Positions 1-64,000 of a stretch of DNA of 64,000 nucleotides are shown here, in pieces. The number at the start of each line of letters is the position of its first letter. Position 1 is the first letter of the stretch. The notes under the pieces are model-generated. The model was not told the origin of the DNA. It did no database searches and saw only the letters and a program-made list of their open reading frames with translations. A program made the translations under genes and the position numbers. The stretch is from an uncultured Nitrososphaerota archaeon (GTDB lineage Archaea; Thermoproteota; Methanomethylicia; Culexarchaeales; Culexmicrobiaceae), in NCBI GenBank assembly GCA_964462875.1, contig CAYWZQ010000009.1, positions 3,618 to 67,617 of the forward strand, given 5' to 3'.

Positions 1-905
1 AGCAAAATTGGGTATCCGAAAAGTGGATGGGTAGTTAGATAATCTAATTTCTCTGAAAGAGTCACCTGCTCAATAGCTTCAATTTTCTGAACTCTAGACA
101 CTATTCTACTTATAATGGAATAGCGTTCTGAAGCAATAATTACTGGTGCCGGCTCTCCATGGAGCTCCTCGAGAGTAGAAGCCAATTCATCAGCTAGCAA
201 CAGGATTAGGGAACCGTTTTCATGGCTTGAAACAACTTTAATAACTTCCTCATCCCTCTCCAAGATTTTAACAGCAATCCATCTCGCAGGATACTTATTA
301 CATAGCTCAGGCATGTTCTTGGAAATAGCCCTCGACAGCACCTGAATTTTCTCTTCAACCTCTCTCCCATATCTGATTTTAAGAGGTTTTAGCTTGACTC
401 TTCCTTCAACAACATCGATTACAGTAGATAAAAGCCTATCCACTCCATAGCCAGTAATTGCCACTGTTGGAATTACTGGTACACCGAGCTCACGCTCCAA
501 GGCATCAACATCTATTTTAATACCCTTCTTAACCGCAACATCCCACAAATTCAATGCTATAACGAGGGGGGCTTCGAGCTCCAGCAATTGAATTGTGAGA
601 TACAAATTTCTCTCCAAGGATGAGGCATCAACAATATTTATAACAACATCAGGCCTCTCAAGAGCAACATATTCTCTAGCCACAATTTCCTCTTGAGAAT
701 AAGCAGAAAGAGAATAAGTTCCAGGTAGATCAAGCACATGAATTTCGTAACCCATATAGTATAACTTGCCCTCAGCTCGCTCAACTGTCTTTCCAGGCCA
801 ATTTCCAACAGTTTGACTAGCACCAGTCAACTGATTGAATATGACACTCTTACCCACATTTGGATTACCAGCTAAAGCTATAGTTATCCTGCGCTTAGCA
901 GGCAA
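1..905 (-). CDS. feoB: Ferrous iron transporter FeoB, N-terminal GTPase part. The gene runs off the left edge of the window.
   Basis: Reverse-strand translation gives ...AKRRITIALAGNPNVGKSVIFNQLTGASQTVGNWPGKTVE..., which matches the FeoB G1 and G-domain motifs. The probable start is the TTG at the reverse complement of 903-905. The ORF track omits it because its stop lies outside the window. Confidence 0.8.
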   Translation of the reverse strand, partial: MPAKRRITIALAGNPNVGKSVIFNQLTGASQTVGNWPGKTVERAEGKLYYMGYEIHVLDLPGTYSLSAYSQEEIVAREYVALERPDVVINIVDASSLERNLYLTIQLLELEAPLVIALNLWDVAVKKGIKIDVDALERELGVPVIPTVAITGYGVDRLLSTVIDVVEGRVKLKPLKIRYGREVEEKIQVLSRAISKNMPELCNKYPARWIAVKILERDEEVIKVVSSHENGSLILLLADELASTLEELHGEPAPVIIASERYSIISRIVSRVQKIEAIEQVTLSEKLDYLTTHPLFGYPIL

Positions 906-907
906 GA

Positions 908-1537
908 CTATTCCTCCACAGTTTTAATAAAAATTCTTGAGGCCACACCTCTCCCTAAAGCCAAGAAACTACCGCGAACCTGAACAATCACTGGGCCACC
1001 AAATGGAGCATTTCTTACAACCGACACCTCTACACCAGGTGTTAATCCCATATCTGCAAGCCTCCTTATGAAACCATAACCACCAACCATAAACGCCACT
1101 ATACCTTTACTACCCGGGGAAAGAGATGAGAGAGGCTTAACATCCTCAATCCTAACATTAAGTGAGCTAAGCTGGCTATGTAAATGGGATAATCCCTCAC
1201 GATCAAGACCATGCCTACTACTCCAATGAGCACTAATATCCTTGCCCCTAAGAAAAGCACTCCACGGATAACTATACTTGTGAACTAGCCGATCATGAAG
1301 AAAACGCTCTCTATGCCTCAAAACCAGTTCGCGACCCCGATCAGTTAAATCATAGCTACTCGAATCTATTAATCCATCCCGAATAGCAAGCTCAATAGCC
1401 CTAACAACACTATCAACCTTAACACCCAATCTCTCAGCAATAAGCTCCGGAGTAGGCTTCAAATTTCTAGATTTAAGTAGTAATATGACTTCAAGTATAC
1501 ATGGAAGCAGCCTTCTAATCCTCCTCTTAAAAATCAC
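908..1537 (-). CDS. DtxR/MntR-family metal-dependent transcriptional regulator with a C-terminal FeoA (SH3-like) domain
   Basis: N-terminal wHTH 'ELIAERLGVKVDSVVRAIELAIRDGLI' is DtxR-like. C-terminal 'KGIVAFMVGGYGFIRRLADMGLTPGVEVSVVRNAPFGGPVIVQVRGSFLALGRGVASRIFI' is FeoA-like. It lies directly upstream of feoB on the same strand. Confidence 0.75.
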   Translation of the reverse strand: MIFKRRIRRLLPCILEVILLLKSRNLKPTPELIAERLGVKVDSVVRAIELAIRDGLIDSSSYDLTDRGRELVLRHRERFLHDRLVHKYSYPWSAFLRGKDISAHWSSRHGLDREGLSHLHSQLSSLNVRIEDVKPLSSLSPGSKGIVAFMVGGYGFIRRLADMGLTPGVEVSVVRNAPFGGPVIVQVRGSFLALGRGVASRIFIKTVEE

Positions 1538-1603
1538 CCTAACACCTCCATTAGTCAGCAGTATTCTAGGATGTGGTGACCACCTATTGTGTGCGCTCAG
1601 CCA

Positions 1604-1621
1604 TTTTCGGTTAACCTAAAA
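1604..1621. promoter_or_regulatory. Near-palindromic 18-mer TTTTCGGTTAACCTAAAA (16 of 18 positions symmetric). Candidate DtxR-type operator in the promoter of the dtxR-feoA / feoB operon.
   Basis: Inverted symmetry read directly from the sequence. It resembles a DtxR-box half-site (TTAGGTTA...). It sits between a TATA-like element (reverse complement of ~1626-1636, AAAATATATTA) and the regulator start codon at 1537. Confidence 0.35.
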
Positions 1622-1645
1622 ATTATGTAATATATTTTGCGACTT

Positions 1646-4132
1646 CTACCTCAAAACCTCTATATGACTTATCCCAGAGTCATCCTTGTACACATGAACT
1701 TGCGCCTCAAAATAAGGGTTATCCCTTACTTCATCAACATGAGATATCACAATTATCTTCTCATAATCCCTTTGCAACTCATTAAGCGTCTTTAACAGTT
1801 CTTCTCTAAACTCACTACTTAAAGGACCGAAGCCCTCATCAATTATTAGGAAACGCGGTGAAACACCAGCCTTCTCAGCTAAAGCCCTAGCTATACCAAG
1901 CCTAATAGCAAAACCTAGGAGCACAGTTTCTCCGCCTGAGTAGGTTGTTAAATCTCTAATCTGGGCACCATCATAGACTATTATTGAAACCTCATCTTCT
2001 CCAGCCTCAATTTTAATGCTCTTACCAGGTAGAAACCTGGAGACATAGCCATCTGCCCAATACTCAACCCTTTCGAGAAAAGCTCTCAGCATAGTTAGAG
2101 GCAGTCCCTTCTCATGGAAAATATATTTATACAAGTAGCTGAGAGCACTAATTCTCTTTTCCAGTTCAGCTATCTTAGCATCCAGCTCTTTAACGCGGCT
2201 CTTCTTATGCTCCAATTCTTGAAGTTGCTGCTTCATTTGCTCCAATCTAGCTTTACATTTATACATTTCACTCATACTTGCTTCAAGCAATTTCTCAACC
2301 TCGGCAAGCTTATCAGCAACCTCTTTGAGGGAGCTTTGAAGCATAGAAAAATCACTGTGAAGTTTAGGAAGCACCTTAACCTCGTTAATTAACTGATTAG
2401 CTTCAGCTTCCAATTCAACTTTCAATCTTCTCAATGACTCAATATTGACTATGCTAGTCTTCACTTTCATCAATTTATTTGAGCACTCTTCAAGCATTCC
2501 CCTACAAGTATTCAATTTACTTTCGGCATCTCCTACACCAACATATTCACCAAATAGCAACTTATACTGCTGAGAAATCTCATTGAATTTAGATTCCAAT
2601 TCACTAATCCTGATTTCACTCTCCCTTAACTCAACAATTAGAGATTTCAGCTCAGTTAATTGCCTATTTAACTGATTTTTCTTTTCAATTAACTTGGCAA
2701 GTTCCTTCTCCCTTAATCTCAAAGTCTCCTCCAAATTTTTCAGCTTATTGACCTCAACCACTAACTTCCTATGCTCATTTTCAAGTAAAGCTATATTCCC
2801 ATTTATCTCATTAAGCTCCTCCCTCAAATGAAATACTGCTTCTCCAGCACGCTCCCTAGTTAATACAGTTTTACATACCGGACAAACAACTTCCTCCCCC
2901 TCAAATTCCTCAAGCGCCCTTATGCTTTCCTCTATATACTTGGAATAGCCACGTAAATTCGAAATCTCTGTCTTTATTCTCTCCAATTCATCATTTAAAT
3001 AACTCATTTTACGTATATTATTTTCAATAGTTTTAATTTCACTATTCAAATCATTTATCCTATCCAGTGTTACTTTGAGTTCTTCTTCGATCTCATTTTT
3101 CCTCGCCAGTAACTGAGCTCTGTTTTTAATGGATTCCCTAAGCAATAATATCTCTCTTTCTATGTTTGAAAGATTCTCCAGCATTGAAATCCTATGCTTC
3201 AATTTCCTATACTCATTTTCGATCTCTTTTTCCATTCTAGCTAGCTCTATGCAACCTCTTAACTCAGCATTTATCTGTTTCAGCTTATCCTCAATATTAG
3301 CAAGCTTCTGCTTCTTATCTTCCAATTGCTCGATTTCACTTTTAATGGCTGAAATTCTTTCTTGAAGAATGCTCTTAGCATTACTTAACTTTTCCCTTTC
3401 TCCTTTTAAGGTGGCCACCTTCTTCTCTAATGACATAAATTTGGATTCAAGCTCTACTACCTTCCTCTTAATTTCATTTTCCAAATGTATATCTCTAAGT
3501 AAAAGCTCCCTTTCCTTTTTAAACTGCTCTAGCTGGCCCTTAAGCATATCATGTAATTCCTTAGCCTTATCCTTATGCTTCTTGAAGTCTATGTCGAAGG
3601 CTCTCAAGAAAATATTTCTCCTCTCTGATGGAGATACATCCCTACTAATCAGCTCTGCAACCCTACCCTGCCTAACAACCACGGTATTTATGAAAGTCTT
3701 GAAGTCCATGCCTATTAGCTTCGCCAATTCACTTTCAACAGCTCTTATTCCAGATGCTATTAGCTCCTTCACCCTGCCAAGATCATCTAATTTATATAGC
3801 ATTGCCCTTGCATCACCGCTCTTCTCGAGTACTCTAATAACCCTATATCTGGATCCATCATTCAATGTGAAGTCAACTTCAACCTTTGACCTTGAAGCCC
3901 ACGTTGGAATCACGTATTTAGCATACTTCTTCTCGGATTGACCATAAGCTCTACCATAAAATGCCAGTGTTATAGCATCAACAAAAAATGTCGTCTTTCC
4001 AGCTCCAGTGCTACCAAAAACTGAAATTGTTGAACCAAGCCTATCAAGATCTAACTCTGCCCTTCTGTAGGTCGCGAAGTTTTCAACCTTAATCTTATTT
4101 ATTATCAATTCACTCGCCCCTCTCAACTTCAT
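1646..4132 (-). CDS. rad50: DNA double-strand break repair ATPase Rad50
   Basis: 828 aa. Walker A 'GSTGAGKTT', long coiled coil with Zn-hook 'CPVC', signature 'YSGGE', Walker B 'LIIDEGF'. Lies downstream of mre11. Confidence 0.92.
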   Translation of the reverse strand: MKLRGASELIINKIKVENFATYRRAELDLDRLGSTISVFGSTGAGKTTFFVDAITLAFYGRAYGQSEKKYAKYVIPTWASRSKVEVDFTLNDGSRYRVIRVLEKSGDARAMLYKLDDLGRVKELIASGIRAVESELAKLIGMDFKTFINTVVVRQGRVAELISRDVSPSERRNIFLRAFDIDFKKHKDKAKELHDMLKGQLEQFKKERELLLRDIHLENEIKRKVVELESKFMSLEKKVATLKGEREKLSNAKSILQERISAIKSEIEQLEDKKQKLANIEDKLKQINAELRGCIELARMEKEIENEYRKLKHRISMLENLSNIEREILLLRESIKNRAQLLARKNEIEEELKVTLDRINDLNSEIKTIENNIRKMSYLNDELERIKTEISNLRGYSKYIEESIRALEEFEGEEVVCPVCKTVLTRERAGEAVFHLREELNEINGNIALLENEHRKLVVEVNKLKNLEETLRLREKELAKLIEKKNQLNRQLTELKSLIVELRESEIRISELESKFNEISQQYKLLFGEYVGVGDAESKLNTCRGMLEECSNKLMKVKTSIVNIESLRRLKVELEAEANQLINEVKVLPKLHSDFSMLQSSLKEVADKLAEVEKLLEASMSEMYKCKARLEQMKQQLQELEHKKSRVKELDAKIAELEKRISALSYLYKYIFHEKGLPLTMLRAFLERVEYWADGYVSRFLPGKSIKIEAGEDEVSIIVYDGAQIRDLTTYSGGETVLLGFAIRLGIARALAEKAGVSPRFLIIDEGFGPLSSEFREELLKTLNELQRDYEKIIVISHVDEVRDNPYFEAQVHVYKDDSGISHIEVLR

Positions 4133-5348
4133 CGATTATTCTAAGGCCTTCACTAATTATCAGCTCAACAACATCCTTCGATAATGAAAGCACTCTCCTC
4201 TTTACAAACACCTTCTCAACATATTCACGGAAAGCCTCCCTAACATCCCTAAAGCTCCCTGAAGATACTATGCACTTAACCCTCACTCTTTGAGGTTCAA
4301 TAAACCAGTGAAGTACATTTATGCTCTTCATGTACTTGCTCACTTCACTCCTATCAATGCCCCTACCATAGGGTAGCTTCACTCTCAATCTTAAAATTGC
4401 TCCATCAGGGATCTTGACTCTTGAAAGAAGCTCAATTAATTTTCGTGTTGGATTAAGTGCACCTGTTAAATCGAAAAATTCCTCCGCATAACCATATTTT
4501 TCTCTAGGAAGCGTAATCAGCGGTCTACATGGAAGCTTAATGAAAGCTGAAGATAAATCACCACCAGCCTCCTCAACTAAAACAACTCCCTTCTCCTCAT
4601 CCTCCTCTCCAAAGTTTATCCTCTCTATAGATCCAGAGTAAATTACTGAACTCGATACTTCTTGATGATAATGAATATGGCCTAAAGCAGTATAGCTAAC
4701 TCTATTATTAATGAACACATGCTTTGGAATGGCAATATCGTATAGCGGTATATATGGTCCATAAGATTCGCTAGGCCCTATTTTCGCACCTTCAACATAG
4801 AAATGCGCTACCGTAACTATATAGTCACATTCCCCAATTGAACTTACAAGTCTACTTAAAGTTGCATCTATAGCATTGACGTAGGCTGCTCTCTCACCAG
4901 CAGTAGGCGGTAAATATGGAAGGCATATGAAGCCAACTTTCCTGCCACTTCTGCTACCCTTCAAAACTAATTTACATGGCTTTTTAATGTAATAGAAGTT
5001 TGGCGCCCTGGCTTCATGGAGAGCCTTAATATAGGCCTCGGTTCTCGTTGTTCTAGGCTGATCATGATTGCCAGCCACAACAATAGTATATATGTCCTTC
5101 TCAGCTAGACTTGCAATAAATCTTGAAAATTCATTCAAGAGTAAGCCGCTCGGCCTAAGTGAATGGAAAACATCCCCAGCAATAATTAAGAAATCACATT
5201 CATTTTCAACTGCTAATTTCCTAATTCTCCATAACTGCTCAATGAAATCCCTATCCCTCTTTTGAATAACTAATGAATTGAAACCTGCACCTCTAACTCC
5301 AACACCTAAGTGAAAATCAGCTGTATGCAGAATTTTAAGTTTAGTCAA
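4110..5348 (-). CDS. mre11: DNA double-strand break repair nuclease Mre11. The track ORF extends to 5441; the likely true start is the TTG at 5348.
   Basis: Phosphoesterase motifs 'HTADFHLG', 'GDVFH', 'GNHD', 'GHIH'. A GGAGGAG Shine-Dalgarno sits about 8 nt upstream of the TTG at 5348, and that start overlaps the herA stop (TTGACTAA). The in-frame ATG at 5372 has no ribosome-binding site. Confidence 0.88.
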   Translation of the reverse strand: MTKLKILHTADFHLGVGVRGAGFNSLVIQKRDRDFIEQLWRIRKLAVENECDFLIIAGDVFHSLRPSGLLLNEFSRFIASLAEKDIYTIVVAGNHDQPRTTRTEAYIKALHEARAPNFYYIKKPCKLVLKGSRSGRKVGFICLPYLPPTAGERAAYVNAIDATLSRLVSSIGECDYIVTVAHFYVEGAKIGPSESYGPYIPLYDIAIPKHVFINNRVSYTALGHIHYHQEVSSSVIYSGSIERINFGEEDEEKGVVLVEEAGGDLSSAFIKLPCRPLITLPREKYGYAEEFFDLTGALNPTRKLIELLSRVKIPDGAILRLRVKLPYGRGIDRSEVSKYMKSINVLHWFIEPQRVRVKCIVSSGSFRDVREAFREYVEKVFVKRRVLSLSKDVVELIISEGLRIIDEVERGE

Positions 5349-7041
5349 TTGTTTGCTCCTCCTTGTAACCATAGGCTTCAAAAAGCTTATCTGATTCATC
5401 TCTTCTAATAAGCTCGCTATAGATTCCTTTGGCCTCCTCAATAGCTTCTCTATAATCCCTTACAGTTACAACTGAAGGAACACTTATTGCCTCACCAAAA
5501 ATGAGCACTTCCCTTCTCCTCAAGCTCTCTATTACTGGCTTAAATAGCTTAGAATGCGGTAGACCTTTAGAGGCTGCCTCAATATCTGAATCCTCCGTCA
5601 AGCACATGACGAAATTATTCCATAGCATGGCCCTAGCATCTTCAAAGATTTGGGAGGGCCTTTGATCTATAATGCATAGAATTATACCTCTCTTCCTCAG
5701 CTCCCTAGCTATATTTCCGAATGGGGTCATGTAGTAGACATTGGGACCGAGAAACTTATGCGCCTCTTCTAAGAAGATCACAACCCTATACTTCAGCCTC
5801 TCTCCACTCATGATCCTCCGAATACACTCATTCCACAGCCTCCTAGCAATTATATTTGCAATTAACATGTAAGCAACCCTATCATCACCATATCTACCAA
5901 AGCTTATAATAACACTCCTATCTCCCCTAAGCAACTCTTCAACTACACGATAAGCGGAATCCTCTTCAAACTCACCTTCCCAATCTATGAACTCATAATT
6001 ACTAAGCCTGGCAAGCTTACCCCTAGCAGATAGAAGAGATGTCAATGCACCAATACCATACTTCTCTCTAATCCTCCTCCTAACACTTTCATCACGCGAT
6101 TCAGGTATGAAACCACATAAAGCCTTCAACCACTCATCACCAAACATGTCCCTAAGCAAGCTCGAAAATGAAGGTAGCAAGTCCATGAAAGCCCTCGTTA
6201 ATCCAAGAGCCTCACCGGACGCTATCAGGTCACTGACCATAATACTTCTATAGTCCAGCTTAAACGCATCTAAACCAGCTTCTCTAGCCAACACCTCATC
6301 CGGCGTTAACCTCAGGAAATCATATTTAAAAGCTAAGCCAACACCATCAGCATACTCCTCACCAAGCTGATCCTTAACCTTTAACCCATACTCGCTATGC
6401 ATGTCAAAAATTAGAAGCTTAACCTTCTTCTCAAATGCACCAGCATAATTGGCCAATAAAATGTATGTGGCAATCAAGTTTCCAAGAAAAGTTTTTCCAG
6501 TACCGCTCTTACCAAAAATTCCGAAGCAACCTCTAACCAAAGCATCAATATTTATTGGTATACTTGCACGCAATTCCTTAGTTGCAATTGGAGTTTTAGG
6601 AGCACCTATATACCATAGCTTCTTCAAATCAGCTTTGCCATAAAACCTCTCAATATCACTTGCCGACGGCACACCAACAGGAGACATTAATTCCGGTATA
6701 CTATCAGCTCTATCAACAACTCCACTCCTAGATACAGCTATTGGAATCAATGTAAGCTCAGCACCAAGAACACCTTGACGCTTAAGTTGAGAAGCAGCAA
6801 CCTCCTGAGCCACTCTTAAATTATTTGAGGAGCCATTCTCACTCCTAGTCAAAAAGTCGGCAATTTCAGTTCCAGACTTCAACTGCAAGTCCGAGATCAA
6901 CGCCAAATACCTATTCTTCACACCGGAAACAACAGCAATAGAACTCGTTCTAATATCCTCGGGGGAATAGCTACTTAGAATCCTAGCCTCCAAGCCTCTA
7001 CTCAAACTACCACCAGTAATTCTAGCAAAAAAATCCTCCAA
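5341..7041 (-). CDS. herA: HerA DNA helicase/translocase (FtsK-HerA superfamily ATPase)
   Basis: 566 aa. Walker A 'GKSGTGKT', Walker B 'VVIFLEEAHKF', 'IDQRPSQI' motif, N-terminal HAS-barrel-like region. Operon context with mre11 and rad50. Confidence 0.9.
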   Translation of the reverse strand: MEDFFARITGGSLSRGLEARILSSYSPEDIRTSSIAVVSGVKNRYLALISDLQLKSGTEIADFLTRSENGSSNNLRVAQEVAASQLKRQGVLGAELTLIPIAVSRSGVVDRADSIPELMSPVGVPSASDIERFYGKADLKKLWYIGAPKTPIATKELRASIPINIDALVRGCFGIFGKSGTGKTFLGNLIATYILLANYAGAFEKKVKLLIFDMHSEYGLKVKDQLGEEYADGVGLAFKYDFLRLTPDEVLAREAGLDAFKLDYRSIMVSDLIASGEALGLTRAFMDLLPSFSSLLRDMFGDEWLKALCGFIPESRDESVRRRIREKYGIGALTSLLSARGKLARLSNYEFIDWEGEFEEDSAYRVVEELLRGDRSVIISFGRYGDDRVAYMLIANIIARRLWNECIRRIMSGERLKYRVVIFLEEAHKFLGPNVYYMTPFGNIARELRKRGIILCIIDQRPSQIFEDARAMLWNNFVMCLTEDSDIEAASKGLPHSKLFKPVIESLRRREVLIFGEAISVPSVVTVRDYREAIEEAKGIYSELIRRDESDKLFEAYGYKEEQTID

Positions 7042-7043
7042 AA

Positions 7044-7706
7044 CTAACCCTCCACCAATATTCTCCTAGCCCTATCAAGCACAATTGATATATTTGAGTC
7101 AACACCCCATCTAGCTATCGAAGCCGAAATCGACTTAAACAATTGAATTCGCTCATCAGAGCTAAACTTTTCAGCTAGAATTGAAAAGAAGGCTTCAGCT
7201 AGAAAGGCGAACTCCTTTACACCCAATATGTGGACTATTAAGGGCACATAATCAGCTTTAAGCTCACCATTAATCCTATGAAAAGCCCTAATGAAATCAT
7301 CACCCGGTATGAATGCCAAGTCATGTATTAGCGGCTTCCTTCTAGGCCTTGAATGATAGAATCTACCATTACGATACCAGCCAATTGATATTGCATGATA
7401 AGTGTCAATTAATCGGTCCTCTAAATCAGGATACCTACTTTTGACCTCACTCCTAGAAGCCCTCATTGGAGCAGGTATTGACTGAAGCCCAGGTGCAACA
7501 GTCATTTCAGATTGATGTACAAGCCCAATGGTTAGATGCGTGCCACAGTTAACTACAATTATTGAGCCATACTCCGGAGTTAAATCATAACCATATTTGT
7601 AAGCTCTAACCTTGAAAGAATAACTGTTAGATTCATATACTTCGCCAAATGCATTTTCAGGACTTGAATAGTAACTTAGCCAATCAACGAACTCCCTAGG
7701 CAACAT
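7044..7706 (-). CDS. Hypothetical protein embedded between nurA and herA, with no recognisable motifs
   Basis: 220-aa ORF. Its stop abuts the herA start (7044 versus 7041) and its start is 32 nt after the nurA-like stop. It has protein-like composition. Confidence 0.5.
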   Translation of the reverse strand: MLPREFVDWLSYYSSPENAFGEVYESNSYSFKVRAYKYGYDLTPEYGSIIVVNCGTHLTIGLVHQSEMTVAPGLQSIPAPMRASRSEVKSRYPDLEDRLIDTYHAISIGWYRNGRFYHSRPRRKPLIHDLAFIPGDDFIRAFHRINGELKADYVPLIVHILGVKEFAFLAEAFFSILAEKFSSDERIQLFKSISASIARWGVDSNISIVLDRARRILVEG

Positions 7707-7738
7707 CTACACCAAAATAAATGATACGGGTGAGCTAA

Positions 7739-8929
7739 TTAAAGTACTCCCCTAATTTTACGCTTAAACTTACCCGAAAGAACTATGCCTGAGCCTCCAT
7801 GACTCCTAATCAGCTTATCTATGTAACTAAGAACCCATCTACGCTCCCTAGAACTTATATAGGCCTCTTCGTGAGCTCTTTCAAGAACATAAGGATATCC
7901 CCTACCAATAATAGATTGGGCAAGCACTACATCTCGGATTACATCAACATAATTCAAACACCATTCTGGAAACTCGACCCTGACAACATTATCACTACTC
8001 AGCTTAAGATAGAAACTCACAATTTTAAAGTGAGGCATGCTAAGAGTAACCGGGTTCAATACTCCAAAAATTGGAGAACACCAGCCCACATCCAGAGCTC
8101 TATTCATTAAAATCGAATCTCTAACAAAAGAAAATTTACTGCAAACTTTCTCACTACTGGCGCAACTCCTACATTCTAAACCACTACATGCAACAAGCTT
8201 TACAATTGAACGCACCAATGCTTTAGACCTAGTATAGAAGACACCAACAGGTATTACATTTAAATCCCTAAGCCTACATAGGAGATCCCACATTGCACGG
8301 GCAACTCTAACTCTAAACTTCCTATCTCTCGTCATGAGATAACTCAATGAAAAGCTCTCATCGAAAAGCACAATTTTATGCTCAACGCCCTTTATGAGGT
8401 CAGCAACATTACTTATCACAGCCAGCTCATTTTCAATTCTCTTAACTTCCAATACCCATGACGGCAGCCTCCTCACGCCTTCAAACTCCTCCGCCAGCTC
8501 ACTATAAATATAGAAGTTGGGGCGACTGCCATTGATGTGATTGGGTTTCTCGCCATAGATTATTGCTTGGAAGCCAACATTAACCAATAGGAATAAGGGA
8601 GCTATGTGAGGAGTTGGTGCAATCTCGCTCGTATCAACACCAATAACGCAGCAATTACTTAAAGCTCTTAGGGCCCATTCATGATCAATAACATCACCAT
8701 ATTTAGGATTTGGAGGAGAAATTTCAGGGCGATAAATTGGATAGGCGAGCTCCCTAAACCTCTTAACTAGAAAATCTATTTCATTCTCCATGCAAGTCAG
8801 ATTTGAAAACCTCAGTTTCATCAAATAATCAACCAGCTCATCTGTAATGTCAGGATATTTCTTTAACTCCTTACTGAGAAGCCCTATTTTACTTTTAATT
8901 TGAACTTGAACTCTAGGAATATCCAGCAT
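7739..8929 (-). CDS. nurA: NurA-like 5'-3' nuclease (HerA partner)
   Basis: 396 aa. Candidate motif I 'VIGVDTSEI' (a DxS-type catalytic Asp) and a later 'ERAHEE'. Sits at the head of the X-herA-mre11-rad50 gene string. The assignment rests partly on context. Confidence 0.55.
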   Translation of the reverse strand: MLDIPRVQVQIKSKIGLLSKELKKYPDITDELVDYLMKLRFSNLTCMENEIDFLVKRFRELAYPIYRPEISPPNPKYGDVIDHEWALRALSNCCVIGVDTSEIAPTPHIAPLFLLVNVGFQAIIYGEKPNHINGSRPNFYIYSELAEEFEGVRRLPSWVLEVKRIENELAVISNVADLIKGVEHKIVLFDESFSLSYLMTRDRKFRVRVARAMWDLLCRLRDLNVIPVGVFYTRSKALVRSIVKLVACSGLECRSCASSEKVCSKFSFVRDSILMNRALDVGWCSPIFGVLNPVTLSMPHFKIVSFYLKLSSDNVVRVEFPEWCLNYVDVIRDVVLAQSIIGRGYPYVLERAHEEAYISSRERRWVLSYIDKLIRSHGGSGIVLSGKFKRKIRGVL

Positions 8930-8951
8930 TTCACTTCAACCCAACACCTAT

Positions 8952-10568
8952 TCAGAGCTTCAGTGTAATATACTTGAGTATTACAGGTTCTAAATGCACA
9001 CTCAGCTTACCATCGATTAACTGAAACACTATTCTCTTCAACCAATTTACGTTATCCATTGTAACAAAATCATCTCTATAGTGAGCACCTCTGCTCTCAC
9101 ACCTCATTAAAGCAGCTCTAACCACCAATTCAGCTATTTCAATCATATTCCTTAGCTCAAACACCTCAATTAGATCAAGTGCCTTGGTTGCCTTGACATC
9201 ATTAAGTTTATCCCTCAATTCTCTAATCGAGGATTGAGCATCAATTAACTCATCACCTCTCCTAATAACACCACACTTATACCACATTATTCTCTTCAAT
9301 TCACTCTTCAATTGCCTAGCATCCAAAGTCCCTCTCTTAAACGATTCAATAGCCCTCTGATACTTAACCAATAAATCCTGACCATTAAAGCGCGCCTTCC
9401 TTTTCATCGAGAAAATTGCTGCCGATAAACCAGCTCTAGCACCAAAGACCACTGCCTCAGTTAATGCATTACCTCCGAGCCTATTGGCTCCATGAACACC
9501 TCCAACTACTTCCCCACAAGCATAGAGGCCTGGAACACCCGTTTCACAATCAACATTTACCTTTATACCACCCATTGTAAAGTGAGCAAGAGGAGCAATT
9601 CTAACCTTATCCATCTTAATACCCAACTTAATAGATAGAGAAGAGGCAAGCGATGAAAGAACCCTCGAGACTTCACCTTCAGCCACTCTGCTTAAATCAA
9701 TAATAAGAGATTCGCCAACACCCCTACCCTCAATTATTTCTCGCCAGATAACTCTTGACAGCAAGTCCCTATGCTTAATAGCAGCAATGTGTAGTGGCGT
9801 CTTAATACCATGCTTTTCCAGCACATCCTCTCCAAGAGCATTCACCAGCTTCCCCTGCACAGCAGGGAAAATCCATGTGGGCATGCCATCCTCAGCTAAA
9901 CCCAATGGAAAGAATTGAACAAACTCCATATCAATTAGCTTTGCACCAGCCCTCAAAGCCATAGCACAACCATCACCAGTTACTCTCACAGGATTATCGC
10001 TCCTCATGAAAAGCTGACTATAACCTCCAGTTGCCAACACTATTGCATTACATTGAAAAACCTCAATTTCGCCGGAGCGAGTATTTAGTGCTATTAGCCC
10101 ATTGACACCATCATCCACAACTAAATCAAGCGCCATATATCCATCAATAAATTGAACACCGAGCTTTCGAGCAAAATCAGCTAATGGACCTACTAGAGAA
10201 AGCCCGGTCATTAAGGGTGGACCCTCAACATAAACTCCTCCATCACGCAGCTTCAGGTCAACACCAAAGCTCCTTAGCTCTAACAGTCTCTTAGGAGCCT
10301 CCAAAACCATAGCTCTGACAAGCTCTTGATCATTAATGAAGCATCCGCCAAGAATTGTTTCTTCAAAATGCCTCTCAACACTATATTTGCCAAAAGCAGC
10401 TCTAAAGCCTCCACCAGCATAGAGAGTTGACGAGGCATATCCGATGGGAGCTTTAGATAAAATTGCAACTCTAGCACCCATTCGCGCAGCCTCAATTGAG
10501 GCTCTGAGTCCAGCTGCTCCACCACCGACAACTATAACATCGAAAACTTGCAAGAAATCACCACTCAC
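8952..10568 (-). CDS. FAD-dependent oxidoreductase of the succinate dehydrogenase / fumarate reductase flavoprotein family (L-aspartate oxidase / SdhA / TfrA-like)
   Basis: N-terminal 'VIVVGGGAAGLRASIEAA' FAD-binding fold, 'HFTMGGIKVN' and 'ESRGAHYRDDF' family motifs. 538 aa. No adjacent SdhB/C or NadA/C genes. Confidence 0.8.
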   Translation of the reverse strand: MSGDFLQVFDVIVVGGGAAGLRASIEAARMGARVAILSKAPIGYASSTLYAGGGFRAAFGKYSVERHFEETILGGCFINDQELVRAMVLEAPKRLLELRSFGVDLKLRDGGVYVEGPPLMTGLSLVGPLADFARKLGVQFIDGYMALDLVVDDGVNGLIALNTRSGEIEVFQCNAIVLATGGYSQLFMRSDNPVRVTGDGCAMALRAGAKLIDMEFVQFFPLGLAEDGMPTWIFPAVQGKLVNALGEDVLEKHGIKTPLHIAAIKHRDLLSRVIWREIIEGRGVGESLIIDLSRVAEGEVSRVLSSLASSLSIKLGIKMDKVRIAPLAHFTMGGIKVNVDCETGVPGLYACGEVVGGVHGANRLGGNALTEAVVFGARAGLSAAIFSMKRKARFNGQDLLVKYQRAIESFKRGTLDARQLKSELKRIMWYKCGVIRRGDELIDAQSSIRELRDKLNDVKATKALDLIEVFELRNMIEIAELVVRAALMRCESRGAHYRDDFVTMDNVNWLKRIVFQLIDGKLSVHLEPVILKYITLKL

Positions 10569-11116
10569 AAACCCAGCTCATCAGCTATATCCTTCAAAGC
10601 CGAAAGGCTCAATTCAAGAAACTCGCCTAAATCAATACCTAGCTTTTCACACAACAGTATTTTAGCTCTATCAACACCCCTTGCAAAATCTTTTTGCTTA
10701 AACTTCTTCTTCAAGCTCTTAACTTTAACCTCACACAGCTTCTTATTCGGCATTACGAGAGCAGTTGCAATCACTAAGCCAGAAACGTGATCAGCGGCTC
10801 TTAGCGCTAGGGCCAGCTTGGTTTTTGCCTCAAATCCAAGATTTTCATTATGACATTTAATTGCCTCAAGCGCTTCTTCAGGCAATTTATTCTTCAATAT
10901 CTCAATAGTCTTTAATCCATGAACATTCAAGTCCCCACCAGTCAACTCGTAGTCTAGGTCATGAAGTAATCCCGTTAACCCCCAAAGCTCAACATCCTCA
11001 CCTAGCCTTTCAGCCAACTTCTTCATAATAGCTTCAACAGCAAGCATGTGTTTAAACAGCTTATCACTCTTAATATACTCCTTAATTAGGCTTAGCGCAG
11101 ATCCCCTATCAATCAT
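10565..11116 (-). CDS. HD-domain phosphohydrolase
   Basis: 'HMLAVEAIMKKLAERLG...LTGLLHDLDY' matches the H...HD motif. Overlaps the downstream flavoprotein gene by 4 nt, which indicates an operon. Confidence 0.75.
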   Translation of the reverse strand: MIDRGSALSLIKEYIKSDKLFKHMLAVEAIMKKLAERLGEDVELWGLTGLLHDLDYELTGGDLNVHGLKTIEILKNKLPEEALEAIKCHNENLGFEAKTKLALALRAADHVSGLVIATALVMPNKKLCEVKVKSLKKKFKQKDFARGVDRAKILLCEKLGIDLGEFLELSLSALKDIADELGL

Positions 11117-11322
11117 AAAGACACCCCTTAATTCAGATTAACTCTCAGTCTAAAACATTTAAATTAGTGTTCACCAGACACGCTTATTAACCTAAGCTTC
11201 CAAGAACTTTGCAGAATCACTAGAACATTATCCAATGACTGAAATACATGCTGAACCAATGATCCTCCCCATCTCACGTCAAGTAAGTACGAAGTTAATT
11301 GCGCTCATGTAGGCGGTAGAGT

Positions 11323-12462
11323 ATGTGGAGAGTACTGCTAATATCATTCCTATCAAGCTTCACTTTAGGGGGCCTTGGACTTGCAGTACCACTTGTTCTA
11401 CTAGAGAAAAATATCAGTTTAACCGAGATAGGAGCCATCATGTCAATTCTACCGTTAGTATTTCTTTTCGTTAGAATTTTGTTTGCAGCTTTAGCGGATC
11501 AAGTTGGTTGGTCACCAATGTTTCTCGTCAACTGGATCTCACTTTTAACAGCAACTACAATATATTTACTGGCCAGCTCACCAATAGACTTCGCCATAGG
11601 TAAAGTACTAGAGGGGATTTCCGTATCAGCATACTGGGCTGTAAGCAGAACTGCAACATACCTCCTATCACCAAGTAGGGAAGCTGGAGAGGCCACAAAG
11701 GTTATTGGAGTAGTCGTGCTTGGTGGAGCGCTAGGAGCAGCTATTACTGGTGCAGTTATGTCTAAGTTTGGTGCGCATAGCGCATTTAGTCCACTCATAA
11801 TAGCATCAGTACTACTAATCTACCCAACAATAGCCCTATGGAACGTTGGAACGAAAAGATCCAAAATCAATCTAACCCAAATACTTGGGGCTCTAGACCC
11901 AAGGGGGAAGGGGAGGGATTTCTGGAATGTTTCAATCATAATGGCAATCAATAGCTTAGCCAGATACCCACTACTATCATTAGTATTACCAGTCTTCATG
12001 TCCAAGGAAATGGGCTACGATTACATGGCGATTGGGATGGCCTTCATGGCATATAACATAGCGACAGCACTTACAGTGTTCCTTACCATGAAATTGCCAT
12101 TAAGCTTTATAAGAGCAGTGATTCAAAGCGTAATATACTTTATTGCATGCGTAGCCCTCCCAAGCTCAAAAATATTACTACCACTATACATAACCGGATT
12201 AGCTATTGCAAGTGGACTTGGAACACGCTTCTACGAAACTATCATAGCTGAAGTAAGCAAGCATAGAACTAAAACATTATCGATAGATATAGGAATATTA
12301 CACATACCCATGCGAATAACAGAATTCTCATCCCTCATTCTATTCAGCATAATAGTTGAAAGTCTTGGATATCAAGTAACACTCATTCTATCAGGGCTAG
12401 CCTACATGGCATTCTCAATTCTATCGTATATTCAATTGAAAAAGAGAAGTAGGATATCATAA
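11323..12462 (+). CDS. MFS-type membrane transporter
   Basis: 379 aa with about 10-12 hydrophobic segments and an MFS-like N-terminus. Confidence 0.65.
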   Translation: MWRVLLISFLSSFTLGGLGLAVPLVLLEKNISLTEIGAIMSILPLVFLFVRILFAALADQVGWSPMFLVNWISLLTATTIYLLASSPIDFAIGKVLEGISVSAYWAVSRTATYLLSPSREAGEATKVIGVVVLGGALGAAITGAVMSKFGAHSAFSPLIIASVLLIYPTIALWNVGTKRSKINLTQILGALDPRGKGRDFWNVSIIMAINSLARYPLLSLVLPVFMSKEMGYDYMAIGMAFMAYNIATALTVFLTMKLPLSFIRAVIQSVIYFIACVALPSSKILLPLYITGLAIASGLGTRFYETIIAEVSKHRTKTLSIDIGILHIPMRITEFSSLILFSIIVESLGYQVTLILSGLAYMAFSILSYIQLKKRSRIS

Positions 12463-13263
12463 TTTCAATAGCTCGCTATAGAGGTCAATTCTTCTATCTT
12501 TGAATACATGATTTAACTCCGTAATCCACTTATTCCTAGCCAATGATACATTAATTTGAACTACTTTGACTTCCTCCTCATTTTCACTTGCTCTTGCAAG
12601 CACCTCCATTTTGGGGCTCGTAACTTGACTCATTCCGGTAAATTTAAGGCTCATCCCTCCACGGCATTCAATTCCAATCCTATTGGCTGTTATTGTGTAC
12701 ACTCTATTTTCTATGGATCGTGCAAGCATCACTTTATGAGCATATGGCAACACCAAATTTGCTGGATGACAAATTATATCTGCTCCTTTAAGCGCCAGTA
12801 TTCTGCAGGCCTCTGGAAAACACCAGTCAAAGCAAATTATTACTCCTATCTTTGCTAAACCAATGTCAAATACTTGAAAACCAGTATCTCCAGGGGCAAA
12901 TACTTCTTTCTCCCTATAGAATAGATGAGCCTTCCTATACTTACCAATAAAACCGTTCGGGCCAACGATGATGGCGGAATTATAAACTTTGCTCTGAGAA
13001 AGTTCAGCAATTCCTGCCACAATAAAAGTCCTAGTCTTCTTAGCAACTTTAATAAGCTTTTGAGTAGTGTATCCTGAAGGTATCTCCTCAGCTAGCTCTC
13101 TCGCCTCCCACCTATCCACGAATAAATATCCAGTGTTAAACAGTTCTGGGAGTACAAGTAAATCTGCATCAACACCCTCTATGAAAGCCACAGCCCTATC
13201 GACATTATCCTCTACTTCACCGAATTTCGGATTTAATTGAATAAAGCCTATTTTCAAGCCCAA
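12457..13263 (-). CDS. Carbon-nitrogen hydrolase (nitrilase superfamily amidase)
   Basis: Glu-Lys-Cys triad context: 'LPELFNTGY', 'KAHLF', 'IICFDWCFPE'. Confidence 0.8.
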   Translation of the reverse strand: MGLKIGFIQLNPKFGEVEDNVDRAVAFIEGVDADLLVLPELFNTGYLFVDRWEARELAEEIPSGYTTQKLIKVAKKTRTFIVAGIAELSQSKVYNSAIIVGPNGFIGKYRKAHLFYREKEVFAPGDTGFQVFDIGLAKIGVIICFDWCFPEACRILALKGADIICHPANLVLPYAHKVMLARSIENRVYTITANRIGIECRGGMSLKFTGMSQVTSPKMEVLARASENEEEVKVVQINVSLARNKWITELNHVFKDRRIDLYSELLKL

Positions 13264-13278
13264 GTACCCTTGTAAAAT

Positions 13279-14484
13279 TCATGTTGGAATTATTAGCTCT
13301 TCTAAATTCCTTGGATAATAGGTTACTACCTCCACTCCATCCTCAGTTATTATGACAGTGTCAGAATGCCTAAAACCTGCAAATCCAGGTATGTAGATGC
13401 CAGGCTCACAGCTGAATACCATTCCGGGCTTCAAAATCGTTTCATCACCATCCTCTATCCATGGAGGCTCATGGCCCTCAAGTCCAATACCATGCCCAAC
13501 CCTATGAAGAATATACTCTTGAGGAACTCCCTCCTCCTTAAACACCTTGAAAGCAGCCTTATTAACTTCACATGCCTTAATTCCTGGCTTAAATGCATTT
13601 AGAGCTGCCTGCTGAGCCTTAACCATAATGTTGAAGTATTTAACTTGCTTCTCGCTTGGCTTACCGACAATCATAGTTCTCTCAAGCTCCGCACTATAAC
13701 CACCCACATTAGCTCCAGCACCAGTTACCAGTACATCACCCTCCTTAATTACCATGCTCCCAGCAAGCATGTGAGGATAAGCCGAATAGGCACCTATTTG
13801 ACCACGAAAACCAGCTCGGGCAGGTAGGGATGTCCCTGGATCATATTCTGGACCTAAAGCCTTTATCATAGCAACTGAAGCTTCATAGCTAGCCCTCATT
13901 GCAACTTCAGTTTCAATCAAACCTGGAGCAGTATAGTCTTGCAGAAGCCTATGAGCTAAATTAGCCCACTTAGCGCTTTCCCTAATTAAATCGAGCTCCT
14001 CCTCATCCTTAATCAGTCTCATCTCATCAATTAGCTGTGGCATAATAGTTATTTTGGCCTTCGGAAGCAGCTCACTCAGCTTTGGCCCCCGATAACCCAT
14101 CACACCTCCATAACCAGGTGCATCAGCTGCAATATTCTTTTCATGCAACTTCATTTCCTCTAATGCTTTAGCTAAAACCTTCATTGGATGCTCTACACCA
14201 GGATACTCAAAGTAAACTATTCTCTTCTTAACATGCGGTACTCTAAACTTCGAATGCTCCTCTTCAAGCTTTGGTACGAAAAGGGCAGTTTCATCGTCAA
14301 CTGGAACTATCAGAGCTATGGGCCTCTCCGTTGGTATCACTCGATAGCCCGTCAAATAGAATATTCTTATGGGACTGAAGAGTATTAGTGCATCCAAATT
14401 CTTTGACTCGAGAACTTTCCTCACTTTCTCAATTCTATTCAAATAGTTCTTAATGCTAATTGAAAACCTACCCATAATATACAC
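13279..14484 (-). CDS. M24 family Xaa-Pro aminopeptidase / prolidase
   Basis: Creatinase-like N-terminal domain plus a pita-bread fold with 'HRVGHGIGLEGHEPPWI' and the 'SCEPGIY' metal-ligand motif. Confidence 0.85.
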   Translation of the reverse strand: MYIMGRFSISIKNYLNRIEKVRKVLESKNLDALILFSPIRIFYLTGYRVIPTERPIALIVPVDDETALFVPKLEEEHSKFRVPHVKKRIVYFEYPGVEHPMKVLAKALEEMKLHEKNIAADAPGYGGVMGYRGPKLSELLPKAKITIMPQLIDEMRLIKDEEELDLIRESAKWANLAHRLLQDYTAPGLIETEVAMRASYEASVAMIKALGPEYDPGTSLPARAGFRGQIGAYSAYPHMLAGSMVIKEGDVLVTGAGANVGGYSAELERTMIVGKPSEKQVKYFNIMVKAQQAALNAFKPGIKACEVNKAAFKVFKEEGVPQEYILHRVGHGIGLEGHEPPWIEDGDETILKPGMVFSCEPGIYIPGFAGFRHSDTVIITEDGVEVVTYYPRNLEELIIPT

Positions 14485-14529
14485 CGATTTAAAATATTTG
14501 CAACTTAATTTTAAAACCTAATTACTGCA

Positions 14530-15495
14530 TTAAAGAATGGTTGTCCTAACGAGCTCCGCAGCCTCACTCATTAACCTCATTTTCAATACCGCAGTTCTCT
14601 GAGCCTCATCCTCACTCCCAAATGCCTGCCTAAACCCCTTAAAACCGCAGTCAGGCGCTAGAAAAAGTCGCTCAAAACCGAAAACTTCACCGGCATGCTT
14701 AATGAAACCTACAACTTCATCCACACTCTCGACCTCAATATCACCATTCTTCGGAACTGTTTGAACACAACCCAAACCCAATAACTTATCATAAGACTCC
14801 AAATCTCTCCTACTATAAGCAGCTAGATTTCTCGGAAAGCCCTTAAACTCGTGATGTAAAATCTTGGCCGATGTTTGAAGCAAAATACTTGCAAAACCCC
14901 TAATATCACCACATACATGAACTCCAACAAGCTTACCCTTTGCAGCAGCCTTACTAAGAGGTTTACTTATGGCCTTAATCAGGAGGTCCTCTTCCACCCC
15001 CATGAATGAAGCATATGGAAGAGAAGGCTCATCTATAAAAACCACCTTAACTTCTCGAGGCTCTGATAACTGGTCAACAATACCAGTAACAGCATCAATA
15101 AACTCCTCAACAACACTTTCATAGCTCAAAGCAACCATCTTATCAGTTACTTTGGTTACTGAGGCAAGAGTTAATGGTCCCGTAACTTGAACTTTCAATG
15201 AAACCTCCCCGCGAACTTTCTTCAGGACCTCTATTGCCTCGTGCAGCTGATGCACTACTCCGCTTACTCTCGGAGTTTTAATTGATGAAACTAACCACGC
15301 AGTATCGCCAACTACTTCAATACCGCACTTATTCCTTGAAAACTCTTCAAGAAAAAGCATGCAAAAATCCTTTAACTGAGGTAGAGCTGGAAAAGTAATA
15401 TTACACATAACTTGATCTAATAAGGCTCTTCTAAAGTTTTCAGCAGTAGGTGATAAGGGGAAACTTCCGATAGTAGTTGTCGGTAGCATACACAA
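14530..15495 (-). CDS. Short MetE-like protein: cobalamin-independent methionine synthase C-terminal-domain homologue, possibly a methylcorrinoid:homocysteine methyltransferase
   Basis: 'TTTIGSFP' N-terminal motif and 'VHVCGDIRGF' resemble the MetE catalytic domain. 321 aa is typical of the archaeal short MetE. Confidence 0.6.
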   Translation of the reverse strand: MCMLPTTTIGSFPLSPTAENFRRALLDQVMCNITFPALPQLKDFCMLFLEEFSRNKCGIEVVGDTAWLVSSIKTPRVSGVVHQLHEAIEVLKKVRGEVSLKVQVTGPLTLASVTKVTDKMVALSYESVVEEFIDAVTGIVDQLSEPREVKVVFIDEPSLPYASFMGVEEDLLIKAISKPLSKAAAKGKLVGVHVCGDIRGFASILLQTSAKILHHEFKGFPRNLAAYSRRDLESYDKLLGLGCVQTVPKNGDIEVESVDEVVGFIKHAGEVFGFERLFLAPDCGFKGFRQAFGSEDEAQRTAVLKMRLMSEAAELVRTTIL

Positions 15496-15521
15496 ATTTT
15501 ATGCAGAGCTTTGATATAAAT

Positions 15522-16064
15522 CTAGGCCTTCTCGCCAGTAGTTGAGGCCATTTCTCTAAGCTCATCGATACTATCTCTATAGCCACTAACCATCAACACA
15601 TCGCCTGCCCTAACAAGATAGCTAGCTGGTGGATTTCTAATCCACTCACCGTCAACCCTCTTAACAGCTAAAACCCTGATTCCCATCTCATCTAATGCAA
15701 GCTCCTCTAGGCTTTTACCATCAAGTTCACTTTTCTCTTCAACTCTAACCATTGCAATGCTCTCTTCAACCTCGTGAAAGACCTTTTGAAGTATTGGATG
15801 AGGCTTTAGCCCTCTAAGAACAACATCAGCTATTGAAGCTGCTGCATCAGAAATAGCTTCAGCAGATAAACCAAATCTTATTAAGCCAAGAATGCCCTTT
15901 TCCTCACCTTCACGCTCCCTTAACTTCAAGACTTCTAATTCAAACTCAGTATGCAGTTCATCCACTTCCTCCTCCAACCTCATAACTTCTTCAGCTAAAG
16001 CCTTGTTATTAAAGAGTAGCGCGGAGTAGGCCAAATCTATCATGGTCCTTGAAGTATCAAGCAA
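15522..16064 (-). CDS. Cytosolic regulatory protein with a PhoU-like helical domain and a TrkA-C (RCK_C) domain
   Basis: 'MIDLAYSALLFNN...' PhoU-like N-terminus. C-terminal '...RVLAVKRVDGEWIRNP...VRAGDVLMVSG' is TrkA-C-like. Paralog of 16097..16729. Confidence 0.6.
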   Translation of the reverse strand: MLDTSRTMIDLAYSALLFNNKALAEEVMRLEEEVDELHTEFELEVLKLREREGEEKGILGLIRFGLSAEAISDAAASIADVVLRGLKPHPILQKVFHEVEESIAMVRVEEKSELDGKSLEELALDEMGIRVLAVKRVDGEWIRNPPASYLVRAGDVLMVSGYRDSIDELREMASTTGEKA

Positions 16065-16096
16065 TCTCCATAGTAGATCTTTAATTCTATCTAAAC

Positions 16097-16729
16097 TCAG
16101 TTCTCAATCACCTCTTCCCAATTTTTAATTTCACCTGAAGCAGCCTTCACGAAATCCTCAATGCACGAAGATGGTCCCTTAACAATCACTACATCACCTT
16201 CATGGAAGACTTCAAAGTCGTCTGGGTCAATTATTAGCTCTTTACCCCTCCTAATTGCTATAACATAAATCCCCAGCTCGACATCCAAATCTAATTCGCC
16301 AATAGACTTCCCAATTAAACATGAACCATTTGATATCACAACTTTCCTATATCTAGGCTCAATTTTCTCAAAAACTTCTCTAACTGATTGATGAATACCT
16401 AGCCTCTTCAGAACCACTTGAGTTATATCTGAAACAGCATTTGAAATTTCATCCATCGCTATGGCAACTCTAATGACACTTGACATAGCTTCAGCATCAC
16501 TTCGATCTCTAACAGCCAAAGCCGCGCTCATCCATAATTGATAAAGCAGACCATCCATTTCCCGCTCCAATTCTAAAACTTCACTCGCCAACTCCTCATC
16601 ATTTAGCAGAACAGAGGCATAAGCCAGGTCAATCATTAATCCGCAGATGTTCTTCATTTCCCTTAAGACTTCCCTAACAGACATAGGTTTAACATGAGAA
16701 AGAGAACTTCTACCCATACTGCCTCTCAT
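16097..16729 (-). CDS. Cytosolic regulatory protein with PhoU-like and TrkA-C (RCK_C) domains, paralog
   Basis: 'LMIDLAYASVLLNDEE...' followed by '...YVIAIRRGKELIIDPDDFEVFHEGDVVIVKG', which is TrkA-C-like. Confidence 0.6.
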   Translation of the reverse strand: MRGSMGRSSLSHVKPMSVREVLREMKNICGLMIDLAYASVLLNDEELASEVLELEREMDGLLYQLWMSAALAVRDRSDAEAMSSVIRVAIAMDEISNAVSDITQVVLKRLGIHQSVREVFEKIEPRYRKVVISNGSCLIGKSIGELDLDVELGIYVIAIRRGKELIIDPDDFEVFHEGDVVIVKGPSSCIEDFVKAASGEIKNWEEVIEN

Positions 16730-16807
16730 AGTTAATCTTTAAACCCCCACTCCACAAGGTACAGGATTCACCATAAAAACTATTGGATACAAAATATAAG
16801 GAGATTG

Positions 16808-17953
16808 CTATAGCAAATGCATTAAACTCACAATAAGTAAAGTACCAAGAAAGTCAGATAATGAACTAACGATGGGTATCACTAAGTTATCTGGATCCCA
16901 TCCCCTATTATAAGCCACAATTCCTATCACAAAAGAAACAGCCACCACCAATGGCACTCCGACCATGCCAACCATGATGCACAGCAGAATCATAGATTGC
17001 AAAACCACAGACAAGCCAATAGATATACAAAAAGCAAATGCAAGAGAACCATATAACGAATACAAGAGCAGTGATGAAGAGTAAACTCCTAGAACATCTA
17101 ATAATAAATACTTAAAAGACGACAAAGATGGATAAAGCAAGCCGAGTGCAAGACGAGTAGTGGTTAGAGAGCCAATAATGGAGCCGACAGCGCCCAAGGC
17201 ATTAAGCAATACTGGATAAACAACAATAACCTCAGGCTTCATTTGGATGGCATACTTATAATGAGCCAGAATAACTCCATTAATAACACCATCCAGACTA
17301 GTTAAGATCACCACTGGAGTCGCCTCCCTTATAGTTGAGCTATAAGACCGCAATTTCCAATCAGTTCTAGAGGCAATTAAAATAATTATTAAAAGCAAGA
17401 ATGCAAACAAGAGGAAAAGCGAGATAAAGTTACCTGTCAATGCAATGGTCAACAAAATAACTATTGAATAGCTCACTGCAACAAGTACATCATTCATGAT
17501 CGCAATCACGGGATAAACCACTACATCCGGGTCAAATCCCCTTCTGAAACTACTAAATGCCGTTACTAAGGTTATTGGCATGGATAGCCCCGTAGATAGT
17601 AGGCAAGCAACTATAGGTACCAATGCGAAATATGGTAGATCAGCTAAGCAGGCATTTTCAGCAAGAAAGTTTATTATAAACGTCAAGAAGCCCATCGCCA
17701 GTGAATCTATGTAAGTTAGTGCAAAAAGAGACTTAATCAATGCATAGAAATCCCTCGTATTACCAATAAATTTAGGTTCAACTTCACCGGTATGTAGCAT
17801 AGTTGAAATTCTACCAGAAAGAACACCACTAATATCGCCTCTAAGTGATAGAATCGATGGATATAAAGCGAGAATCCATGGAAGCGATATGAACAGGCCC
17901 TTAAAGCTAGAAATAACACCACCAGAAAACATACCACCAATACTAAAACTCAA
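16808..17953 (-). CDS. MgtE/SLC41-like divalent-cation transporter membrane domain (tandem repeat) that lacks the cytosolic N/CBS domains
   Basis: 381-aa polytopic protein with internally repeated halves. 'SLRGDISGVLSGRIST' resembles the MgtE pore motif. Lies next to the two PhoU/TrkA-C genes. Confidence 0.5.
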   Translation of the reverse strand: MSFSIGGMFSGGVISSFKGLFISLPWILALYPSILSLRGDISGVLSGRISTMLHTGEVEPKFIGNTRDFYALIKSLFALTYIDSLAMGFLTFIINFLAENACLADLPYFALVPIVACLLSTGLSMPITLVTAFSSFRRGFDPDVVVYPVIAIMNDVLVAVSYSIVILLTIALTGNFISLFLLFAFLLLIIILIASRTDWKLRSYSSTIREATPVVILTSLDGVINGVILAHYKYAIQMKPEVIVVYPVLLNALGAVGSIIGSLTTTRLALGLLYPSLSSFKYLLLDVLGVYSSSLLLYSLYGSLAFAFCISIGLSVVLQSMILLCIMVGMVGVPLVVAVSFVIGIVAYNRGWDPDNLVIPIVSSLSDFLGTLLIVSLMHLL

Positions 17954-18140
17954 AGCTATAGATGACTGAATGAAAATTCTCCGAAAATGCTTAAATCTAG
18001 ATTCCAGCCCTATTGCCCCACAACAATCATCTCCATCAACTGCTCAGTTTAAACAAGATTAAAACTCCTTTATAGTTTTCGTCTGAAGCATATCGTTTTA
18101 AGTTCATAAATTAATGAAAAAGTAATGGGGGCAATTTGCC

Positions 18141-19160
18141 GTGAATGAAGTTAGTAAGGAGGTAATTGAAGAAGCAAGAAAACTGCATGAGGAGTCAATC
18201 GTTATCGATGCACATTGCGATTCAATACTACACACAGTACCTAGAATACATAAACCGGACTGGAAAACCAGATCTTTAATCGTAAAGAGTAGTGAAGGAC
18301 ATGTAGACTTTCCAAGATTAATTGAAGGAGGAGTTACATGTCAATTCTTCGCAGTCTATGTTGACCCGCCCTACAAGCCGGAAAGAGCAACTGAAAGAGC
18401 ACTAGAAATGATTAGCTCATTCTATGTTGAAGTAGAAAAGAGCAAGAATAAAGTTTTAATTGTCGACAATAGCAATGACATAGTTAAAGCTAAAGAAGAA
18501 AACAAATTAGCAGCATTACTATCACTCGAGGGAGGAGAACCAGTACAATATAATCCAATACTCCTGAGAGCATTCCATAAATTAGGTATTAGATCCATGT
18601 CATTAACGTGGAATGAAAGAAATATGCTTGCAGATGGAGTTTCTGAAGCAAGAACTAGGGGAGGACTAACATCTTTAGGTCTGAAAACAATAGAATTAAT
18701 GGAAAAGCTAGGAATAATAATTGATGTATCACATATAAGTGAATCAGGATTTTGGGATATCATCGAAAATACGCATAAACCTATAATAGCATCCCACTCA
18801 AATTGCAAGGCAATATGCAATCATCCAAGAAACCTATCAGACGAGCAAATAAAGGCCATTGCAGAAAAGGGAGGTGTTATAGGGATAAACTTCTACCCCA
18901 AATTCTTAACTAAAGAAGAAAAAGCTACAATAGAGGACATAATAAGACACATAGACCACATAGATAAGTTGGTGGGAATTAATCATGTTGGACTCGGCTC
19001 CGACTTTGATGGCATATCCACAACACCTGAGGGATTAGAAGATGTTAGTAAACTACCCATGTTAACGGCCAAAATGCTTGAACACGGATACTCGAAAAAT
19101 GATGTTAAGAAATTTCTAGGAGAGAACTTCCTTAGAGTAATACGTGAAGTGATCGGCTAA
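18141..19160 (+). CDS. Membrane dipeptidase (renal dipeptidase family, M19)
   Basis: 'DAHCDSILHT', 'SLTWNERNMLADG', 'IIDVSHISESGFWD' and 'GLGSDFDGI' are M19 hallmark motifs. GTG start. Confidence 0.85.
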   Translation: MNEVSKEVIEEARKLHEESIVIDAHCDSILHTVPRIHKPDWKTRSLIVKSSEGHVDFPRLIEGGVTCQFFAVYVDPPYKPERATERALEMISSFYVEVEKSKNKVLIVDNSNDIVKAKEENKLAALLSLEGGEPVQYNPILLRAFHKLGIRSMSLTWNERNMLADGVSEARTRGGLTSLGLKTIELMEKLGIIIDVSHISESGFWDIIENTHKPIIASHSNCKAICNHPRNLSDEQIKAIAEKGGVIGINFYPKFLTKEEKATIEDIIRHIDHIDKLVGINHVGLGSDFDGISTTPEGLEDVSKLPMLTAKMLEHGYSKNDVKKFLGENFLRVIREVIG

Positions 19161-19217
19161 TATGCAATGAAACTTAAGAGCAGAGATTAAGTACAAGTAC
19201 TTGGAAGAGGCGATATT

Positions 19218-20822
19218 ATGGAGTATGATATTCTCATAACTGGCGGGAGAATTATTGATGGAACGGGCAATCCATGGTTTAGAGCTGATATTGGAATTAA
19301 GAATGGCAAAATAGTTTCAATTGGTAAGTTAAGCGGAGAGGAAGCTAAAGAGGTAATTTCAGCTGAAAAATTAATCGTTTGCCCAGGATTTATAGATATA
19401 CATAGTCATTCGGACTTCACACTATTAGTAAATCCTAGAGCAGAAAGTAAGGTGAGGCAGGGAGTAACTACCGAGATCATCGGAAACTGCGGAAGTTCAG
19501 CTGCACCCATACTAGGTCAATTAAGAGATGAAATGAGCAGAGTAGCTGAAAGATATGGCATAAAAATAGATTGGACTTACATGGGCGAGTACCTGAGAAA
19601 GCTAGAGGAAAATGGAATAGCAGTTAATGTGGCAACATATGTTGGATTTGCAAATATAAGAGTAGCGGTCATGGGTTATGAAAATAGGGAGCCAAACAAA
19701 GAGGAACTTGAGGAAATGAAGAGCTTAGCTGCAAGGTCAATGGATGAGGGAGCAATTGGCCTCTCAACAGGTTTACGATATGATCCCCAATCTTATGCAA
19801 AAACCAGTGAAATAATTGAGATAGCAAAAGTAGTGGCGGAGAAGGGAGGAATATATGCTTCACATATTAGAGATGAGGGAGATAGAGGACTACTACTTGA
19901 AGCTATTAAAGAAGCTATTGAAATAGGTGAAAAAGCAAACATACCGGTTCAAATCTCTCATCTTAAAATACTGGCAAAACCATTATGGGATAAGTGTGAT
20001 GAAATGCTGAGAATAATTGAAGAAGCCAGGGAGCGAGGCATCGACGTCACAGCAGATCAATATCCGTACAATGCCAGCGGAACCTCCTTATTGGCATGGA
20101 TACCGAAATGGGCCCATGAAGGAGGAAGAGAAAAACTGCTTGAGAGGCTGGAGAATAAGGAGATGAGAGCTAAAATTAAAGAGGAATTGGTGAGAGTAAT
20201 GGAACTACGTGGAGGGCCGGAAAGAGCCCTAATATCACGCTTTGAGGCCGATCCAGCACTAGAAGGATTAACAGTAAAGCAAGTGGCAGATAAGTGGAAA
20301 ACTTCACCAGATGAAGCTGCAATGAGACTGGTGGAAATTGCAGTTAAGAGAGAATCATCATTAGGAATCATAAACTTCAATCAATCAGAAGAAAACATAG
20401 TCAAGATAATGAAAAAGCCATGGGTCATGATTTCAACGGATGGATATGCATTAGCACCATATGGTATTCTAAGCAAGGGAGTACCGCATCCAAGAAGCTA
20501 TGGAACATACCCGAGAGTTCTAAGCAAATATGTGAGAAAAGAAAAAATATTAACTTTGGAAGAAGCAATTAGAAAAATGACTTCCCTACCAGCAAGTAAG
20601 CTGAGATTTTTCGATAGAGGAATCATTAGACCTGGATTCTGGGCAGATATCGTAATATTTGATCCCAAAAAAGTAGTGGACAAAGCAGATTACATGAACC
20701 CAAAGCAGTATCCTGAAGGCATAAAGTATGTTATTGTAAATGGAGTAATAGTAATTAGAGAAGGCGAACATACCGGAGAATTGCCTGGAAAAGTTCTTAG
20801 AAGAAAAAGAGAAGAGACATAA
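19218..20822 (+). CDS. N-acyl-D-amino-acid deacylase (D-aminoacylase) family amidohydrolase
   Basis: 'DILITGGRIIDGTGNPWFRADIGIKNGKIVSIG', 'GFIDIHSHSD' and a ~530 aa length match the D-aminoacylase architecture. Confidence 0.8.
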   Translation: MEYDILITGGRIIDGTGNPWFRADIGIKNGKIVSIGKLSGEEAKEVISAEKLIVCPGFIDIHSHSDFTLLVNPRAESKVRQGVTTEIIGNCGSSAAPILGQLRDEMSRVAERYGIKIDWTYMGEYLRKLEENGIAVNVATYVGFANIRVAVMGYENREPNKEELEEMKSLAARSMDEGAIGLSTGLRYDPQSYAKTSEIIEIAKVVAEKGGIYASHIRDEGDRGLLLEAIKEAIEIGEKANIPVQISHLKILAKPLWDKCDEMLRIIEEARERGIDVTADQYPYNASGTSLLAWIPKWAHEGGREKLLERLENKEMRAKIKEELVRVMELRGGPERALISRFEADPALEGLTVKQVADKWKTSPDEAAMRLVEIAVKRESSLGIINFNQSEENIVKIMKKPWVMISTDGYALAPYGILSKGVPHPRSYGTYPRVLSKYVRKEKILTLEEAIRKMTSLPASKLRFFDRGIIRPGFWADIVIFDPKKVVDKADYMNPKQYPEGIKYVIVNGVIVIREGEHTGELPGKVLRRKREET

Positions 20823-20831
20823 CTCAACTAT

Positions 20832-22853
20832 TTATTTTTTCAAGTATTCATCCAACCACTTCACTATATGCTTTAATCTCTCAATCCTATGCTTGGGCTT
20901 ACCAGTTCTCGATAGATCATGATTCTCCTTGGGTATTAATACTAATCGCACTTCCTTTCCAAGCCATTTTAATGCCGTAAAGAATTGCAGTGCCTGCTCA
21001 TAATAACACCTTAAATCTTCAATGCTATGAATAATCAGCAGAGGAGTTGATGCATGCTCGGCATAAGTTATTGGAGACTTCTCAATCATCTTCATAATAT
21101 TTTCCCTCGTCAATGGCCTTTCCTTCAAGTCTCCGAGTATATGATCAAGCGTAAACCAGTAGCCTATATCGCTCACACCATAAAAGCTAAACCAGTTTGA
21201 AATACCCCGCATACTTATCGCTGCTCTAAATTTATCTGTATGCGTCACTATCCAATTTACCATAAATCCACCATAGGATCCACCTGCAACTCCAATTCTA
21301 TCTTCATCAATGAAATCATAGGTCTTTAATACGTATTCAAGTCCCTCCATCAAATCTTGGTAGTCTCTCTCACCATAGCGACCGCGTATGTCTGCAAATT
21401 CCTCACTATAACCATCACTCCCCCTAGGATTCATATAAATGAGCACGTATCCCTTGGCGGCTATCAAGTGAAATTCATGTATAAATGAATAGCCATAGGC
21501 AGTTTTGGGGCCTCCATGAATGTATAATAGCGCAGGATTTTTTGCCTCACACTTCGGTGGCTTCAAAATCCATCCATCTATTTCAACTCCATCGCTAGCC
21601 TTAAATTTAAACCTCATAGGCTTGGATAATTCAATTTCAGCAAGTAGATTAGTATTGAAACTGGTAATTTTTCGCTCGCCACTTTCTTCATCCCAAACAT
21701 ATAGTTCTGGCGGCTCGATTGCAGTCATCGAAGTATATGCCAAGAAGTGCTTACCATTAACTTCAACGCCGGAGAATGCCTCAATGCTTCGCTCACCGCT
21801 TGTCACAACTTCAATTTCCCTTGAATCAAACTTCATTCTATATAAGTTAACTGAACCTCCACTGTGAATTACGAAGTAAATGTAGTTTCCAATCCATATT
21901 GGACCATGCTCTCTACCAGGACCCCTAACATCGCTATTAAGAGTATTCAGGGTATTCCTGTCAATATTAGCAGTTAAGTCCGTTAATTCGCCACCATTTG
22001 ATGAAACCACATATATGTGGCGATGAGATATCGTTCCCCTTCTAAAATCATGGCCTCTGAAAACTAGGTACTTATCGTCTGGACTCCATGAGACATGATC
22101 AATGCTCATATTCGACTTTGTTAATTTCAAGTGCTCTTGAGTTTTAAAGTCATAAATGAATAAGTCAGTTATGAATGGCTTTGAATCATCCAGTTTAGCT
22201 ATATAAGCCACTTTACTACCATCATGACTGACGGAAATATAGTTCACATCTAAGTCACCCTTAGTTAACTGTACAAGTTCTCCAGTGAGAGCATTTACTA
22301 AGTACATGTGCTGCCTTAATGAGTGAATGAAACCCTTTCCATTGAACCAGTAAAGAAGCCTCTCAATCACCTTAACATCTTCTTGAATTTCACCTTCACT
22401 AGTCAATAACACCATTTCCTTTTCATTGGGAAGCCACTCCACTTGCGTAATTGGGTTCTTTACCTTAACAACTAATCGCGGCTCTCCACCTTCAATTCTT
22501 GAAATCCAAAGCTCACTGCCCCGCTCCTCTTTCTTCAATGTCCTACGCGATGTAAACGCAATATATTTTCCCGATGAACTCCATCTAGGACTGACATCCT
22601 TTGGCCCGTTAGTTAAACTGTACACTTCATTTTTATTTAAATCAGCAATCCACACTCGATTAACATATTCATCGGCCTCCAAATCCATTTTAGAAGCCAC
22701 GAAAGCTATCTTGTCACCTTTAGGGGAAATTCGTGGATCTGAAACCATAACTATTTTAGCTAGATCTTCAAAATCCATCGGGCGAGACATGGCTATCATT
22801 AAAGAGTAAGTGTTGGGAGCATTTATAGGTTTATGTAATTCCTTGAAATGCAC
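20832..22853 (-). CDS. S9 family acylaminoacyl-peptidase / prolyl oligopeptidase (beta-propeller plus alpha/beta hydrolase)
   Basis: Catalytic 'GGSYGGFM' with Asp/His downstream ('ENHDL'), and an N-terminal propeller. The true start may be at the internal 'MSRPMDFEDL'. Confidence 0.85.
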   Translation of the reverse strand: MHFKELHKPINAPNTYSLMIAMSRPMDFEDLAKIVMVSDPRISPKGDKIAFVASKMDLEADEYVNRVWIADLNKNEVYSLTNGPKDVSPRWSSSGKYIAFTSRRTLKKEERGSELWISRIEGGEPRLVVKVKNPITQVEWLPNEKEMVLLTSEGEIQEDVKVIERLLYWFNGKGFIHSLRQHMYLVNALTGELVQLTKGDLDVNYISVSHDGSKVAYIAKLDDSKPFITDLFIYDFKTQEHLKLTKSNMSIDHVSWSPDDKYLVFRGHDFRRGTISHRHIYVVSSNGGELTDLTANIDRNTLNTLNSDVRGPGREHGPIWIGNYIYFVIHSGGSVNLYRMKFDSREIEVVTSGERSIEAFSGVEVNGKHFLAYTSMTAIEPPELYVWDEESGERKITSFNTNLLAEIELSKPMRFKFKASDGVEIDGWILKPPKCEAKNPALLYIHGGPKTAYGYSFIHEFHLIAAKGYVLIYMNPRGSDGYSEEFADIRGRYGERDYQDLMEGLEYVLKTYDFIDEDRIGVAGGSYGGFMVNWIVTHTDKFRAAISMRGISNWFSFYGVSDIGYWFTLDHILGDLKERPLTRENIMKMIEKSPITYAEHASTPLLIIHSIEDLRCYYEQALQFFTALKWLGKEVRLVLIPKENHDLSRTGKPKHRIERLKHIVKWLDEYLKK

Positions 22854-22932
22854 AACATCGATTATGGAACATCACTGAAAATTTGACGGTCATTGTTAAG
22901 TAACTTAGAATATATTAAATTAGGCGTTAATG

Positions 22933-23037
22933 ATCATATAGTAGTGATTGAGATGGCTAATGGGATATGCTCAGCAGGGTGTGTAGTCATCATAGATCAG
23001 ATACTGGCGGCCTCATCATCATAATGTAGTGACTGAG
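22933..23037. repeat. Imperfect 20-bp direct repeat in a 232-bp divergent intergenic region: ATCATATAGTAGTGATTGAG and ATCATAATGTAGTGACTGAG
   Basis: 17 of 20 positions identical, about 85 bp apart. A related 'GTAGTCATCATAGATCAG' lies between them. Confidence 0.4.
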
Positions 23038-23085
23038 TAAATAGACTTAAATTTATCTTTAAACCTAAGTCAAAATAGCTCGGCA

Positions 23086-23928
23086 ATGAAGCTGATAGGT
23101 AAAGCCATTAAAACCAAGTACTGGCTACCAGGAGAAGATTTTGAAAAATACATTGTCGCTGTAGCAGAAAGAGTCGCCGAAAACGGAGATATAATAGTTA
23201 TTTCGGAGAAAGCAATATCAGTTGCACTCGGCAATTTGATAGATGAATCTCAAATTAAACCATCCAAGTTTTCGATGATAATAACTTATATACTCATGAG
23301 AATTCTATGGGCTTGGATCCTTGGACCCCTTTGCAGATTCAAGTTAAAAACCATAAATTTCCTAAGGACCTACCCCATTAAAGAGGGAGCTGCACATAAG
23401 CAAATATGCCTTAAAATTGCAGGTCCAATGCAGGCGTTAAAGCATTACTCCGAAGGAGGAATAGATCTAACCAATGTTCCATACAGCTATGCATGTCTTC
23501 CACTTAAAGAAGCTCAAAAAATAGCCGACCAAATAAGAAGGAGAGTTAAAGAGGAAACTGGCAAGAATATTGGAATACTAATTGTTGACAGCGATAAGTC
23601 GTATTCATTTAGGAGGTTGCACATAACATCTAGACCGAACGCTATTAAGGGGATAAAGCCGTTTATGGGAATACTAGCATTCTTGATAGGAAGAGCACTA
23701 AGATGGAAAATTAGGGCAACACCAATAGCAGCTTCAGGAGTTAATTTGACAGTTGATGAAATACTAGATATAGCCGACTTCGCGGATAAGGTTAGGGGGA
23801 GTGGGGCAGGTCCTACTGCATGGGAGATAGCTGAAAGATTTGGCGTTGGGCCAGATGAAGTTACTTGGAAAATGCTTCTATCAGTAAAGCATAAACCAAT
23901 AGTGGTTGTAAGAATATTGCGAAAATGA
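23086..23928 (+). CDS. CofE-like protein (F420-0:gamma-glutamyl ligase family)
   Basis: 'GEDFEKYIVAVAERVAENGDIIVISEKAISVALG', 'GGIDLTNVPY', 'LPLKEAQKIADQIRRRVKEETGKNIGILIVDSDKSYSFRR' line up with the CofE signature blocks. It has an unusual hydrophobic insert, 'MIITYILMRILWAWILGPL'. Confidence 0.55.
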   Translation: MKLIGKAIKTKYWLPGEDFEKYIVAVAERVAENGDIIVISEKAISVALGNLIDESQIKPSKFSMIITYILMRILWAWILGPLCRFKLKTINFLRTYPIKEGAAHKQICLKIAGPMQALKHYSEGGIDLTNVPYSYACLPLKEAQKIADQIRRRVKEETGKNIGILIVDSDKSYSFRRLHITSRPNAIKGIKPFMGILAFLIGRALRWKIRATPIAASGVNLTVDEILDIADFADKVRGSGAGPTAWEIAERFGVGPDEVTWKMLLSVKHKPIVVVRILRK

Positions 23929-24905
23929 GTATGAAAATAGAACACCTTGTAGAGGAGGAATTGAGGAGAGACGAGAACCTGCTTAGAATACTTAAAGAGA
24001 CCCCTGCAGTTGTTGGAGAATTTAGCAATAGAAATCTTTGGGAAAGCTCTCTCAAGCTAATAATCATTTTCAGTGGGGACTATGGGTTAAGAGTATTAGA
24101 AAACATGCTTAATAGTACTGGTCACTGCATTAGCTGCGGTCATTTATGCATTGATAAGCAATGTAAATATGGAAAGTACAGCTTTGCAGACAACATAGTC
24201 GCAGTATATGAAGTACCTCCGCCTAATGAGCTACCTGAAGTAATTGATGATCCACTCAAATACTTGCCAAGCAAGCTTCCAAAAGCTGACTTAGCTTTAG
24301 CTACAGGGCTTCATAGCGATCTATACTTAGAGCTGCCGGAAATCTTGCAGAAAAGCAACATTGATGCACTCATAGTTTTCCGTGAAGATCCGAGAGATGC
24401 ACCTAGAGGGTTGGTTTCAGAGTTGAGAGATAAATGCAGTGAATATGGAATAGAATTTGAAGCACCAAAACCCTCATGCACTCTCAGACCGAGTAATAAG
24501 CAAGTGATAGACAGATTCATAAGAGAATTCAGAATGGGAAAACCACTGCTTAAACTTGACATAGCTGAGATTGGAAATTTAAGGAAAATAACATCTGTGA
24601 AAGTTTATGTGTCAGCTCCATGCGGAACAACATGGTATGTTGCGAGACAAATGCTAAATTATGAAATTAGCTCACTTAATGAGATAGAGCTCAGAAAAAT
24701 GTATGACTTCATAGCATTACACCACCACGCCGCTCCATGTATTGGTTCAATGAGCTATGACCCTGAACTTGGAGATACAATTCTTCACTGGGGTTCATAT
24801 ATTGAGAGAGAAGCATATTTGAGAGCTTTAGGGTTAATTGATGAGCTTAGAAAAACTGTTCAAGAGAGACTTAGGAGGAAAGTGCCATGCACTATTCTAC
24901 AGTGA
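23925..24905 (+). CDS. Conserved Cys-rich protein of unknown function, first of two tandem paralogs (possibly the DUF166/COG1810-like archaeal family)
   Basis: 'IIIFSGDYGLRVLENMLNSTGHCISCGHLCIDKQCKYGKY' and 'ISAPCGTTWYVARQML'. Overlaps the cofE-like stop, which indicates translational coupling. Confidence 0.6.
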   Translation: MSMKIEHLVEEELRRDENLLRILKETPAVVGEFSNRNLWESSLKLIIIFSGDYGLRVLENMLNSTGHCISCGHLCIDKQCKYGKYSFADNIVAVYEVPPPNELPEVIDDPLKYLPSKLPKADLALATGLHSDLYLELPEILQKSNIDALIVFREDPRDAPRGLVSELRDKCSEYGIEFEAPKPSCTLRPSNKQVIDRFIREFRMGKPLLKLDIAEIGNLRKITSVKVYVSAPCGTTWYVARQMLNYEISSLNEIELRKMYDFIALHHHAAPCIGSMSYDPELGDTILHWGSYIEREAYLRALGLIDELRKTVQERLRRKVPCTILQ

Positions 24906-25828
24906 GAAGTGAAGAAGAGGGAATTCAAGAGTTAATGAAGTTACCGGGCATTTCAGTTGGAAGAGAGAGTAACGAGGTTTTAAGGAGTAATATGAAGATT
25001 TGCTTAATAATCTCCAATGATTATGGAGAGAAAATAGTCGAGAATTTAATGAATAGAAGGGGACACTGCAATATATGCTTAGAAAAGTGTATTGGAAAGC
25101 TCTGCAAGTATGGTAAATACGACTTCACACACAATATTCACATAATTAGGGTACCGAGTATTCATGAGTTACCCGAAGTATTGGATGAGCCAGAGAAAAT
25201 ATTGGAGAATAAAATACCTGAGGTAGATCTAGTTATAGCAATGGGTATTCATAATGATTTGTATTTAGCTTTGCCAGAAATTCTCCATAAAAAGGGGATT
25301 AGAGCCCTCATAATCTTCAGAGGGAGCCCATTAGATGCACCTCCAGGAGTTGTAAGGGAAGTCATAGAGCAATGCAATGAGTTTAAAATAGAAGTTGAAA
25401 CTGTGAAGCCACCATGCCTTCTGACACCCAAGAAAAGCAAACCAGTCATAAGCAAATTCATTAAAGAATTCAGAATTGGATATCCAGTACTGGAAGTTAA
25501 AGTAGTGAAGATGGGAAGTAGAGCTAAAATTGAAGGAATTGAAGTGAAGACATCGACACCATGTGGTGCTACTTGGTATATTGCGAGAATGATGCTAGGT
25601 TATGAAGTTAATTTAGAGGACGAGAAGTCCGTAATGGAGATGTGCAGATACGTCGCATCATTACTTCAATCATATTGCATTGCATCATCAGCGTGCGATT
25701 ACGAGTTAGGCGACACGGTGATTCACTGGGCAACCTACATTAGCATAGAATCCTATTTGAGAGCTTTAAACTTGAAAAAGGAATTGAAATATTTTGTTAA
25801 AGAAAGAATTAGGAGAAAAATTACTTGA
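24887..25828 (+). CDS. Conserved Cys-rich protein of unknown function, second tandem paralog
   Basis: Collinear with 23925..24905: 'ICLIISNDYGEKIVENLMNRRGHCNICLEKCIGKLCKYGKY' and 'TSTPCGATWYIARMML'. Confidence 0.6.
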   Translation: MHYSTVRSEEEGIQELMKLPGISVGRESNEVLRSNMKICLIISNDYGEKIVENLMNRRGHCNICLEKCIGKLCKYGKYDFTHNIHIIRVPSIHELPEVLDEPEKILENKIPEVDLVIAMGIHNDLYLALPEILHKKGIRALIIFRGSPLDAPPGVVREVIEQCNEFKIEVETVKPPCLLTPKKSKPVISKFIKEFRIGYPVLEVKVVKMGSRAKIEGIEVKTSTPCGATWYIARMMLGYEVNLEDEKSVMEMCRYVASLLQSYCIASSACDYELGDTVIHWATYISIESYLRALNLKKELKYFVKERIRRKIT

Positions 25829-26813
25829 ATATTGGGATCACTCTTCTACTAAATAGGTCTATTGACTTCCTAACATTTGGACCTATAGGTGACCCTGCAA
25901 CTATCTGCGTTACACCTATTCTGGCTAACTCCTCTATCCTCTTAATGCACATGTCTGGTGTTCCCGTTATTGAGAAGGCATCTATCATCTTCTTGGTAAC
26001 CATTGAAAACGCATCTTTCCATCTAGCTTCGCTCAGTGCTTTCTTAATTTCATTTGCCTCACTAACACTTATTCCATGCCTTTCAAGTATGAACTCTGGA
26101 CTTCCAGCGACAATGAATGCTACAACTCTTGAAGCGGCTTTCATCGCTCTATCCAGATCATCATCTATTGATAGTGAAGTGTATGCGGCAATTTCAATTT
26201 CTTCAATTGACTTGCCAGCTGCCTTAACTCCCTTCTCAATATGCTTCATTGCCTCCTGTATGTCTTTGGGATGTGAAGCGTTTATTAAAACGCCATCACC
26301 ATACTTTGCAGCTATTCTAAGCATTTGAGGCCCTTGAGCTCCAATGTAGATTGGTATTTTACCTGCAACTTTGAAGTTAAATCTTGCCTTCGGAATTCTA
26401 AATACTTTGCCCTCAAATTCAACACTACCCTTCTCAAATAACTGCCTAGCTATCAAGACACATTCCTTCACAGCAGCCACCGGCAACTTCATTTCCACAC
26501 CTAAACTTTCCAATGTAGTCTTGTCTCCTGGACCGACTCCGAGTATTACTCTATTGGGAGCAATTTCACTTAATGAAGCCACTGCTTGAGATGTCATTAC
26601 TGGATTCACGAGGTATGGGTTTGTTACACCTATTCCCAACCTGATTTTGCTTGTGTGTAGAGCTATTGATGTGAGCGTAACGTATACATTTCTATTATTA
26701 TAGTGGTCTGTAACCCATATGTTTTCAAAGCCTCTTTTCTCTGCTTGTATTGCATAAAATGTTGTTTTCCAGAAGGGTTCATAAGGTACGAATTCAATGC
26801 CAAACTTAACCAT
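25821..26813 (-). CDS. mer: F420-dependent 5,10-methylenetetrahydromethanopterin reductase
   Basis: 'KFGIEFVPYEP', 'WVTDHYNNRNVY', 'GVTNPY', 'LGVGPGDKTT', 'IPIYIGAQGPQML', 'INASHPKD' and 'GVTQIVAGSPIGP' align block for block with Mer. Confidence 0.85.
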   Translation of the reverse strand: MVKFGIEFVPYEPFWKTTFYAIQAEKRGFENIWVTDHYNNRNVYVTLTSIALHTSKIRLGIGVTNPYLVNPVMTSQAVASLSEIAPNRVILGVGPGDKTTLESLGVEMKLPVAAVKECVLIARQLFEKGSVEFEGKVFRIPKARFNFKVAGKIPIYIGAQGPQMLRIAAKYGDGVLINASHPKDIQEAMKHIEKGVKAAGKSIEEIEIAAYTSLSIDDDLDRAMKAASRVVAFIVAGSPEFILERHGISVSEANEIKKALSEARWKDAFSMVTKKMIDAFSITGTPDMCIKRIEELARIGVTQIVAGSPIGPNVRKSIDLFSRRVIPIFK

Positions 26814-26819
26814 GAATCA

Positions 26820-27095
26820 TCAACCCCCAATTAGCTCAGCTAATTTAGAAAATTCTAATTCATTTAACTTGCTAGCAGCTTTCTCCGGTTCAATTTTCTT
26901 CGCAATATTAAGGAGGAACTCCAACCCATTAATGGTTGTAAACTTATCCTCCTGCCATAATCTTAGAAATGTTTTCGCCTCCTCGCTATCTATTTCATGG
27001 GACTTTTTTGATGATAGTATAACGTCTATTAAGGCTAAAGCAGCTTTGCGCCTACTACTCTTCGTCATTTCTCTAATTACATCTTTGATAACCAT
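26820..27095 (-). CDS. Small hypothetical hydrophilic protein upstream of mer
   Basis: 91-aa ORF with charged, helical-looking composition. Its stop is 6 nt before the mer start. Confidence 0.35.
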   Translation of the reverse strand: MVIKDVIREMTKSSRRKAALALIDVILSSKKSHEIDSEEAKTFLRLWQEDKFTTINGLEFLLNIAKKIEPEKAASKLNELEFSKLAELIGG

Positions 27096-27186
27096 TTACG
27101 AAACCCCCTAGAGAATTGATTTATACTGCTTAAATAGATAACTAAAGGGAAGCTTTGATTGCTATGTAATGGCGGGTTGAATTAAA

Positions 27187-27996
27187 TTGAAAATAGCTAT
27201 AACTGGCAAGGGTGGAGTTGGGAAAACAACAATTGCAGGTACACTTGCGAGGTTATTTGGTAGAACAGGCTTTAAAGTTATAGCTGTTGATGCAGATCCT
27301 AACACTAATCTAGCTTACACGCTTGGACTATCACATAGTATTGCATCTAAAATTCAGCCTCTAGCAGTTAATAGGAGACTTCTAAAAGAGCGTATGGAAG
27401 TTTATCCAGGAAGCCTTGATCAGGGATTCTTTAAGCTTTACCCTAAGGTTGATGACATAGTTGATACTTATGGTGTCAAGTGCCCGGATAACGTTACGCT
27501 CTTAGTTATGGGTACAGTTAGAGATGGAGGAACGGGATGTCTATGTCCAGCTCATGCACTTATGCGTGCAATATTAAGACACTTAATTTTAAAGACAAAC
27601 GAAATAGTAATTCTTGATATGGAAGCGGGGATAGAGCATTTAGCGAGAGGGACTGCGAGAGGTGTGGATTTAATGATAACTGTTGTCGAGCCGAATATGA
27701 AGGCAATAGATACTGCATGTAGAATTAAGAAGTTAGCATATGATATTGAAGTGAAGAGAGTTGCAGCAGTAGGTAATAAGGTTTCGTGTGAGGAAGAGAA
27801 GAGGTTTATTGAGGAAAGTTTAAAGTCAACTAAGCTTGAACTGCTCCAATTAATACCCTACGATGAACATGTAAAAATTGCCGATATGAAGAGAGCTTCA
27901 ATATTAGACTTGTACCCCAACTCACCGGTTGTAAAGGCAATTGAGGAATTGAGGAATAAGATAGTTGAAGTTATTTGGAGGAACCCTTCAACTTAA
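27187..27996 (+). CDS. cooC: CooC/AcsF-family nickel-insertion ATPase (CODH/ACS maturation factor)
   Basis: P-loop 'ITGKGGVGKTT', 'DADPNTNL' and the 'GCLCPAH' CxC metal motif typical of CooC. TTG start. Confidence 0.85.
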   Translation: MKIAITGKGGVGKTTIAGTLARLFGRTGFKVIAVDADPNTNLAYTLGLSHSIASKIQPLAVNRRLLKERMEVYPGSLDQGFFKLYPKVDDIVDTYGVKCPDNVTLLVMGTVRDGGTGCLCPAHALMRAILRHLILKTNEIVILDMEAGIEHLARGTARGVDLMITVVEPNMKAIDTACRIKKLAYDIEVKRVAAVGNKVSCEEEKRFIEESLKSTKLELLQLIPYDEHVKIADMKRASILDLYPNSPVVKAIEELRNKIVEVIWRNPST

Positions 27997-28321
27997 TCCA
28001 TAACTCCCTAACCATGTTCGATCCCATGGACTTAACTTCCTCCCATAAATGCTCAACCTCTTCACTGTATCTTCCACTCTTAATACACTCCTCATACTTA
28101 CTTAAGAAGCTGAACACAAGCCCTATCATAGGATGCTTGAAGAGCTGCAATTGCTCTTTCATAACATTAACTTCACGGATAATTGCTGATTCAACAACCT
28201 TCTCGTCACCTATAATATCTCTCAGAATAACGTTTCCATTACTGAACTTTGCGTATACAATGTCTGTCCCTACATCCTCAATTGAATCAATGCTCTTAGA
28301 TATCACCTTAAACTCGCACAT
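27971..28321 (-). CDS. CooT-like putative nickel-binding protein with a C-terminal extension
   Basis: If started at the internal 'MCEFKVISKSIDSIEDVGTDIVYAKFSNGNVILRDIIGDEKVV', it matches the CooT 'MC...KV' N-terminus with the conserved Cys2. It then carries ~55 extra C-terminal residues. The track ORF starts 4 codons earlier, at 28333. Confidence 0.45.
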   Translation of the reverse strand: MCEFKVISKSIDSIEDVGTDIVYAKFSNGNVILRDIIGDEKVVESAIIREVNVMKEQLQLFKHPMIGLVFSFLSKYEECIKSGRYSEEVEHLWEEVKSMGSNMVRELWIKLKGSSK

Positions 28322-28353
28322 GCAAATCACCAAAAATAGACACCATTCACCGC

Positions 28354-28383
28354 TTAAATTTTTAGCGATAGCTAAAAATTTAA
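28354..28383. promoter_or_regulatory. Perfect 13-bp inverted repeat with a 4-bp spacer, TTAAATTTTTAGC-gata-GCTAAAAATTTAA. Candidate operator overlapping the TATA/BRE region of the divergent cooT-like and rnfB-like-fwdB-like-hdrA promoters.
   Basis: Read directly from the sequence. The arms are exact reverse complements. It sits about 55 nt upstream of the ATG at 28438 and about 20 nt upstream of the cooT-like start. Confidence 0.5.
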
Positions 28384-28437
28384 TACGATGTTATGTAAAA
28401 TCCCTATGAGAGAAGGTAAAGTGCAGGGTTGTGGGAT

Positions 28438-28902
28438 ATGGTTAAACTCAATCCAATGCAGATATTCAAACTGCTACCAAGAACAAATTGTAAAAAATGT
28501 GGTTATACGTGTATGGCATTTGCAGTTAAGCTTCTACAGAAAGAAGTTAGACTGGAGGATTGCGAGCCACTCTTCACGGATCCAAAGTATTCTAGTAACC
28601 TCGAGAAGCTGAAAGAGCTATTAAAACCTCTATTTGAAGCTGCTGAGACATTGATTAAAATCGATGAAGAGAAGTGCATTGGATGCGGTAATTGCATAAT
28701 TGCATGCCCAGCTAATGTTAGTATTGACCCTGAAGTAGGTAGAGGCATTAATCCGGTTAATGAGGAGGTAGTGTTCACCGTAATTGATGGTAAAATTAAG
28801 GTTTTAAACCTTGAGAAGTGTCGAAGATATCCTCCCCATAGAATGAACTGTAGGATATGTGAGGAAGTTTGCTTTAGTGGAGCTATTAAGGTGGTTGCAT
28901 GA
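28438..28902 (+). CDS. RnfB-like iron-sulfur protein: N-terminal CFeSP/RnfB-type [4Fe-4S] domain plus a 2x[4Fe-4S] ferredoxin domain (FwdG-like)
   Basis: 'LLPRTNCKKCGYTCMAFAVKLLQKEVRLEDC' follows a CX2CX3CX16C pattern like the CdhE/RnfB N-terminal domain. It is followed by 'CIGCGNCIIACP' and a second cluster motif. The track starts at the TTG at 28429. Confidence 0.7.
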   Translation: MVKLNPMQIFKLLPRTNCKKCGYTCMAFAVKLLQKEVRLEDCEPLFTDPKYSSNLEKLKELLKPLFEAAETLIKIDEEKCIGCGNCIIACPANVSIDPEVGRGINPVNEEVVFTVIDGKIKVLNLEKCRRYPPHRMNCRICEEVCFSGAIKVVA

Positions 28903-30149
28903 AGAAGTTTACTAATGTAGTATGTACTGGATGCTCTCTTGCATGTAGTGACCTAGTTGTTGAAGTTGAAGATAGTAGAGTGGAAAGGGTTTGGGGAGCT
29001 TGTAGCCATGGAGTAAAGCGTATAAAGGAGCTACCTGCAAAAAGATTGAAAAGTAATTTAAGTGTAAATGAATTGATCGACAAGGCGATTGATCTATTGA
29101 GAAAATCGAGAAAGCCCTTAATTTATGGATTTACTTCAAGTACAATTGAAACCATAAAAATAGGTCTATCGATCGCTGAAAAATTGAATGGAGTTTTTGA
29201 TAGTGAGCCAAGTATATGTCAACTACATATACCAATATCATTTGAAGTAGGCTTAAAGGAAGTTGGATTCGAAGAAGTTCTCGAGAAATCAGACTTCATA
29301 ATATACGCCTTCACCAACATAGCCAGTACTCATCTCAGACATGCAAGCAAATACGCCGTCTATCCTAGAGGGGAGTATGTTAAATCTGGTAAGGAGAGCA
29401 GAATTGTTATGACAATCAACTATAGAATGAATGATACCACTAAAATAGCTCAGCACAACATTAAAGTGGAGCTCGGTAAGGAAGTTGAAGCAATAGCTTC
29501 ATTGAAGAAGCTATTAATCGACGAAGAGCTGAAAGCGTCAGAGAAACTAGGTTTAACACGAGAAGCAGCCCTCCTCTTACTTAATGACTTTAAAGCTTCA
29601 ACTTACACCTCAATATTCGTGGGGCACCATCTACTATCTAGCATTTCAGCTAAAGAAGCCTACCACGAGATAGCTAGTCTCGTAAAAGAGATTGAAGAGA
29701 GAAAGGTTGCTACTTTAATACCACTTGCTGAAGAACTGAATTCCATGGGGGTAGCTAGAATTCTCTATGAAAAATATGGTGCCACACATGCATTAGAGTT
29801 CAAGAATGGGAAAGCGGAAAGCAATCCTACAGTTACAAGTGCATTTTCGAAGTTGATGAGGGAAGAGTTCGACTTAGCACTAATCGTTGGAAGCGATTTA
29901 TTTACATGCATCCCGCTTAGTGTAGCTGTAAAGCTTAAGAAGATACCAGTAATCTATGTTGGGTGTAGGAAAACTTTAATCTCAAAAGTTGCCAATGTAA
30001 GCATCCCAACTTTAATAGTCGGATTAGAGAGTGGAGGAGAGATAGTCAGGTCTGATGGTGTCAGAGTAGAGCTTACTCCGTTTCTAAATCCCCCACCAAG
30101 CATTTTAAGTGAAGAGGAGATTTTAAGTGAGATTTTAAGAGGGCTCTAG
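28899..30149 (+). CDS. Formylmethanofuran dehydrogenase subunit B-like molybdopterin oxidoreductase (second FwdB/FmdB paralog)
   Basis: N-terminal 'NVVCTGCSLACSDLVV' CxxCxxxC [4Fe-4S] motif as in FwdB. ~416 aa matches FwdB length. Assignment is at family level only. Confidence 0.55.
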   Translation: MKKFTNVVCTGCSLACSDLVVEVEDSRVERVWGACSHGVKRIKELPAKRLKSNLSVNELIDKAIDLLRKSRKPLIYGFTSSTIETIKIGLSIAEKLNGVFDSEPSICQLHIPISFEVGLKEVGFEEVLEKSDFIIYAFTNIASTHLRHASKYAVYPRGEYVKSGKESRIVMTINYRMNDTTKIAQHNIKVELGKEVEAIASLKKLLIDEELKASEKLGLTREAALLLLNDFKASTYTSIFVGHHLLSSISAKEAYHEIASLVKEIEERKVATLIPLAEELNSMGVARILYEKYGATHALEFKNGKAESNPTVTSAFSKLMREEFDLALIVGSDLFTCIPLSVAVKLKKIPVIYVGCRKTLISKVANVSIPTLIVGLESGGEIVRSDGVRVELTPFLNPPPSILSEEEILSEILRGL

Positions 30150-30150
30150 A

Positions 30151-32520
30151 TTGGTGGCGGGTAGAGATCTAAAGATTGCAGTTCTCATATGCAGGTGCGG
30201 CACAAACATAGCTGGAGTAGTAGATGTCGATTATTTAGTTAAAGAGATATCGCGTGTTGATGGCGTGGTTTGCTATGAGCATGAACACTGGTGTAGTGAA
30301 GATGGACTTCTCAAAATGCGTGAAGTAATTAAAGATGAAAAACCAGATAGAGTAGTCATCGCGGCTTGCACGCCACATCTGCATGAAGAGCTTTTCAGAG
30401 AAAACGCTGAGAAAGCTGGTTTAAATGGTGGATACGTGAAAGTAGTCAACATAAGGGAGCAATGTAGCTGGGTTCATTATAGAGAGCCGAGGAGAGCAAC
30501 CATTAAGGCTTTAGAATTAATTAGAGCTGCTATTGCAGCTGCTCCTTACTTTAGTCCCATTAAGAAAATTAAAGTTCCCATTACTAAGAAAGCTCTCGTA
30601 ATTGGAGGTGGAGTTTCCGGAATAACAGCTTCACTCTCACTAGCTGAAAAAGGTATTGAGGTTTATCTCGTGGAAAGAGAGGGATTCCTTGGAGGCCATA
30701 TGGCTAAACTTGATAAAGTTTTCCCAACAATGGACTGCAGCATTTGCATTCTTGGGCCATTAATGTCGAAGACTTACTCTCACCCTAAAATTAAAGTTTT
30801 AACGTTAAGTGAAGTGAAGGAAGTTGAAGGTGTACCAGGCAACTTCAGAGTTAAGATATTGAAGAGACCGAGATATGTTGACGAAGATAAGTGTAATGGA
30901 TGTAATAAGTGCTTGGAAGTATGCCCAATAGAAGTTCCAAATGAATATAATTATGGGCTAGGATACAGGAAGGCTATTGTGAAACCAGTTGCTGAAACTG
31001 TTCCAATTGCACCATACATTGACATGAAAAACTGTATTCTATGCATGTCATGTGCTGGAGTTTGCGAAAAAGAGGCAATAGATTTTGATCAGAAAGAAGA
31101 GCTTATAGAGCTCAACGTGGGGACAATAATTCTAGCGACAGGATTTGAAATTATAGATCCAAAGGAACTTGAAGAGTATGGTTATGGCAAATTTAGAAAT
31201 GTCATTTTAGGTATCGAATTGGAAAGACTTGTTAACCCGGATGGGCCTACAAGGGGTAGGGTCATTAGAATAAGTGATGGAAAGCCCGTAAGACGGGCAG
31301 CAATAATTCTATGTGCTGGATCCAGAGATGAAAGACACCTCCCATATTGTTGCAAGTTTGGTTGCATGGCCGGATTAAAACACGCAGTTTACTTAACAAG
31401 TTTAATTCCAAAAATTGAAGTTTACATTTTATATACGGATATTAGGGCAGCAGGTAAAGGATTCGAGGAATTTTATCAAAGAGTTAGGCGACTAGAAAAC
31501 GTCCATTTCATTAGAGGCAAGCCTTGTGAAATACTTGAGGATAGTGATGGAAGCATTAAAATACAAGTGTTTGACACCATAGCAGAGGAGCTATTTGAAC
31601 TGAAAGTCGATTTACTAATTCTTGAAGCTGGAATTGTACCTTCAAAGGGAACTAGCGAATTGTCGAAAATGCTTAAAATACCATTAAGCCCTGAGGGATT
31701 CTTCATGGAGTTTCATCCAAAGCTGAGACCAGCTGAAACATTTATTCATGGAGTATTCCTTGCTGGTGCATGCCAAGGACCAAAAGACATATCTGATAGC
31801 GTGTCTCATGCGGGCTTAGCAGCCTCTAAAGCAGCAACTCTGTTAATGTCTGAGAGCTTGGAGCTCCAAGTCCAAGCACCAGAAGTTGACACAAATAAAT
31901 GTGTTAAGTGCGGGCTCTGCGTTATATCCTGCGATTATAATGCCATAAAATTGACTAGAGAAGGCCCGGTGATAGCAACTGAACTCTGCGGTGGATGTCA
32001 AGCATGTGTAGCAGCCTGTCCTACTGGAGCGCTCAAACCAGTAGTGGATTTGAGTAATGAAGCAATATCAGCTATGATAGGGGAGCTGTTAAGGGAGAAG
32101 AGCGAGTATCCATTAATCATAGTGTTTGCATGTAAGTGGTGCGGTTATGAAGCGTTAGACTATGCGGGTGTAAATAGAATACCATATCCGACCGGTGTGA
32201 GAGTGATAGAGGTTACATGCTCTGCTAGAGTTAATCCAATACATATCCTCGAAGCATTGAAACTAGGTGCTGATGGAGTACTAATAATTGGGTGTAGAGA
32301 GCAAGACTGCCACTATAGAACTGGAAGGATTAGAGCCAATAGAAAACTTAATGCTTTAAAGGAAGCTCTAAAGCTTATAGGGATAAATCCAGATAGAGTT
32401 AAGATCATTGGTGCAGGGGCATCTGAAGGCGAAGAAGCAGCTAAGAAAATAACTGAATTTATTGAGGAAATAAAGAAAATTGGACCTTTAGGAACCGAAT
32501 TTGGGCGGGAGAAACTGTGA
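30151..32520 (+). CDS. hdrA: Heterodisulfide reductase subunit A with a C-terminal MvhD-like domain (HdrA-MvhD fusion)
   Basis: N-terminal Cys-rich domain, FAD fold 'ALVIGGGVSGITASLSLA', inserted and C-terminal 2x[4Fe-4S] motifs, and C-terminal 'ACKWCGYEALDYAG...CSARVNP...IIGCREQDCHY', which is MvhD-like. Confidence 0.85.
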   Translation: MVAGRDLKIAVLICRCGTNIAGVVDVDYLVKEISRVDGVVCYEHEHWCSEDGLLKMREVIKDEKPDRVVIAACTPHLHEELFRENAEKAGLNGGYVKVVNIREQCSWVHYREPRRATIKALELIRAAIAAAPYFSPIKKIKVPITKKALVIGGGVSGITASLSLAEKGIEVYLVEREGFLGGHMAKLDKVFPTMDCSICILGPLMSKTYSHPKIKVLTLSEVKEVEGVPGNFRVKILKRPRYVDEDKCNGCNKCLEVCPIEVPNEYNYGLGYRKAIVKPVAETVPIAPYIDMKNCILCMSCAGVCEKEAIDFDQKEELIELNVGTIILATGFEIIDPKELEEYGYGKFRNVILGIELERLVNPDGPTRGRVIRISDGKPVRRAAIILCAGSRDERHLPYCCKFGCMAGLKHAVYLTSLIPKIEVYILYTDIRAAGKGFEEFYQRVRRLENVHFIRGKPCEILEDSDGSIKIQVFDTIAEELFELKVDLLILEAGIVPSKGTSELSKMLKIPLSPEGFFMEFHPKLRPAETFIHGVFLAGACQGPKDISDSVSHAGLAASKAATLLMSESLELQVQAPEVDTNKCVKCGLCVISCDYNAIKLTREGPVIATELCGGCQACVAACPTGALKPVVDLSNEAISAMIGELLREKSEYPLIIVFACKWCGYEALDYAGVNRIPYPTGVRVIEVTCSARVNPIHILEALKLGADGVLIIGCREQDCHYRTGRIRANRKLNALKEALKLIGINPDRVKIIGAGASEGEEAAKKITEFIEEIKKIGPLGTEFGREKL

Positions 32521-33800
32521 GCATTGAAAAACCAACTTTACAGTTAATAGAATTCAATCACATCATAAAGTATGAGTGGGTAGCTCCGAAGCTTATTAAG
32601 AGATTGAAGTACTTTAAAGATAAATGCAACGGCTGTGGATTATGCGTAGAAGTTTGCCCTGTAAATGCAATAATGCTTGGTCCCGTAAAAGAGGTTGCAT
32701 CTGGAGAAATGGAGGCACCACTAATAATAATCGATGAAACCAAATGCATAGCGTGCCCTTTATGCATGCTGATATGTCCATTAAATGCCATAGTACTTGA
32801 ACACGAAAAGATACTTGAGTACCCAAAAGTTGAAGGTGAAATCAAAGTAGATAAGGAAAAATGCATACCGTGCCTGTTATGCGAGAAGATATGCCCACTT
32901 AAGGCCATAGAGGTTGAAGTTAAAGTTCCTAAAAAGGATGAACTTGTTAAGTACGTGTCTGATGAAAAATGGGCCGAGGGGTCCATATTTATAAACGAGG
33001 AAAAGTGCGTTTACTGTGGACTTTGTGAACTGCTGTGTGATGCTATAAAAATTTATTGGAGCGAACCAAAACCGCCAGAGTATAGGCCAGCACTTGGCAT
33101 TGTAATTGACGAAAGTAAGTGTGATTACTGTGAGCTATGTGAAGAAATATGCCCAGTTGATGCAATTAAGGTTGAATGCACTTCTTCAGCCCCAAGAAAA
33201 ATATTTAAAGTATCGATATCTGGTGAAGTTAAAATTGATAGAGATAAGTGTGTTTATTGTGGTTTATGCGAACATGTCTGTCCAGTTGAGGCGATGGAAG
33301 TTGAGAGAGCACTTGAAGGTAGAATTGAGCTAGTGAACTTGGAGAAATGCGATCCATCAGGATGCAAAAACTGCATCAACATTTGTCCAACTAATGCAAT
33401 ATTCGCGAGAAAAAAGGAGAAAGGTATCAGTATTAGCGATAAAAGTTGTATATACTGTGGAGCCTGTGAAAATGCTTGTCCGGAGCAGGTAATTGAGGTG
33501 AGAATTTCTAAGATTAAAGTTAAAGGAAGGAAAAGTCCGCATGACGAAGCTTTAAGGAAGCACTTAATGAAGGTTATTGAGGACTATGAAATTCCTAAGC
33601 CAGAGATTTACATTAGAGAAGTTAAGCCTCCGGAAATTAAAGTAGAATTACCTGAGGCTATGGAAGTGCCTCCTAAGCCTGAGGGGTACGATACTGCAAG
33701 AAAGGCTATTGACGAGTTACTAGGGCACTTACGGAGTAGTAAGACGAGAATTCTACTTGAATTAGGGAAAATAGATAAATTGAAGGAGGTTATAGTTTGA
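32517..33800 (+). CDS. Polyferredoxin with 8 predicted [4Fe-4S] clusters (FwdF/MvhB-like)
   Basis: Eight CxxCxxCxxxCP-type motifs, for example 'CNGCGLCVEVCP', 'CIACPLCMLICP', 'CVYCGLCEHVCP', 'CIYCGACENACP'. Confidence 0.85.
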   Translation: MSIEKPTLQLIEFNHIIKYEWVAPKLIKRLKYFKDKCNGCGLCVEVCPVNAIMLGPVKEVASGEMEAPLIIIDETKCIACPLCMLICPLNAIVLEHEKILEYPKVEGEIKVDKEKCIPCLLCEKICPLKAIEVEVKVPKKDELVKYVSDEKWAEGSIFINEEKCVYCGLCELLCDAIKIYWSEPKPPEYRPALGIVIDESKCDYCELCEEICPVDAIKVECTSSAPRKIFKVSISGEVKIDRDKCVYCGLCEHVCPVEAMEVERALEGRIELVNLEKCDPSGCKNCINICPTNAIFARKKEKGISISDKSCIYCGACENACPEQVIEVRISKIKVKGRKSPHDEALRKHLMKVIEDYEIPKPEIYIREVKPPEIKVELPEAMEVPPKPEGYDTARKAIDELLGHLRSSKTRILLELGKIDKLKEVIV

Positions 33801-33811
33801 AGCACCTTCAA

Positions 33812-34204
33812 TTACTGTTCAGGTGAAATTAGTGAAATTAAGCTGGTTAGTGAGGTACATAGCGCTGGCTTAACTGTGACCTTAATTCGCCCGTAAACTG
33901 GATGCCCTTCACTACTAACTATTGGTGGGATTAGGGCCATAGACCAAGGACTAAGGGGCATTATTATTAGCCCTTCCTCAATGTCCTCTTTACTGAAAGC
34001 TTTAACTACGACTTTTGAGGTCATGAATGAAAGCTCTATGCAATCACCATCTTTAATGCCAAGTTTCTCCATATCAGTTTTTGATAGAAAAGCTAACGCA
34101 CAGAATTTCACATATTCATCACTGCAAGTACTGATCTTTGATGCTAACTCTTGGTCGTGTGTACGCTCAATTAGTAATGTGAGCCTTAGCATTTCACTCT
34201 TCAC
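33812..34204 (-). CDS. FwdD-like protein (molybdopterin-dinucleotide-binding barrel domain), standalone
   Basis: 'LRLTLLIERT', 'MEKLGIKDGDCIELSF...KVVVKA' and 'IIMPLSPWSMALIPPIVSSEGHPVYGRIKVTVKP' parallel FwdD 'GMPHFKG...VKIE'. Overlaps the cdhE stop. Confidence 0.55.
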   Translation of the reverse strand: MKSEMLRLTLLIERTHDQELASKISTCSDEYVKFCALAFLSKTDMEKLGIKDGDCIELSFMTSKVVVKAFSKEDIEEGLIIMPLSPWSMALIPPIVSSEGHPVYGRIKVTVKPALCTSLTSLISLISPEQ

Positions 34205-35630
34205 TCTTTTCCCCGAAAACTTCTGGAATCCATACTTTATCTATAAACTTCTTTATATTGGCAGAATCTCTTGGACCGACGAATACTCTCCAATCCTTAA
34301 GCATATCTTCTAATTCACCACTTAAACGAGCTGCATAGCCCGGCAATATGATTGTCTTATGCTTTACCTTTTCAGCTAAATTGAATTCTTGCACTGCTTC
34401 AGCTATCTTATCTGATGTGAACTTCTTACCTGCAACAGCAGATTCTACGCTTATACCTTCAGTATCGATGACGAGGAGCCATGCATCGATTTTCGCTTTT
34501 TCAACATCATCCTTGACTAAGTAGTATGTTAATGCGAAGTTTCCAGTTACTAGTAGCGGTGAGTTTTCATTAGGCTTTCCAATCTCGTAGAGGCCGGGCT
34601 TAACTGATGGTGGTACTCTTGGGTCGGTATATACGCAATCTCTCCACACAATTACTGGTAGTATGGGCCAGACATCAGTACTGTGCATTATAAGGATGTC
34701 AGCATATCTTGACATTAGGGATGATGCAATTATCGATTCAATATATGCTTTTTCCTCCGGAGACTTCTCCTTATCAAGCCAAATAACTGCTGGTACACCC
34801 AGAAGTGGATAGCCAAGAAGCTCATCGCCTTCCTCTATAGCTGCGTATCGAAGAGCACTGAATAAGCTTATAGTGTCAATTATTGAATCTCCTAGGTTAG
34901 TTCCTGGATCAAGAACTAGGTCGTCAAGACCGAAGTGTTCTTTCAAAGACTTAACAAGTGATCTTAGAAGGTCAGGATTTCCCGGTGCTGATACGACAAG
35001 CGGGCATTTGTATTTAATCGATAAATTCGCCACATCCTTCCAGTTCCTTTCGTTTGCAGCATATATTAGTGGCTTTCTATCCTTAGCTACGATTAAAGCT
35101 TCTTCAAGCACGTTCGGATCGTAAGAGCATAGAATGAAAGGTTTAGAGGTTAACTTCATGACTCTTGAGACTACTTTTGCAAACTTCTCTGGTATGCCCG
35201 AAACGCATCTAATGGCTAATCCATCAAGTGTTAGCTCCTTTCCTATTCTAATATATTTGAATTCATTTACGAACTTCACTCTCTTACTTATCTCATCTTC
35301 GTCCATTTCATCATGAATATCAATCATTATTGCAGTTTGAAATCTCCATGTCCATTCATGCCTGTAAACTACATCTTTTCCGCCAATTTTTACTTCATGG
35401 GGAGGGACACCGAAAAGTACCTCCTTAACTGGTGGACGAATCAGTTTTAGCAGTTCTTTTAACTTTGAAGCGTATCTTGGGTCTCTAAATAGAGGTTTAC
35501 ATTTTTCAACTGAAACCTCTCTTTCTATTAATTTACTGGCAAAAGCCATACAGCTTTTCTCTCCACATTCACCGCAGTTAGTTTGAGGTAGATATCGATA
35601 AACTTGAAGTGGATTCAATCTCTTGGGCAT
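34194..35630 (-). CDS. cdhE: ACDS/CFeSP gamma subunit (corrinoid iron-sulfur protein large subunit)
   Basis: N-terminal 'LPQTNCGECGEKSCMAFASKLIEREVSVEKC' [4Fe-4S] motif followed by a TIM-barrel corrinoid domain. 478 aa. Confidence 0.85.
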   Translation of the reverse strand: MPKRLNPLQVYRYLPQTNCGECGEKSCMAFASKLIEREVSVEKCKPLFRDPRYASKLKELLKLIRPPVKEVLFGVPPHEVKIGGKDVVYRHEWTWRFQTAIMIDIHDEMDEDEISKRVKFVNEFKYIRIGKELTLDGLAIRCVSGIPEKFAKVVSRVMKLTSKPFILCSYDPNVLEEALIVAKDRKPLIYAANERNWKDVANLSIKYKCPLVVSAPGNPDLLRSLVKSLKEHFGLDDLVLDPGTNLGDSIIDTISLFSALRYAAIEEGDELLGYPLLGVPAVIWLDKEKSPEEKAYIESIIASSLMSRYADILIMHSTDVWPILPVIVWRDCVYTDPRVPPSVKPGLYEIGKPNENSPLLVTGNFALTYYLVKDDVEKAKIDAWLLVIDTEGISVESAVAGKKFTSDKIAEAVQEFNLAEKVKHKTIILPGYAARLSGELEDMLKDWRVFVGPRDSANIKKFIDKVWIPEVFGEKSEE

Positions 35631-35642
35631 AAATATCCCTCC

Positions 35643-36926
35643 CTAATACTTTGCAGTAACCCAGCTTTCATACCCAGCTTCACTTAATGGCTTCCTCACC
35701 TTCTTTAGTGCTTCAGCGAACATTCTTATGGTGCGCATTGCTCTTGGATGCAACATCATAAATAAATCCGTGCCAGCTAGTAGAGCAATAATAGCTGTTG
35801 AGACCTCCCAGAGAGGCCCTCTAATCTCTCTAGGTCCAAGTGATGGATCCTTACTTCTAGCTTCTCTTGCAGCCCATGCATTTGATGAGGCCGAGCACAT
35901 AGGTACTTGAAGTACTTCCTCTCCTAGCAGAGCTGAAAGTCTAATTCTCTCCATTATACTGAATGAATATTCAATACCGTAACCCAAGGCGCCAGTGGTT
36001 GGATCTAAAATTATTCTATTCTTTGGTAGACCTGCCTCCATAGCCTTCCTACAGAGATCCTTAGCTTGGTTAATATCTATGAAAGCGAGTGCTATCACAT
36101 CGTGACCATGCTCTTTTATTGGCTTGACAGCTTTCTCGATGTTCATGTCAAGTGTTATTGAGTTAAATACTATACGCTCACCTGCAGTTACTTCAGCAAG
36201 TTTAGTAAAGAGCTTGACATCTTTTTCAGGATCTCCGGAGCCACCAATGATTAATGGTACTTTAACTGCTTGGAGCACGTTCTCAACTACCTTAGCAGCT
36301 TCACTGACAGGCGTATCTTTTATTCCCGGATCAGTGCTTATCAAGTGCAATGAGATGATGTCCGCGCCGAATTTCTCAACTGCAACCCTGGCCCACTCAG
36401 CAGGATCATTTATAGCATCACCATAAATCTCCCTTACTGGCCGAGGGGCAGACGGCATGTCGAATACGTCTAAAGTAGCAACCATTGGATTTGGTGGTGT
36501 TTCAGCAAATAGGAAGAATGGCATTGATGATGATCCACCAACCTTAATAATGTGACTCCTAGTGCCACCTTCACTTTTTGTTGCTCCAATTGTAACTTCA
36601 GCTATCTTACCTTTGAATGGTAGTTTTGGATACTCAAATTTTACTTTAATGAGCTCTACAGGTTTAGGCTTTGCTGGAGGAGCTGGAGGTAGCGATATTA
36701 ATCTAACACCTTGAGGTGAAGCCTCAACTAGTAACTCTAACTTACTAGCTCCAGTTAGAGGTTCGAGGGTTAACTTAAAGTAACCGGGCATTTGGGGTGC
36801 TTGAGGAGGTATGAAAGTTACTGTTAATTCATCAGCATCAATAACTACGTCAGTTAACTCTATCTCCTCAGCTTCTGAAATTAAATTAAGCAAATCTTTG
36901 AAGGCTTTCCTCTTATGTTCCTCCAC
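35643..36926 (-). CDS. cdhD: ACDS/CFeSP delta subunit (corrinoid iron-sulfur protein small subunit)
   Basis: 427 aa. Position and size match cdhD in the cdhABCDE order. No cysteine-cluster motif, as expected. Confidence 0.7.
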   Translation of the reverse strand: MEEHKRKAFKDLLNLISEAEEIELTDVVIDADELTVTFIPPQAPQMPGYFKLTLEPLTGASKLELLVEASPQGVRLISLPPAPPAKPKPVELIKVKFEYPKLPFKGKIAEVTIGATKSEGGTRSHIIKVGGSSSMPFFLFAETPPNPMVATLDVFDMPSAPRPVREIYGDAINDPAEWARVAVEKFGADIISLHLISTDPGIKDTPVSEAAKVVENVLQAVKVPLIIGGSGDPEKDVKLFTKLAEVTAGERIVFNSITLDMNIEKAVKPIKEHGHDVIALAFIDINQAKDLCRKAMEAGLPKNRIILDPTTGALGYGIEYSFSIMERIRLSALLGEEVLQVPMCSASSNAWAAREARSKDPSLGPREIRGPLWEVSTAIIALLAGTDLFMMLHPRAMRTIRMFAEALKKVRKPLSEAGYESWVTAKY

Positions 36927-37082
36927 TTTGCCTACCCCTCTCCCTGGAAATTATCATTTTATTTGCCCTAATCTCTACACCTTCAAGTTCCACTACGTAG
37001 TTCCGCTTTAGCAAATTAGTAATGAAGGATATTAAATCTGATAATGGTTCCTCAGCTTTCTTCTCGGATTTCTCACTCAATA

Positions 37083-38519
37083 CTACTTCCCACCAGCTTT
37101 CTTTATGATTAGTTTATTAATCTTAATCTTGACACCTTTAAGTGCTATCTTAAATGGTACTGCCGAAGCTGCGGGTTGAATTGGAACTGTCGGTATTTGA
37201 GGAGCAGTTATTGGGGTGACCTCTGGAGCAGCTGTAGGTGCTGCTGGTGGTGCAACTTCAACAGCAGCTGCTTCTTCGGCTTTAGCTTTTTCCTCCATCT
37301 CCTTAATTTTCTCAGCTAGTGGATGCCCTCTCTCAATTAGGAACTTCTTTAACTCCTCAATGTCAGTTGCATCTTCCTCAGTTGCAATTTTATCGTATAG
37401 ATCTGGTGGAATAGCATCCTTCACTCTTTCTTTAAGCTCCTTGGGCATCCACACTATGCGTTTCCATCCACCATCAGCGTAGAAGAACTTCCTTGACCTC
37501 ATCCACTCAATTCCAATACCCAGGAAACCTTCAGTTTGCATTCCACCACCAGCTTGAGCCGCCATAGTTGAGAAAGGTAGCCCGTTTACTGCTGTTCCCT
37601 TGAATCCTCTATGAACAATACCTATGCCGTCAACTTCAGGAATGTAGAAGGCTATTGCCTCAAAGCATCCGCATGAAGTGTGCGGGTAGCCAAACATGCT
37701 ATATAAGTATACCCTCTTAACTTCACCTAGAGACCTCTTCGCAACTACCTCGTTTACCCCACTCCATTCTCCCTTAACTGGATCCAAGCATTCCCCTTTG
37801 GGAATTGGAAAGTTAGGACCTTTGGGATCTATATTTGCTGCAGCTCTAGCGTCAAGCCAAGTTAATGCACCACAAAGGGCTACTCTTTCAGGAGTTATTA
37901 CACATACATGCGTTGGAGCGAATGATTGGCAGAGAACACAGCCATAGAACATGTCCACTTCCTCATCCTTTAATCCACGAACTCTAGCATCACGCTTCTC
38001 GTATACCTTTAATGCCTCTTGATACCATTTCTTCACTTCTTCAGGGTCAGTTATGAAAGTTACTTGCATCTTCTCTATGTAGGGCATTTCAGACTTGAAT
38101 AGTAGTATTAGAGCTTTCCCCCACCACTTTAAGGAATTTAACCCTTTCTTAACTGCTTTCTTCGATATTCTAATCCAAATATCATACCTCTGGTTTAAGT
38201 GCATTATTCCTTCAATGTAATTCGTGTACATGTGAATTCGACGCTCAATGACTCCTTCAAGGTCTTCCTCAAGCTTCTTACCAGCTACATATATTAAGAT
38301 TCCGAGGGGATATGATCCGCCCTCCTTGAGCTCCATTAGGTCTGGGCCTATAATCTCGACTTTTCCATCTTCAACTTCATCTAATGGCTTAACCCTCACT
38401 AGCTCAAACTTATAGTCTATCTTGGGGCCTCCAAGTTCAACATACATATTTTTTCTTCTAACCCTCTGACCTTCAAAGGCAGGACTTATCTCTACCGGGA
38501 AGTCTTTAAAAGCTGACAT
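37083..38519 (-). CDS. cdhC: Acetyl-CoA synthase (ACDS beta subunit, A-cluster)
   Basis: 'CQSFAPTHVCVITPERVALCGA' and 'HTSCGCFEAIAFYIP' form the Cys-Gly-Cys A-cluster motif. It ends with an Ala/Pro-rich linker and a Lys-rich tail. Confidence 0.85.
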   Translation of the reverse strand: MSAFKDFPVEISPAFEGQRVRRKNMYVELGGPKIDYKFELVRVKPLDEVEDGKVEIIGPDLMELKEGGSYPLGILIYVAGKKLEEDLEGVIERRIHMYTNYIEGIMHLNQRYDIWIRISKKAVKKGLNSLKWWGKALILLFKSEMPYIEKMQVTFITDPEEVKKWYQEALKVYEKRDARVRGLKDEEVDMFYGCVLCQSFAPTHVCVITPERVALCGALTWLDARAAANIDPKGPNFPIPKGECLDPVKGEWSGVNEVVAKRSLGEVKRVYLYSMFGYPHTSCGCFEAIAFYIPEVDGIGIVHRGFKGTAVNGLPFSTMAAQAGGGMQTEGFLGIGIEWMRSRKFFYADGGWKRIVWMPKELKERVKDAIPPDLYDKIATEEDATDIEELKKFLIERGHPLAEKIKEMEEKAKAEEAAAVEVAPPAAPTAAPEVTPITAPQIPTVPIQPAASAVPFKIALKGVKIKINKLIIKKAGGK

Positions 38520-38522
38520 GCT

Positions 38523-39068
38523 CTACTTCCCCTCACCACTTAAAACTTTTAGAACCATATTAAGATTTTCCACCCACTTATCTTCAGGAAGATTTGGAAA
38601 TGAAAATGTAGCATTTGGATGATAATATCTATCAAGAGTTAGTGTGCGGAGGTGAGTAGCGAAGTTCTTTAGCGTCGATAGTAATTGAGACTCCAGCTGG
38701 TAAGTTATTCCAATGTAAATTATAAGGTCGTGAGGTTGGTTTGATCCGTCAACGCTCCAGCTCGGATCTTGAAGTCTATCAGTTACTTCAATTGAGCCCA
38801 TTACAGCTGCAGGTTGGAAGTTTCTTTCGAGAAATGCCTTTAAAGTATTTGATGTTGCGACAACAGGTGCTTTCATGAGTTTCGCTAGCTCAATTACGTA
38901 GTCTATTAAAGTTTTACCTTCACCAACACTGGTGCGCATAGCTTCTGCTCCGACAACTATTAGTGGCTTCTTAGCTACCTTAATGAGCCTACCGGCAACT
39001 TTCCCATCAATCGGAGTAGCTGTTCGTGGACCGGGAACATTTCCAAACTGCCAAGGTGCTGAAGCCAA
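38523..39068 (-). CDS. cdhB: CODH epsilon subunit
   Basis: 181 aa. Lies between cdhA and cdhC, and size matches CdhB. Confidence 0.6.
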   Translation of the reverse strand: MASAPWQFGNVPGPRTATPIDGKVAGRLIKVAKKPLIVVGAEAMRTSVGEGKTLIDYVIELAKLMKAPVVATSNTLKAFLERNFQPAAVMGSIEVTDRLQDPSWSVDGSNQPHDLIIYIGITYQLESQLLSTLKNFATHLRTLTLDRYYHPNATFSFPNLPEDKWVENLNMVLKVLSGEGK

Positions 39069-39084
39069 GATTTCACCTCCAACA

Positions 39085-41445
39085 TCACTTCCTAACTCTA
39101 ATCAACCTTTCAAGCAATGTTGGATCTACTGAGGGCTTCTCCCAAGGCTTCCATCCTACCTTCTTTAAGTAATCGAGTATCTCAAACTTATGCGTTATGG
39201 GTATATCTGCCTCAGTTCTAATGAACAAATGTAAATCAGGTGGTAAAGTCCCGTAGAACTTCCTGTAAAGCTCGACGTAGTGTGTTAGTTTAATCATTCT
39301 ACCCTTAGTTGTATCGTTAGGTCTAATACATAGCTTAGCAGCCATAACCATAGCCTCTTCCTTAGTCTCAGCAACATATACTAAGTGCTCAGGTGTTGGC
39401 CCAATCCAAATCTTCCTACCAGTCCTAGCATCATACGCCTTGAAGCTCTCAATGTCTTCCTTCCTACCTAGATATAATCTCCTATATTTTGCTCCCTGAG
39501 GCCCTAAAATCACTGGAACACCTAACCTATTGAAGCCAGTCGCTATTGCAGCAGCTTTCTGCGACATTGCGCCCCAAGCAATTCCGCAAGCACCAACTCT
39601 ATTCAAAATATAATCAGCTATCTCCTCGTAGTTTGCTCTCAGTTTCCTTCTAGCGAAAATGCTTGCTATCTTAATGCATGCACCCGATATATGCGCATTA
39701 GCTACGCATGAACCAACGTTAACTAGTCCTCCAGCCTCAAAGCCTCCGGAATACTCTTCATAAAGTGTTGTTCCCTCCTCGGTTCTGTACTCAGCAATAC
39801 TCATTGCCGCACATCCGGAGGCCACAACAATATACCTCCGCCTCAAAAATTCTTCAGCCATAATTGCTACATCTCTACCTCCATTTGGATAGTTGGCGCA
39901 CCCAACAAATGCAATAACTCCCGGAATTTCACCCAACACTATTGGTGAACCAACCTCTCTAATTTCAGTGTCAAGTATTGGGCCTCTACCAGCCCTAATC
40001 TTATACTTGGAGGTCTTAATTTTATACTCGGCTGAAGCAGTAATTAGGCTCAATATGGGAATTCCCCTTGGACAAGCACTCTCACATCTCGCACAGCCCA
40101 AGCAAACATCGTGTATTTCAGCTAACTTATCAAGCACACCGCTTTTAGCAGCATATACGGCTTCATCTATTCTCAAGTCTATTGGACAGTTCCTCCTGCA
40201 ACTACCACACTTGACGCACTTAGAAGCTATTTTAATAAGCTCTTCTCTGCTCGGTATTGTTTTAAACTTCTTTCTTAAAGGAGCAACCCTCATGGCAGTT
40301 AGTACGGCTACTGCAGCTGCTTTCTCTAAATCTAGAATTGCAACTCCAGGAACCTTGTAATTGGCAAGCATATCAACTATTTCCTCAACAGGCCTATCAG
40401 TTACATCCTCTAGTCCTCTTAAAGCCTTATTTGAAACAGATATCAGTGGGGCCTTAACTCTCTGAGCTTCATGTAGAATTGACGTGTGAATACATTGCTC
40501 ATCAGTCACTATTACATCTGCAGCCCCAGATCTTATAAACCTCAATTGATAGGATATTGGGCCGACAATCTTAGTTGACTTATTGTACCTCACAATATCA
40601 TGAGCCGTACAGCATAGACCAGCTACCTCAACCACTTCTCCAGGCTCACCTAAACCGCTCTTCTCTAAGAAATCAACTATGTCTATGGCATTGGTTACAT
40701 TATGTCCAATCACCAGGACTAAAGGCTTAGTCACATCCACACAGCCTAATCCTATTTCAACCAGTGGGGCCTCGGGATCTCCCTTTGGGAAGTTGAAAGC
40801 TACAATTTGAGCCATATCAGCGATCTCCATAGCTACATGGTCAAGCATTCCCAGATGTAGAGCTTTGGACTCAAAATCTAGGTAATCGCTTTCCTGACCT
40901 ATGTGCGAAGCTGCAAGTGTTTGAACTATTTGCTCCTCAACATAATTAAGGGCGAAAGCTAAGTCCCCCAAAGTTCTCGGCTTTATTCCCACTACAAGCC
41001 TCGTATGAGGCATCTCCACGTGAATTTCCCCGCCCAAGTCAATGGGATAATCCTCACCATACCTCTCAATTAATGTTTCAACGAGCTCTCTTGCATGACT
41101 CGCATGCGTGGCTGCACCAATAGCACAAGCCAACATCACAATTCTTGCCTGTTGAACATCCAATGTTAAACCACAAGCACCCCTCTTACCAGCAGTTAAA
41201 TCACATTTACCATAAGTGCACAGACAACAGAGATCACAGAATGGCATGTAAAATGGCCTATAACGCTTCAGCAGCTTCATGTCCCATGACCTCAAAGTCT
41301 CAATTCTTGGCATTGGCGTTGGCCCCATTGGCTCCCACTCTTCCTCCATTGCAAGCCTTCCAATTGCAATCTCCACATCTTCTAATGACACAGCTTCAGT
41401 TTTAAGGGATTTAAAGGAAAACTTCAGCGGTCCCTTCTCACCCAT
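39085..41445 (-). CDS. cdhA: Carbon monoxide dehydrogenase catalytic alpha subunit (ACDS)
   Basis: 786 aa. N-terminal Cys-rich B/D-cluster region, internal 2x[4Fe-4S] insert 'CVKCGSCRRNCP...CLGCARCESACP', and a C-cluster-type domain. Confidence 0.85.
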   Translation of the reverse strand: MGEKGPLKFSFKSLKTEAVSLEDVEIAIGRLAMEEEWEPMGPTPMPRIETLRSWDMKLLKRYRPFYMPFCDLCCLCTYGKCDLTAGKRGACGLTLDVQQARIVMLACAIGAATHASHARELVETLIERYGEDYPIDLGGEIHVEMPHTRLVVGIKPRTLGDLAFALNYVEEQIVQTLAASHIGQESDYLDFESKALHLGMLDHVAMEIADMAQIVAFNFPKGDPEAPLVEIGLGCVDVTKPLVLVIGHNVTNAIDIVDFLEKSGLGEPGEVVEVAGLCCTAHDIVRYNKSTKIVGPISYQLRFIRSGAADVIVTDEQCIHTSILHEAQRVKAPLISVSNKALRGLEDVTDRPVEEIVDMLANYKVPGVAILDLEKAAAVAVLTAMRVAPLRKKFKTIPSREELIKIASKCVKCGSCRRNCPIDLRIDEAVYAAKSGVLDKLAEIHDVCLGCARCESACPRGIPILSLITASAEYKIKTSKYKIRAGRGPILDTEIREVGSPIVLGEIPGVIAFVGCANYPNGGRDVAIMAEEFLRRRYIVVASGCAAMSIAEYRTEEGTTLYEEYSGGFEAGGLVNVGSCVANAHISGACIKIASIFARRKLRANYEEIADYILNRVGACGIAWGAMSQKAAAIATGFNRLGVPVILGPQGAKYRRLYLGRKEDIESFKAYDARTGRKIWIGPTPEHLVYVAETKEEAMVMAAKLCIRPNDTTKGRMIKLTHYVELYRKFYGTLPPDLHLFIRTEADIPITHKFEILDYLKKVGWKPWEKPSVDPTLLERLIRVRK

Positions 41446-41551
41446 GCTCTCACCAGATTATATTTTCAGCTATAATGTGTTTGAAGTGGATTTAAGAGTT
41501 ATTCTAAGATTATTAATGAATTGACCCTAACTATGAAAGGCTTCTGATCAA

Positions 41552-42355
41552 TTAGACATTCATTTTAGGAAGCAGCCTCTCAATAATTTTGCGCGTAGCT
41601 TTGACTGCTATAGAGTTATCTGGAAGCTCTATTATGGGCAGGCCCTTTAGATCGTAATCGATTACCATTGGGTCCTCAGGTATTGAACCTATTACTTTGA
41701 AATTCCTCTTAATAAGCTCTTCAATTACTCTAGGGGCTAATACTCTTGTAATCTTATTGATCACGACGTAGATCTCTCTAACTCCGATTTCAAGTTTAAG
41801 TGCCAAATCTCTAATTCGCTCAGCAGTAACTATGCTACGAATACTAGGATCAACCACTATTAGCATGAAATCGACATTTCTAGTAGTTCTCCTACTCAAA
41901 TGCTCCAATCCAGCCTCACAGTCAATTATTACGAAGTCATAGCTTCTTGCCAGTCTATCAAGAACATGCCTCAATAGATGATTTACATAGCAATAGCAGC
42001 CAGGCCCCTCAGGTCTACCCATAGCTATGAAATCAAATTTATCAGCTTCAACTAATACATCCTCATAAAGTGCAGACTCAAAAAGCAAGTCTTTGCCACC
42101 GCCAGATGTATAATTGAGAAACTCCTCTCTCAAATCACCTAAAGTTTTTTTAAATTCTATGCCAAGAGCCCTGTTCAGATTAGTATTGGAATCAGCATCC
42201 ACAACTAAAAAAGACTTATCACCAAAAATTTCCATTAAATGCCTTAAAATTAATGTAGCCACAAGAGTTTTCCCAGTACCACCCTTACCAGTTACCGTAA
42301 TAGTGACCGTCAAACTTACACCACCAACAAAGTAGTTTGCAACTACTATAAGCAT
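41552..42355 (-). CDS. CooC/AcsF-family nickel-insertion ATPase, second paralog, upstream of cdhA
   Basis: P-loop 'VTGKGGTGKT' and the 'GCYCYVNH' CxC motif. Confidence 0.8.
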   Translation of the reverse strand: MLIVVANYFVGGVSLTVTITVTGKGGTGKTLVATLILRHLMEIFGDKSFLVVDADSNTNLNRALGIEFKKTLGDLREEFLNYTSGGGKDLLFESALYEDVLVEADKFDFIAMGRPEGPGCYCYVNHLLRHVLDRLARSYDFVIIDCEAGLEHLSRRTTRNVDFMLIVVDPSIRSIVTAERIRDLALKLEIGVREIYVVINKITRVLAPRVIEELIKRNFKVIGSIPEDPMVIDYDLKGLPIIELPDNSIAVKATRKIIERLLPKMNV

Positions 42356-42370
42356 TACTTCTTAATTGAT

Positions 42371-43399
42371 TTAGGCCTCAACTGGAACAATAAAATCTTC
42401 AGGATGACCTCCTACAACAAGCCTATAATAAACCGTTCCATCACCCATCAAAACTTGCTCAACCTTCCCCTCAGCAACAATGGTATCACCCTTAAAAGCG
42501 CACTCGCAAAAACGTCCCCTAAATGAAAACACTTCACTTATCGGGACATTAGCCCCAGAAATCACTGAAACATCATCAACAGAGTAACTGCAAGGAGTAA
42601 ATATTGCATTAGAATCATCAATTACCACTGCTTTTATTCTAGCCCTACCAATAGACATATAAATCCTATCACCATATCTCTCATTAACTTCACATGGCTC
42701 CTTAACCAGTCTAATAAAGTAATCTCTACCACTAAACTTACCCTGCAACACCTTTCTTGCTTCAACTACCATAAAAGTTCTTAGCGGCATATAAGTGTCC
42801 TTAACCCTGAACTTATAAAGTCCAATTAAATCCCTCGTGGTATATCTAGCAATGGAATTGGCGTGAAAAACACCACTTCTAAGTGCGTGATATAAGTTCC
42901 AGCCAGACTTGTATCCATAAACTATGAGATCTAAATCAGAATGCTTACCATGAAGTCCAACAAGTATTGAACCGGACACTCCAATACTGCTTAATGGGAC
43001 ACCTGATAGATCATGTAACTCTTCAGCAAATGTAACTGCAGACTTCTCAATTTCATCTAGTAAATACCTCCCAGAAACCATTTCATTTAACCGTTCTCTT
43101 GGCTTGTAAACCTTCTTTATTAGCTCTGTGGGAACAGACTGCATTTCAACATTAAATACAGCATCATAATGAAGATACTGAGGGTAGAAGTTTTTAAGAA
43201 ATAGATATCTTTCAGTGAGCGAGTAAAGCTTGACATATTTAACATTACCTCTAACTCTATTCCCCCTTGGTGATGGAACGTATCTCACGAAAGCGACCAC
43301 CCTATTTGGTGGATGAGTTAATCCCTTAACATCAAATATTAGGGATTCTATGGTTTCTATGAAATCTCCCTCTATGATGTTCACACCTCTCACCAGCAC
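42371..43399 (-). CDS. Uncharacterised protein with a Pol-beta-type nucleotidyltransferase signature (paralog A), first gene of the cooC-cdhABCDE string
   Basis: 'GVSGSILVGLHGKHSDLDLIVYG' fits the pattern GS x9-13 DhDh. The N-terminal domain 'DFIETIESLIFDVKGLTHPPNRVVAFVRYVP' is shared with 54163..55239. Confidence 0.6.
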   Translation of the reverse strand: MLVRGVNIIEGDFIETIESLIFDVKGLTHPPNRVVAFVRYVPSPRGNRVRGNVKYVKLYSLTERYLFLKNFYPQYLHYDAVFNVEMQSVPTELIKKVYKPRERLNEMVSGRYLLDEIEKSAVTFAEELHDLSGVPLSSIGVSGSILVGLHGKHSDLDLIVYGYKSGWNLYHALRSGVFHANSIARYTTRDLIGLYKFRVKDTYMPLRTFMVVEARKVLQGKFSGRDYFIRLVKEPCEVNERYGDRIYMSIGRARIKAVVIDDSNAIFTPCSYSVDDVSVISGANVPISEVFSFRGRFCECAFKGDTIVAEGKVEQVLMGDGTVYYRLVVGGHPEDFIVPVEA

Positions 43400-43522
43400 G
43401 AATCAGTTACTAGGATAACTGGCAGTAGGAAGTATTAATTCGTAACGCTTAAATTGAATTTACAATTTTACATTTCTGTGTAGATAAGTACAGTTAATAG
43501 TATTAGATAGGAGGAAAAAGCA

Positions 43523-44281
43523 TTGAAAGTATCAGCAAAAACGATTTCTCTAATTGCAGTATTTGCAGGACTCTACTACGTGTTATCAACAATACCCGGC
43601 CCACCCATTGTGGGGGGCACTGGCAGCGTTAAAGTAATTCTTGCAGGCTTAGCAACAGTATATGGCTTACTCTTTGGACCAATACTTGGAGCCATCACAG
43701 CATTTCTAGGCGCAATACTTGCATGGTGGCTTCCACCAGGTGTACCGGAAATCTTCGGGTTATTAATGACAATGTGCCCATTAATGGGTGCAATTGTAGC
43801 TGGAGGGCTATCAACCACCAGGTTCAGGGGGAAGGGCTGGATTATATCGTTAATAGTAATGACAGTACTTATCCTTGGATGGTACTTAACATGGGTTGGT
43901 TCAAGAGCTCCACTATACCCCATAATGCACATTGTAGCGCTCATACTAATAGTAGCATTGAGGGAAAAGATATCCGACCTCATTTGGAGCACTAATAAAA
44001 TGAAAATGACATTAGGAACTATTATTGCTAGCTATGCTGGAGCAATGGCAGATCACATGACTGGGAATTTAATATTCATTAATTCCCTTGGAATAATAAT
44101 ACCTTGGAGTGCAATTGAAAAATGGCTTGAAAAAATGGGCTTACCAGATGTACCAGCACTATTCATGTACATGCTACCAATATCGGCTATTGAAAGAGCA
44201 TTAATGATCTTAGCTGCAGTCATTATTGGAACAGCACTAATTGCTACACTGCCTAGAACAGGGTTAATAGAGAAACCCTAG
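43523..44281 (+). CDS. Polytopic membrane protein, possibly an ECF-type S component (substrate unknown)
   Basis: 252 aa with about 6 TM helices and a Gly/Pro-rich loop 'IPGPPIVGGTGSVKV'. Confidence 0.45.
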   Translation: MKVSAKTISLIAVFAGLYYVLSTIPGPPIVGGTGSVKVILAGLATVYGLLFGPILGAITAFLGAILAWWLPPGVPEIFGLLMTMCPLMGAIVAGGLSTTRFRGKGWIISLIVMTVLILGWYLTWVGSRAPLYPIMHIVALILIVALREKISDLIWSTNKMKMTLGTIIASYAGAMADHMTGNLIFINSLGIIIPWSAIEKWLEKMGLPDVPALFMYMLPISAIERALMILAAVIIGTALIATLPRTGLIEKP

Positions 44282-44373
44282 ACAAAACACCACAATTCAT
44301 CATTTTTCATGTTAAATTTAATATTAAAAATTGAAATTAAAATTGATTAGTAGAGGAGAAGAGCAGTGGAAGA

Positions 44374-45819
44374 ATGATCGAGGAAACACGTGTATGGCCA
44401 TGGATCATTCCATTACCAATTGAAGGCGAAAAGCACTATAAGGTGCTACTATCAGTGTTTAAGTCTAAGGCGACACTGGACATTTTAAAGAACATTAAGT
44501 TAAATGGAAAAACCTATCAGTCAGACTTAATTAGAAAGCTTCCATACTCAAATAAAACAGTCATCTGCAAATTGAGGGAGCTAGTTAGAAGTAAGATATT
44601 GGAGCAAGGAGTTGAAAGAAAGATTATTAGAGGAAGAAGCGTTCGCGTGAATTGGTTTAAACCGACACCTCTTGGAAGATGGCTAATAACATTTCTAACT
44701 CCGCCGAGCGAAATGAAGCCTGAAAATATTGAGAAAACCTTAAGCCAATTATTCAAATTATACATCAAAAGTATAACTAGGCTATGTGCAAATTATGGAT
44801 TTGACATATCCGAGTACCATCAAGAACTAGAGGAAGAGTACATAAAGGAACTTATTCAAATAGCTGCTAGAAGACGAGGAAAAGAAGAAATTGATGCTAC
44901 GGTTGTCGGCTCAATTTCACTAGATATTACCGTTTCATTCCACGAAATGCCGAAAACGGATGCAGCTGCAATAGCAAAAATAGTAAAAGTAGCTTCAGGA
45001 GGATCCGCCGCTAATGTGGCAATTGCATTAACTAGACTTGGACTCAAGACATCCTTTATGGGTAAAGTTGGAACTGATGAAGCAAGTAGAATAGCATTAA
45101 CTGAACTAGCAAGTGAAGGCGTCGATATATCGCCAGTAAAAGTTGTTAGAGGAGCAACTTTACCAAAATCAATAGTTTTCATTGAAAAGAGTACTAAGAG
45201 AATATTAACAATAACCGATGAGAAAGCACTATCACTAAGTTCACCGGAAGAAGTAGATTGGGAAGCCATAGACTTAAGTAAAATCATTTACATAGGCGAG
45301 ACATATACCGAAATAGCCTCCATAATAGCATCTTATGCTAAGGCTAAAGGTAAAATTGTGATCTACAGACTATTAACTCCATACGCAAAAATGGGGCTAA
45401 GTAAACTTAAGGGCGTACTCGCAAATTCAAATTACGTAATAATGAACGAAGTTAGCTGGAAGATTTTGAGAGAAACATCAAAAAACATAGTGACACCCCA
45501 CAGCTTAATACTTAATTATGGCGTAGATGGATTGATAATTACTAGAGGAGGAAAAGGAGTCACAGGGTATACTGGTAGAGGAAAACTTTCACTTCCAGCG
45601 ATAAAAATTGGAGATGTAGTGGACACAACTGGAGCAGGCGATGCATTCTCAGCTGCATTTATTTGGGCGTTAATTGGAGGCTCAAGCTTTGAAAAAGCAG
45701 TTAAGATAGCGAATATAGCTGCAGCAATGTCCACAACAAAGCTTGGAGCTAAGGATAGCATGCCAACAATTAATGAGCTTAGAAAGCTACTTGCCTCAAG
45801 ACCTTCCCTTCAGGTATAA
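44374..45819 (+). CDS. Fusion of an N-terminal winged-helix DNA-binding domain with a PfkB/ribokinase-family sugar or nucleoside kinase
   Basis: C-terminal 'VDTTGAGDAFSAAFIWALIGG' PfkB motif and N-terminal 'GGSAANVAIALTRLG'. The first ~170 aa, 'YQSDLIRKLPYSNKTVICKLRELVRSKILEQG', are wHTH-like. Confidence 0.75.
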   Translation: MIEETRVWPWIIPLPIEGEKHYKVLLSVFKSKATLDILKNIKLNGKTYQSDLIRKLPYSNKTVICKLRELVRSKILEQGVERKIIRGRSVRVNWFKPTPLGRWLITFLTPPSEMKPENIEKTLSQLFKLYIKSITRLCANYGFDISEYHQELEEEYIKELIQIAARRRGKEEIDATVVGSISLDITVSFHEMPKTDAAAIAKIVKVASGGSAANVAIALTRLGLKTSFMGKVGTDEASRIALTELASEGVDISPVKVVRGATLPKSIVFIEKSTKRILTITDEKALSLSSPEEVDWEAIDLSKIIYIGETYTEIASIIASYAKAKGKIVIYRLLTPYAKMGLSKLKGVLANSNYVIMNEVSWKILRETSKNIVTPHSLILNYGVDGLIITRGGKGVTGYTGRGKLSLPAIKIGDVVDTTGAGDAFSAAFIWALIGGSSFEKAVKIANIAAAMSTTKLGAKDSMPTINELRKLLASRPSLQV

Positions 45820-46954
45820 GAAGCGAAAGACATGCTGCGAGAAGAAATAGGCATGAAATCGAAAGCATGTAAAGCCCATAGCCATAATTATCAATTAGAA
45901 AGCCGCCGAGAAAGGCACCGATAGAAGCACCAATAAAACCCGTAGCATTACCAATACCAAGCGAAAGACCCTTAACCTCCTCCGGCGAACATTCAACAGT
46001 ATAAGCAATTATTGGGGCCGCACCAGTTGCACTCATTAAACCAAAGAGAAAAATGGAGAAAGCCAATAGCTCAGATGGAGCATAATGTAGCATCAATGTC
46101 GAGACCGAAGCTAGAATCATAGATACTATTAGAGCACTTTTATATCCCAGCTTATCCGTAAGAAAGCCTCCCAAGAGATGCCCGAAAAATCCCATAAGAG
46201 AAGAAGCAGAAGCCATAAAGGCAGCATGCATCACAGAAAGATGCTTAACTTCAACCAAGTATAATGAGAGAAACGTTGCCAGACTCATAGAAGACATCAA
46301 TGAAATTGCCGGAATGATATAGGCCAGTATTAAGGGTCTATGAAAACACCTTAGCACAGATAATCCTTTAATCGAAGACCGCTTTAATCTCTGCGGCTCA
46401 ATTGCAGAGAAAAGAAAGGCAAGCGAAACCAAAATGCCCGGTACAGACAAGGCAGTAAATGAGCTCCTCCAGCCATAGTGTGCAGCTAAATAGACTGCAA
46501 TAACAGGCGCTATAGCGGAGCCAAACCTGGAACCTGACATGAAAAAGCCTACGGCTCTTCCTCTACTTTCCACCTCATAAGCATCGCTCAGCATTGAAAT
46601 CATGGGTGCATAATAGAATCCAGCAGCAAAACCGAAAAGCAGTCTCACGATAAGAAGCTGAACGTATGAAGCAACCATTCCACAAAGAAGCGTTGTAATA
46701 GACGATAACAATATGCATAGAAAAACTATCAGCTTTCTACTGAAAATATCGCTTAACAAGCCAGCTGGCACTTGCATTAGCGCATACGATATAAAGAAGG
46801 CCGACATGAGCATTCCAGCTTCAAAGCTACGTATACCCAAATCAGCAACCATGATCGGTAGTAGTGGAGGAAGCATCATTCTATAAACATAGTTTAGAGA
46901 CCAGCCGGAGAAGCCGAGCAGCAGAAGCTTGATGCGACCCCTCATATAAAACAC
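45779..46954 (-). CDS. MFS-type membrane transporter
   Basis: 391 aa, 12 predicted TM segments, MFS-like 'GLLSDIFSRK' loop. Confidence 0.7.
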   Translation of the reverse strand: MFYMRGRIKLLLLGFSGWSLNYVYRMMLPPLLPIMVADLGIRSFEAGMLMSAFFISYALMQVPAGLLSDIFSRKLIVFLCILLSSITTLLCGMVASYVQLLIVRLLFGFAAGFYYAPMISMLSDAYEVESRGRAVGFFMSGSRFGSAIAPVIAVYLAAHYGWRSSFTALSVPGILVSLAFLFSAIEPQRLKRSSIKGLSVLRCFHRPLILAYIIPAISLMSSMSLATFLSLYLVEVKHLSVMHAAFMASASSLMGFFGHLLGGFLTDKLGYKSALIVSMILASVSTLMLHYAPSELLAFSIFLFGLMSATGAAPIIAYTVECSPEEVKGLSLGIGNATGFIGASIGAFLGGFLIDNYGYGLYMLSISCLFLLAACLSLLIPEGKVLRQVAF

Positions 46955-46987
46955 ATAAAAAGGGTATTTGACAATTAACTGCGAAAG

Positions 46988-47902
46988 CTATTGACTTGAT
47001 GCCAGTTCAATGGCCTCCTTAGTGTACAACTTATACTTTCCAAGCCTGCCACCATAGTTAGCGGCAGTTATTTTCCTGACACCCTTAATCTTGGCAGCTG
47101 CAAGTATAGCCACACCCATTGCTCTAAGAACCCTCTTGACATCAAGGCCATTGATAACTATCTCGTAAACGCAATTAACATCTGGTGGAACTTTAGTGTC
47201 TGGAACCTTGTCCTTAATTGTTGGGCAGAAGAAGTGATTCGTCGTAGCAATCAGCTTTGGATACTTTAGGGAACCAACTTTCGAACCCGACCTAACAATT
47301 CCACCAGGGAAAGGTAAAATAACACCCTTAACCTGCTCACGAACCGCTTTAACAGCGGCCTCCGCAGCTTTTAACCCAGCCTCTAAGTCCTCAGCAAGAA
47401 TAAGCAAATTGCCTCCAGCTACAGCCTTAACAACACCAACTTTATCCTCTATTAAAAAGTCTCCCTCCATAACAGGGATTCTATACATAACTTTACCATA
47501 CAGCTCTTCTCTCGTTTCAAAGCCGTCTCCAAACTTGGATAATGGTGCACCAACATAGATAAACCGTTTTGCTCTCGGCAATCCATTAAATACTGCTGTC
47601 GTGGGACATGTGAGAACACATTGTCCTATCCTACTCAGCACTTGCATTTTGAGCTCCGGTATCGACCTATGGTAAATTTGTATGAGAGCACCCGGCCTTC
47701 CATCAGGAGTTTCTTCTAGCGGCACCAAGCCCTCCACGCCTGCCTCTGCTGGTGCCGCAATTATGGAAGTTGCAAAGCCAGTTGCCACTTGAGCTGCAGT
47801 CAAAGCCCACTTCTCGTTTATAGCTGTTATGAGAATTCTAGTAGCATACATTGGAAAGGCTTCAGCAAATGTTTCCTCGATTTCAACGCCATTAATTTTC
47901 AT
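46988..47902 (-). CDS. ftr: Formylmethanofuran:tetrahydromethanopterin formyltransferase
   Basis: 'INGVEIEETFAEAF', 'RILITAINEKWA', 'ATGFATSIIAAPAEAG', 'ETPDGRPG' and 'IGQCVLTCPTTAVF' match Ftr block for block. Confidence 0.9.
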   Translation of the reverse strand: MKINGVEIEETFAEAFPMYATRILITAINEKWALTAAQVATGFATSIIAAPAEAGVEGLVPLEETPDGRPGALIQIYHRSIPELKMQVLSRIGQCVLTCPTTAVFNGLPRAKRFIYVGAPLSKFGDGFETREELYGKVMYRIPVMEGDFLIEDKVGVVKAVAGGNLLILAEDLEAGLKAAEAAVKAVREQVKGVILPFPGGIVRSGSKVGSLKYPKLIATTNHFFCPTIKDKVPDTKVPPDVNCVYEIVINGLDVKRVLRAMGVAILAAAKIKGVRKITAANYGGRLGKYKLYTKEAIELASSQ

Positions 47903-48027
47903 AAACTACACCTCCTCAGAGCGATTATTACTCGAAAAATCTACCTATTTATATGCTACACCCACTCAAGCTTCTCTTAAAGCTTAAATCAATAACTCAT
48001 TATAGACTTTAGCGCGGGTGATTTATT

Positions 48028-48867
48028 GTGAGTGAAAGGGTTGTAAAGATTAGCATTATCAAAGTCGGGTGCATTGGCTGCAGTCCACTACTAGATTACA
48101 TGCTTGATGAAAGAGCTGACAGAACGGACATAGATGTGCGGGTTTTTGGTTCCGGATCTAAGCTCGATGAAGCAAGAGCTGAAGATGTTGCCAAAAGAGC
48201 TCTAGAATTCAATCCAGATCTAGTGATTATATCGACTCCAAATGCAGCATTACCAGGACCAGCCAAGGCAAGAAACATTGTAGCTGAAAAGGGAATTCCA
48301 TGCATTATAGTGACAGATGCACCTTCAAAGAAGATCGCTAAGGAACTAAAGGAAAAGGGATTTGGCTACATAATAGTTGAAGCAGATTCAATGCTAGGTG
48401 CTAGAAGGGAGTTTCTGGATCCAATTGAAATGACGATCTACAATGCGGACCTAATTAAAGTTCTTTCAGTCACCGGTGCATTTCGAGTAGTCATTGAAGC
48501 CATAGACAAGGTCATTGAAGCCATTAAGAAAGGTGAAAAACCAGAACTCCCTGCAATCACTGTTAATAGGGACACTGCAATCAAAGCAGCTGAATTTAAT
48601 AATCCATATGCTAAAGCCAAGGCCATGGCCGCATGGGAAATGAGCAAACGAGTAGCCGATTTAACTACAAAGGCCTGCTTTGTAGTTAAAGAATGGGAAG
48701 TATATACATCCCTATGCGCAGCAGCTCATGAACTAATGAGAGAAGCCGCGAAATTAGCTGATGAAGCCAGAGAAATTGAAAAATATGGTGATTACCTCGT
48801 CAGAAAACCACATAGCAAATCCGGAGCCATACTGAGAAAAGCAAAGTTAATTGAAAAGCCAAAATAG
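48028..48867 (+). CDS. mtd: F420-dependent methylenetetrahydromethanopterin dehydrogenase
   Basis: 'VKISIIKVGCIGCSPLLDYMLDERADR', 'LPGPAKARNI', 'GFGYIIVEADSMLGARREFLDPIEM' and 'KVLSVTGAFRVV' match Mtd. GTG start. Confidence 0.9.
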   Translation: MSERVVKISIIKVGCIGCSPLLDYMLDERADRTDIDVRVFGSGSKLDEARAEDVAKRALEFNPDLVIISTPNAALPGPAKARNIVAEKGIPCIIVTDAPSKKIAKELKEKGFGYIIVEADSMLGARREFLDPIEMTIYNADLIKVLSVTGAFRVVIEAIDKVIEAIKKGEKPELPAITVNRDTAIKAAEFNNPYAKAKAMAAWEMSKRVADLTTKACFVVKEWEVYTSLCAAAHELMREAAKLADEAREIEKYGDYLVRKPHSKSGAILRKAKLIEKPK

Positions 48868-48884
48868 GAGGTGTATAGCTAATC

Positions 48885-50621
48885 ATGGGGACAACAGTTC
48901 AAGTAACCCTAGTTACTGGTAGAACTATTAATCAAGGAACAGCTCTAGATAAAGGAAAACTGCTACCAGAATATTATGAGAAAGTTGCAATAGTTGAGCT
49001 CGATGAAGAAGATATGAAGAAGCTTGGAGCAAAAAACGGAGACAGTGTTGAAGTAGCCACGGAGCATGGAAGAGTAGTAGTGAGAGCTATTAAATCGAGA
49101 TTTAGACACCCGGGAATAGCATTTATGCCCATGGGTCCATGGACAAACATAGTGACGAACCCAAACACCTACGGCTCTGGAATGCCAACATTTAAGGGTG
49201 TAAGAGCCCAGCTCAAAGTCACTGACGAAAAACCCTTAACTCAAATAGAGCTCCTATCCAAAATATATGGACTAGAAGTCCCAGGGGTAAAGGTGGAAGA
49301 GCCTGAGGCTAAAGGTGTAGAGAAAACATTTTCATCAGTTATCTGTAGTTTCTGCGGATGTCTTTGCGATGACTTAGAAGTTAAAGTGAAAGATGGCATT
49401 ATAGTTGAGGTTAAAGGAGCTTGTCCACTCGGATATTCTAAGATAATGCATTATAGGGAAAATCGAATTCTCAAGCCATATATTCGGGATGGAACCAAAT
49501 TTATTGAAGTAACACTCGATGAAGCAGTAAGAAAAGCTGCCGAAATATTAGTTAATGCATCATATCCGCTACTATACGGCTGGAGCTCTACTTCAACTGA
49601 AGCAATAAGACTAGGTGTTGAATTGGCAGAGTTGCTTGGAGGAGTAATGGATAACACAAGCGTAATGTGTCATGGACCAACAATTCTAGGAGTACAGGAA
49701 GCTGGAACTGTTGCTGCAACTCTAGGTCAAATAAGAAACTTTGCAGATTTAATGATTTACTGGGGATGCAACCCATTCCATGCCCATCCAAAGCACCCAG
49801 CAAGATATAGTGCCATGTCAAGAGGATATTACATTAAAAGTAGAGCAGAAAGGAAAATAGTAGTTGTTGATGTAAGAGAAACACCGACAGCTAAAATAGC
49901 AGACCTATTCATTAGAGTTAGACCTGGAGAAGACTTTGAACTCATAAGAGCTCTAAGAATGGCAGTCAATGACATGGACATAGAGGCTGATGAAATTGCA
50001 GGCGTTCAAGTAGAGAAAATTTACGAGTTAGCTGACATTATGAGAACTGCAAAATTCGGCGTACTATTCTTCGGCTTGGGCGTCACCATGACTAGGGGGA
50101 AGGGTAGGAATATTGAGGAAGTCATTAGACTTGTTCAAGATTTAAATAATTGGACTAAGTTCGTGCTCATGCCCATGAGAGGACACTTCAATGTTGTTGG
50201 TGCAAACATGGCCACACTATGGGCAACGGGATTTCCATATGCAGTCGACTTTAGCAAGGGCTATCCAAAACATAATCCTGGAGTAACATCGGCACCAGAC
50301 CTACTCATGGATGGTGACGTTGACGCAGCCCTAATAGTCGCTTCAGACCCAGTAGCACACTTCCCGGCTGAAGCAGTTAAGCATCTAGTGAAAATACCAG
50401 TGATAACTATTGATCCAAAGTGGAATTTAACAAGCCTAATCTCACAAGTTGTAATACCATCGGCATTCGTAGGAATTGAATGCGAAGGAACAGCATACAG
50501 AATGGACAAAGTCGTATTGAGACTGAAAAAACTCGTCGATCCACCTCCAGGAGTCTTGAGTGATGAGGAAATTTTAATGAAGCTTATTAATGAAGTTAAA
50601 AGGTTAAAGGGGGTGGCATGA
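48885..50621 (+). CDS. fwdB: Formylmethanofuran dehydrogenase FwdD-FwdB fusion (molybdopterin/tungstopterin subunit)
   Basis: N-terminal 'VTLVTGRTINQG...MPMGPWTNIVTNPNTYGSGMPTFKG' is FwdD-like. 'VICSFCGCLCDDLEV' onward is FwdB-like. Confidence 0.85.
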   Translation: MGTTVQVTLVTGRTINQGTALDKGKLLPEYYEKVAIVELDEEDMKKLGAKNGDSVEVATEHGRVVVRAIKSRFRHPGIAFMPMGPWTNIVTNPNTYGSGMPTFKGVRAQLKVTDEKPLTQIELLSKIYGLEVPGVKVEEPEAKGVEKTFSSVICSFCGCLCDDLEVKVKDGIIVEVKGACPLGYSKIMHYRENRILKPYIRDGTKFIEVTLDEAVRKAAEILVNASYPLLYGWSSTSTEAIRLGVELAELLGGVMDNTSVMCHGPTILGVQEAGTVAATLGQIRNFADLMIYWGCNPFHAHPKHPARYSAMSRGYYIKSRAERKIVVVDVRETPTAKIADLFIRVRPGEDFELIRALRMAVNDMDIEADEIAGVQVEKIYELADIMRTAKFGVLFFGLGVTMTRGKGRNIEEVIRLVQDLNNWTKFVLMPMRGHFNVVGANMATLWATGFPYAVDFSKGYPKHNPGVTSAPDLLMDGDVDAALIVASDPVAHFPAEAVKHLVKIPVITIDPKWNLTSLISQVVIPSAFVGIECEGTAYRMDKVVLRLKKLVDPPPGVLSDEEILMKLINEVKRLKGVA

Positions 50622-52333
50622 TTCCCAATCAAATACTAATTAAAAATGGTATAGTTTATGACCCAATAAATAAGGTCAATGGAGAAAAAATGGATATTGC
50701 AATTAAAAATGGAAAAATAGTCGAAATAAGCCAAATCGACAAATCAAAAGCCAAAATAATTGATGCTTCAGGGAAAATCGTAATGCCCGGAGGAGTCGAT
50801 TTACACTCACACATTGCGGGCCCCAAGGTCAACCTAGGAAGACTCATGAGACCTGAGGACCACTACGACTACGTGATGAAACTAGTTCCCGGTATAAGGA
50901 GATCAGGTTCAGGCTACACTGTTCCCTCAACAACAATTGCAGGCTATAAGTACGCCGAAATGGGATATACAACAGTAATTGAACCAGCATCCCCACCACT
51001 CAAGAACAGGCACACACACGAAGAACTGGATGACACACCCATAATCGATAAGGCAGTATTCATATTAATGGATTCAAACTGGTTTATTCTCAAGTACCTT
51101 GAAAGCAATGATATTGAAAAGTGCGCAGCCTATGTGGCTTGGCTTCTTGAAGCAACTAAGGGGTATGCCATCAAGCTCGTAGATCCAGGAGTAGCTATTC
51201 CATGGATTAGAGGAAAAGGTTATGGACTGGATTTAGATGATCAAATACCACCATTCAATCTAACACCAAGAGAAATAGTTACGGGTCTCTGCAAAGTTAA
51301 TGAAAAACTCAAACTACCGCATCCAATACATGTCCACTGCAATAAATTGGGCATACCCGGAAACTACACAACAACTCTAAATACAATGAAAGCGGTTTCA
51401 GGTCTAGCAGGTGAAGATAAAGTTGCAATGCATGTAACACATGTCCAGTTCAATAGCTATGGTGGAGTTTCATGGGGAAACTTGAAGAGTAGAGCCGAGG
51501 AAATTGCAAAATATGTTAACTCAGTAAATCACATAACCTTAGATTTAGGCCAAATAATTTTCGGAGAAGCAACTACAATGACAGCTGATGCACCCTTTGA
51601 ATTTGCCCTCTTTCACATGACTAAGTGGAAGTGGGGCGGAGCAGAAGTTGAAGCTGAAGCAGCAGCAGGAATAGTACCGTTTAGGTACAAAGCAAAGAAC
51701 TATGTACATGCCATTCAATGGTGTATTGGACTAGAAGTAGCATTACTCGTTAAAAACCCATGGAAAGTGGTGCTAACAACAGACCACCCAAATGGAGGAC
51801 CATTCCAGAAGTACCCAGAAGTCATAGCATGGCTAATGAGCAGGAAAGCGAGAAGCAAAGTCATAGAAAAGCTAAATAGCAGAGCTTTAAGGGAAGTAGT
51901 TTTACCAAGTATAGAGAGGGAATATGACCTGTATGAAATAGCAATTATAACTAGAGCTGGACCGGCCAAGTTATTGGGATTGGAAAGCAAAGGACACTTA
52001 GGTATTGGAGCTGATGCAGACATAGCTATTTACGATGTAAATCCACTTGAAGTAGACTTATCAGAGAACCCCGAGTTAATAATCAAAGCATTCAGCAAAG
52101 CACTTTACACTATAAAGAATGGAGAAATTGTAGTGAAGAATGGGGAAGTAGTTAAGCACATTTATGGAACAACCTACTATGTGAAAGCCAAAGTAGAGGA
52201 TGAACTTATGAACCAGGTACTGGGTGAGGTGAAGAACAAGTTCAAGGAATGGTACACCGTCAGTTTTGAAAATTATGAAATAAAAGATCATGAAATAAGA
52301 AATCTTAAACCCATAACTGCGGGAGGTGCATAA
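50618..52333 (+). CDS. fwdA: Formylmethanofuran dehydrogenase subunit A (amidohydrolase)
   Basis: 'ILIKNGIVYDPING...IKNGKIVEI' and the 'GGVDLHSHIAGPKVN' metal-binding motif. 571 aa. Confidence 0.85.
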   Translation: MIPNQILIKNGIVYDPINKVNGEKMDIAIKNGKIVEISQIDKSKAKIIDASGKIVMPGGVDLHSHIAGPKVNLGRLMRPEDHYDYVMKLVPGIRRSGSGYTVPSTTIAGYKYAEMGYTTVIEPASPPLKNRHTHEELDDTPIIDKAVFILMDSNWFILKYLESNDIEKCAAYVAWLLEATKGYAIKLVDPGVAIPWIRGKGYGLDLDDQIPPFNLTPREIVTGLCKVNEKLKLPHPIHVHCNKLGIPGNYTTTLNTMKAVSGLAGEDKVAMHVTHVQFNSYGGVSWGNLKSRAEEIAKYVNSVNHITLDLGQIIFGEATTMTADAPFEFALFHMTKWKWGGAEVEAEAAAGIVPFRYKAKNYVHAIQWCIGLEVALLVKNPWKVVLTTDHPNGGPFQKYPEVIAWLMSRKARSKVIEKLNSRALREVVLPSIEREYDLYEIAIITRAGPAKLLGLESKGHLGIGADADIAIYDVNPLEVDLSENPELIIKAFSKALYTIKNGEIVVKNGEVVKHIYGTTYYVKAKVEDELMNQVLGEVKNKFKEWYTVSFENYEIKDHEIRNLKPITAGGA

Positions 52334-53201
52334 AGTGAGCGAAGAACTATGCGAAATCATAATTAAACCTAAAAAAGCATTTAGAGTACCCGTGGACATG
52401 GAACTAATAAAGCCGGAAAACATTGCAGGGAAAACACTAAATGAGTTATTAAATGAATTGACTGTTTATGAAGGTAATAGAGAGAGAAAATTTGGAGAGC
52501 TATTCGATGTTAAAGGAGAGCCAGTAAGTGATGCTAGCAAAATAAGATTGATAATCGAGCCAAGTACTAGAAAGTTGTGGAGCATTGGCATGGGAATGAC
52601 TACCGGAGAAATAGTAGTTAAGGGTGATGCAGGCCACTACATTGGAGCTAAAATGCGCGGCGGAAAAATAGTGATTTATGGAAAAACAGGATCATGGATT
52701 GGCGCCGAGATGAGTGGAGGAACAATAGAAGTTCATGGAGATGCCGGAGACTATGTTGGAGCAAGATTTAGAGGCAAAGGTTCAGAAGCAGGAATGACCG
52801 GCGGGATGATTATCATACACGGTAATGCTGGAGTTGAAGTAGGTAGGGGAATGATTAAGGGTACAATAATGATTTATGGGAGCTGCCTAGAGTTTCTGGG
52901 CGCAAATATGAAGGGAGGATCAATACTAGTTAAGGGCAATTGTCCAGGTAGAGTAGGCTCAGGTATGACGGGAGGTAAAATAGTGATATGCGGACACGTT
53001 AATAGCATACTACCATCATTCTACATAGACGATAAAGTCGACAAGACGAAAGTTAAGGGCAATGTTATTGAGGGGCCATTTTACCTATTCATCGGAGACT
53101 ACATGGCTGCTCCAAAGGTTTATGGAAGGCTATTTATATCAATTCCAAGCAATCCACATTTAAAGAGGTTCTTAGAGCTAATTGAGGAGGTAGAAGCATG
53201 A
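52326..53201 (+). CDS. fwdC: Formylmethanofuran dehydrogenase subunit C
   Basis: Tandem glycine-rich repeats 'GxxxGAxMxGGxIxVxG(D/N)AG', typical of FwdC and the GltB C-terminal domain. Confidence 0.85.
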   Translation: MHKVSEELCEIIIKPKKAFRVPVDMELIKPENIAGKTLNELLNELTVYEGNRERKFGELFDVKGEPVSDASKIRLIIEPSTRKLWSIGMGMTTGEIVVKGDAGHYIGAKMRGGKIVIYGKTGSWIGAEMSGGTIEVHGDAGDYVGARFRGKGSEAGMTGGMIIIHGNAGVEVGRGMIKGTIMIYGSCLEFLGANMKGGSILVKGNCPGRVGSGMTGGKIVICGHVNSILPSFYIDDKVDKTKVKGNVIEGPFYLFIGDYMAAPKVYGRLFISIPSNPHLKRFLELIEEVEA

Positions 53202-54163
53202 TAAGCGTGAATAAAAAGGCAATGAAAATAATTGATGAAATGATCGATAAGGAAGATGAATTGAACATTAAGGTATTGAAAGCAGAGTCAGGAGCAACAA
53301 TAATAGACTGTGGAGTAAATGTTGATGGAGGATTTCTAGCAGGAGTATATGCATCCAAAATATGTCTAGGAGGACTTGGGGAAGTAAACTTATCACATAA
53401 AGTCTACGAGGAAGTAGTATTACCAGTAGTAAATGTATACACGGACCATCCGGTAATAGCATGCATGGCATCCCAATATGCAGGTTGGAGAATAAGTGTT
53501 GGAAAATACTTCGCAATGGGGTCAGGGCCAGCTAGAGCCCTATCTAAAAAGCCAAAATATCTCTATGAGGAAATAGGATATGAAGATATATCAGATGAAG
53601 CAGTAATAGTGCTTGAAGCCTCTAAACTCCCACCAAACGAAGCAGTACTGGAAATAGCTAGCAAGTGTAATGTTAAACCCCAAAACCTATACATTCTAGT
53701 GACACCAACTAGCAGCATTGCAGGCTCAGTACAAATAAGTGCAAGAATAGTTGAAACAGGCATACATAAGCTGCATGAACTAAAATTTGACATCAAGCAC
53801 ATAGTCAATGGTTCAGGTACCTGTCCAATAGCACCAGTACACCCAAACGCTATGATCATGATGGGTAGAACAAATGACATGATACTTTATGCCGGAGAAA
53901 CTACCTACTTGATCAATTATGAAGATGATGAAAAGCTAAGAGAGATAGTAAGAAAGGTCCCATCATGCACATCCAGAGATTATGGGAAACCATTCTATGA
54001 AGTATTTAAGGGATATAATTTTGACTTCTACAAAGTTGATCCACATCTATTCGCTCCAGCAGTAATAAGCGTAACTAATAAGCGCACCGGATTGACGCTC
54101 AAAGCAGGATACGTAAATGTTGAAGTGTTAAAGAAATCGATTGGCTTTGAGAAGTTAGAATAA
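53198..54163 (+). CDS. mch: Methenyltetrahydromethanopterin cyclohydrolase
   Basis: 'SGATIIDCGVNVDGG', 'VNVYTDHPVIACMASQYAGWRISVGKYFAMGSGPARAL', 'YEEIGYED' and 'TSSIAGSVQISARIVETGIHKL' match Mch closely. Confidence 0.9.
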   Translation: MISVNKKAMKIIDEMIDKEDELNIKVLKAESGATIIDCGVNVDGGFLAGVYASKICLGGLGEVNLSHKVYEEVVLPVVNVYTDHPVIACMASQYAGWRISVGKYFAMGSGPARALSKKPKYLYEEIGYEDISDEAVIVLEASKLPPNEAVLEIASKCNVKPQNLYILVTPTSSIAGSVQISARIVETGIHKLHELKFDIKHIVNGSGTCPIAPVHPNAMIMMGRTNDMILYAGETTYLINYEDDEKLREIVRKVPSCTSRDYGKPFYEVFKGYNFDFYKVDPHLFAPAVISVTNKRTGLTLKAGYVNVEVLKKSIGFEKLE

Positions 54164-55239
54164 TGATCGTGAGAAAATTCAGGGATAGGGACTTCATAGA
54201 AACGCGTGAAGGTATGTTCTTTTGCGTTATCGGAAATGTGCATCCAAGGAACAGGATAATATCATACTTAAAGTACGTTCCATGGGAAGTCAAGGGAGCA
54301 AAGAGATTAGGTTGGAGGAGAAATGGAAGAGAATATGGAAGAATTCTACCACATTATAGTGCTCTAGGAGTCCAGAAAGTTAAAGATTTTTTAAAGCACT
54401 TCTTTCCCAATTATGTTTACTTCGATAAATACCTAAACATAGAGATTATAGGTATCCCAGTTAATGAAATAAAAACACATTATAGACCCGAAGTTAGAAT
54501 GCAGGAAATATTGAAGAAATCATCAGATGAACTTGAAGCTGATGTAGCGTTTTTAGCCAGGGAACTTGCGTCAGCAGGGAATATTTCAAAAGCTTATCTG
54601 GGAGTAACGGGTTCAATTCTAATTAAAATTCATAATCCAAAATTTTCAGACATAGACTTGATAGTTTATGGTAGAGAAAATGCATTAAGGATAAAAAATT
54701 CGATTTCAAACTTAATTAATCAAAATAAGAGTTTCAGGCGGCTAGATGAGATAACGAAGAAAAGACTTGCAAAGGAAATTTCGCAAATTCATCCATTAAC
54801 TCTACATGAAGCATACAAGCTAATTAGTGAACGCTGGTATAATGGGTTCTTTAGAGGAAGATTCTTCTCAATTCATCCAGTTAAGCTTGAAAGAGAAGTT
54901 AATGAAATACATGAGCAGAAAATCTATAGGTTCAAGGGCATAGTAACTATTAAATGCAAGGTCGAGGATGCTAGCGAATCCATGTTTCTCCCCTCTAAGT
55001 ACTTGGTTAAGGAAGTAAGGTTCCTTGATGGAAGAGAGGTTAATAATTTGAGAGAGGTCGTTAGCTATGAAGGACTATACTGCGATGCAGCAGCTAATGG
55101 AGATATCATTTATGTTAGAGGTAAACTGGAGGAAGTTAATGACCTTACAACATCCGAGACCTATCATAGAGTTCAAGTGGGCTCATTCGAGGCTAGAGGA
55201 TCGGATTTCATAAAAAATGTAAGGTGGATTAAAGGTTAA
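54163..55239 (+). CDS. Uncharacterised Pol-beta-type nucleotidyltransferase-signature protein (paralog B), between mch and the ATP-grasp ligase
   Basis: 'GVTGSILIKIHNPKFSDIDLIVYG'. N-terminal 'DFIETREGMFFCVIGNVHPRNRIISYLKYVP' is collinear with paralog A. Its ATG overlaps the mch stop (TAATG). Confidence 0.6.
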   Translation: MIVRKFRDRDFIETREGMFFCVIGNVHPRNRIISYLKYVPWEVKGAKRLGWRRNGREYGRILPHYSALGVQKVKDFLKHFFPNYVYFDKYLNIEIIGIPVNEIKTHYRPEVRMQEILKKSSDELEADVAFLARELASAGNISKAYLGVTGSILIKIHNPKFSDIDLIVYGRENALRIKNSISNLINQNKSFRRLDEITKKRLAKEISQIHPLTLHEAYKLISERWYNGFFRGRFFSIHPVKLEREVNEIHEQKIYRFKGIVTIKCKVEDASESMFLPSKYLVKEVRFLDGREVNNLREVVSYEGLYCDAAANGDIIYVRGKLEEVNDLTTSETYHRVQVGSFEARGSDFIKNVRWIKG

Positions 55240-55273
55240 TTACCCGCCTCAGCCAATTATTATCTCGACCCAT

Positions 55274-56155
55274 ATGATCATTGGAATAGCAACTAGAAAT
55301 CGCAGAGCATGGTGCTCAATCCAATTATTTAAAGCTATAAAGAAAAGAGGGTTGAAGGCAGCTTTTATTGACCTCGCAAAAACCATTGTGGGCATAAATT
55401 GCAACTTCAATATATTATATAAAGGAGTAGATTTAGCTGAAAAATTAAATGCGCTAATCGTAAGACCGCTTGGAGTTGATTCCCCGGAGAGAACATTTTC
55501 AAGACTAAATGTCCTACATAAATTAAATGATTGCGGTGTAAAGGTTATAAATAGTCCTCATGCAATTGAGAAATGCATAGATAAGTTCGCTACACTTCTA
55601 CTCCTCAGTAAACATGGAATACCAGTTCCTCAAACAATAGTCACAGAAGAGATTAGCGGTGGGCTAAAAGGCTTTGAAAATCTCGGCGGAGATGTTGTAG
55701 TAAAACCAATTTTCGGGTCAAGAGGATATGGAATTATTCGAGTAAGCGATTTTGATGTTGCTTTCAGAGTCTTTAAAACACTATATTCAATTGGCAACGT
55801 CATCTACCTGCAGAAATTCATTCCGCATAGAAATAGAGATATCAGAGCTTTTGTTGTTGGAGGAGAAGTAATATCGTCCATGGTAAGAGAGGCTAGTAGC
55901 TGGAAAACCAATATAGCTCAGGGAGCAAAGCCCAGATACATTAAGTTAAGTAGCGAGCTAAGCGAAATAGCAGTGAAGGCAGCAGAAGCGCTGGGATGCG
56001 AAGTTGCAGGAGTCGATATTTTGGTGAGTGAAAATGGGGAATATTATGTAACAGAGATAAATAGCATGCCCAACTGGCAGGGACTGCAATCTGTTACCCC
56101 ATTTAATATAGCTGAGAAAATAATAGAATATATTGTTTACAGCATTATGAAGTAG
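55274..56155 (+). CDS. RimK-family ATP-grasp ligase, likely tetrahydromethanopterin:alpha-L-glutamate ligase (MptN), or else CofF-like
   Basis: ATP-grasp fold with 'GDVVVKPIFGSRGYGI' and 'GVDILVSENGEYYVTEINSMPNW'. Lies in the operon with the H4MPT-dependent enzymes. Confidence 0.7.
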   Translation: MIIGIATRNRRAWCSIQLFKAIKKRGLKAAFIDLAKTIVGINCNFNILYKGVDLAEKLNALIVRPLGVDSPERTFSRLNVLHKLNDCGVKVINSPHAIEKCIDKFATLLLLSKHGIPVPQTIVTEEISGGLKGFENLGGDVVVKPIFGSRGYGIIRVSDFDVAFRVFKTLYSIGNVIYLQKFIPHRNRDIRAFVVGGEVISSMVREASSWKTNIAQGAKPRYIKLSSELSEIAVKAAEALGCEVAGVDILVSENGEYYVTEINSMPNWQGLQSVTPFNIAEKIIEYIVYSIMK

Positions 56156-56161
56156 CTTTAG

Positions 56162-57556
56162 CTATTTTTCAAATATTCTGGCGTATCTAGCCCATCTATA
56201 GTATGCACCTAGAGAGGATGCAGCCCTATCGGGAGATGGATATGCGGGTACGCCAACATCATTTAGCAGCTTTAATCCTTCATAACATTCTACCCCACCA
56301 ATGAAGCTAACTACAAGTGGCTTAGGAGCTCTAGATTCAATGTAGCTTCTCACGATTGCCCTAGCAACCATGCCCGGATCAGTTATTGCGGTGTGACAGT
56401 AAATTACTAATATGGCACCAATTCTTGGGTCCTCAAGAGCTACTTTAACTGCACCAGCATAAGCCTCCTCAGTTGCTTCGCCGGTTAGGTCTATGGGGTT
56501 TCTCACGCTTCCAAAGGGAGGCATAAACTTTCTAAATTCATTGGCTAAGTCCTCCGGTAAATCCATTAAGTGAAGCTCATACTCTTCACATGCATCTGCT
56601 GCTATTACGCCAGCTCCACCACCATTAGTTATGACAACAACGTTCTCATTTATTGGAGGAGGCTGGAAAACCATAGTTCTAGCCCAATCAAATGCTTCTT
56701 GAATAGACTTGGCTCTTAAAACACCTGCCTGCCTGAAAGCCGCACTATAGACCTCATCAGAACCAGCCAATGAACCAGTATGTGATGCAGCCGCCAAGGC
56801 ACCTCTCTCAGATCTACCAGCCTTAAGCACAATAATTGGTTTCACCTTACTAACTCTTTTCGCTACTTCCAAGAAGCGCCTCCCATTCTTTAAGCCCTCC
56901 ATGTAAATTAAAATGACCTTAGAATTTGGATCATTAACGAAGAAATCAAGCAAATCTGCATCCTCAATATCAGCTTTATTTCCAACGCTCACAACAGCTG
57001 ATAAGCCAATTCTCTCTAGAAAAGTCCATCCCATAAGAGCTATGCCCAAGGCACCGCTTTGAGATATAAATGCTATATTACCTTTTCGAACCTTCATGGG
57101 GCCAAATGTAGCATTTAACTTAGAGGGAGTATAAAGCACGCCGAAAACATTTGGACCCAAAATTCGCATGCCATATTTCCTAGCTATTTCAACTACTTTC
57201 CTCTCAGCTTCAACATTACCTACTTCAGAGAAACCAGAACTTATTATCACAACAACCTTTACTCCCTTTCTCCCGCAATCCTCAAGAACCTTAGGCACAA
57301 TTCTTGCTGGAACAGAAATTACTGCTAAGTCAACTTCATCTGGAACATCGACTATTGATGGATAAGCTTTATACCCCAAAATTTCATCTGCATGAGGATT
57401 CACCGGGAATATTTTTCCATCATATCCGAAGCCTATTATGTTCCTTAGAATTTCATGACCAATTTTACCAGGAGATCTCGATGCACCTATAATTGCAACT
57501 GACCTGGGATAAAAAAGATATTTAAGCCCATTAGAGCTCTCAACATGATTACCCAT
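56162..57556 (-). CDS. Acetyl-CoA synthetase (ADP-forming) alpha subunit / NDP-forming acyl-CoA synthetase
   Basis: N-terminal CoA-binding 'PRSVAIIGASRSPGKIG' followed by a succinyl-CoA-synthetase-like ligase domain. 464 aa. No beta subunit is adjacent. Confidence 0.8.
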   Translation of the reverse strand: MGNHVESSNGLKYLFYPRSVAIIGASRSPGKIGHEILRNIIGFGYDGKIFPVNPHADEILGYKAYPSIVDVPDEVDLAVISVPARIVPKVLEDCGRKGVKVVVIISSGFSEVGNVEAERKVVEIARKYGMRILGPNVFGVLYTPSKLNATFGPMKVRKGNIAFISQSGALGIALMGWTFLERIGLSAVVSVGNKADIEDADLLDFFVNDPNSKVILIYMEGLKNGRRFLEVAKRVSKVKPIIVLKAGRSERGALAAASHTGSLAGSDEVYSAAFRQAGVLRAKSIQEAFDWARTMVFQPPPINENVVVITNGGGAGVIAADACEEYELHLMDLPEDLANEFRKFMPPFGSVRNPIDLTGEATEEAYAGAVKVALEDPRIGAILVIYCHTAITDPGMVARAIVRSYIESRAPKPLVVSFIGGVECYEGLKLLNDVGVPAYPSPDRAASSLGAYYRWARYARIFEK

Positions 57557-57750
57557 GAAAATCCTCTCACTTAGTCGTAGGGAGTATTATAAGAATAAAA
57601 TAAATATTTTATCTCTTACCTAATTATTGAACCTTCTTTATATAAGTAAAGTTCAACCAATCATAAGAGTCACCACGACATGAAGCAGCCAAGAAAGGAA
57701 ATTAATATATCTTGAAAGAAATGACCACTTATTCGGAAAGTGTGAGATTA

Positions 57751-59310
57751 ATGAGGATAAGTAGAGTCATAGTAGTTGACTTCGGATCTCAATATACGCA
57801 TCTTATTGCTAGGAGGGTTAGAGAGCTAAAGGTATATAGCATTGTTGTACCTTGTATGGAAGGCCCAGAACTTTACAACAATCTCAAACCAAATGGAATA
57901 ATATTATCTGGTGGGCCAAGAAGCGTATATGAAGAAAACGCTCCAACAATAAATAAGGACGTACTAGATTGGGCTATTGAGAATAAGATTCCAGTATTAG
58001 GAATATGCTATGGACACCAGCTAATAGCCAAGATGCTTGGCGGAGAAGTCATGAGAGGAAAGGAGGGAGAGTATGGCTTAAGTAAATTGGAAGTCCATAA
58101 TGAAGACTTGATATTTAAGGGTACGCCAAGAGTTCAAGATGTATGGATGTCCCATAGAGACTTAGTAGCAAAATTACCAGAAAACTTTGAAATCCTAGCT
58201 TCAACAAAATATACAGCAATAGCAGCATATAAGTCAAAAGACAACTTAATTTATGGACTCCAATTTCACCCAGAAGTCAGACATACCAAATATGGCAAGA
58301 AAATTTTAAGAAACTTCCTATTTGAAGTATGCAATTGTAAAGCAAACTGGAGACTAGGTGACTTCATTAAAAGGAAAGTCAGGGAAATAAAGCAGACAAT
58401 TGGAAGTAGCAATGTGATCATGGCGGCTAGCGGAGGAGTGGATTCCACAACAGCTGCATATTTAATTAAAATGGCTGTTGGAGATAAGTTACACTTAGTC
58501 TATGTTGATACGGGGCTAATGAGAGAAAAAGAGGATGAGGAAGTAATTAGTATGCTTAAAAAATTGGGATTTAAACACATTCATAGAGTTAATGCAGCAA
58601 AAATTTTTCTAAAGAGACTGAAGGGAGTAGTTGACCCGGAAAAGAAGAGACAAATCATTGCTAGGACATTCATCGAAGTTTTTGAGGAAAAAGCTAGGGA
58701 ATTAGAAAGAATTTACGGTAAATTCGAGTTTCTGGGTCAGGGAACAATATATCCCGATAGAATTGAAAGCGGACAAGCAAGTCCACTAGCTGATAGAATA
58801 AAAAGCCATCACAACGTGGTTTTACCCAAAGGAATGAAATTCAAGCTAATAGAACCAATAGCAGACTTATATAAAGATGAAGTTAGGAAAATAGCTAGAA
58901 AGCTAGGTTTACCGAAAGAACTAGTTAAGAGGCATCCATTTCCAGGTCCAGGACTAGCAGTAAGAATTATAGGTGAGGTAACGGAGGAGAAGCTCAAAAT
59001 TCTAAGGAAAGCAGATAAAATTGTTGAAGAAGAAATGAAGAAAAGTGGATGGTACTGGAGAGTATGGCAAGCCTTTCCAGTACTATTACCAGTAAAAACT
59101 GTAGGAGTTATGGGAGACCAAAGATCCTACAACTATGCTATTGCACTGAGAATAGTTTATAGCGAGGATGGTATGACCGCGAACTTCGTTAAAATGCCGT
59201 GGAAGCTGCTTGAGCGAATAGCCAGTAGAATAGTTAATGAAGTTGATGGAGTAAATAGAGTGTTATATGACGTTACAAATAAACCTCCAGCTACAATAGA
59301 ATTTGAATAA
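57751..59310 (+). CDS. guaA: GMP synthase (glutamine-hydrolysing), fused GATase and ATP-pyrophosphatase domains
   Basis: 'IVVDFGSQYTHLIARRVRE', 'ICYGHQL' (GATase) and 'SGGVDST' (PP-loop). The track ORF starts 13 codons upstream at 57712, so the start is ambiguous. Confidence 0.9.
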   Translation: MRISRVIVVDFGSQYTHLIARRVRELKVYSIVVPCMEGPELYNNLKPNGIILSGGPRSVYEENAPTINKDVLDWAIENKIPVLGICYGHQLIAKMLGGEVMRGKEGEYGLSKLEVHNEDLIFKGTPRVQDVWMSHRDLVAKLPENFEILASTKYTAIAAYKSKDNLIYGLQFHPEVRHTKYGKKILRNFLFEVCNCKANWRLGDFIKRKVREIKQTIGSSNVIMAASGGVDSTTAAYLIKMAVGDKLHLVYVDTGLMREKEDEEVISMLKKLGFKHIHRVNAAKIFLKRLKGVVDPEKKRQIIARTFIEVFEEKARELERIYGKFEFLGQGTIYPDRIESGQASPLADRIKSHHNVVLPKGMKFKLIEPIADLYKDEVRKIARKLGLPKELVKRHPFPGPGLAVRIIGEVTEEKLKILRKADKIVEEEMKKSGWYWRVWQAFPVLLPVKTVGVMGDQRSYNYAIALRIVYSEDGMTANFVKMPWKLLERIASRIVNEVDGVNRVLYDVTNKPPATIEFE

Positions 59311-59367
59311 ATCAAAGTGTTAAAATAATACATAACCACTATTTTACAGTGATTTAAAGGTGAAAGT

Positions 59368-60228
59368 ATGATACCCACGAGAGCGGCTCCTCCAAGAAAA
59401 ACGCCAATAATTACTTGGAGTTTAATAGCAATAAATACAGCCATATTCCTATACTTAATATTCAAAGGTGGAAGAGCACTTGAAATTGCAACCATGAAAT
59501 ATGGAATGATACCCATTTATATTCTAAGAGGAAGAAAGCTCTACACACTAATCACATCAATGTTTCTGCATGGAAGTCTATATCACCTTATAGGAAACAT
59601 GATATACCTTCACGTTTTCGGCAGCAGTGTTGAATCAAGACTGGGGAGGATGAAATACTTAGCATTATATTTGTTGAGTGGAATTTTCGCCTCAATAGCC
59701 CATATAATAATACAGCTGTTCTTCGCGCAACCAATAATTATTTATGGTCCATATCTTGTTCCTGTCAAAATAATTGATCCACTTAAAATTCCATGCATTG
59801 GTGCGAGCGGCGCAATATCAGGCGTTTTGGGTGCTTACCTGATTATGTTCCCATATTCGAAAGTTGGAGTAATGACATATGATATCTTCGGCTTTCCAAT
59901 AATGATTTCAGTACCAGCTTATGTCTTCATAGGCTTCTGGTTCATCTATCAGCTATACATGGGCTTCATGAGTTTAGTGGCACCATTCATCTACTATGCA
60001 GGGGTAGCATTTTGGGCGCATATTGGTGGGTTTATTGGCGGACTAATTTTATGCGCATTCATGGGGGGAAGAAGAAGAAAGAAAATATACTGGCTTGGAA
60101 GAAGATGGTACGACATACCAGTCTATGCATTAACAAGCAACATAAACCATAAATCTACAAAACACTTTGACCTCACTGCTCTTCAAGATAGCGCTTATAA
60201 TTTTCAAATATCGTTGGAGCAACCTTGA
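59368..60228 (+). CDS. Rhomboid-family intramembrane serine protease
   Basis: 'GASGAISGVLGAYL' (GxSG) and 'AHIGGFIGGL' (catalytic His) on polytopic helices. Confidence 0.8.
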   Translation: MIPTRAAPPRKTPIITWSLIAINTAIFLYLIFKGGRALEIATMKYGMIPIYILRGRKLYTLITSMFLHGSLYHLIGNMIYLHVFGSSVESRLGRMKYLALYLLSGIFASIAHIIIQLFFAQPIIIYGPYLVPVKIIDPLKIPCIGASGAISGVLGAYLIMFPYSKVGVMTYDIFGFPIMISVPAYVFIGFWFIYQLYMGFMSLVAPFIYYAGVAFWAHIGGFIGGLILCAFMGGRRRKKIYWLGRRWYDIPVYALTSNINHKSTKHFDLTALQDSAYNFQISLEQP

Positions 60229-60793
60229 TCACTTCTTTAAGCATTAATTTAGCCATTTCACGTATCTCCCATTGAGCATCCTTCGCTAATCTTAAGTTAA
60301 AGAAGTGCATAAGTTCCCTAGCATTCATTGTAACAACAATTGATGTCTCAACTCCTTGGGGAATTACATATCTCGCATCCTCCTTCGGCACTCCCAAATC
60401 AATGAGTTTCTTATAAGCTTCCCTAGCCTTTTCAACTACTTCAATAAAGATTCTATATGCCTCGCTTACCTTCCTTATCGATGGAGGTACAATGAAATTC
60501 GCATTTCTCAAATTAACTGCCCTCTGACTCTGCTGACTATAACTTGCTATACGATGCCTAACTAGCTGATGACTGGTTACTCTACTAATTCCCTCAATTA
60601 AAAAAGTGAAGGATGCATGCTCTATTGGACTTAAATGACCCATCTTAATACACATTTTAATTAAGCGTTTGATATCGTCGTCACTTAATTCTTTATAAAT
60701 TTCATCGGCACCCTTACGGCTTCTACATTGCCTAATAGCGCTGGCGACAACACGCTCCGGATCAGGAGTATATGCCAGCAGAACTACTCTCAC
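60173..60793 (-). CDS. thyX: Flavin-dependent thymidylate synthase
   Basis: ThyX signature 'SHQLVRHRIASYSQQSQRAV' (RHRxxSxxxxSxR). Confidence 0.85.
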   Translation of the reverse strand: MRVVLLAYTPDPERVVASAIRQCRSRKGADEIYKELSDDDIKRLIKMCIKMGHLSPIEHASFTFLIEGISRVTSHQLVRHRIASYSQQSQRAVNLRNANFIVPPSIRKVSEAYRIFIEVVEKAREAYKKLIDLGVPKEDARYVIPQGVETSIVVTMNARELMHFFNLRLAKDAQWEIREMAKLMLKEVIKVAPTIFENYKRYLEEQ

Positions 60794-60928
60794 ATTAACC
60801 CCTCAAATAGTACTTTCTGTATACAAGAAGGTATTCTGCTTTACGACCTTAACTGAGCAAATATGCGCAAAAGAATACATGAGAAATACTTACGTATTCT
60901 ATGAGCAATATGAGTTAGAGGAGAGCAC

Positions 60929-61156
60929 ATGATTCAAGTGAAAATTGATAGAGATAAATGCATCGGGTGCGGCGGCTGCATTATACTCCTTCCAGCACTC
61001 TTTGAATATTCTGAACAAGCTAAAGCAAGAATTAGGAGCAAATATAGAGTTGATGAAGAAGGATGTATTGGAAGAGTGAATGATGAATTAGGTGAGAAGC
61101 TCAAGAAAATTGCCGAGCTATGCCCCACATACGCGATAACAGTTGAGGCGAGGTAA
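60929..61156 (+). CDS. Small ferredoxin (single Cys cluster motif)
   Basis: 'CIGCGGCI...ELCP'. 75 aa. Lies 28 nt upstream of thiC. Confidence 0.55.
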   Translation: MIQVKIDRDKCIGCGGCIILLPALFEYSEQAKARIRSKYRVDEEGCIGRVNDELGEKLKKIAELCPTYAITVEAR

Positions 61157-61184
61157 AATAATATATGTCTAAACGTAAAATTCA

Positions 61185-62501
61185 ATGCTAAATAATGTGG
61201 GAGGAATTGTGGTGGCAACCCAGCTACTCGAAGCCAAGCATGGAAAAATAAGTGAAGAAGTCAAGGAAGTGGCAAGAAAAGAGAACATGGATCCCGAAAA
61301 GCTTGCCAGGTTAGTTGCTAGAGGACTAATAATAATACCCAGGAACATTAAAAGGGAAAAAATAAAGATAACTGGTGTTGGTACTGGACTTAAAACTAAA
61401 GTCAATGTTAATATTGGAACATCAACACTATACGCCGACCTCGACATGGAAATCGAGAAAGCCAAAATTGCAGTTAAATATGGCACGGATACAATAATGG
61501 ATTTAAGCACTGGAGGAGATCTAAATCTCATCAGAAGAAAGCTCATGGAAGTAGCTCCCGTACCCTTCGGCACAGTTCCAATATATCAAGCTTTTATTGA
61601 GGCGGCGAAAAGAGAGGGAGCCGGAATCCACATGAACGAAGACGATATCTTCAATACAATAGAACTGCATATGAAGGATGGAGTCGACTTCATGACAATA
61701 CATGCGGGAATAACACTTGAAATCGCGAAAAAAGCTGTGAAATCAAACAGAGTAACTGGAATTGTTAGTAGAGGAGGAGCAATATTAACTGCATGGATGC
61801 TTCATAACGAAAGGGAGAACCCCCTATATGAGAACTACGACTACCTACTTGAAATGGCTCGAGAATATGATGTAGTCATTAGCTTGGGTGACGCGCTGAG
61901 ACCAGGATGCATAGCCGATGCACACGATTACCTCCAAATGGCAGAGCTACTAGTCGTCTCAGAACTTGTAGAAAAATCCTGGAAGGCAGGAGTTCAAGTC
62001 ATGGTTGAGGGGCCTGGACATGTACCAATAAACCAAGTGGCCGCAGACATCAGGCTACAGAAGGCCATTTGCAAAGGCGCACCCTACTATGTGCTCGGAC
62101 CAATAGTAACAGACATAGGAGCGGGATACGATCACATATCATCAGCCATCGGAGCAGCAATAGCTGCAGCTGAAGGAGCAGACCTAATATGCTACTTAAC
62201 ACCAGCAGAGCACCTATCACTACCAAGCCCGGAAGATGTTAAGGAGGGGCTAATAGCAGCAAAAATTGCGGCTCATGCAGGAGATGTAGTTAAACTTGGA
62301 GAGAAAGCAATGAAAAAAGACCTAGAGATGTCAATTGCTAGAGCCAACTTGGATTGGAATAGAATGTTCAAGCTCTCACTTGACCCTGAAAAAGCTAGAG
62401 AAATGCATAGAAGATTTGGCGGAACAGAGGGGCCTTGCACAATGTGTGGTGAACTATGTGTTTATCTGTTACTAGATAAATGGAGGAAGAAAAGTGTCTG
62501 A
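61185..62501 (+). CDS. thiC: Phosphomethylpyrimidine synthase
   Basis: ThiC-length protein with the C-terminal 'CTMCGELC' Fe-S motif and conserved '[10 protein letters not shown]' / 'DLSTGG' blocks. Confidence 0.88.
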
Positions 62502-62991
62502 AGCCAAGCTTCTTAGTATCTGGGTTAAGGCACCAATACTTAAGGGAGCAGATATACTCTTGGTCAGTGAATGCGTCAAGTACGTAAATCCCAAAATTCT
62601 CAAGGAAATCGGTAAAGGAAAAACAATTCTAACCTACTGTCCAGAACGGGAAGGAGCTATGGGTTATGGTAAGCTGGCCTCGATAATTAGAGCTTCAAAG
62701 CCAAAAAGCATAACTGTCCTAACCATAGATGGATCGCCACACTGCATTCAACTTCACGCAGCAGTCAATGAAGCAATATTCGATACTGCGGAGCAAATAA
62801 GGCAGGAACACTTTGTGCTAGTTGATGGCATCCAATTAGTTAAAATAGCACCCGATGCAGTTAGAGTTGCGAGATACCTGAGTTTGGTTCAAAAGCTAAT
62901 TAATGAGAAACCAGATATTCTCAGAGAGCTTGAAAAACACAGTCTAGAATATAAGTCTTCGATTAAAATGAAGCTTGAAAAACACAGTTAA
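62494..62991 (+). CDS. Hypothetical protein co-operonic with thiC
   Basis: 165-aa ORF. Its start overlaps the thiC stop by 8 nt. No recognisable motif. Confidence 0.45.
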
Positions 62992-63698
62992 TCTTCAAGA
63001 AAAACTTCAACGGTTACTTCATCACCATCTTCCAATTGCAACACATCCCTCAGCTTTTTGGGAGAGATTACTTCAATGACATCATCACCATAATGCGTGC
63101 GCTCTATAAGTATAATAGCACCGTCAACACCGTTTATTTTAGCTCTGAAGCACTTAGCACCACCATAAGTTCGCTTTCCATCGGAAAAGCCCTTAATTTC
63201 AATTCCAGGCAGAATTTTTAGCAACTTCTTCACCTCGAGATCATAAATACTTTTCAACTTCAAATTTAGTGTCCCAGCATATGGCTTGAAACCTAGCTTC
63301 TCAGAGAACTGATTATAGTAGTGCGGTATGGACATGTAATACGCACCTTCGCCAAAACCAGTAAAAACATAGCCTCTAATAATGAAGGAACGCGGTATTT
63401 CAGAGAACAGCTTTCTTAAATTCACATACACATCTCTTAGCACACTTATTCCCTTCTCCGTTATCTTTATAAACTGCCCTCTCTTCGAAATCTCTCTAAC
63501 TATTAAATTCAGCTCTTCAAGCTCCTTCAATCTCCTTGAAGCTGTTTGCTGAGACACGCCTAAAACTTCTCCCAACTGCTTTGAAGCAATTAATATTGGC
63601 TTCCAGCATCCACCGAGTAAAGCTATTTTGTATAGTGTTATGAAGTACTTGTCCTTCACACTATACAATATTGAGATAAATAAGATATACTTAATCAA
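62988..63698 (-). CDS. RbkR-type regulator: HTH domain fused to a CTP-dependent archaeal riboflavin kinase (MJ0056 family)
   Basis: 'SKQLGEVLGVSQQTASRRLKELEELNLI' HTH. C-terminal 'GYVFTGFGEGAYYMSIPHY...PYAGTLNLKL' riboflavin-kinase beta-barrel motifs. Confidence 0.75.
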   Translation of the reverse strand: MIKYILFISILYSVKDKYFITLYKIALLGGCWKPILIASKQLGEVLGVSQQTASRRLKELEELNLIVREISKRGQFIKITEKGISVLRDVYVNLRKLFSEIPRSFIIRGYVFTGFGEGAYYMSIPHYYNQFSEKLGFKPYAGTLNLKLKSIYDLEVKKLLKILPGIEIKGFSDGKRTYGGAKCFRAKINGVDGAIILIERTHYGDDVIEVISPKKLRDVLQLEDGDEVTVEVFLED

Positions 63699-64000
63699 TT
63701 ACCCCTAACATAAAAGAGAGAAATAAATACTATAGCTGAAATAATCATCATAACAGCACTGGATGCTATAAAGGGCATCAATGGAGAGAGCATCTGATAA
63801 CCATATCCAGCCAAGAAGGAACCGCTAACCATTGAGAATTCGCCAATAAAGCTTTTGATGGCAACAGCCCTCCCTCTAAAGTCCTGAGGTATAATATCAG
63901 TTATTAGAGCCGATGCAACAATAGAGAAAACACTAGAAGAAGTAGAGTAAAGAAGCATAACGATCATTAGGTTTTGCGCCGATGAGGCATAGGGAAAGAG
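63695..64000 (-). CDS. C-terminal part of a membrane transporter (MFS-like). The gene continues beyond the right edge of the window.
   Basis: The reverse-strand frame stays open to position 64000: '...LFPYASSAQNLMIVMLLYSTSSSVFSIVASALITDIIPQDF...'. Hydrophobic helices. Confidence 0.5.
   Translation of the reverse strand, partial: LFPYASSAQNLMIVMLLYSTSSSVFSIVASALITDIIPQDFRGRAVAIKSFIGEFSMVSGSFLAGYGYQMLSPLMPFIASSAVMMIISAIVFISLFYVRGN

Follow-up and report, generated by a model that had tools for sequence, protein, structure and literature searches.

Two related proteins of no recognised family raise the question of what they do in a 64,000-nucleotide stretch of DNA (the window) from an uncultured Nitrososphaerota archaeon. 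The gene for one (ORF-A) lies beside cooC-cdh and that for the other (ORF-B) beside mch, and their coordinates and surroundings are collected in Table 1. A sequence-only reading had suggested a maturation or cofactor role from this placement. We therefore analyzed the protein family and the genes around its relatives.

Table 1. ORF-A, ORF-B and neighbouring features of the window.
Feature	Position	Strand	Remark
cooC, cdhA, cdhB, cdhC, cdhD, cdhE	34194..42355	minus	downstream of ORF-A, same strand
ORF-A, A-type family member	42371..43399	minus	342 aa
ORF-A catalytic signature, G140-V-S-G-S144 ... S154-D155-L-D157	42929..42982	minus	homologous columns invariant in 161/161 relatives
ECF-S-like membrane protein	43523..44281	plus	divergent from ORF-A across 123 bp
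PfkB-family kinase	44374..45819	plus	unassigned 170-aa N-terminal extension
ftr (formylmethanofuran:H4MPT formyltransferase)	46988..47902	minus	
mtd, fwdD-B fusion, fwdA, fwdC	48028..53201	plus	upstream, one operon with mch and ORF-B
mch (methenyl-H4MPT cyclohydrolase)	53198..54163	plus	
ORF-B, B-type family member	54163..55239	plus	358 aa
ORF-B N-terminal family-specific domain, about residues 1-110	54163..54492	plus	
ORF-B catalytic signature, G147-V-T-G-S151 ... S162-D163-I-D165	54601..54657	plus	
ORF-B C-terminal OB-fold domain, about residues 251-358	54913..55236	plus	
MptN-like RimK-family alpha-L-glutamate ligase	55274..56155	plus	35 nt downstream of ORF-B

Domain architecture and nucleotidyltransferase core

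Sequence comparison confirmed the proposed paralogy, since ORF-A and ORF-B align over their full length with 33% identity (E 1e-47). ORF-A combines an N-terminal beta domain (EGDFIET..LIFDVKGLTHPP) with a Pol-beta nucleotidyltransferase (NTase) core and a C-terminal OB fold. ORF-B has the same three-domain architecture, with a B-specific insertion in its N-terminal domain (W.R.G..YGRILP.YSA). What had been described as a C-terminal beta-rich domain is an OB fold in both proteins; its nearest structures are SSB, the MCM N-terminal domain and tRNA-synthetase anticodon-binding domains, and in the family alignment G320, K321 and E323 of the ORF-B domain are nearly invariant. The core structurally resembles CutA, GLD2, Cid1 and Pol lambda. 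Within the ORF-B N-terminal domain we found a small SH3/Sm-like barrel and five invariant residues (F20, V22, G24, H27 and P28), and structural comparison revealed no close relative of this domain.

The family has the alpha-beta-alpha-beta-alpha-beta core fold of the Pol-beta-like superfamily, and both proteins carry its hG[GS] loop followed 9-13 residues on by a D-x-[DE] pair (GVSGS...SDLD in A, GVTGS...SDID in B). The earlier NTase assignment hinged on this GS...DxD motif, which proved to be invariant in 161/161 relatives: ORF-B residues G147, S151, D163 and D165 are kept throughout all four subfamilies, A-D. Two glutamates of the family alignment are conserved almost as strictly, E245 in 153/161 relatives and E323 in 160/161, and are candidates for the third catalytic carboxylate that the superfamily carries on a subsequent strand. 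Pfam NTP_transf_2 (PF01909) matches ORF-A with 20.0 bits and ORF-B with 19.8 bits, both under the gathering threshold of 21 bits, and spans only about 40-60 of about 350 residues. Some homologues pass this model (best E 5e-6) and some bear precomputed PF01909 labels. Neither Pfam nor NCBIfam has an entry describing the family itself, and no PDB structure or paper covers it. A and B are thus one uncharacterised archaeal enzyme family with a Pol-beta NTase core, as had been proposed. With regard to MNT/HEPN minimal NTase toxin-antitoxin or defence systems, PADLOC gave no hits and no HEPN-like protein was found among the recurrent neighbours.

Gene order and cofactor genes around the family

The neighbourhood survey covered 82 related loci, with up to 21 kb readable in each. 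As a rule, genes of the two main subtypes sit side by side: A and B are immediate neighbours in 53/82 loci (in tandem as A then B in 28, convergent in 20 and divergent in 5), and extra paralogues in Bathyarchaeia repeat the A-then-B order as D then C. Consequently, the placement of one paralogue with each Wood-Ljungdahl branch, to which meaning had been attached, is not general. The loci nearest to the window in layout, L021 and L023, read Mch > B > A < CooC > CdhA. Together with the frequent A/B adjacency, this order indicates that the window holds a rearranged B-A pair, split between fwd-mch and cooC-cdh. Beyond the window, cdh has an A-type gene next to it in L021, L023 and L095. The orientation of A relative to cooC varies, being co-directional in the window and divergent in L021 and L023.

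Unbiased clustering of the neighbouring genes ranked a CitG-like protein first (25 loci), followed by the ECF-S-like protein, Ftr, DmrX and the MptN-like ligase, and then by an MptH-type DHPS-like protein, MptA, MfnB, Mch and DUF447. Genes of the type used in tetrahydromethanopterin (H4MPT) biosynthesis made up 19% of the ORFs within 1 kb of family members and 1.7% of those beyond 6 kb. Several neighbours in the window belong to this recurrent set. Members of the ECF-S-like cluster adjoin A or the CitG-like gene in 15 loci, ftr is a neighbour in 13, the MptN-like ligase family adjoins B in 10 other loci, and the PfkB-family kinase recurs in islands of A/B relatives. The reported translational coupling of mch and ORF-B was also seen, with the mch stop codon overlapping the ORF-B ATG (TAATG).

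The family is also found inside H4MPT operons. Six Asgard loci share the operon order DUF1464-DmrX-MptH-MptA-A-B, and a Methanomethylicia operon reads DUF1464-DUF447-MptG-like-MptA-DmrX-MptH-aminotransferase-A. In one protein, P0315, the pterin-branch enzyme HPPK (PF01288, E 3e-40) is fused to an A-type member, and a flavoprotein and an MptH-like gene come next. This HPPK-NTase, flavoprotein and MptH-like operon has no CitG-like gene and might reflect action at an earlier, core step. MfnB follows B in loci of Ignisphaera, Desulfurococcaceae and Thermofilum, where MfnE, an MfnD-like ATP-grasp_3 protein, an Orf17-like His_biosynth protein and Hydantoinase_A lie near B. The methanofuran genes MfnB and MfnE are also frequent A/B neighbours, which we count against the H4MPT relay proposed below. 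MobA, MobB and CooT recur near the A-B pair.

The CitG-like triphosphoribosyl transferase (PF01874, E 5.5e-63) lies within 3 kb in 25/82 loci and is directly adjacent to the NTase gene in at least 17. Vulcanisaeta has the succession Mch, RimK ligase, B and CitG-like, with a 14-nt overlap between B and the CitG-like gene.

From this gene context and the gene fusion, we conclude that the A/B family probably works in biosynthesis of an H4MPT-type C1 carrier. The suspected link to C1 and cofactor genes is thereby upheld. Among the roles that the sequence-only reading had listed, H4MPT metabolism is supported by the MptA/MptH/DmrX/MptG operons, the CitG-like neighbour and the HPPK fusion, while molybdopterin, corrinoid metabolism and enzyme activation found no specific support.

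Among the best 80-150 matches listed per search, all named homologues were from Thermoproteota, Bathyarchaeia, Asgard archaea or Korarchaeota, and classical euryarchaeal methanogens were absent from the approximately 360 homologues listed and from 80 genome loci. These methanogens do make phospho-hydroxyglutaryl H4MPT. If the family is truly absent from them, either another enzyme does the step there or the A/B product is a side chain specific to TACK/Asgard archaea.

Candidate reactions

In H4MPT an alpha-ribosyl 5-phosphate stands in phosphodiester linkage to 2-hydroxyglutarate. To our knowledge, several pathway and side-chain steps lack assigned genes, among them ribosylation and hydroxyglutarate attachment. 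We tentatively propose, as the leading candidate reaction, that A/B form the side-chain phosphodiester in a CitG/CitX-like relay. From ATP, the CitG-like enzyme would transfer a 5-triphospho-alpha-D-ribosyl group to the ribitol hydroxyl of the pterin-aminophenyl-ribitol intermediate, with release of adenine. A/B may hold this triphosphate like a nucleotide, via the GS loop and two Asp-bound metals, and the hydroxyl of (S)-2-hydroxyglutarate, or of a lineage-specific acceptor, would attack the alpha-phosphate with release of pyrophosphate. The adjacent MptN-like ligase could then join glutamate to the hydroxyglutarate. Since all catalytic residues are kept in both paralogues, A and B might both be active subunits of one heteromer, or separate enzymes for successive or alternative transfers. 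In White's cell-extract work the ribosyl donor was reportedly PRPP, not ATP, which counts against a CitG-type relay.

In favour of the relay, methylotrophic bacteria have an island of mch, a RimK-type ligase and a CitG-like gene (orf7) without such an NTase (PMC3615186, PMC11533326), and they make dephospho-H4MPT, which is H4MPT minus exactly the phosphate and hydroxyglutarate (PMC8141765, PMC6193120).

A different step of H4MPT biosynthesis is possible too, if somewhat doubtful, and would draw on the same gene context. A/B might adenylylate a phenolic hydroxyl during conversion of ribofuranosyl-hydroxybenzene phosphate to ribofuranosyl-aminobenzene phosphate, adenylylate the ribose 5-phosphate before hydroxyglutarate attack, or perform a RelA-like pyrophosphoryl transfer on a pterin or ribosyl intermediate. 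The HPPK fusion and its compact operon with the flavoprotein and MptH-like genes would place the enzyme near pterin/arylamine condensation and not at the late side chain, and an aminotransferase gene is found immediately before A in Methanomethylicia and also close to the fusion gene. However, no other gene turns up near the family as often as the CitG-like one, whose translation is coupled to that of the NTase in Vulcanisaeta, and the next most specific B partner, the MptN-like ligase, acts on the hydroxyglutarate moiety (PMC8141765). Moreover, bacteria with dephospho-H4MPT need the early steps, yet their mch-orf5-orf7 island lacks such an NTase (PMC3615186, PMC11533326).

It is improbable that A/B serve methanofuran biosynthesis instead, for example in building its side chain, although B lies near MfnB, MfnE and related genes in Ignisphaera, Desulfurococcaceae and Thermofilum. 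Methanofuran is not known to contain a ribose, phosphate or phosphodiester that an NTase-type enzyme would build. Both the HPPK fusion and the DmrX-MptH-MptA-A-B operons are specific to pterins, and proximity to Mfn genes does not discriminate, because these islands routinely mix genes for H4MPT and for methanofuran. In favour of a methanofuran role, the bacterial RimK-type Orf5 ligase acts on methylofuran, and the methanofuran side-chain enzymes are unknown (PMC8141765).

The OB fold, with its likeness to SSB, MCM and anticodon-binding domains, and the core similar to CutA, GLD2, Cid1 and Pol lambda would suit nucleic-acid NTases for RNA/tRNA tailing or modification, with the OB fold binding RNA or DNA and the C1 context being coincidental. 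We consider this very improbable, since the gene neighbourhood is steeply and specifically enriched in Thermoproteota, Bathyarchaeia and Asgard archaea alike, and H4MPT operon membership and the HPPK fusion are hard to square with an RNA role. Furthermore, the TiaS_TCKD, CCA-adding and poly(A)-polymerase families were unmatched above threshold, and OB folds also bind small anions. Least probable of all is the initial proposal of maturation or activation factors (of CODH/ACS for A, and of formylmethanofuran dehydrogenase with molybdopterin or corrinoid metabolism for B): A does lie beside cooC-cdh in the window and the three loci named above, and MobA, MobB and CooT recur near the pair, but A and B usually adjoin each other instead of one enzyme operon each, the A-cooC orientation is not conserved, MobA already supplies a molybdenum-cofactor guanylyltransferase, and the fusion partner is HPPK and not a metal-centre or molybdopterin protein.

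Methanogenesis, anaerobic methane oxidation and the archaeal Wood-Ljungdahl pathway all use H4MPT to carry their C1 units. Under the CitG/CitX-like relay, two "hypothetical proteins" become a specific enzyme candidate with a defined partner (CitG-like) and a follow-on enzyme (MptN-like ligase), and cultured organisms carrying the family exist (Vulcanisaeta, Thermofilum, Ignisphaera). The family would also mark synthesis of an H4MPT-type cofactor in Bathyarchaeia, Asgard and other uncultured archaea. Its division into A/B and C/D paralogue sets hints that these lineages make side-chain variants unlike the methanogen cofactor. A wider scheme, which we regard as speculative and rather unlikely, is that A/B and the CitG-like protein supply both the alpha-ribosylation and the 2-hydroxyglutarate phosphodiester coupling, with the Bathyarchaeia C/D pair building further TACK/Asgard variants.

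Comparison with known systems

The Pol-beta-like superfamily (NTP_transf_2 PF01909, Polbeta PF18765) includes minimal NTases, aminoglycoside NTases, CutA and Cid1. If the proposed relay is true, A/B would be a Pol-beta-fold enzyme with a triphosphoribosylated cofactor intermediate as donor and a small hydroxy-acid as acceptor. TiaS, the tRNA-Ile2 agmatidine synthetase, is likewise archaeal and ATP-using and has an OB-fold domain downstream of the catalytic domain. CofC and CofD of coenzyme F420 offer a chemical parallel, in which a 2-hydroxy-acid enters a side-chain phosphodiester via a nucleotide-activated intermediate before glutamate ligases act; CofC guanylylates phospholactate and CofD transfers the product. 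Both CofE-like and RimK-like genes are present in A/B islands. The protein folds and activation logic differ, however, and neither CofC nor CofD homologues were seen among the genes adjoining A/B.

The closest comparison is with CitG/CitX of citrate lyase and MdcB/MdcG of malonate decarboxylase. B and the CitG-like gene of Vulcanisaeta have the order and translational coupling of E. coli citX-citG, which overlap by 26 nt, and a full-length alignment of the archaeal CitG-like protein with E. coli CitG shows 25% identity (E 1e-5). The family alignment has no detectable similarity to E. coli CitX (hhalign probability 0.3), and none of 31 family members matched Pfam CitX or MdcG at E up to 5. A/B are twice the size of CitX, with extra N-terminal and OB domains, and their acceptor would be a small hydroxy-acid, while that of CitX is a protein serine. 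CitD, CitE, CitF, Mdc, acyl-carrier-protein, lyase or decarboxylase genes were not among the recurrent A/B neighbours. Hence, the relation of A/B to CitX is one of functional analogy and not of family membership. The proposed chemistry would nevertheless share the CitG/CitX form, with an alpha-linked 5-triphosphoribosyl donor, hydroxyl attack, pyrophosphate loss and a phosphodiester product, and would carry this prosthetic-group logic over from modifying proteins to assembling small-molecule cofactors.

The ORF-A/ORF-B pair and its rearrangement in the window

ORF-A and ORF-B, the two paralogous proteins of the window, lie where the sequence-only reading had placed them. They align over their whole length (33% identity, E 1e-47), and the paralogy is therefore wider than the N-terminal domain from which it had been recognized. 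The surrounding genes were likewise as described. cooC begins 15 nt after A and is followed by cdhA, cdhB, cdhC, cdhD and cdhE. Upstream of B we find, in order, mtd, a fwdD-B fusion, fwdA, fwdC and mch, and the ATG of B overlaps the mch stop codon (TAATG). A RimK-family ATP-grasp gene is located 35 nt downstream of B; among NCBIfam models it fits MptN best (E 6e-82), but its 275 bits fall short of the 350 bits required for an equivalog. Four genes, encoding an ECF-S-like membrane protein, a PfkB-type kinase, an MFS transporter and Ftr, separate A from the fwd operon.

Features in the window and in related loci (L numbers)
Feature	Locus	Coordinates	Strand	Remark
ORF-A	window	42371-43399	minus	342 aa, GTG start
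ORF-B	window	54163-55239	plus	358 aa
ECF-S-like membrane protein	window	43523-44281	plus	divergent from A
PfkB-family kinase	window	44374-45819	plus	N-terminal extension without assignment
FwdD-FwdB fusion	window	48885-50621	plus	single ORF
CofE-like gene, two DUF166 genes	window	23086-25828	plus	DUF166 genes in tandem
Upstream C1-type genes	window	25821-33800		
Second cooC paralogue	window	27187-27996		33% identity to first cooC
HdrA/MvhD-like fusion	window	30151-32520		
HPPK-fused relative P0315	L090	5626-7143		
D-C pair	L035	1922-4572		
D-C pair	L024	7798-9915		
D-C pair	L043, L059, L062, L079			
ECF-S-like protein	L001	6253-6945		
ECF-S-like protein site	L086	6602-9849		
PfkB-family kinase	L086	5102-6499		
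PfkB-family kinase	L041, L013, L014, L016, L045			
DUF1464/DUF447/156-aa site	L093	801-2533		
DUF1464/DUF447/156-aa site	L025	7477-8133		
DUF1464/DUF447/156-aa site	L001	5615-6082		
DUF1464/DUF447/156-aa sites	L057, L061, L064, L065, L074, L083			
TiaS_TCKD-domain protein	L057	13697-14845		equivalents in L061, L064, L065, L074

In the ORF in which FwdD and FwdB appear fused, the Molydop_binding domain stands N-terminal to the Molybdopterin domain; loci of Thermofilum and Vulcanisaeta have this fusion too. The C1 island reaches well upstream of the cdh operon, as shown by a second cooC paralogue, a luciferase-family gene of Mer-like type, an HdrA/MvhD-like fusion and genes for a polyferredoxin and a small Fe-S protein. 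The window also encodes a CofE-like gamma-glutamyl ligase homologue (PF01996), followed by the DUF166 genes; elsewhere, the CofE-like gene adjoins the MptN-like ligase and B (Ignisphaera loci) or Ftr.

A scan with one genome per GTDB species gave 80 loci, and clustering of all family members in these loci yielded four subfamilies, termed A (64 members), B (82), C (9) and D (6); among the matches listed, C and D were confined to Bathyarchaeia. When 82 loci were compared, A and B were found in tandem, A then B, in 28, convergent in 20 and divergent in 5. Only B was present within 10 kb in 17 loci, C and/or D occurred as well in nine, and A and B were both there, non-adjacent, in three. The loci closest to the window layout, L021 and L023, have the order Mch > B > A < CooC > CdhA, indicating that the window has a version of this island in which B and A have been separated and A is inverted toward cooC-cdh. 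Having one paralogue in each Wood-Ljungdahl branch, which had suggested a maturation or cofactor role, is thus a local rearrangement and no rule. The sequence-only interpretation is supported in part: H4MPT (tetrahydromethanopterin) and C1 genes do recur around the family, and the cofactor role stands, narrowed to H4MPT; the one-paralogue-per-branch logic fails, A and B being usually adjacent, and their split placement is not general.

Bathyarchaeia carry a second pair of paralogues, in which the A-B order recurs as D then C, between or beside A and B, with 25-30% identity to A and B and intact catalytic motifs. This pair hints at additional transfer reactions.

Distribution and conservation of the family

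Three homologue searches of a 5.8-billion-protein collection returned more than 1,000 relatives each, and a full HMMER scan across 1.84 billion cluster representatives gave 1,650 clusters, of which 595 reached E 1e-30 or better. Among the matches listed, all named relatives were archaeal. They came from Thermoproteota (Ignisphaera, Thermofilum, Vulcanisaeta, Desulfurococcaceae, Sulfolobales MAGs, Methanomethylicia and Culexarchaeum), from Korarchaeota, Bathyarchaeia and Nitrososphaerota MAGs, from the Asgard Hel-, Frey-, Jord-, Odin- and Hodarchaeota, and from Baldrarchaeota. Nearest to the window proteins in this set were Methanomethylicota MAG proteins (60% identity). The relatives are labeled "hypothetical protein" or "predicted nucleotidyltransferase" in their sources. 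The matches listed held no family member from classical euryarchaeal methanogens, and a D-type query aimed at euryarchaeal relatives returned only Bathyarchaeia among the matches listed. A 1.5-kb 'Thermococci' contig (L078) carries an ordinary B-type gene and is uninformative. In L032 (JAHECH010000689.1), a contig of 3 kb from a 'Deltaproteobacteria bacterium' bin, A, B and Ftr stand in a typical archaeal arrangement; this is probably a mis-binned archaeal contig.

As in the sequence-only reading, neither protein could be assigned to a characterized family: no Pfam or NCBIfam family cut-off was reached by A or B, and a PDB sequence search with both revealed nothing relevant. Foldseek gave no whole-chain match in the PDB. 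Of 31 family members, 30 matched PF01909 and 16 matched PF18765. A defense-system nucleotidyltransferase was excluded, since PADLOC has no matching model for either protein. Conservation was scored over 161 family members gathered from related loci (residues in B numbering). G147, S151, D163 and D165 are invariant (161/161), so that the nucleotidyltransferase motif is conserved in the orthologues and every subfamily looks catalytically competent. H27 (157/161), P28 (159/161), E245 (153/161) and E323 (160/161) are nearly as constant. Within the Pol-beta nucleotidyltransferase superfamily, it represents a new variant in architecture and is described by no Pfam or NCBIfam entry, solved structure or retrievable paper; our literature search retrieved no paper connecting it to methanopterin.

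Genomic neighbors and the H4MPT pathway

Label-free clustering was applied to all ORFs lying up to 3 kb from a family member, and annotation of the clusters followed. The top neighbor was a CitG-like triphosphoribosyl transferase (PF01874, E 5.5e-63; 25 loci), followed by the ECF-S-like membrane protein (15), Ftr (13), a DmrX-type dihydromethanopterin reductase (11), the MptN-like ligase, an MptH-type dihydropteroate-synthase-like protein and the GTP cyclohydrolase MptA (10 each), MobA (9), MfnB, Mch and CooT (8 each), DUF447 (7), and the CofE-like ligase and an MfnE-like kinase (6 each). DUF1464, MptE-like, MptG-like (GHMP family), FwdA and FwdC genes were also recurrent. Of the ORFs less than 1 kb away, 32% were labeled C1, H4MPT or methanofuran genes; this share was 24% at 1-3 kb and about 10% beyond. 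For H4MPT-biosynthesis genes alone, it dropped from 19% within 1 kb to 1.7% beyond 6 kb.

Explicit operons were found in several lineages. Six Asgard loci share the order DUF1464-DmrX-MptH-MptA-A-B, and Methanomethylicia have DUF1464-DUF447-MptG-like-MptA-DmrX-MptH-aminotransferase-A. In Vulcanisaeta, MptA, MptE-like, Ftr, FwdDB, FwdA, FwdC, Mch and a RimK ligase precede B, which overlaps the CitG-like gene by 14 nt; MfnD-like, MfnB, MfnE, Hydantoinase_A and Fae follow. Furthermore, the relative P0315 joins an A-type member to a bona fide HPPK domain (E 3e-40), and the next genes encode a 175-aa flavoprotein and an MptH-like protein. The possibility of a widely distributed family without a link to C1 genes, which would have refuted the sequence-only reading, therefore fails. 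The presence of C1 genes linked to H4MPT in Ignisphaera, Thermoproteales and Bathyarchaeota had been published previously (PMC5020050). Because of the gene context, we consider it likely that the A/B family acts in H4MPT-type cofactor biosynthesis, a pathway assignment that is strongly supported and, as far as we can tell, unreported before.

The surroundings of P0315 (MacB/FtsX, GntR-aminotransferase) look bacterial, and the family may therefore have passed into Bacteria. The ECF-S-like protein recurs next to A or the CitG-like gene; its relatives match PF07155 weakly, and on a Thermofilum contig it is accompanied by a complete ECF module, made up of CbiQ and two ABC ATPase domains. Its function may be uptake of a pterin or cofactor precursor. 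The same C1/H4MPT islands repeatedly contain a PfkB-family kinase (about 465-481 aa), whose 170-aa N-terminal extension has no Pfam match. DUF1464, DUF447 and an unannotated 156-aa protein recur within H4MPT operons and are further candidates for missing steps, for example the reduction of ribofuranosyl to ribitol. A TiaS_TCKD-domain protein encoded about 2.7 kb downstream of the Asgard A-B pair probably reflects synteny kept among close relatives, not a functional link.

A possible CitG/CitX-type relay

H4MPT includes an alpha-ribosyl-5-phosphate 2-hydroxyglutarate phosphodiester, and we know of no genes assigned to the ribosylation and hydroxyglutarate-attachment steps. In White's extract work the ribosyl donor was reportedly PRPP, and the hydroxyglutarate step is said to require ATP. 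A and B are concrete, testable candidates for long-missing steps of methanopterin biosynthesis. As their specific reaction we tentatively infer a CitG/CitX-type relay, to which we give somewhat less than an even chance. In this relay, a 5-triphospho-alpha-ribosyl unit would be attached to the ribitol of the pterin intermediate by the CitG-like enzyme. A/B would bind this triphosphoribosyl intermediate as an NTP analogue and catalyze attack on its alpha-phosphate by the hydroxyl of 2-hydroxyglutarate, with release of pyrophosphate.

Action at another H4MPT step is a reading only slightly less likely than the relay; the HPPK fusion and the aminotransferase adjoining A in Methanomethylicia could indicate an earlier one. 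Such a step could be ATP-dependent activation in arylamine formation, ribose phosphate adenylylation or RelA-like pyrophosphoryl transfer. A non-orthologous replacement of HPPK was set aside, since the family co-occurs with MptE-like genes and is itself found joined to a genuine HPPK. A role in methanofuran biosynthesis is improbable: Mfn genes are also among the neighbors, but the methanofuran structure is not known to offer ribose or phosphate chemistry for a nucleotidyltransferase-type enzyme. The OB fold would suit nucleic-acid enzymes, a very improbable function that the operon and fusion evidence contradicts. Maturation of CODH/ACS or Fwd has hardly any probability left, as it disagrees with A-B pairing, and for A we rejected it because its orientation to cooC varies and A is usually paired with B.

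Full-length alignment with E. coli CitG (25% identity) identifies the archaeal CitG-like protein of the proposed relay as a true homologue, and the gene order and coupling of E. coli citX-citG are matched by the A/B-family transferase gene and the CitG-like gene. hhalign of the family against E. coli CitX found no similarity (probability 0.3), and membership in the CitX family was dropped; A/B would therefore work like CitX by functional analogy alone. If the family's apparent absence from classical methanogens holds, either they would use another enzyme for this step, or the side chain made by A/B would be specific to certain lineages. The MptN-like ligase, next in line after the CitG-like gene and the transferase, is of the family that attaches glutamate to the alpha-hydroxyglutarate moiety (PMC8141765) of H4MPT. 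In methylotrophic bacteria there is an island with mch, a RimK-type ligase (orf5) and a CitG-like gene (orf7) without such a transferase (PMC3615186; gene table PMC11533326), and their product is dephospho-H4MPT, which lacks precisely the phosphate and the hydroxyglutarate (PMC8141765, PMC6193120).
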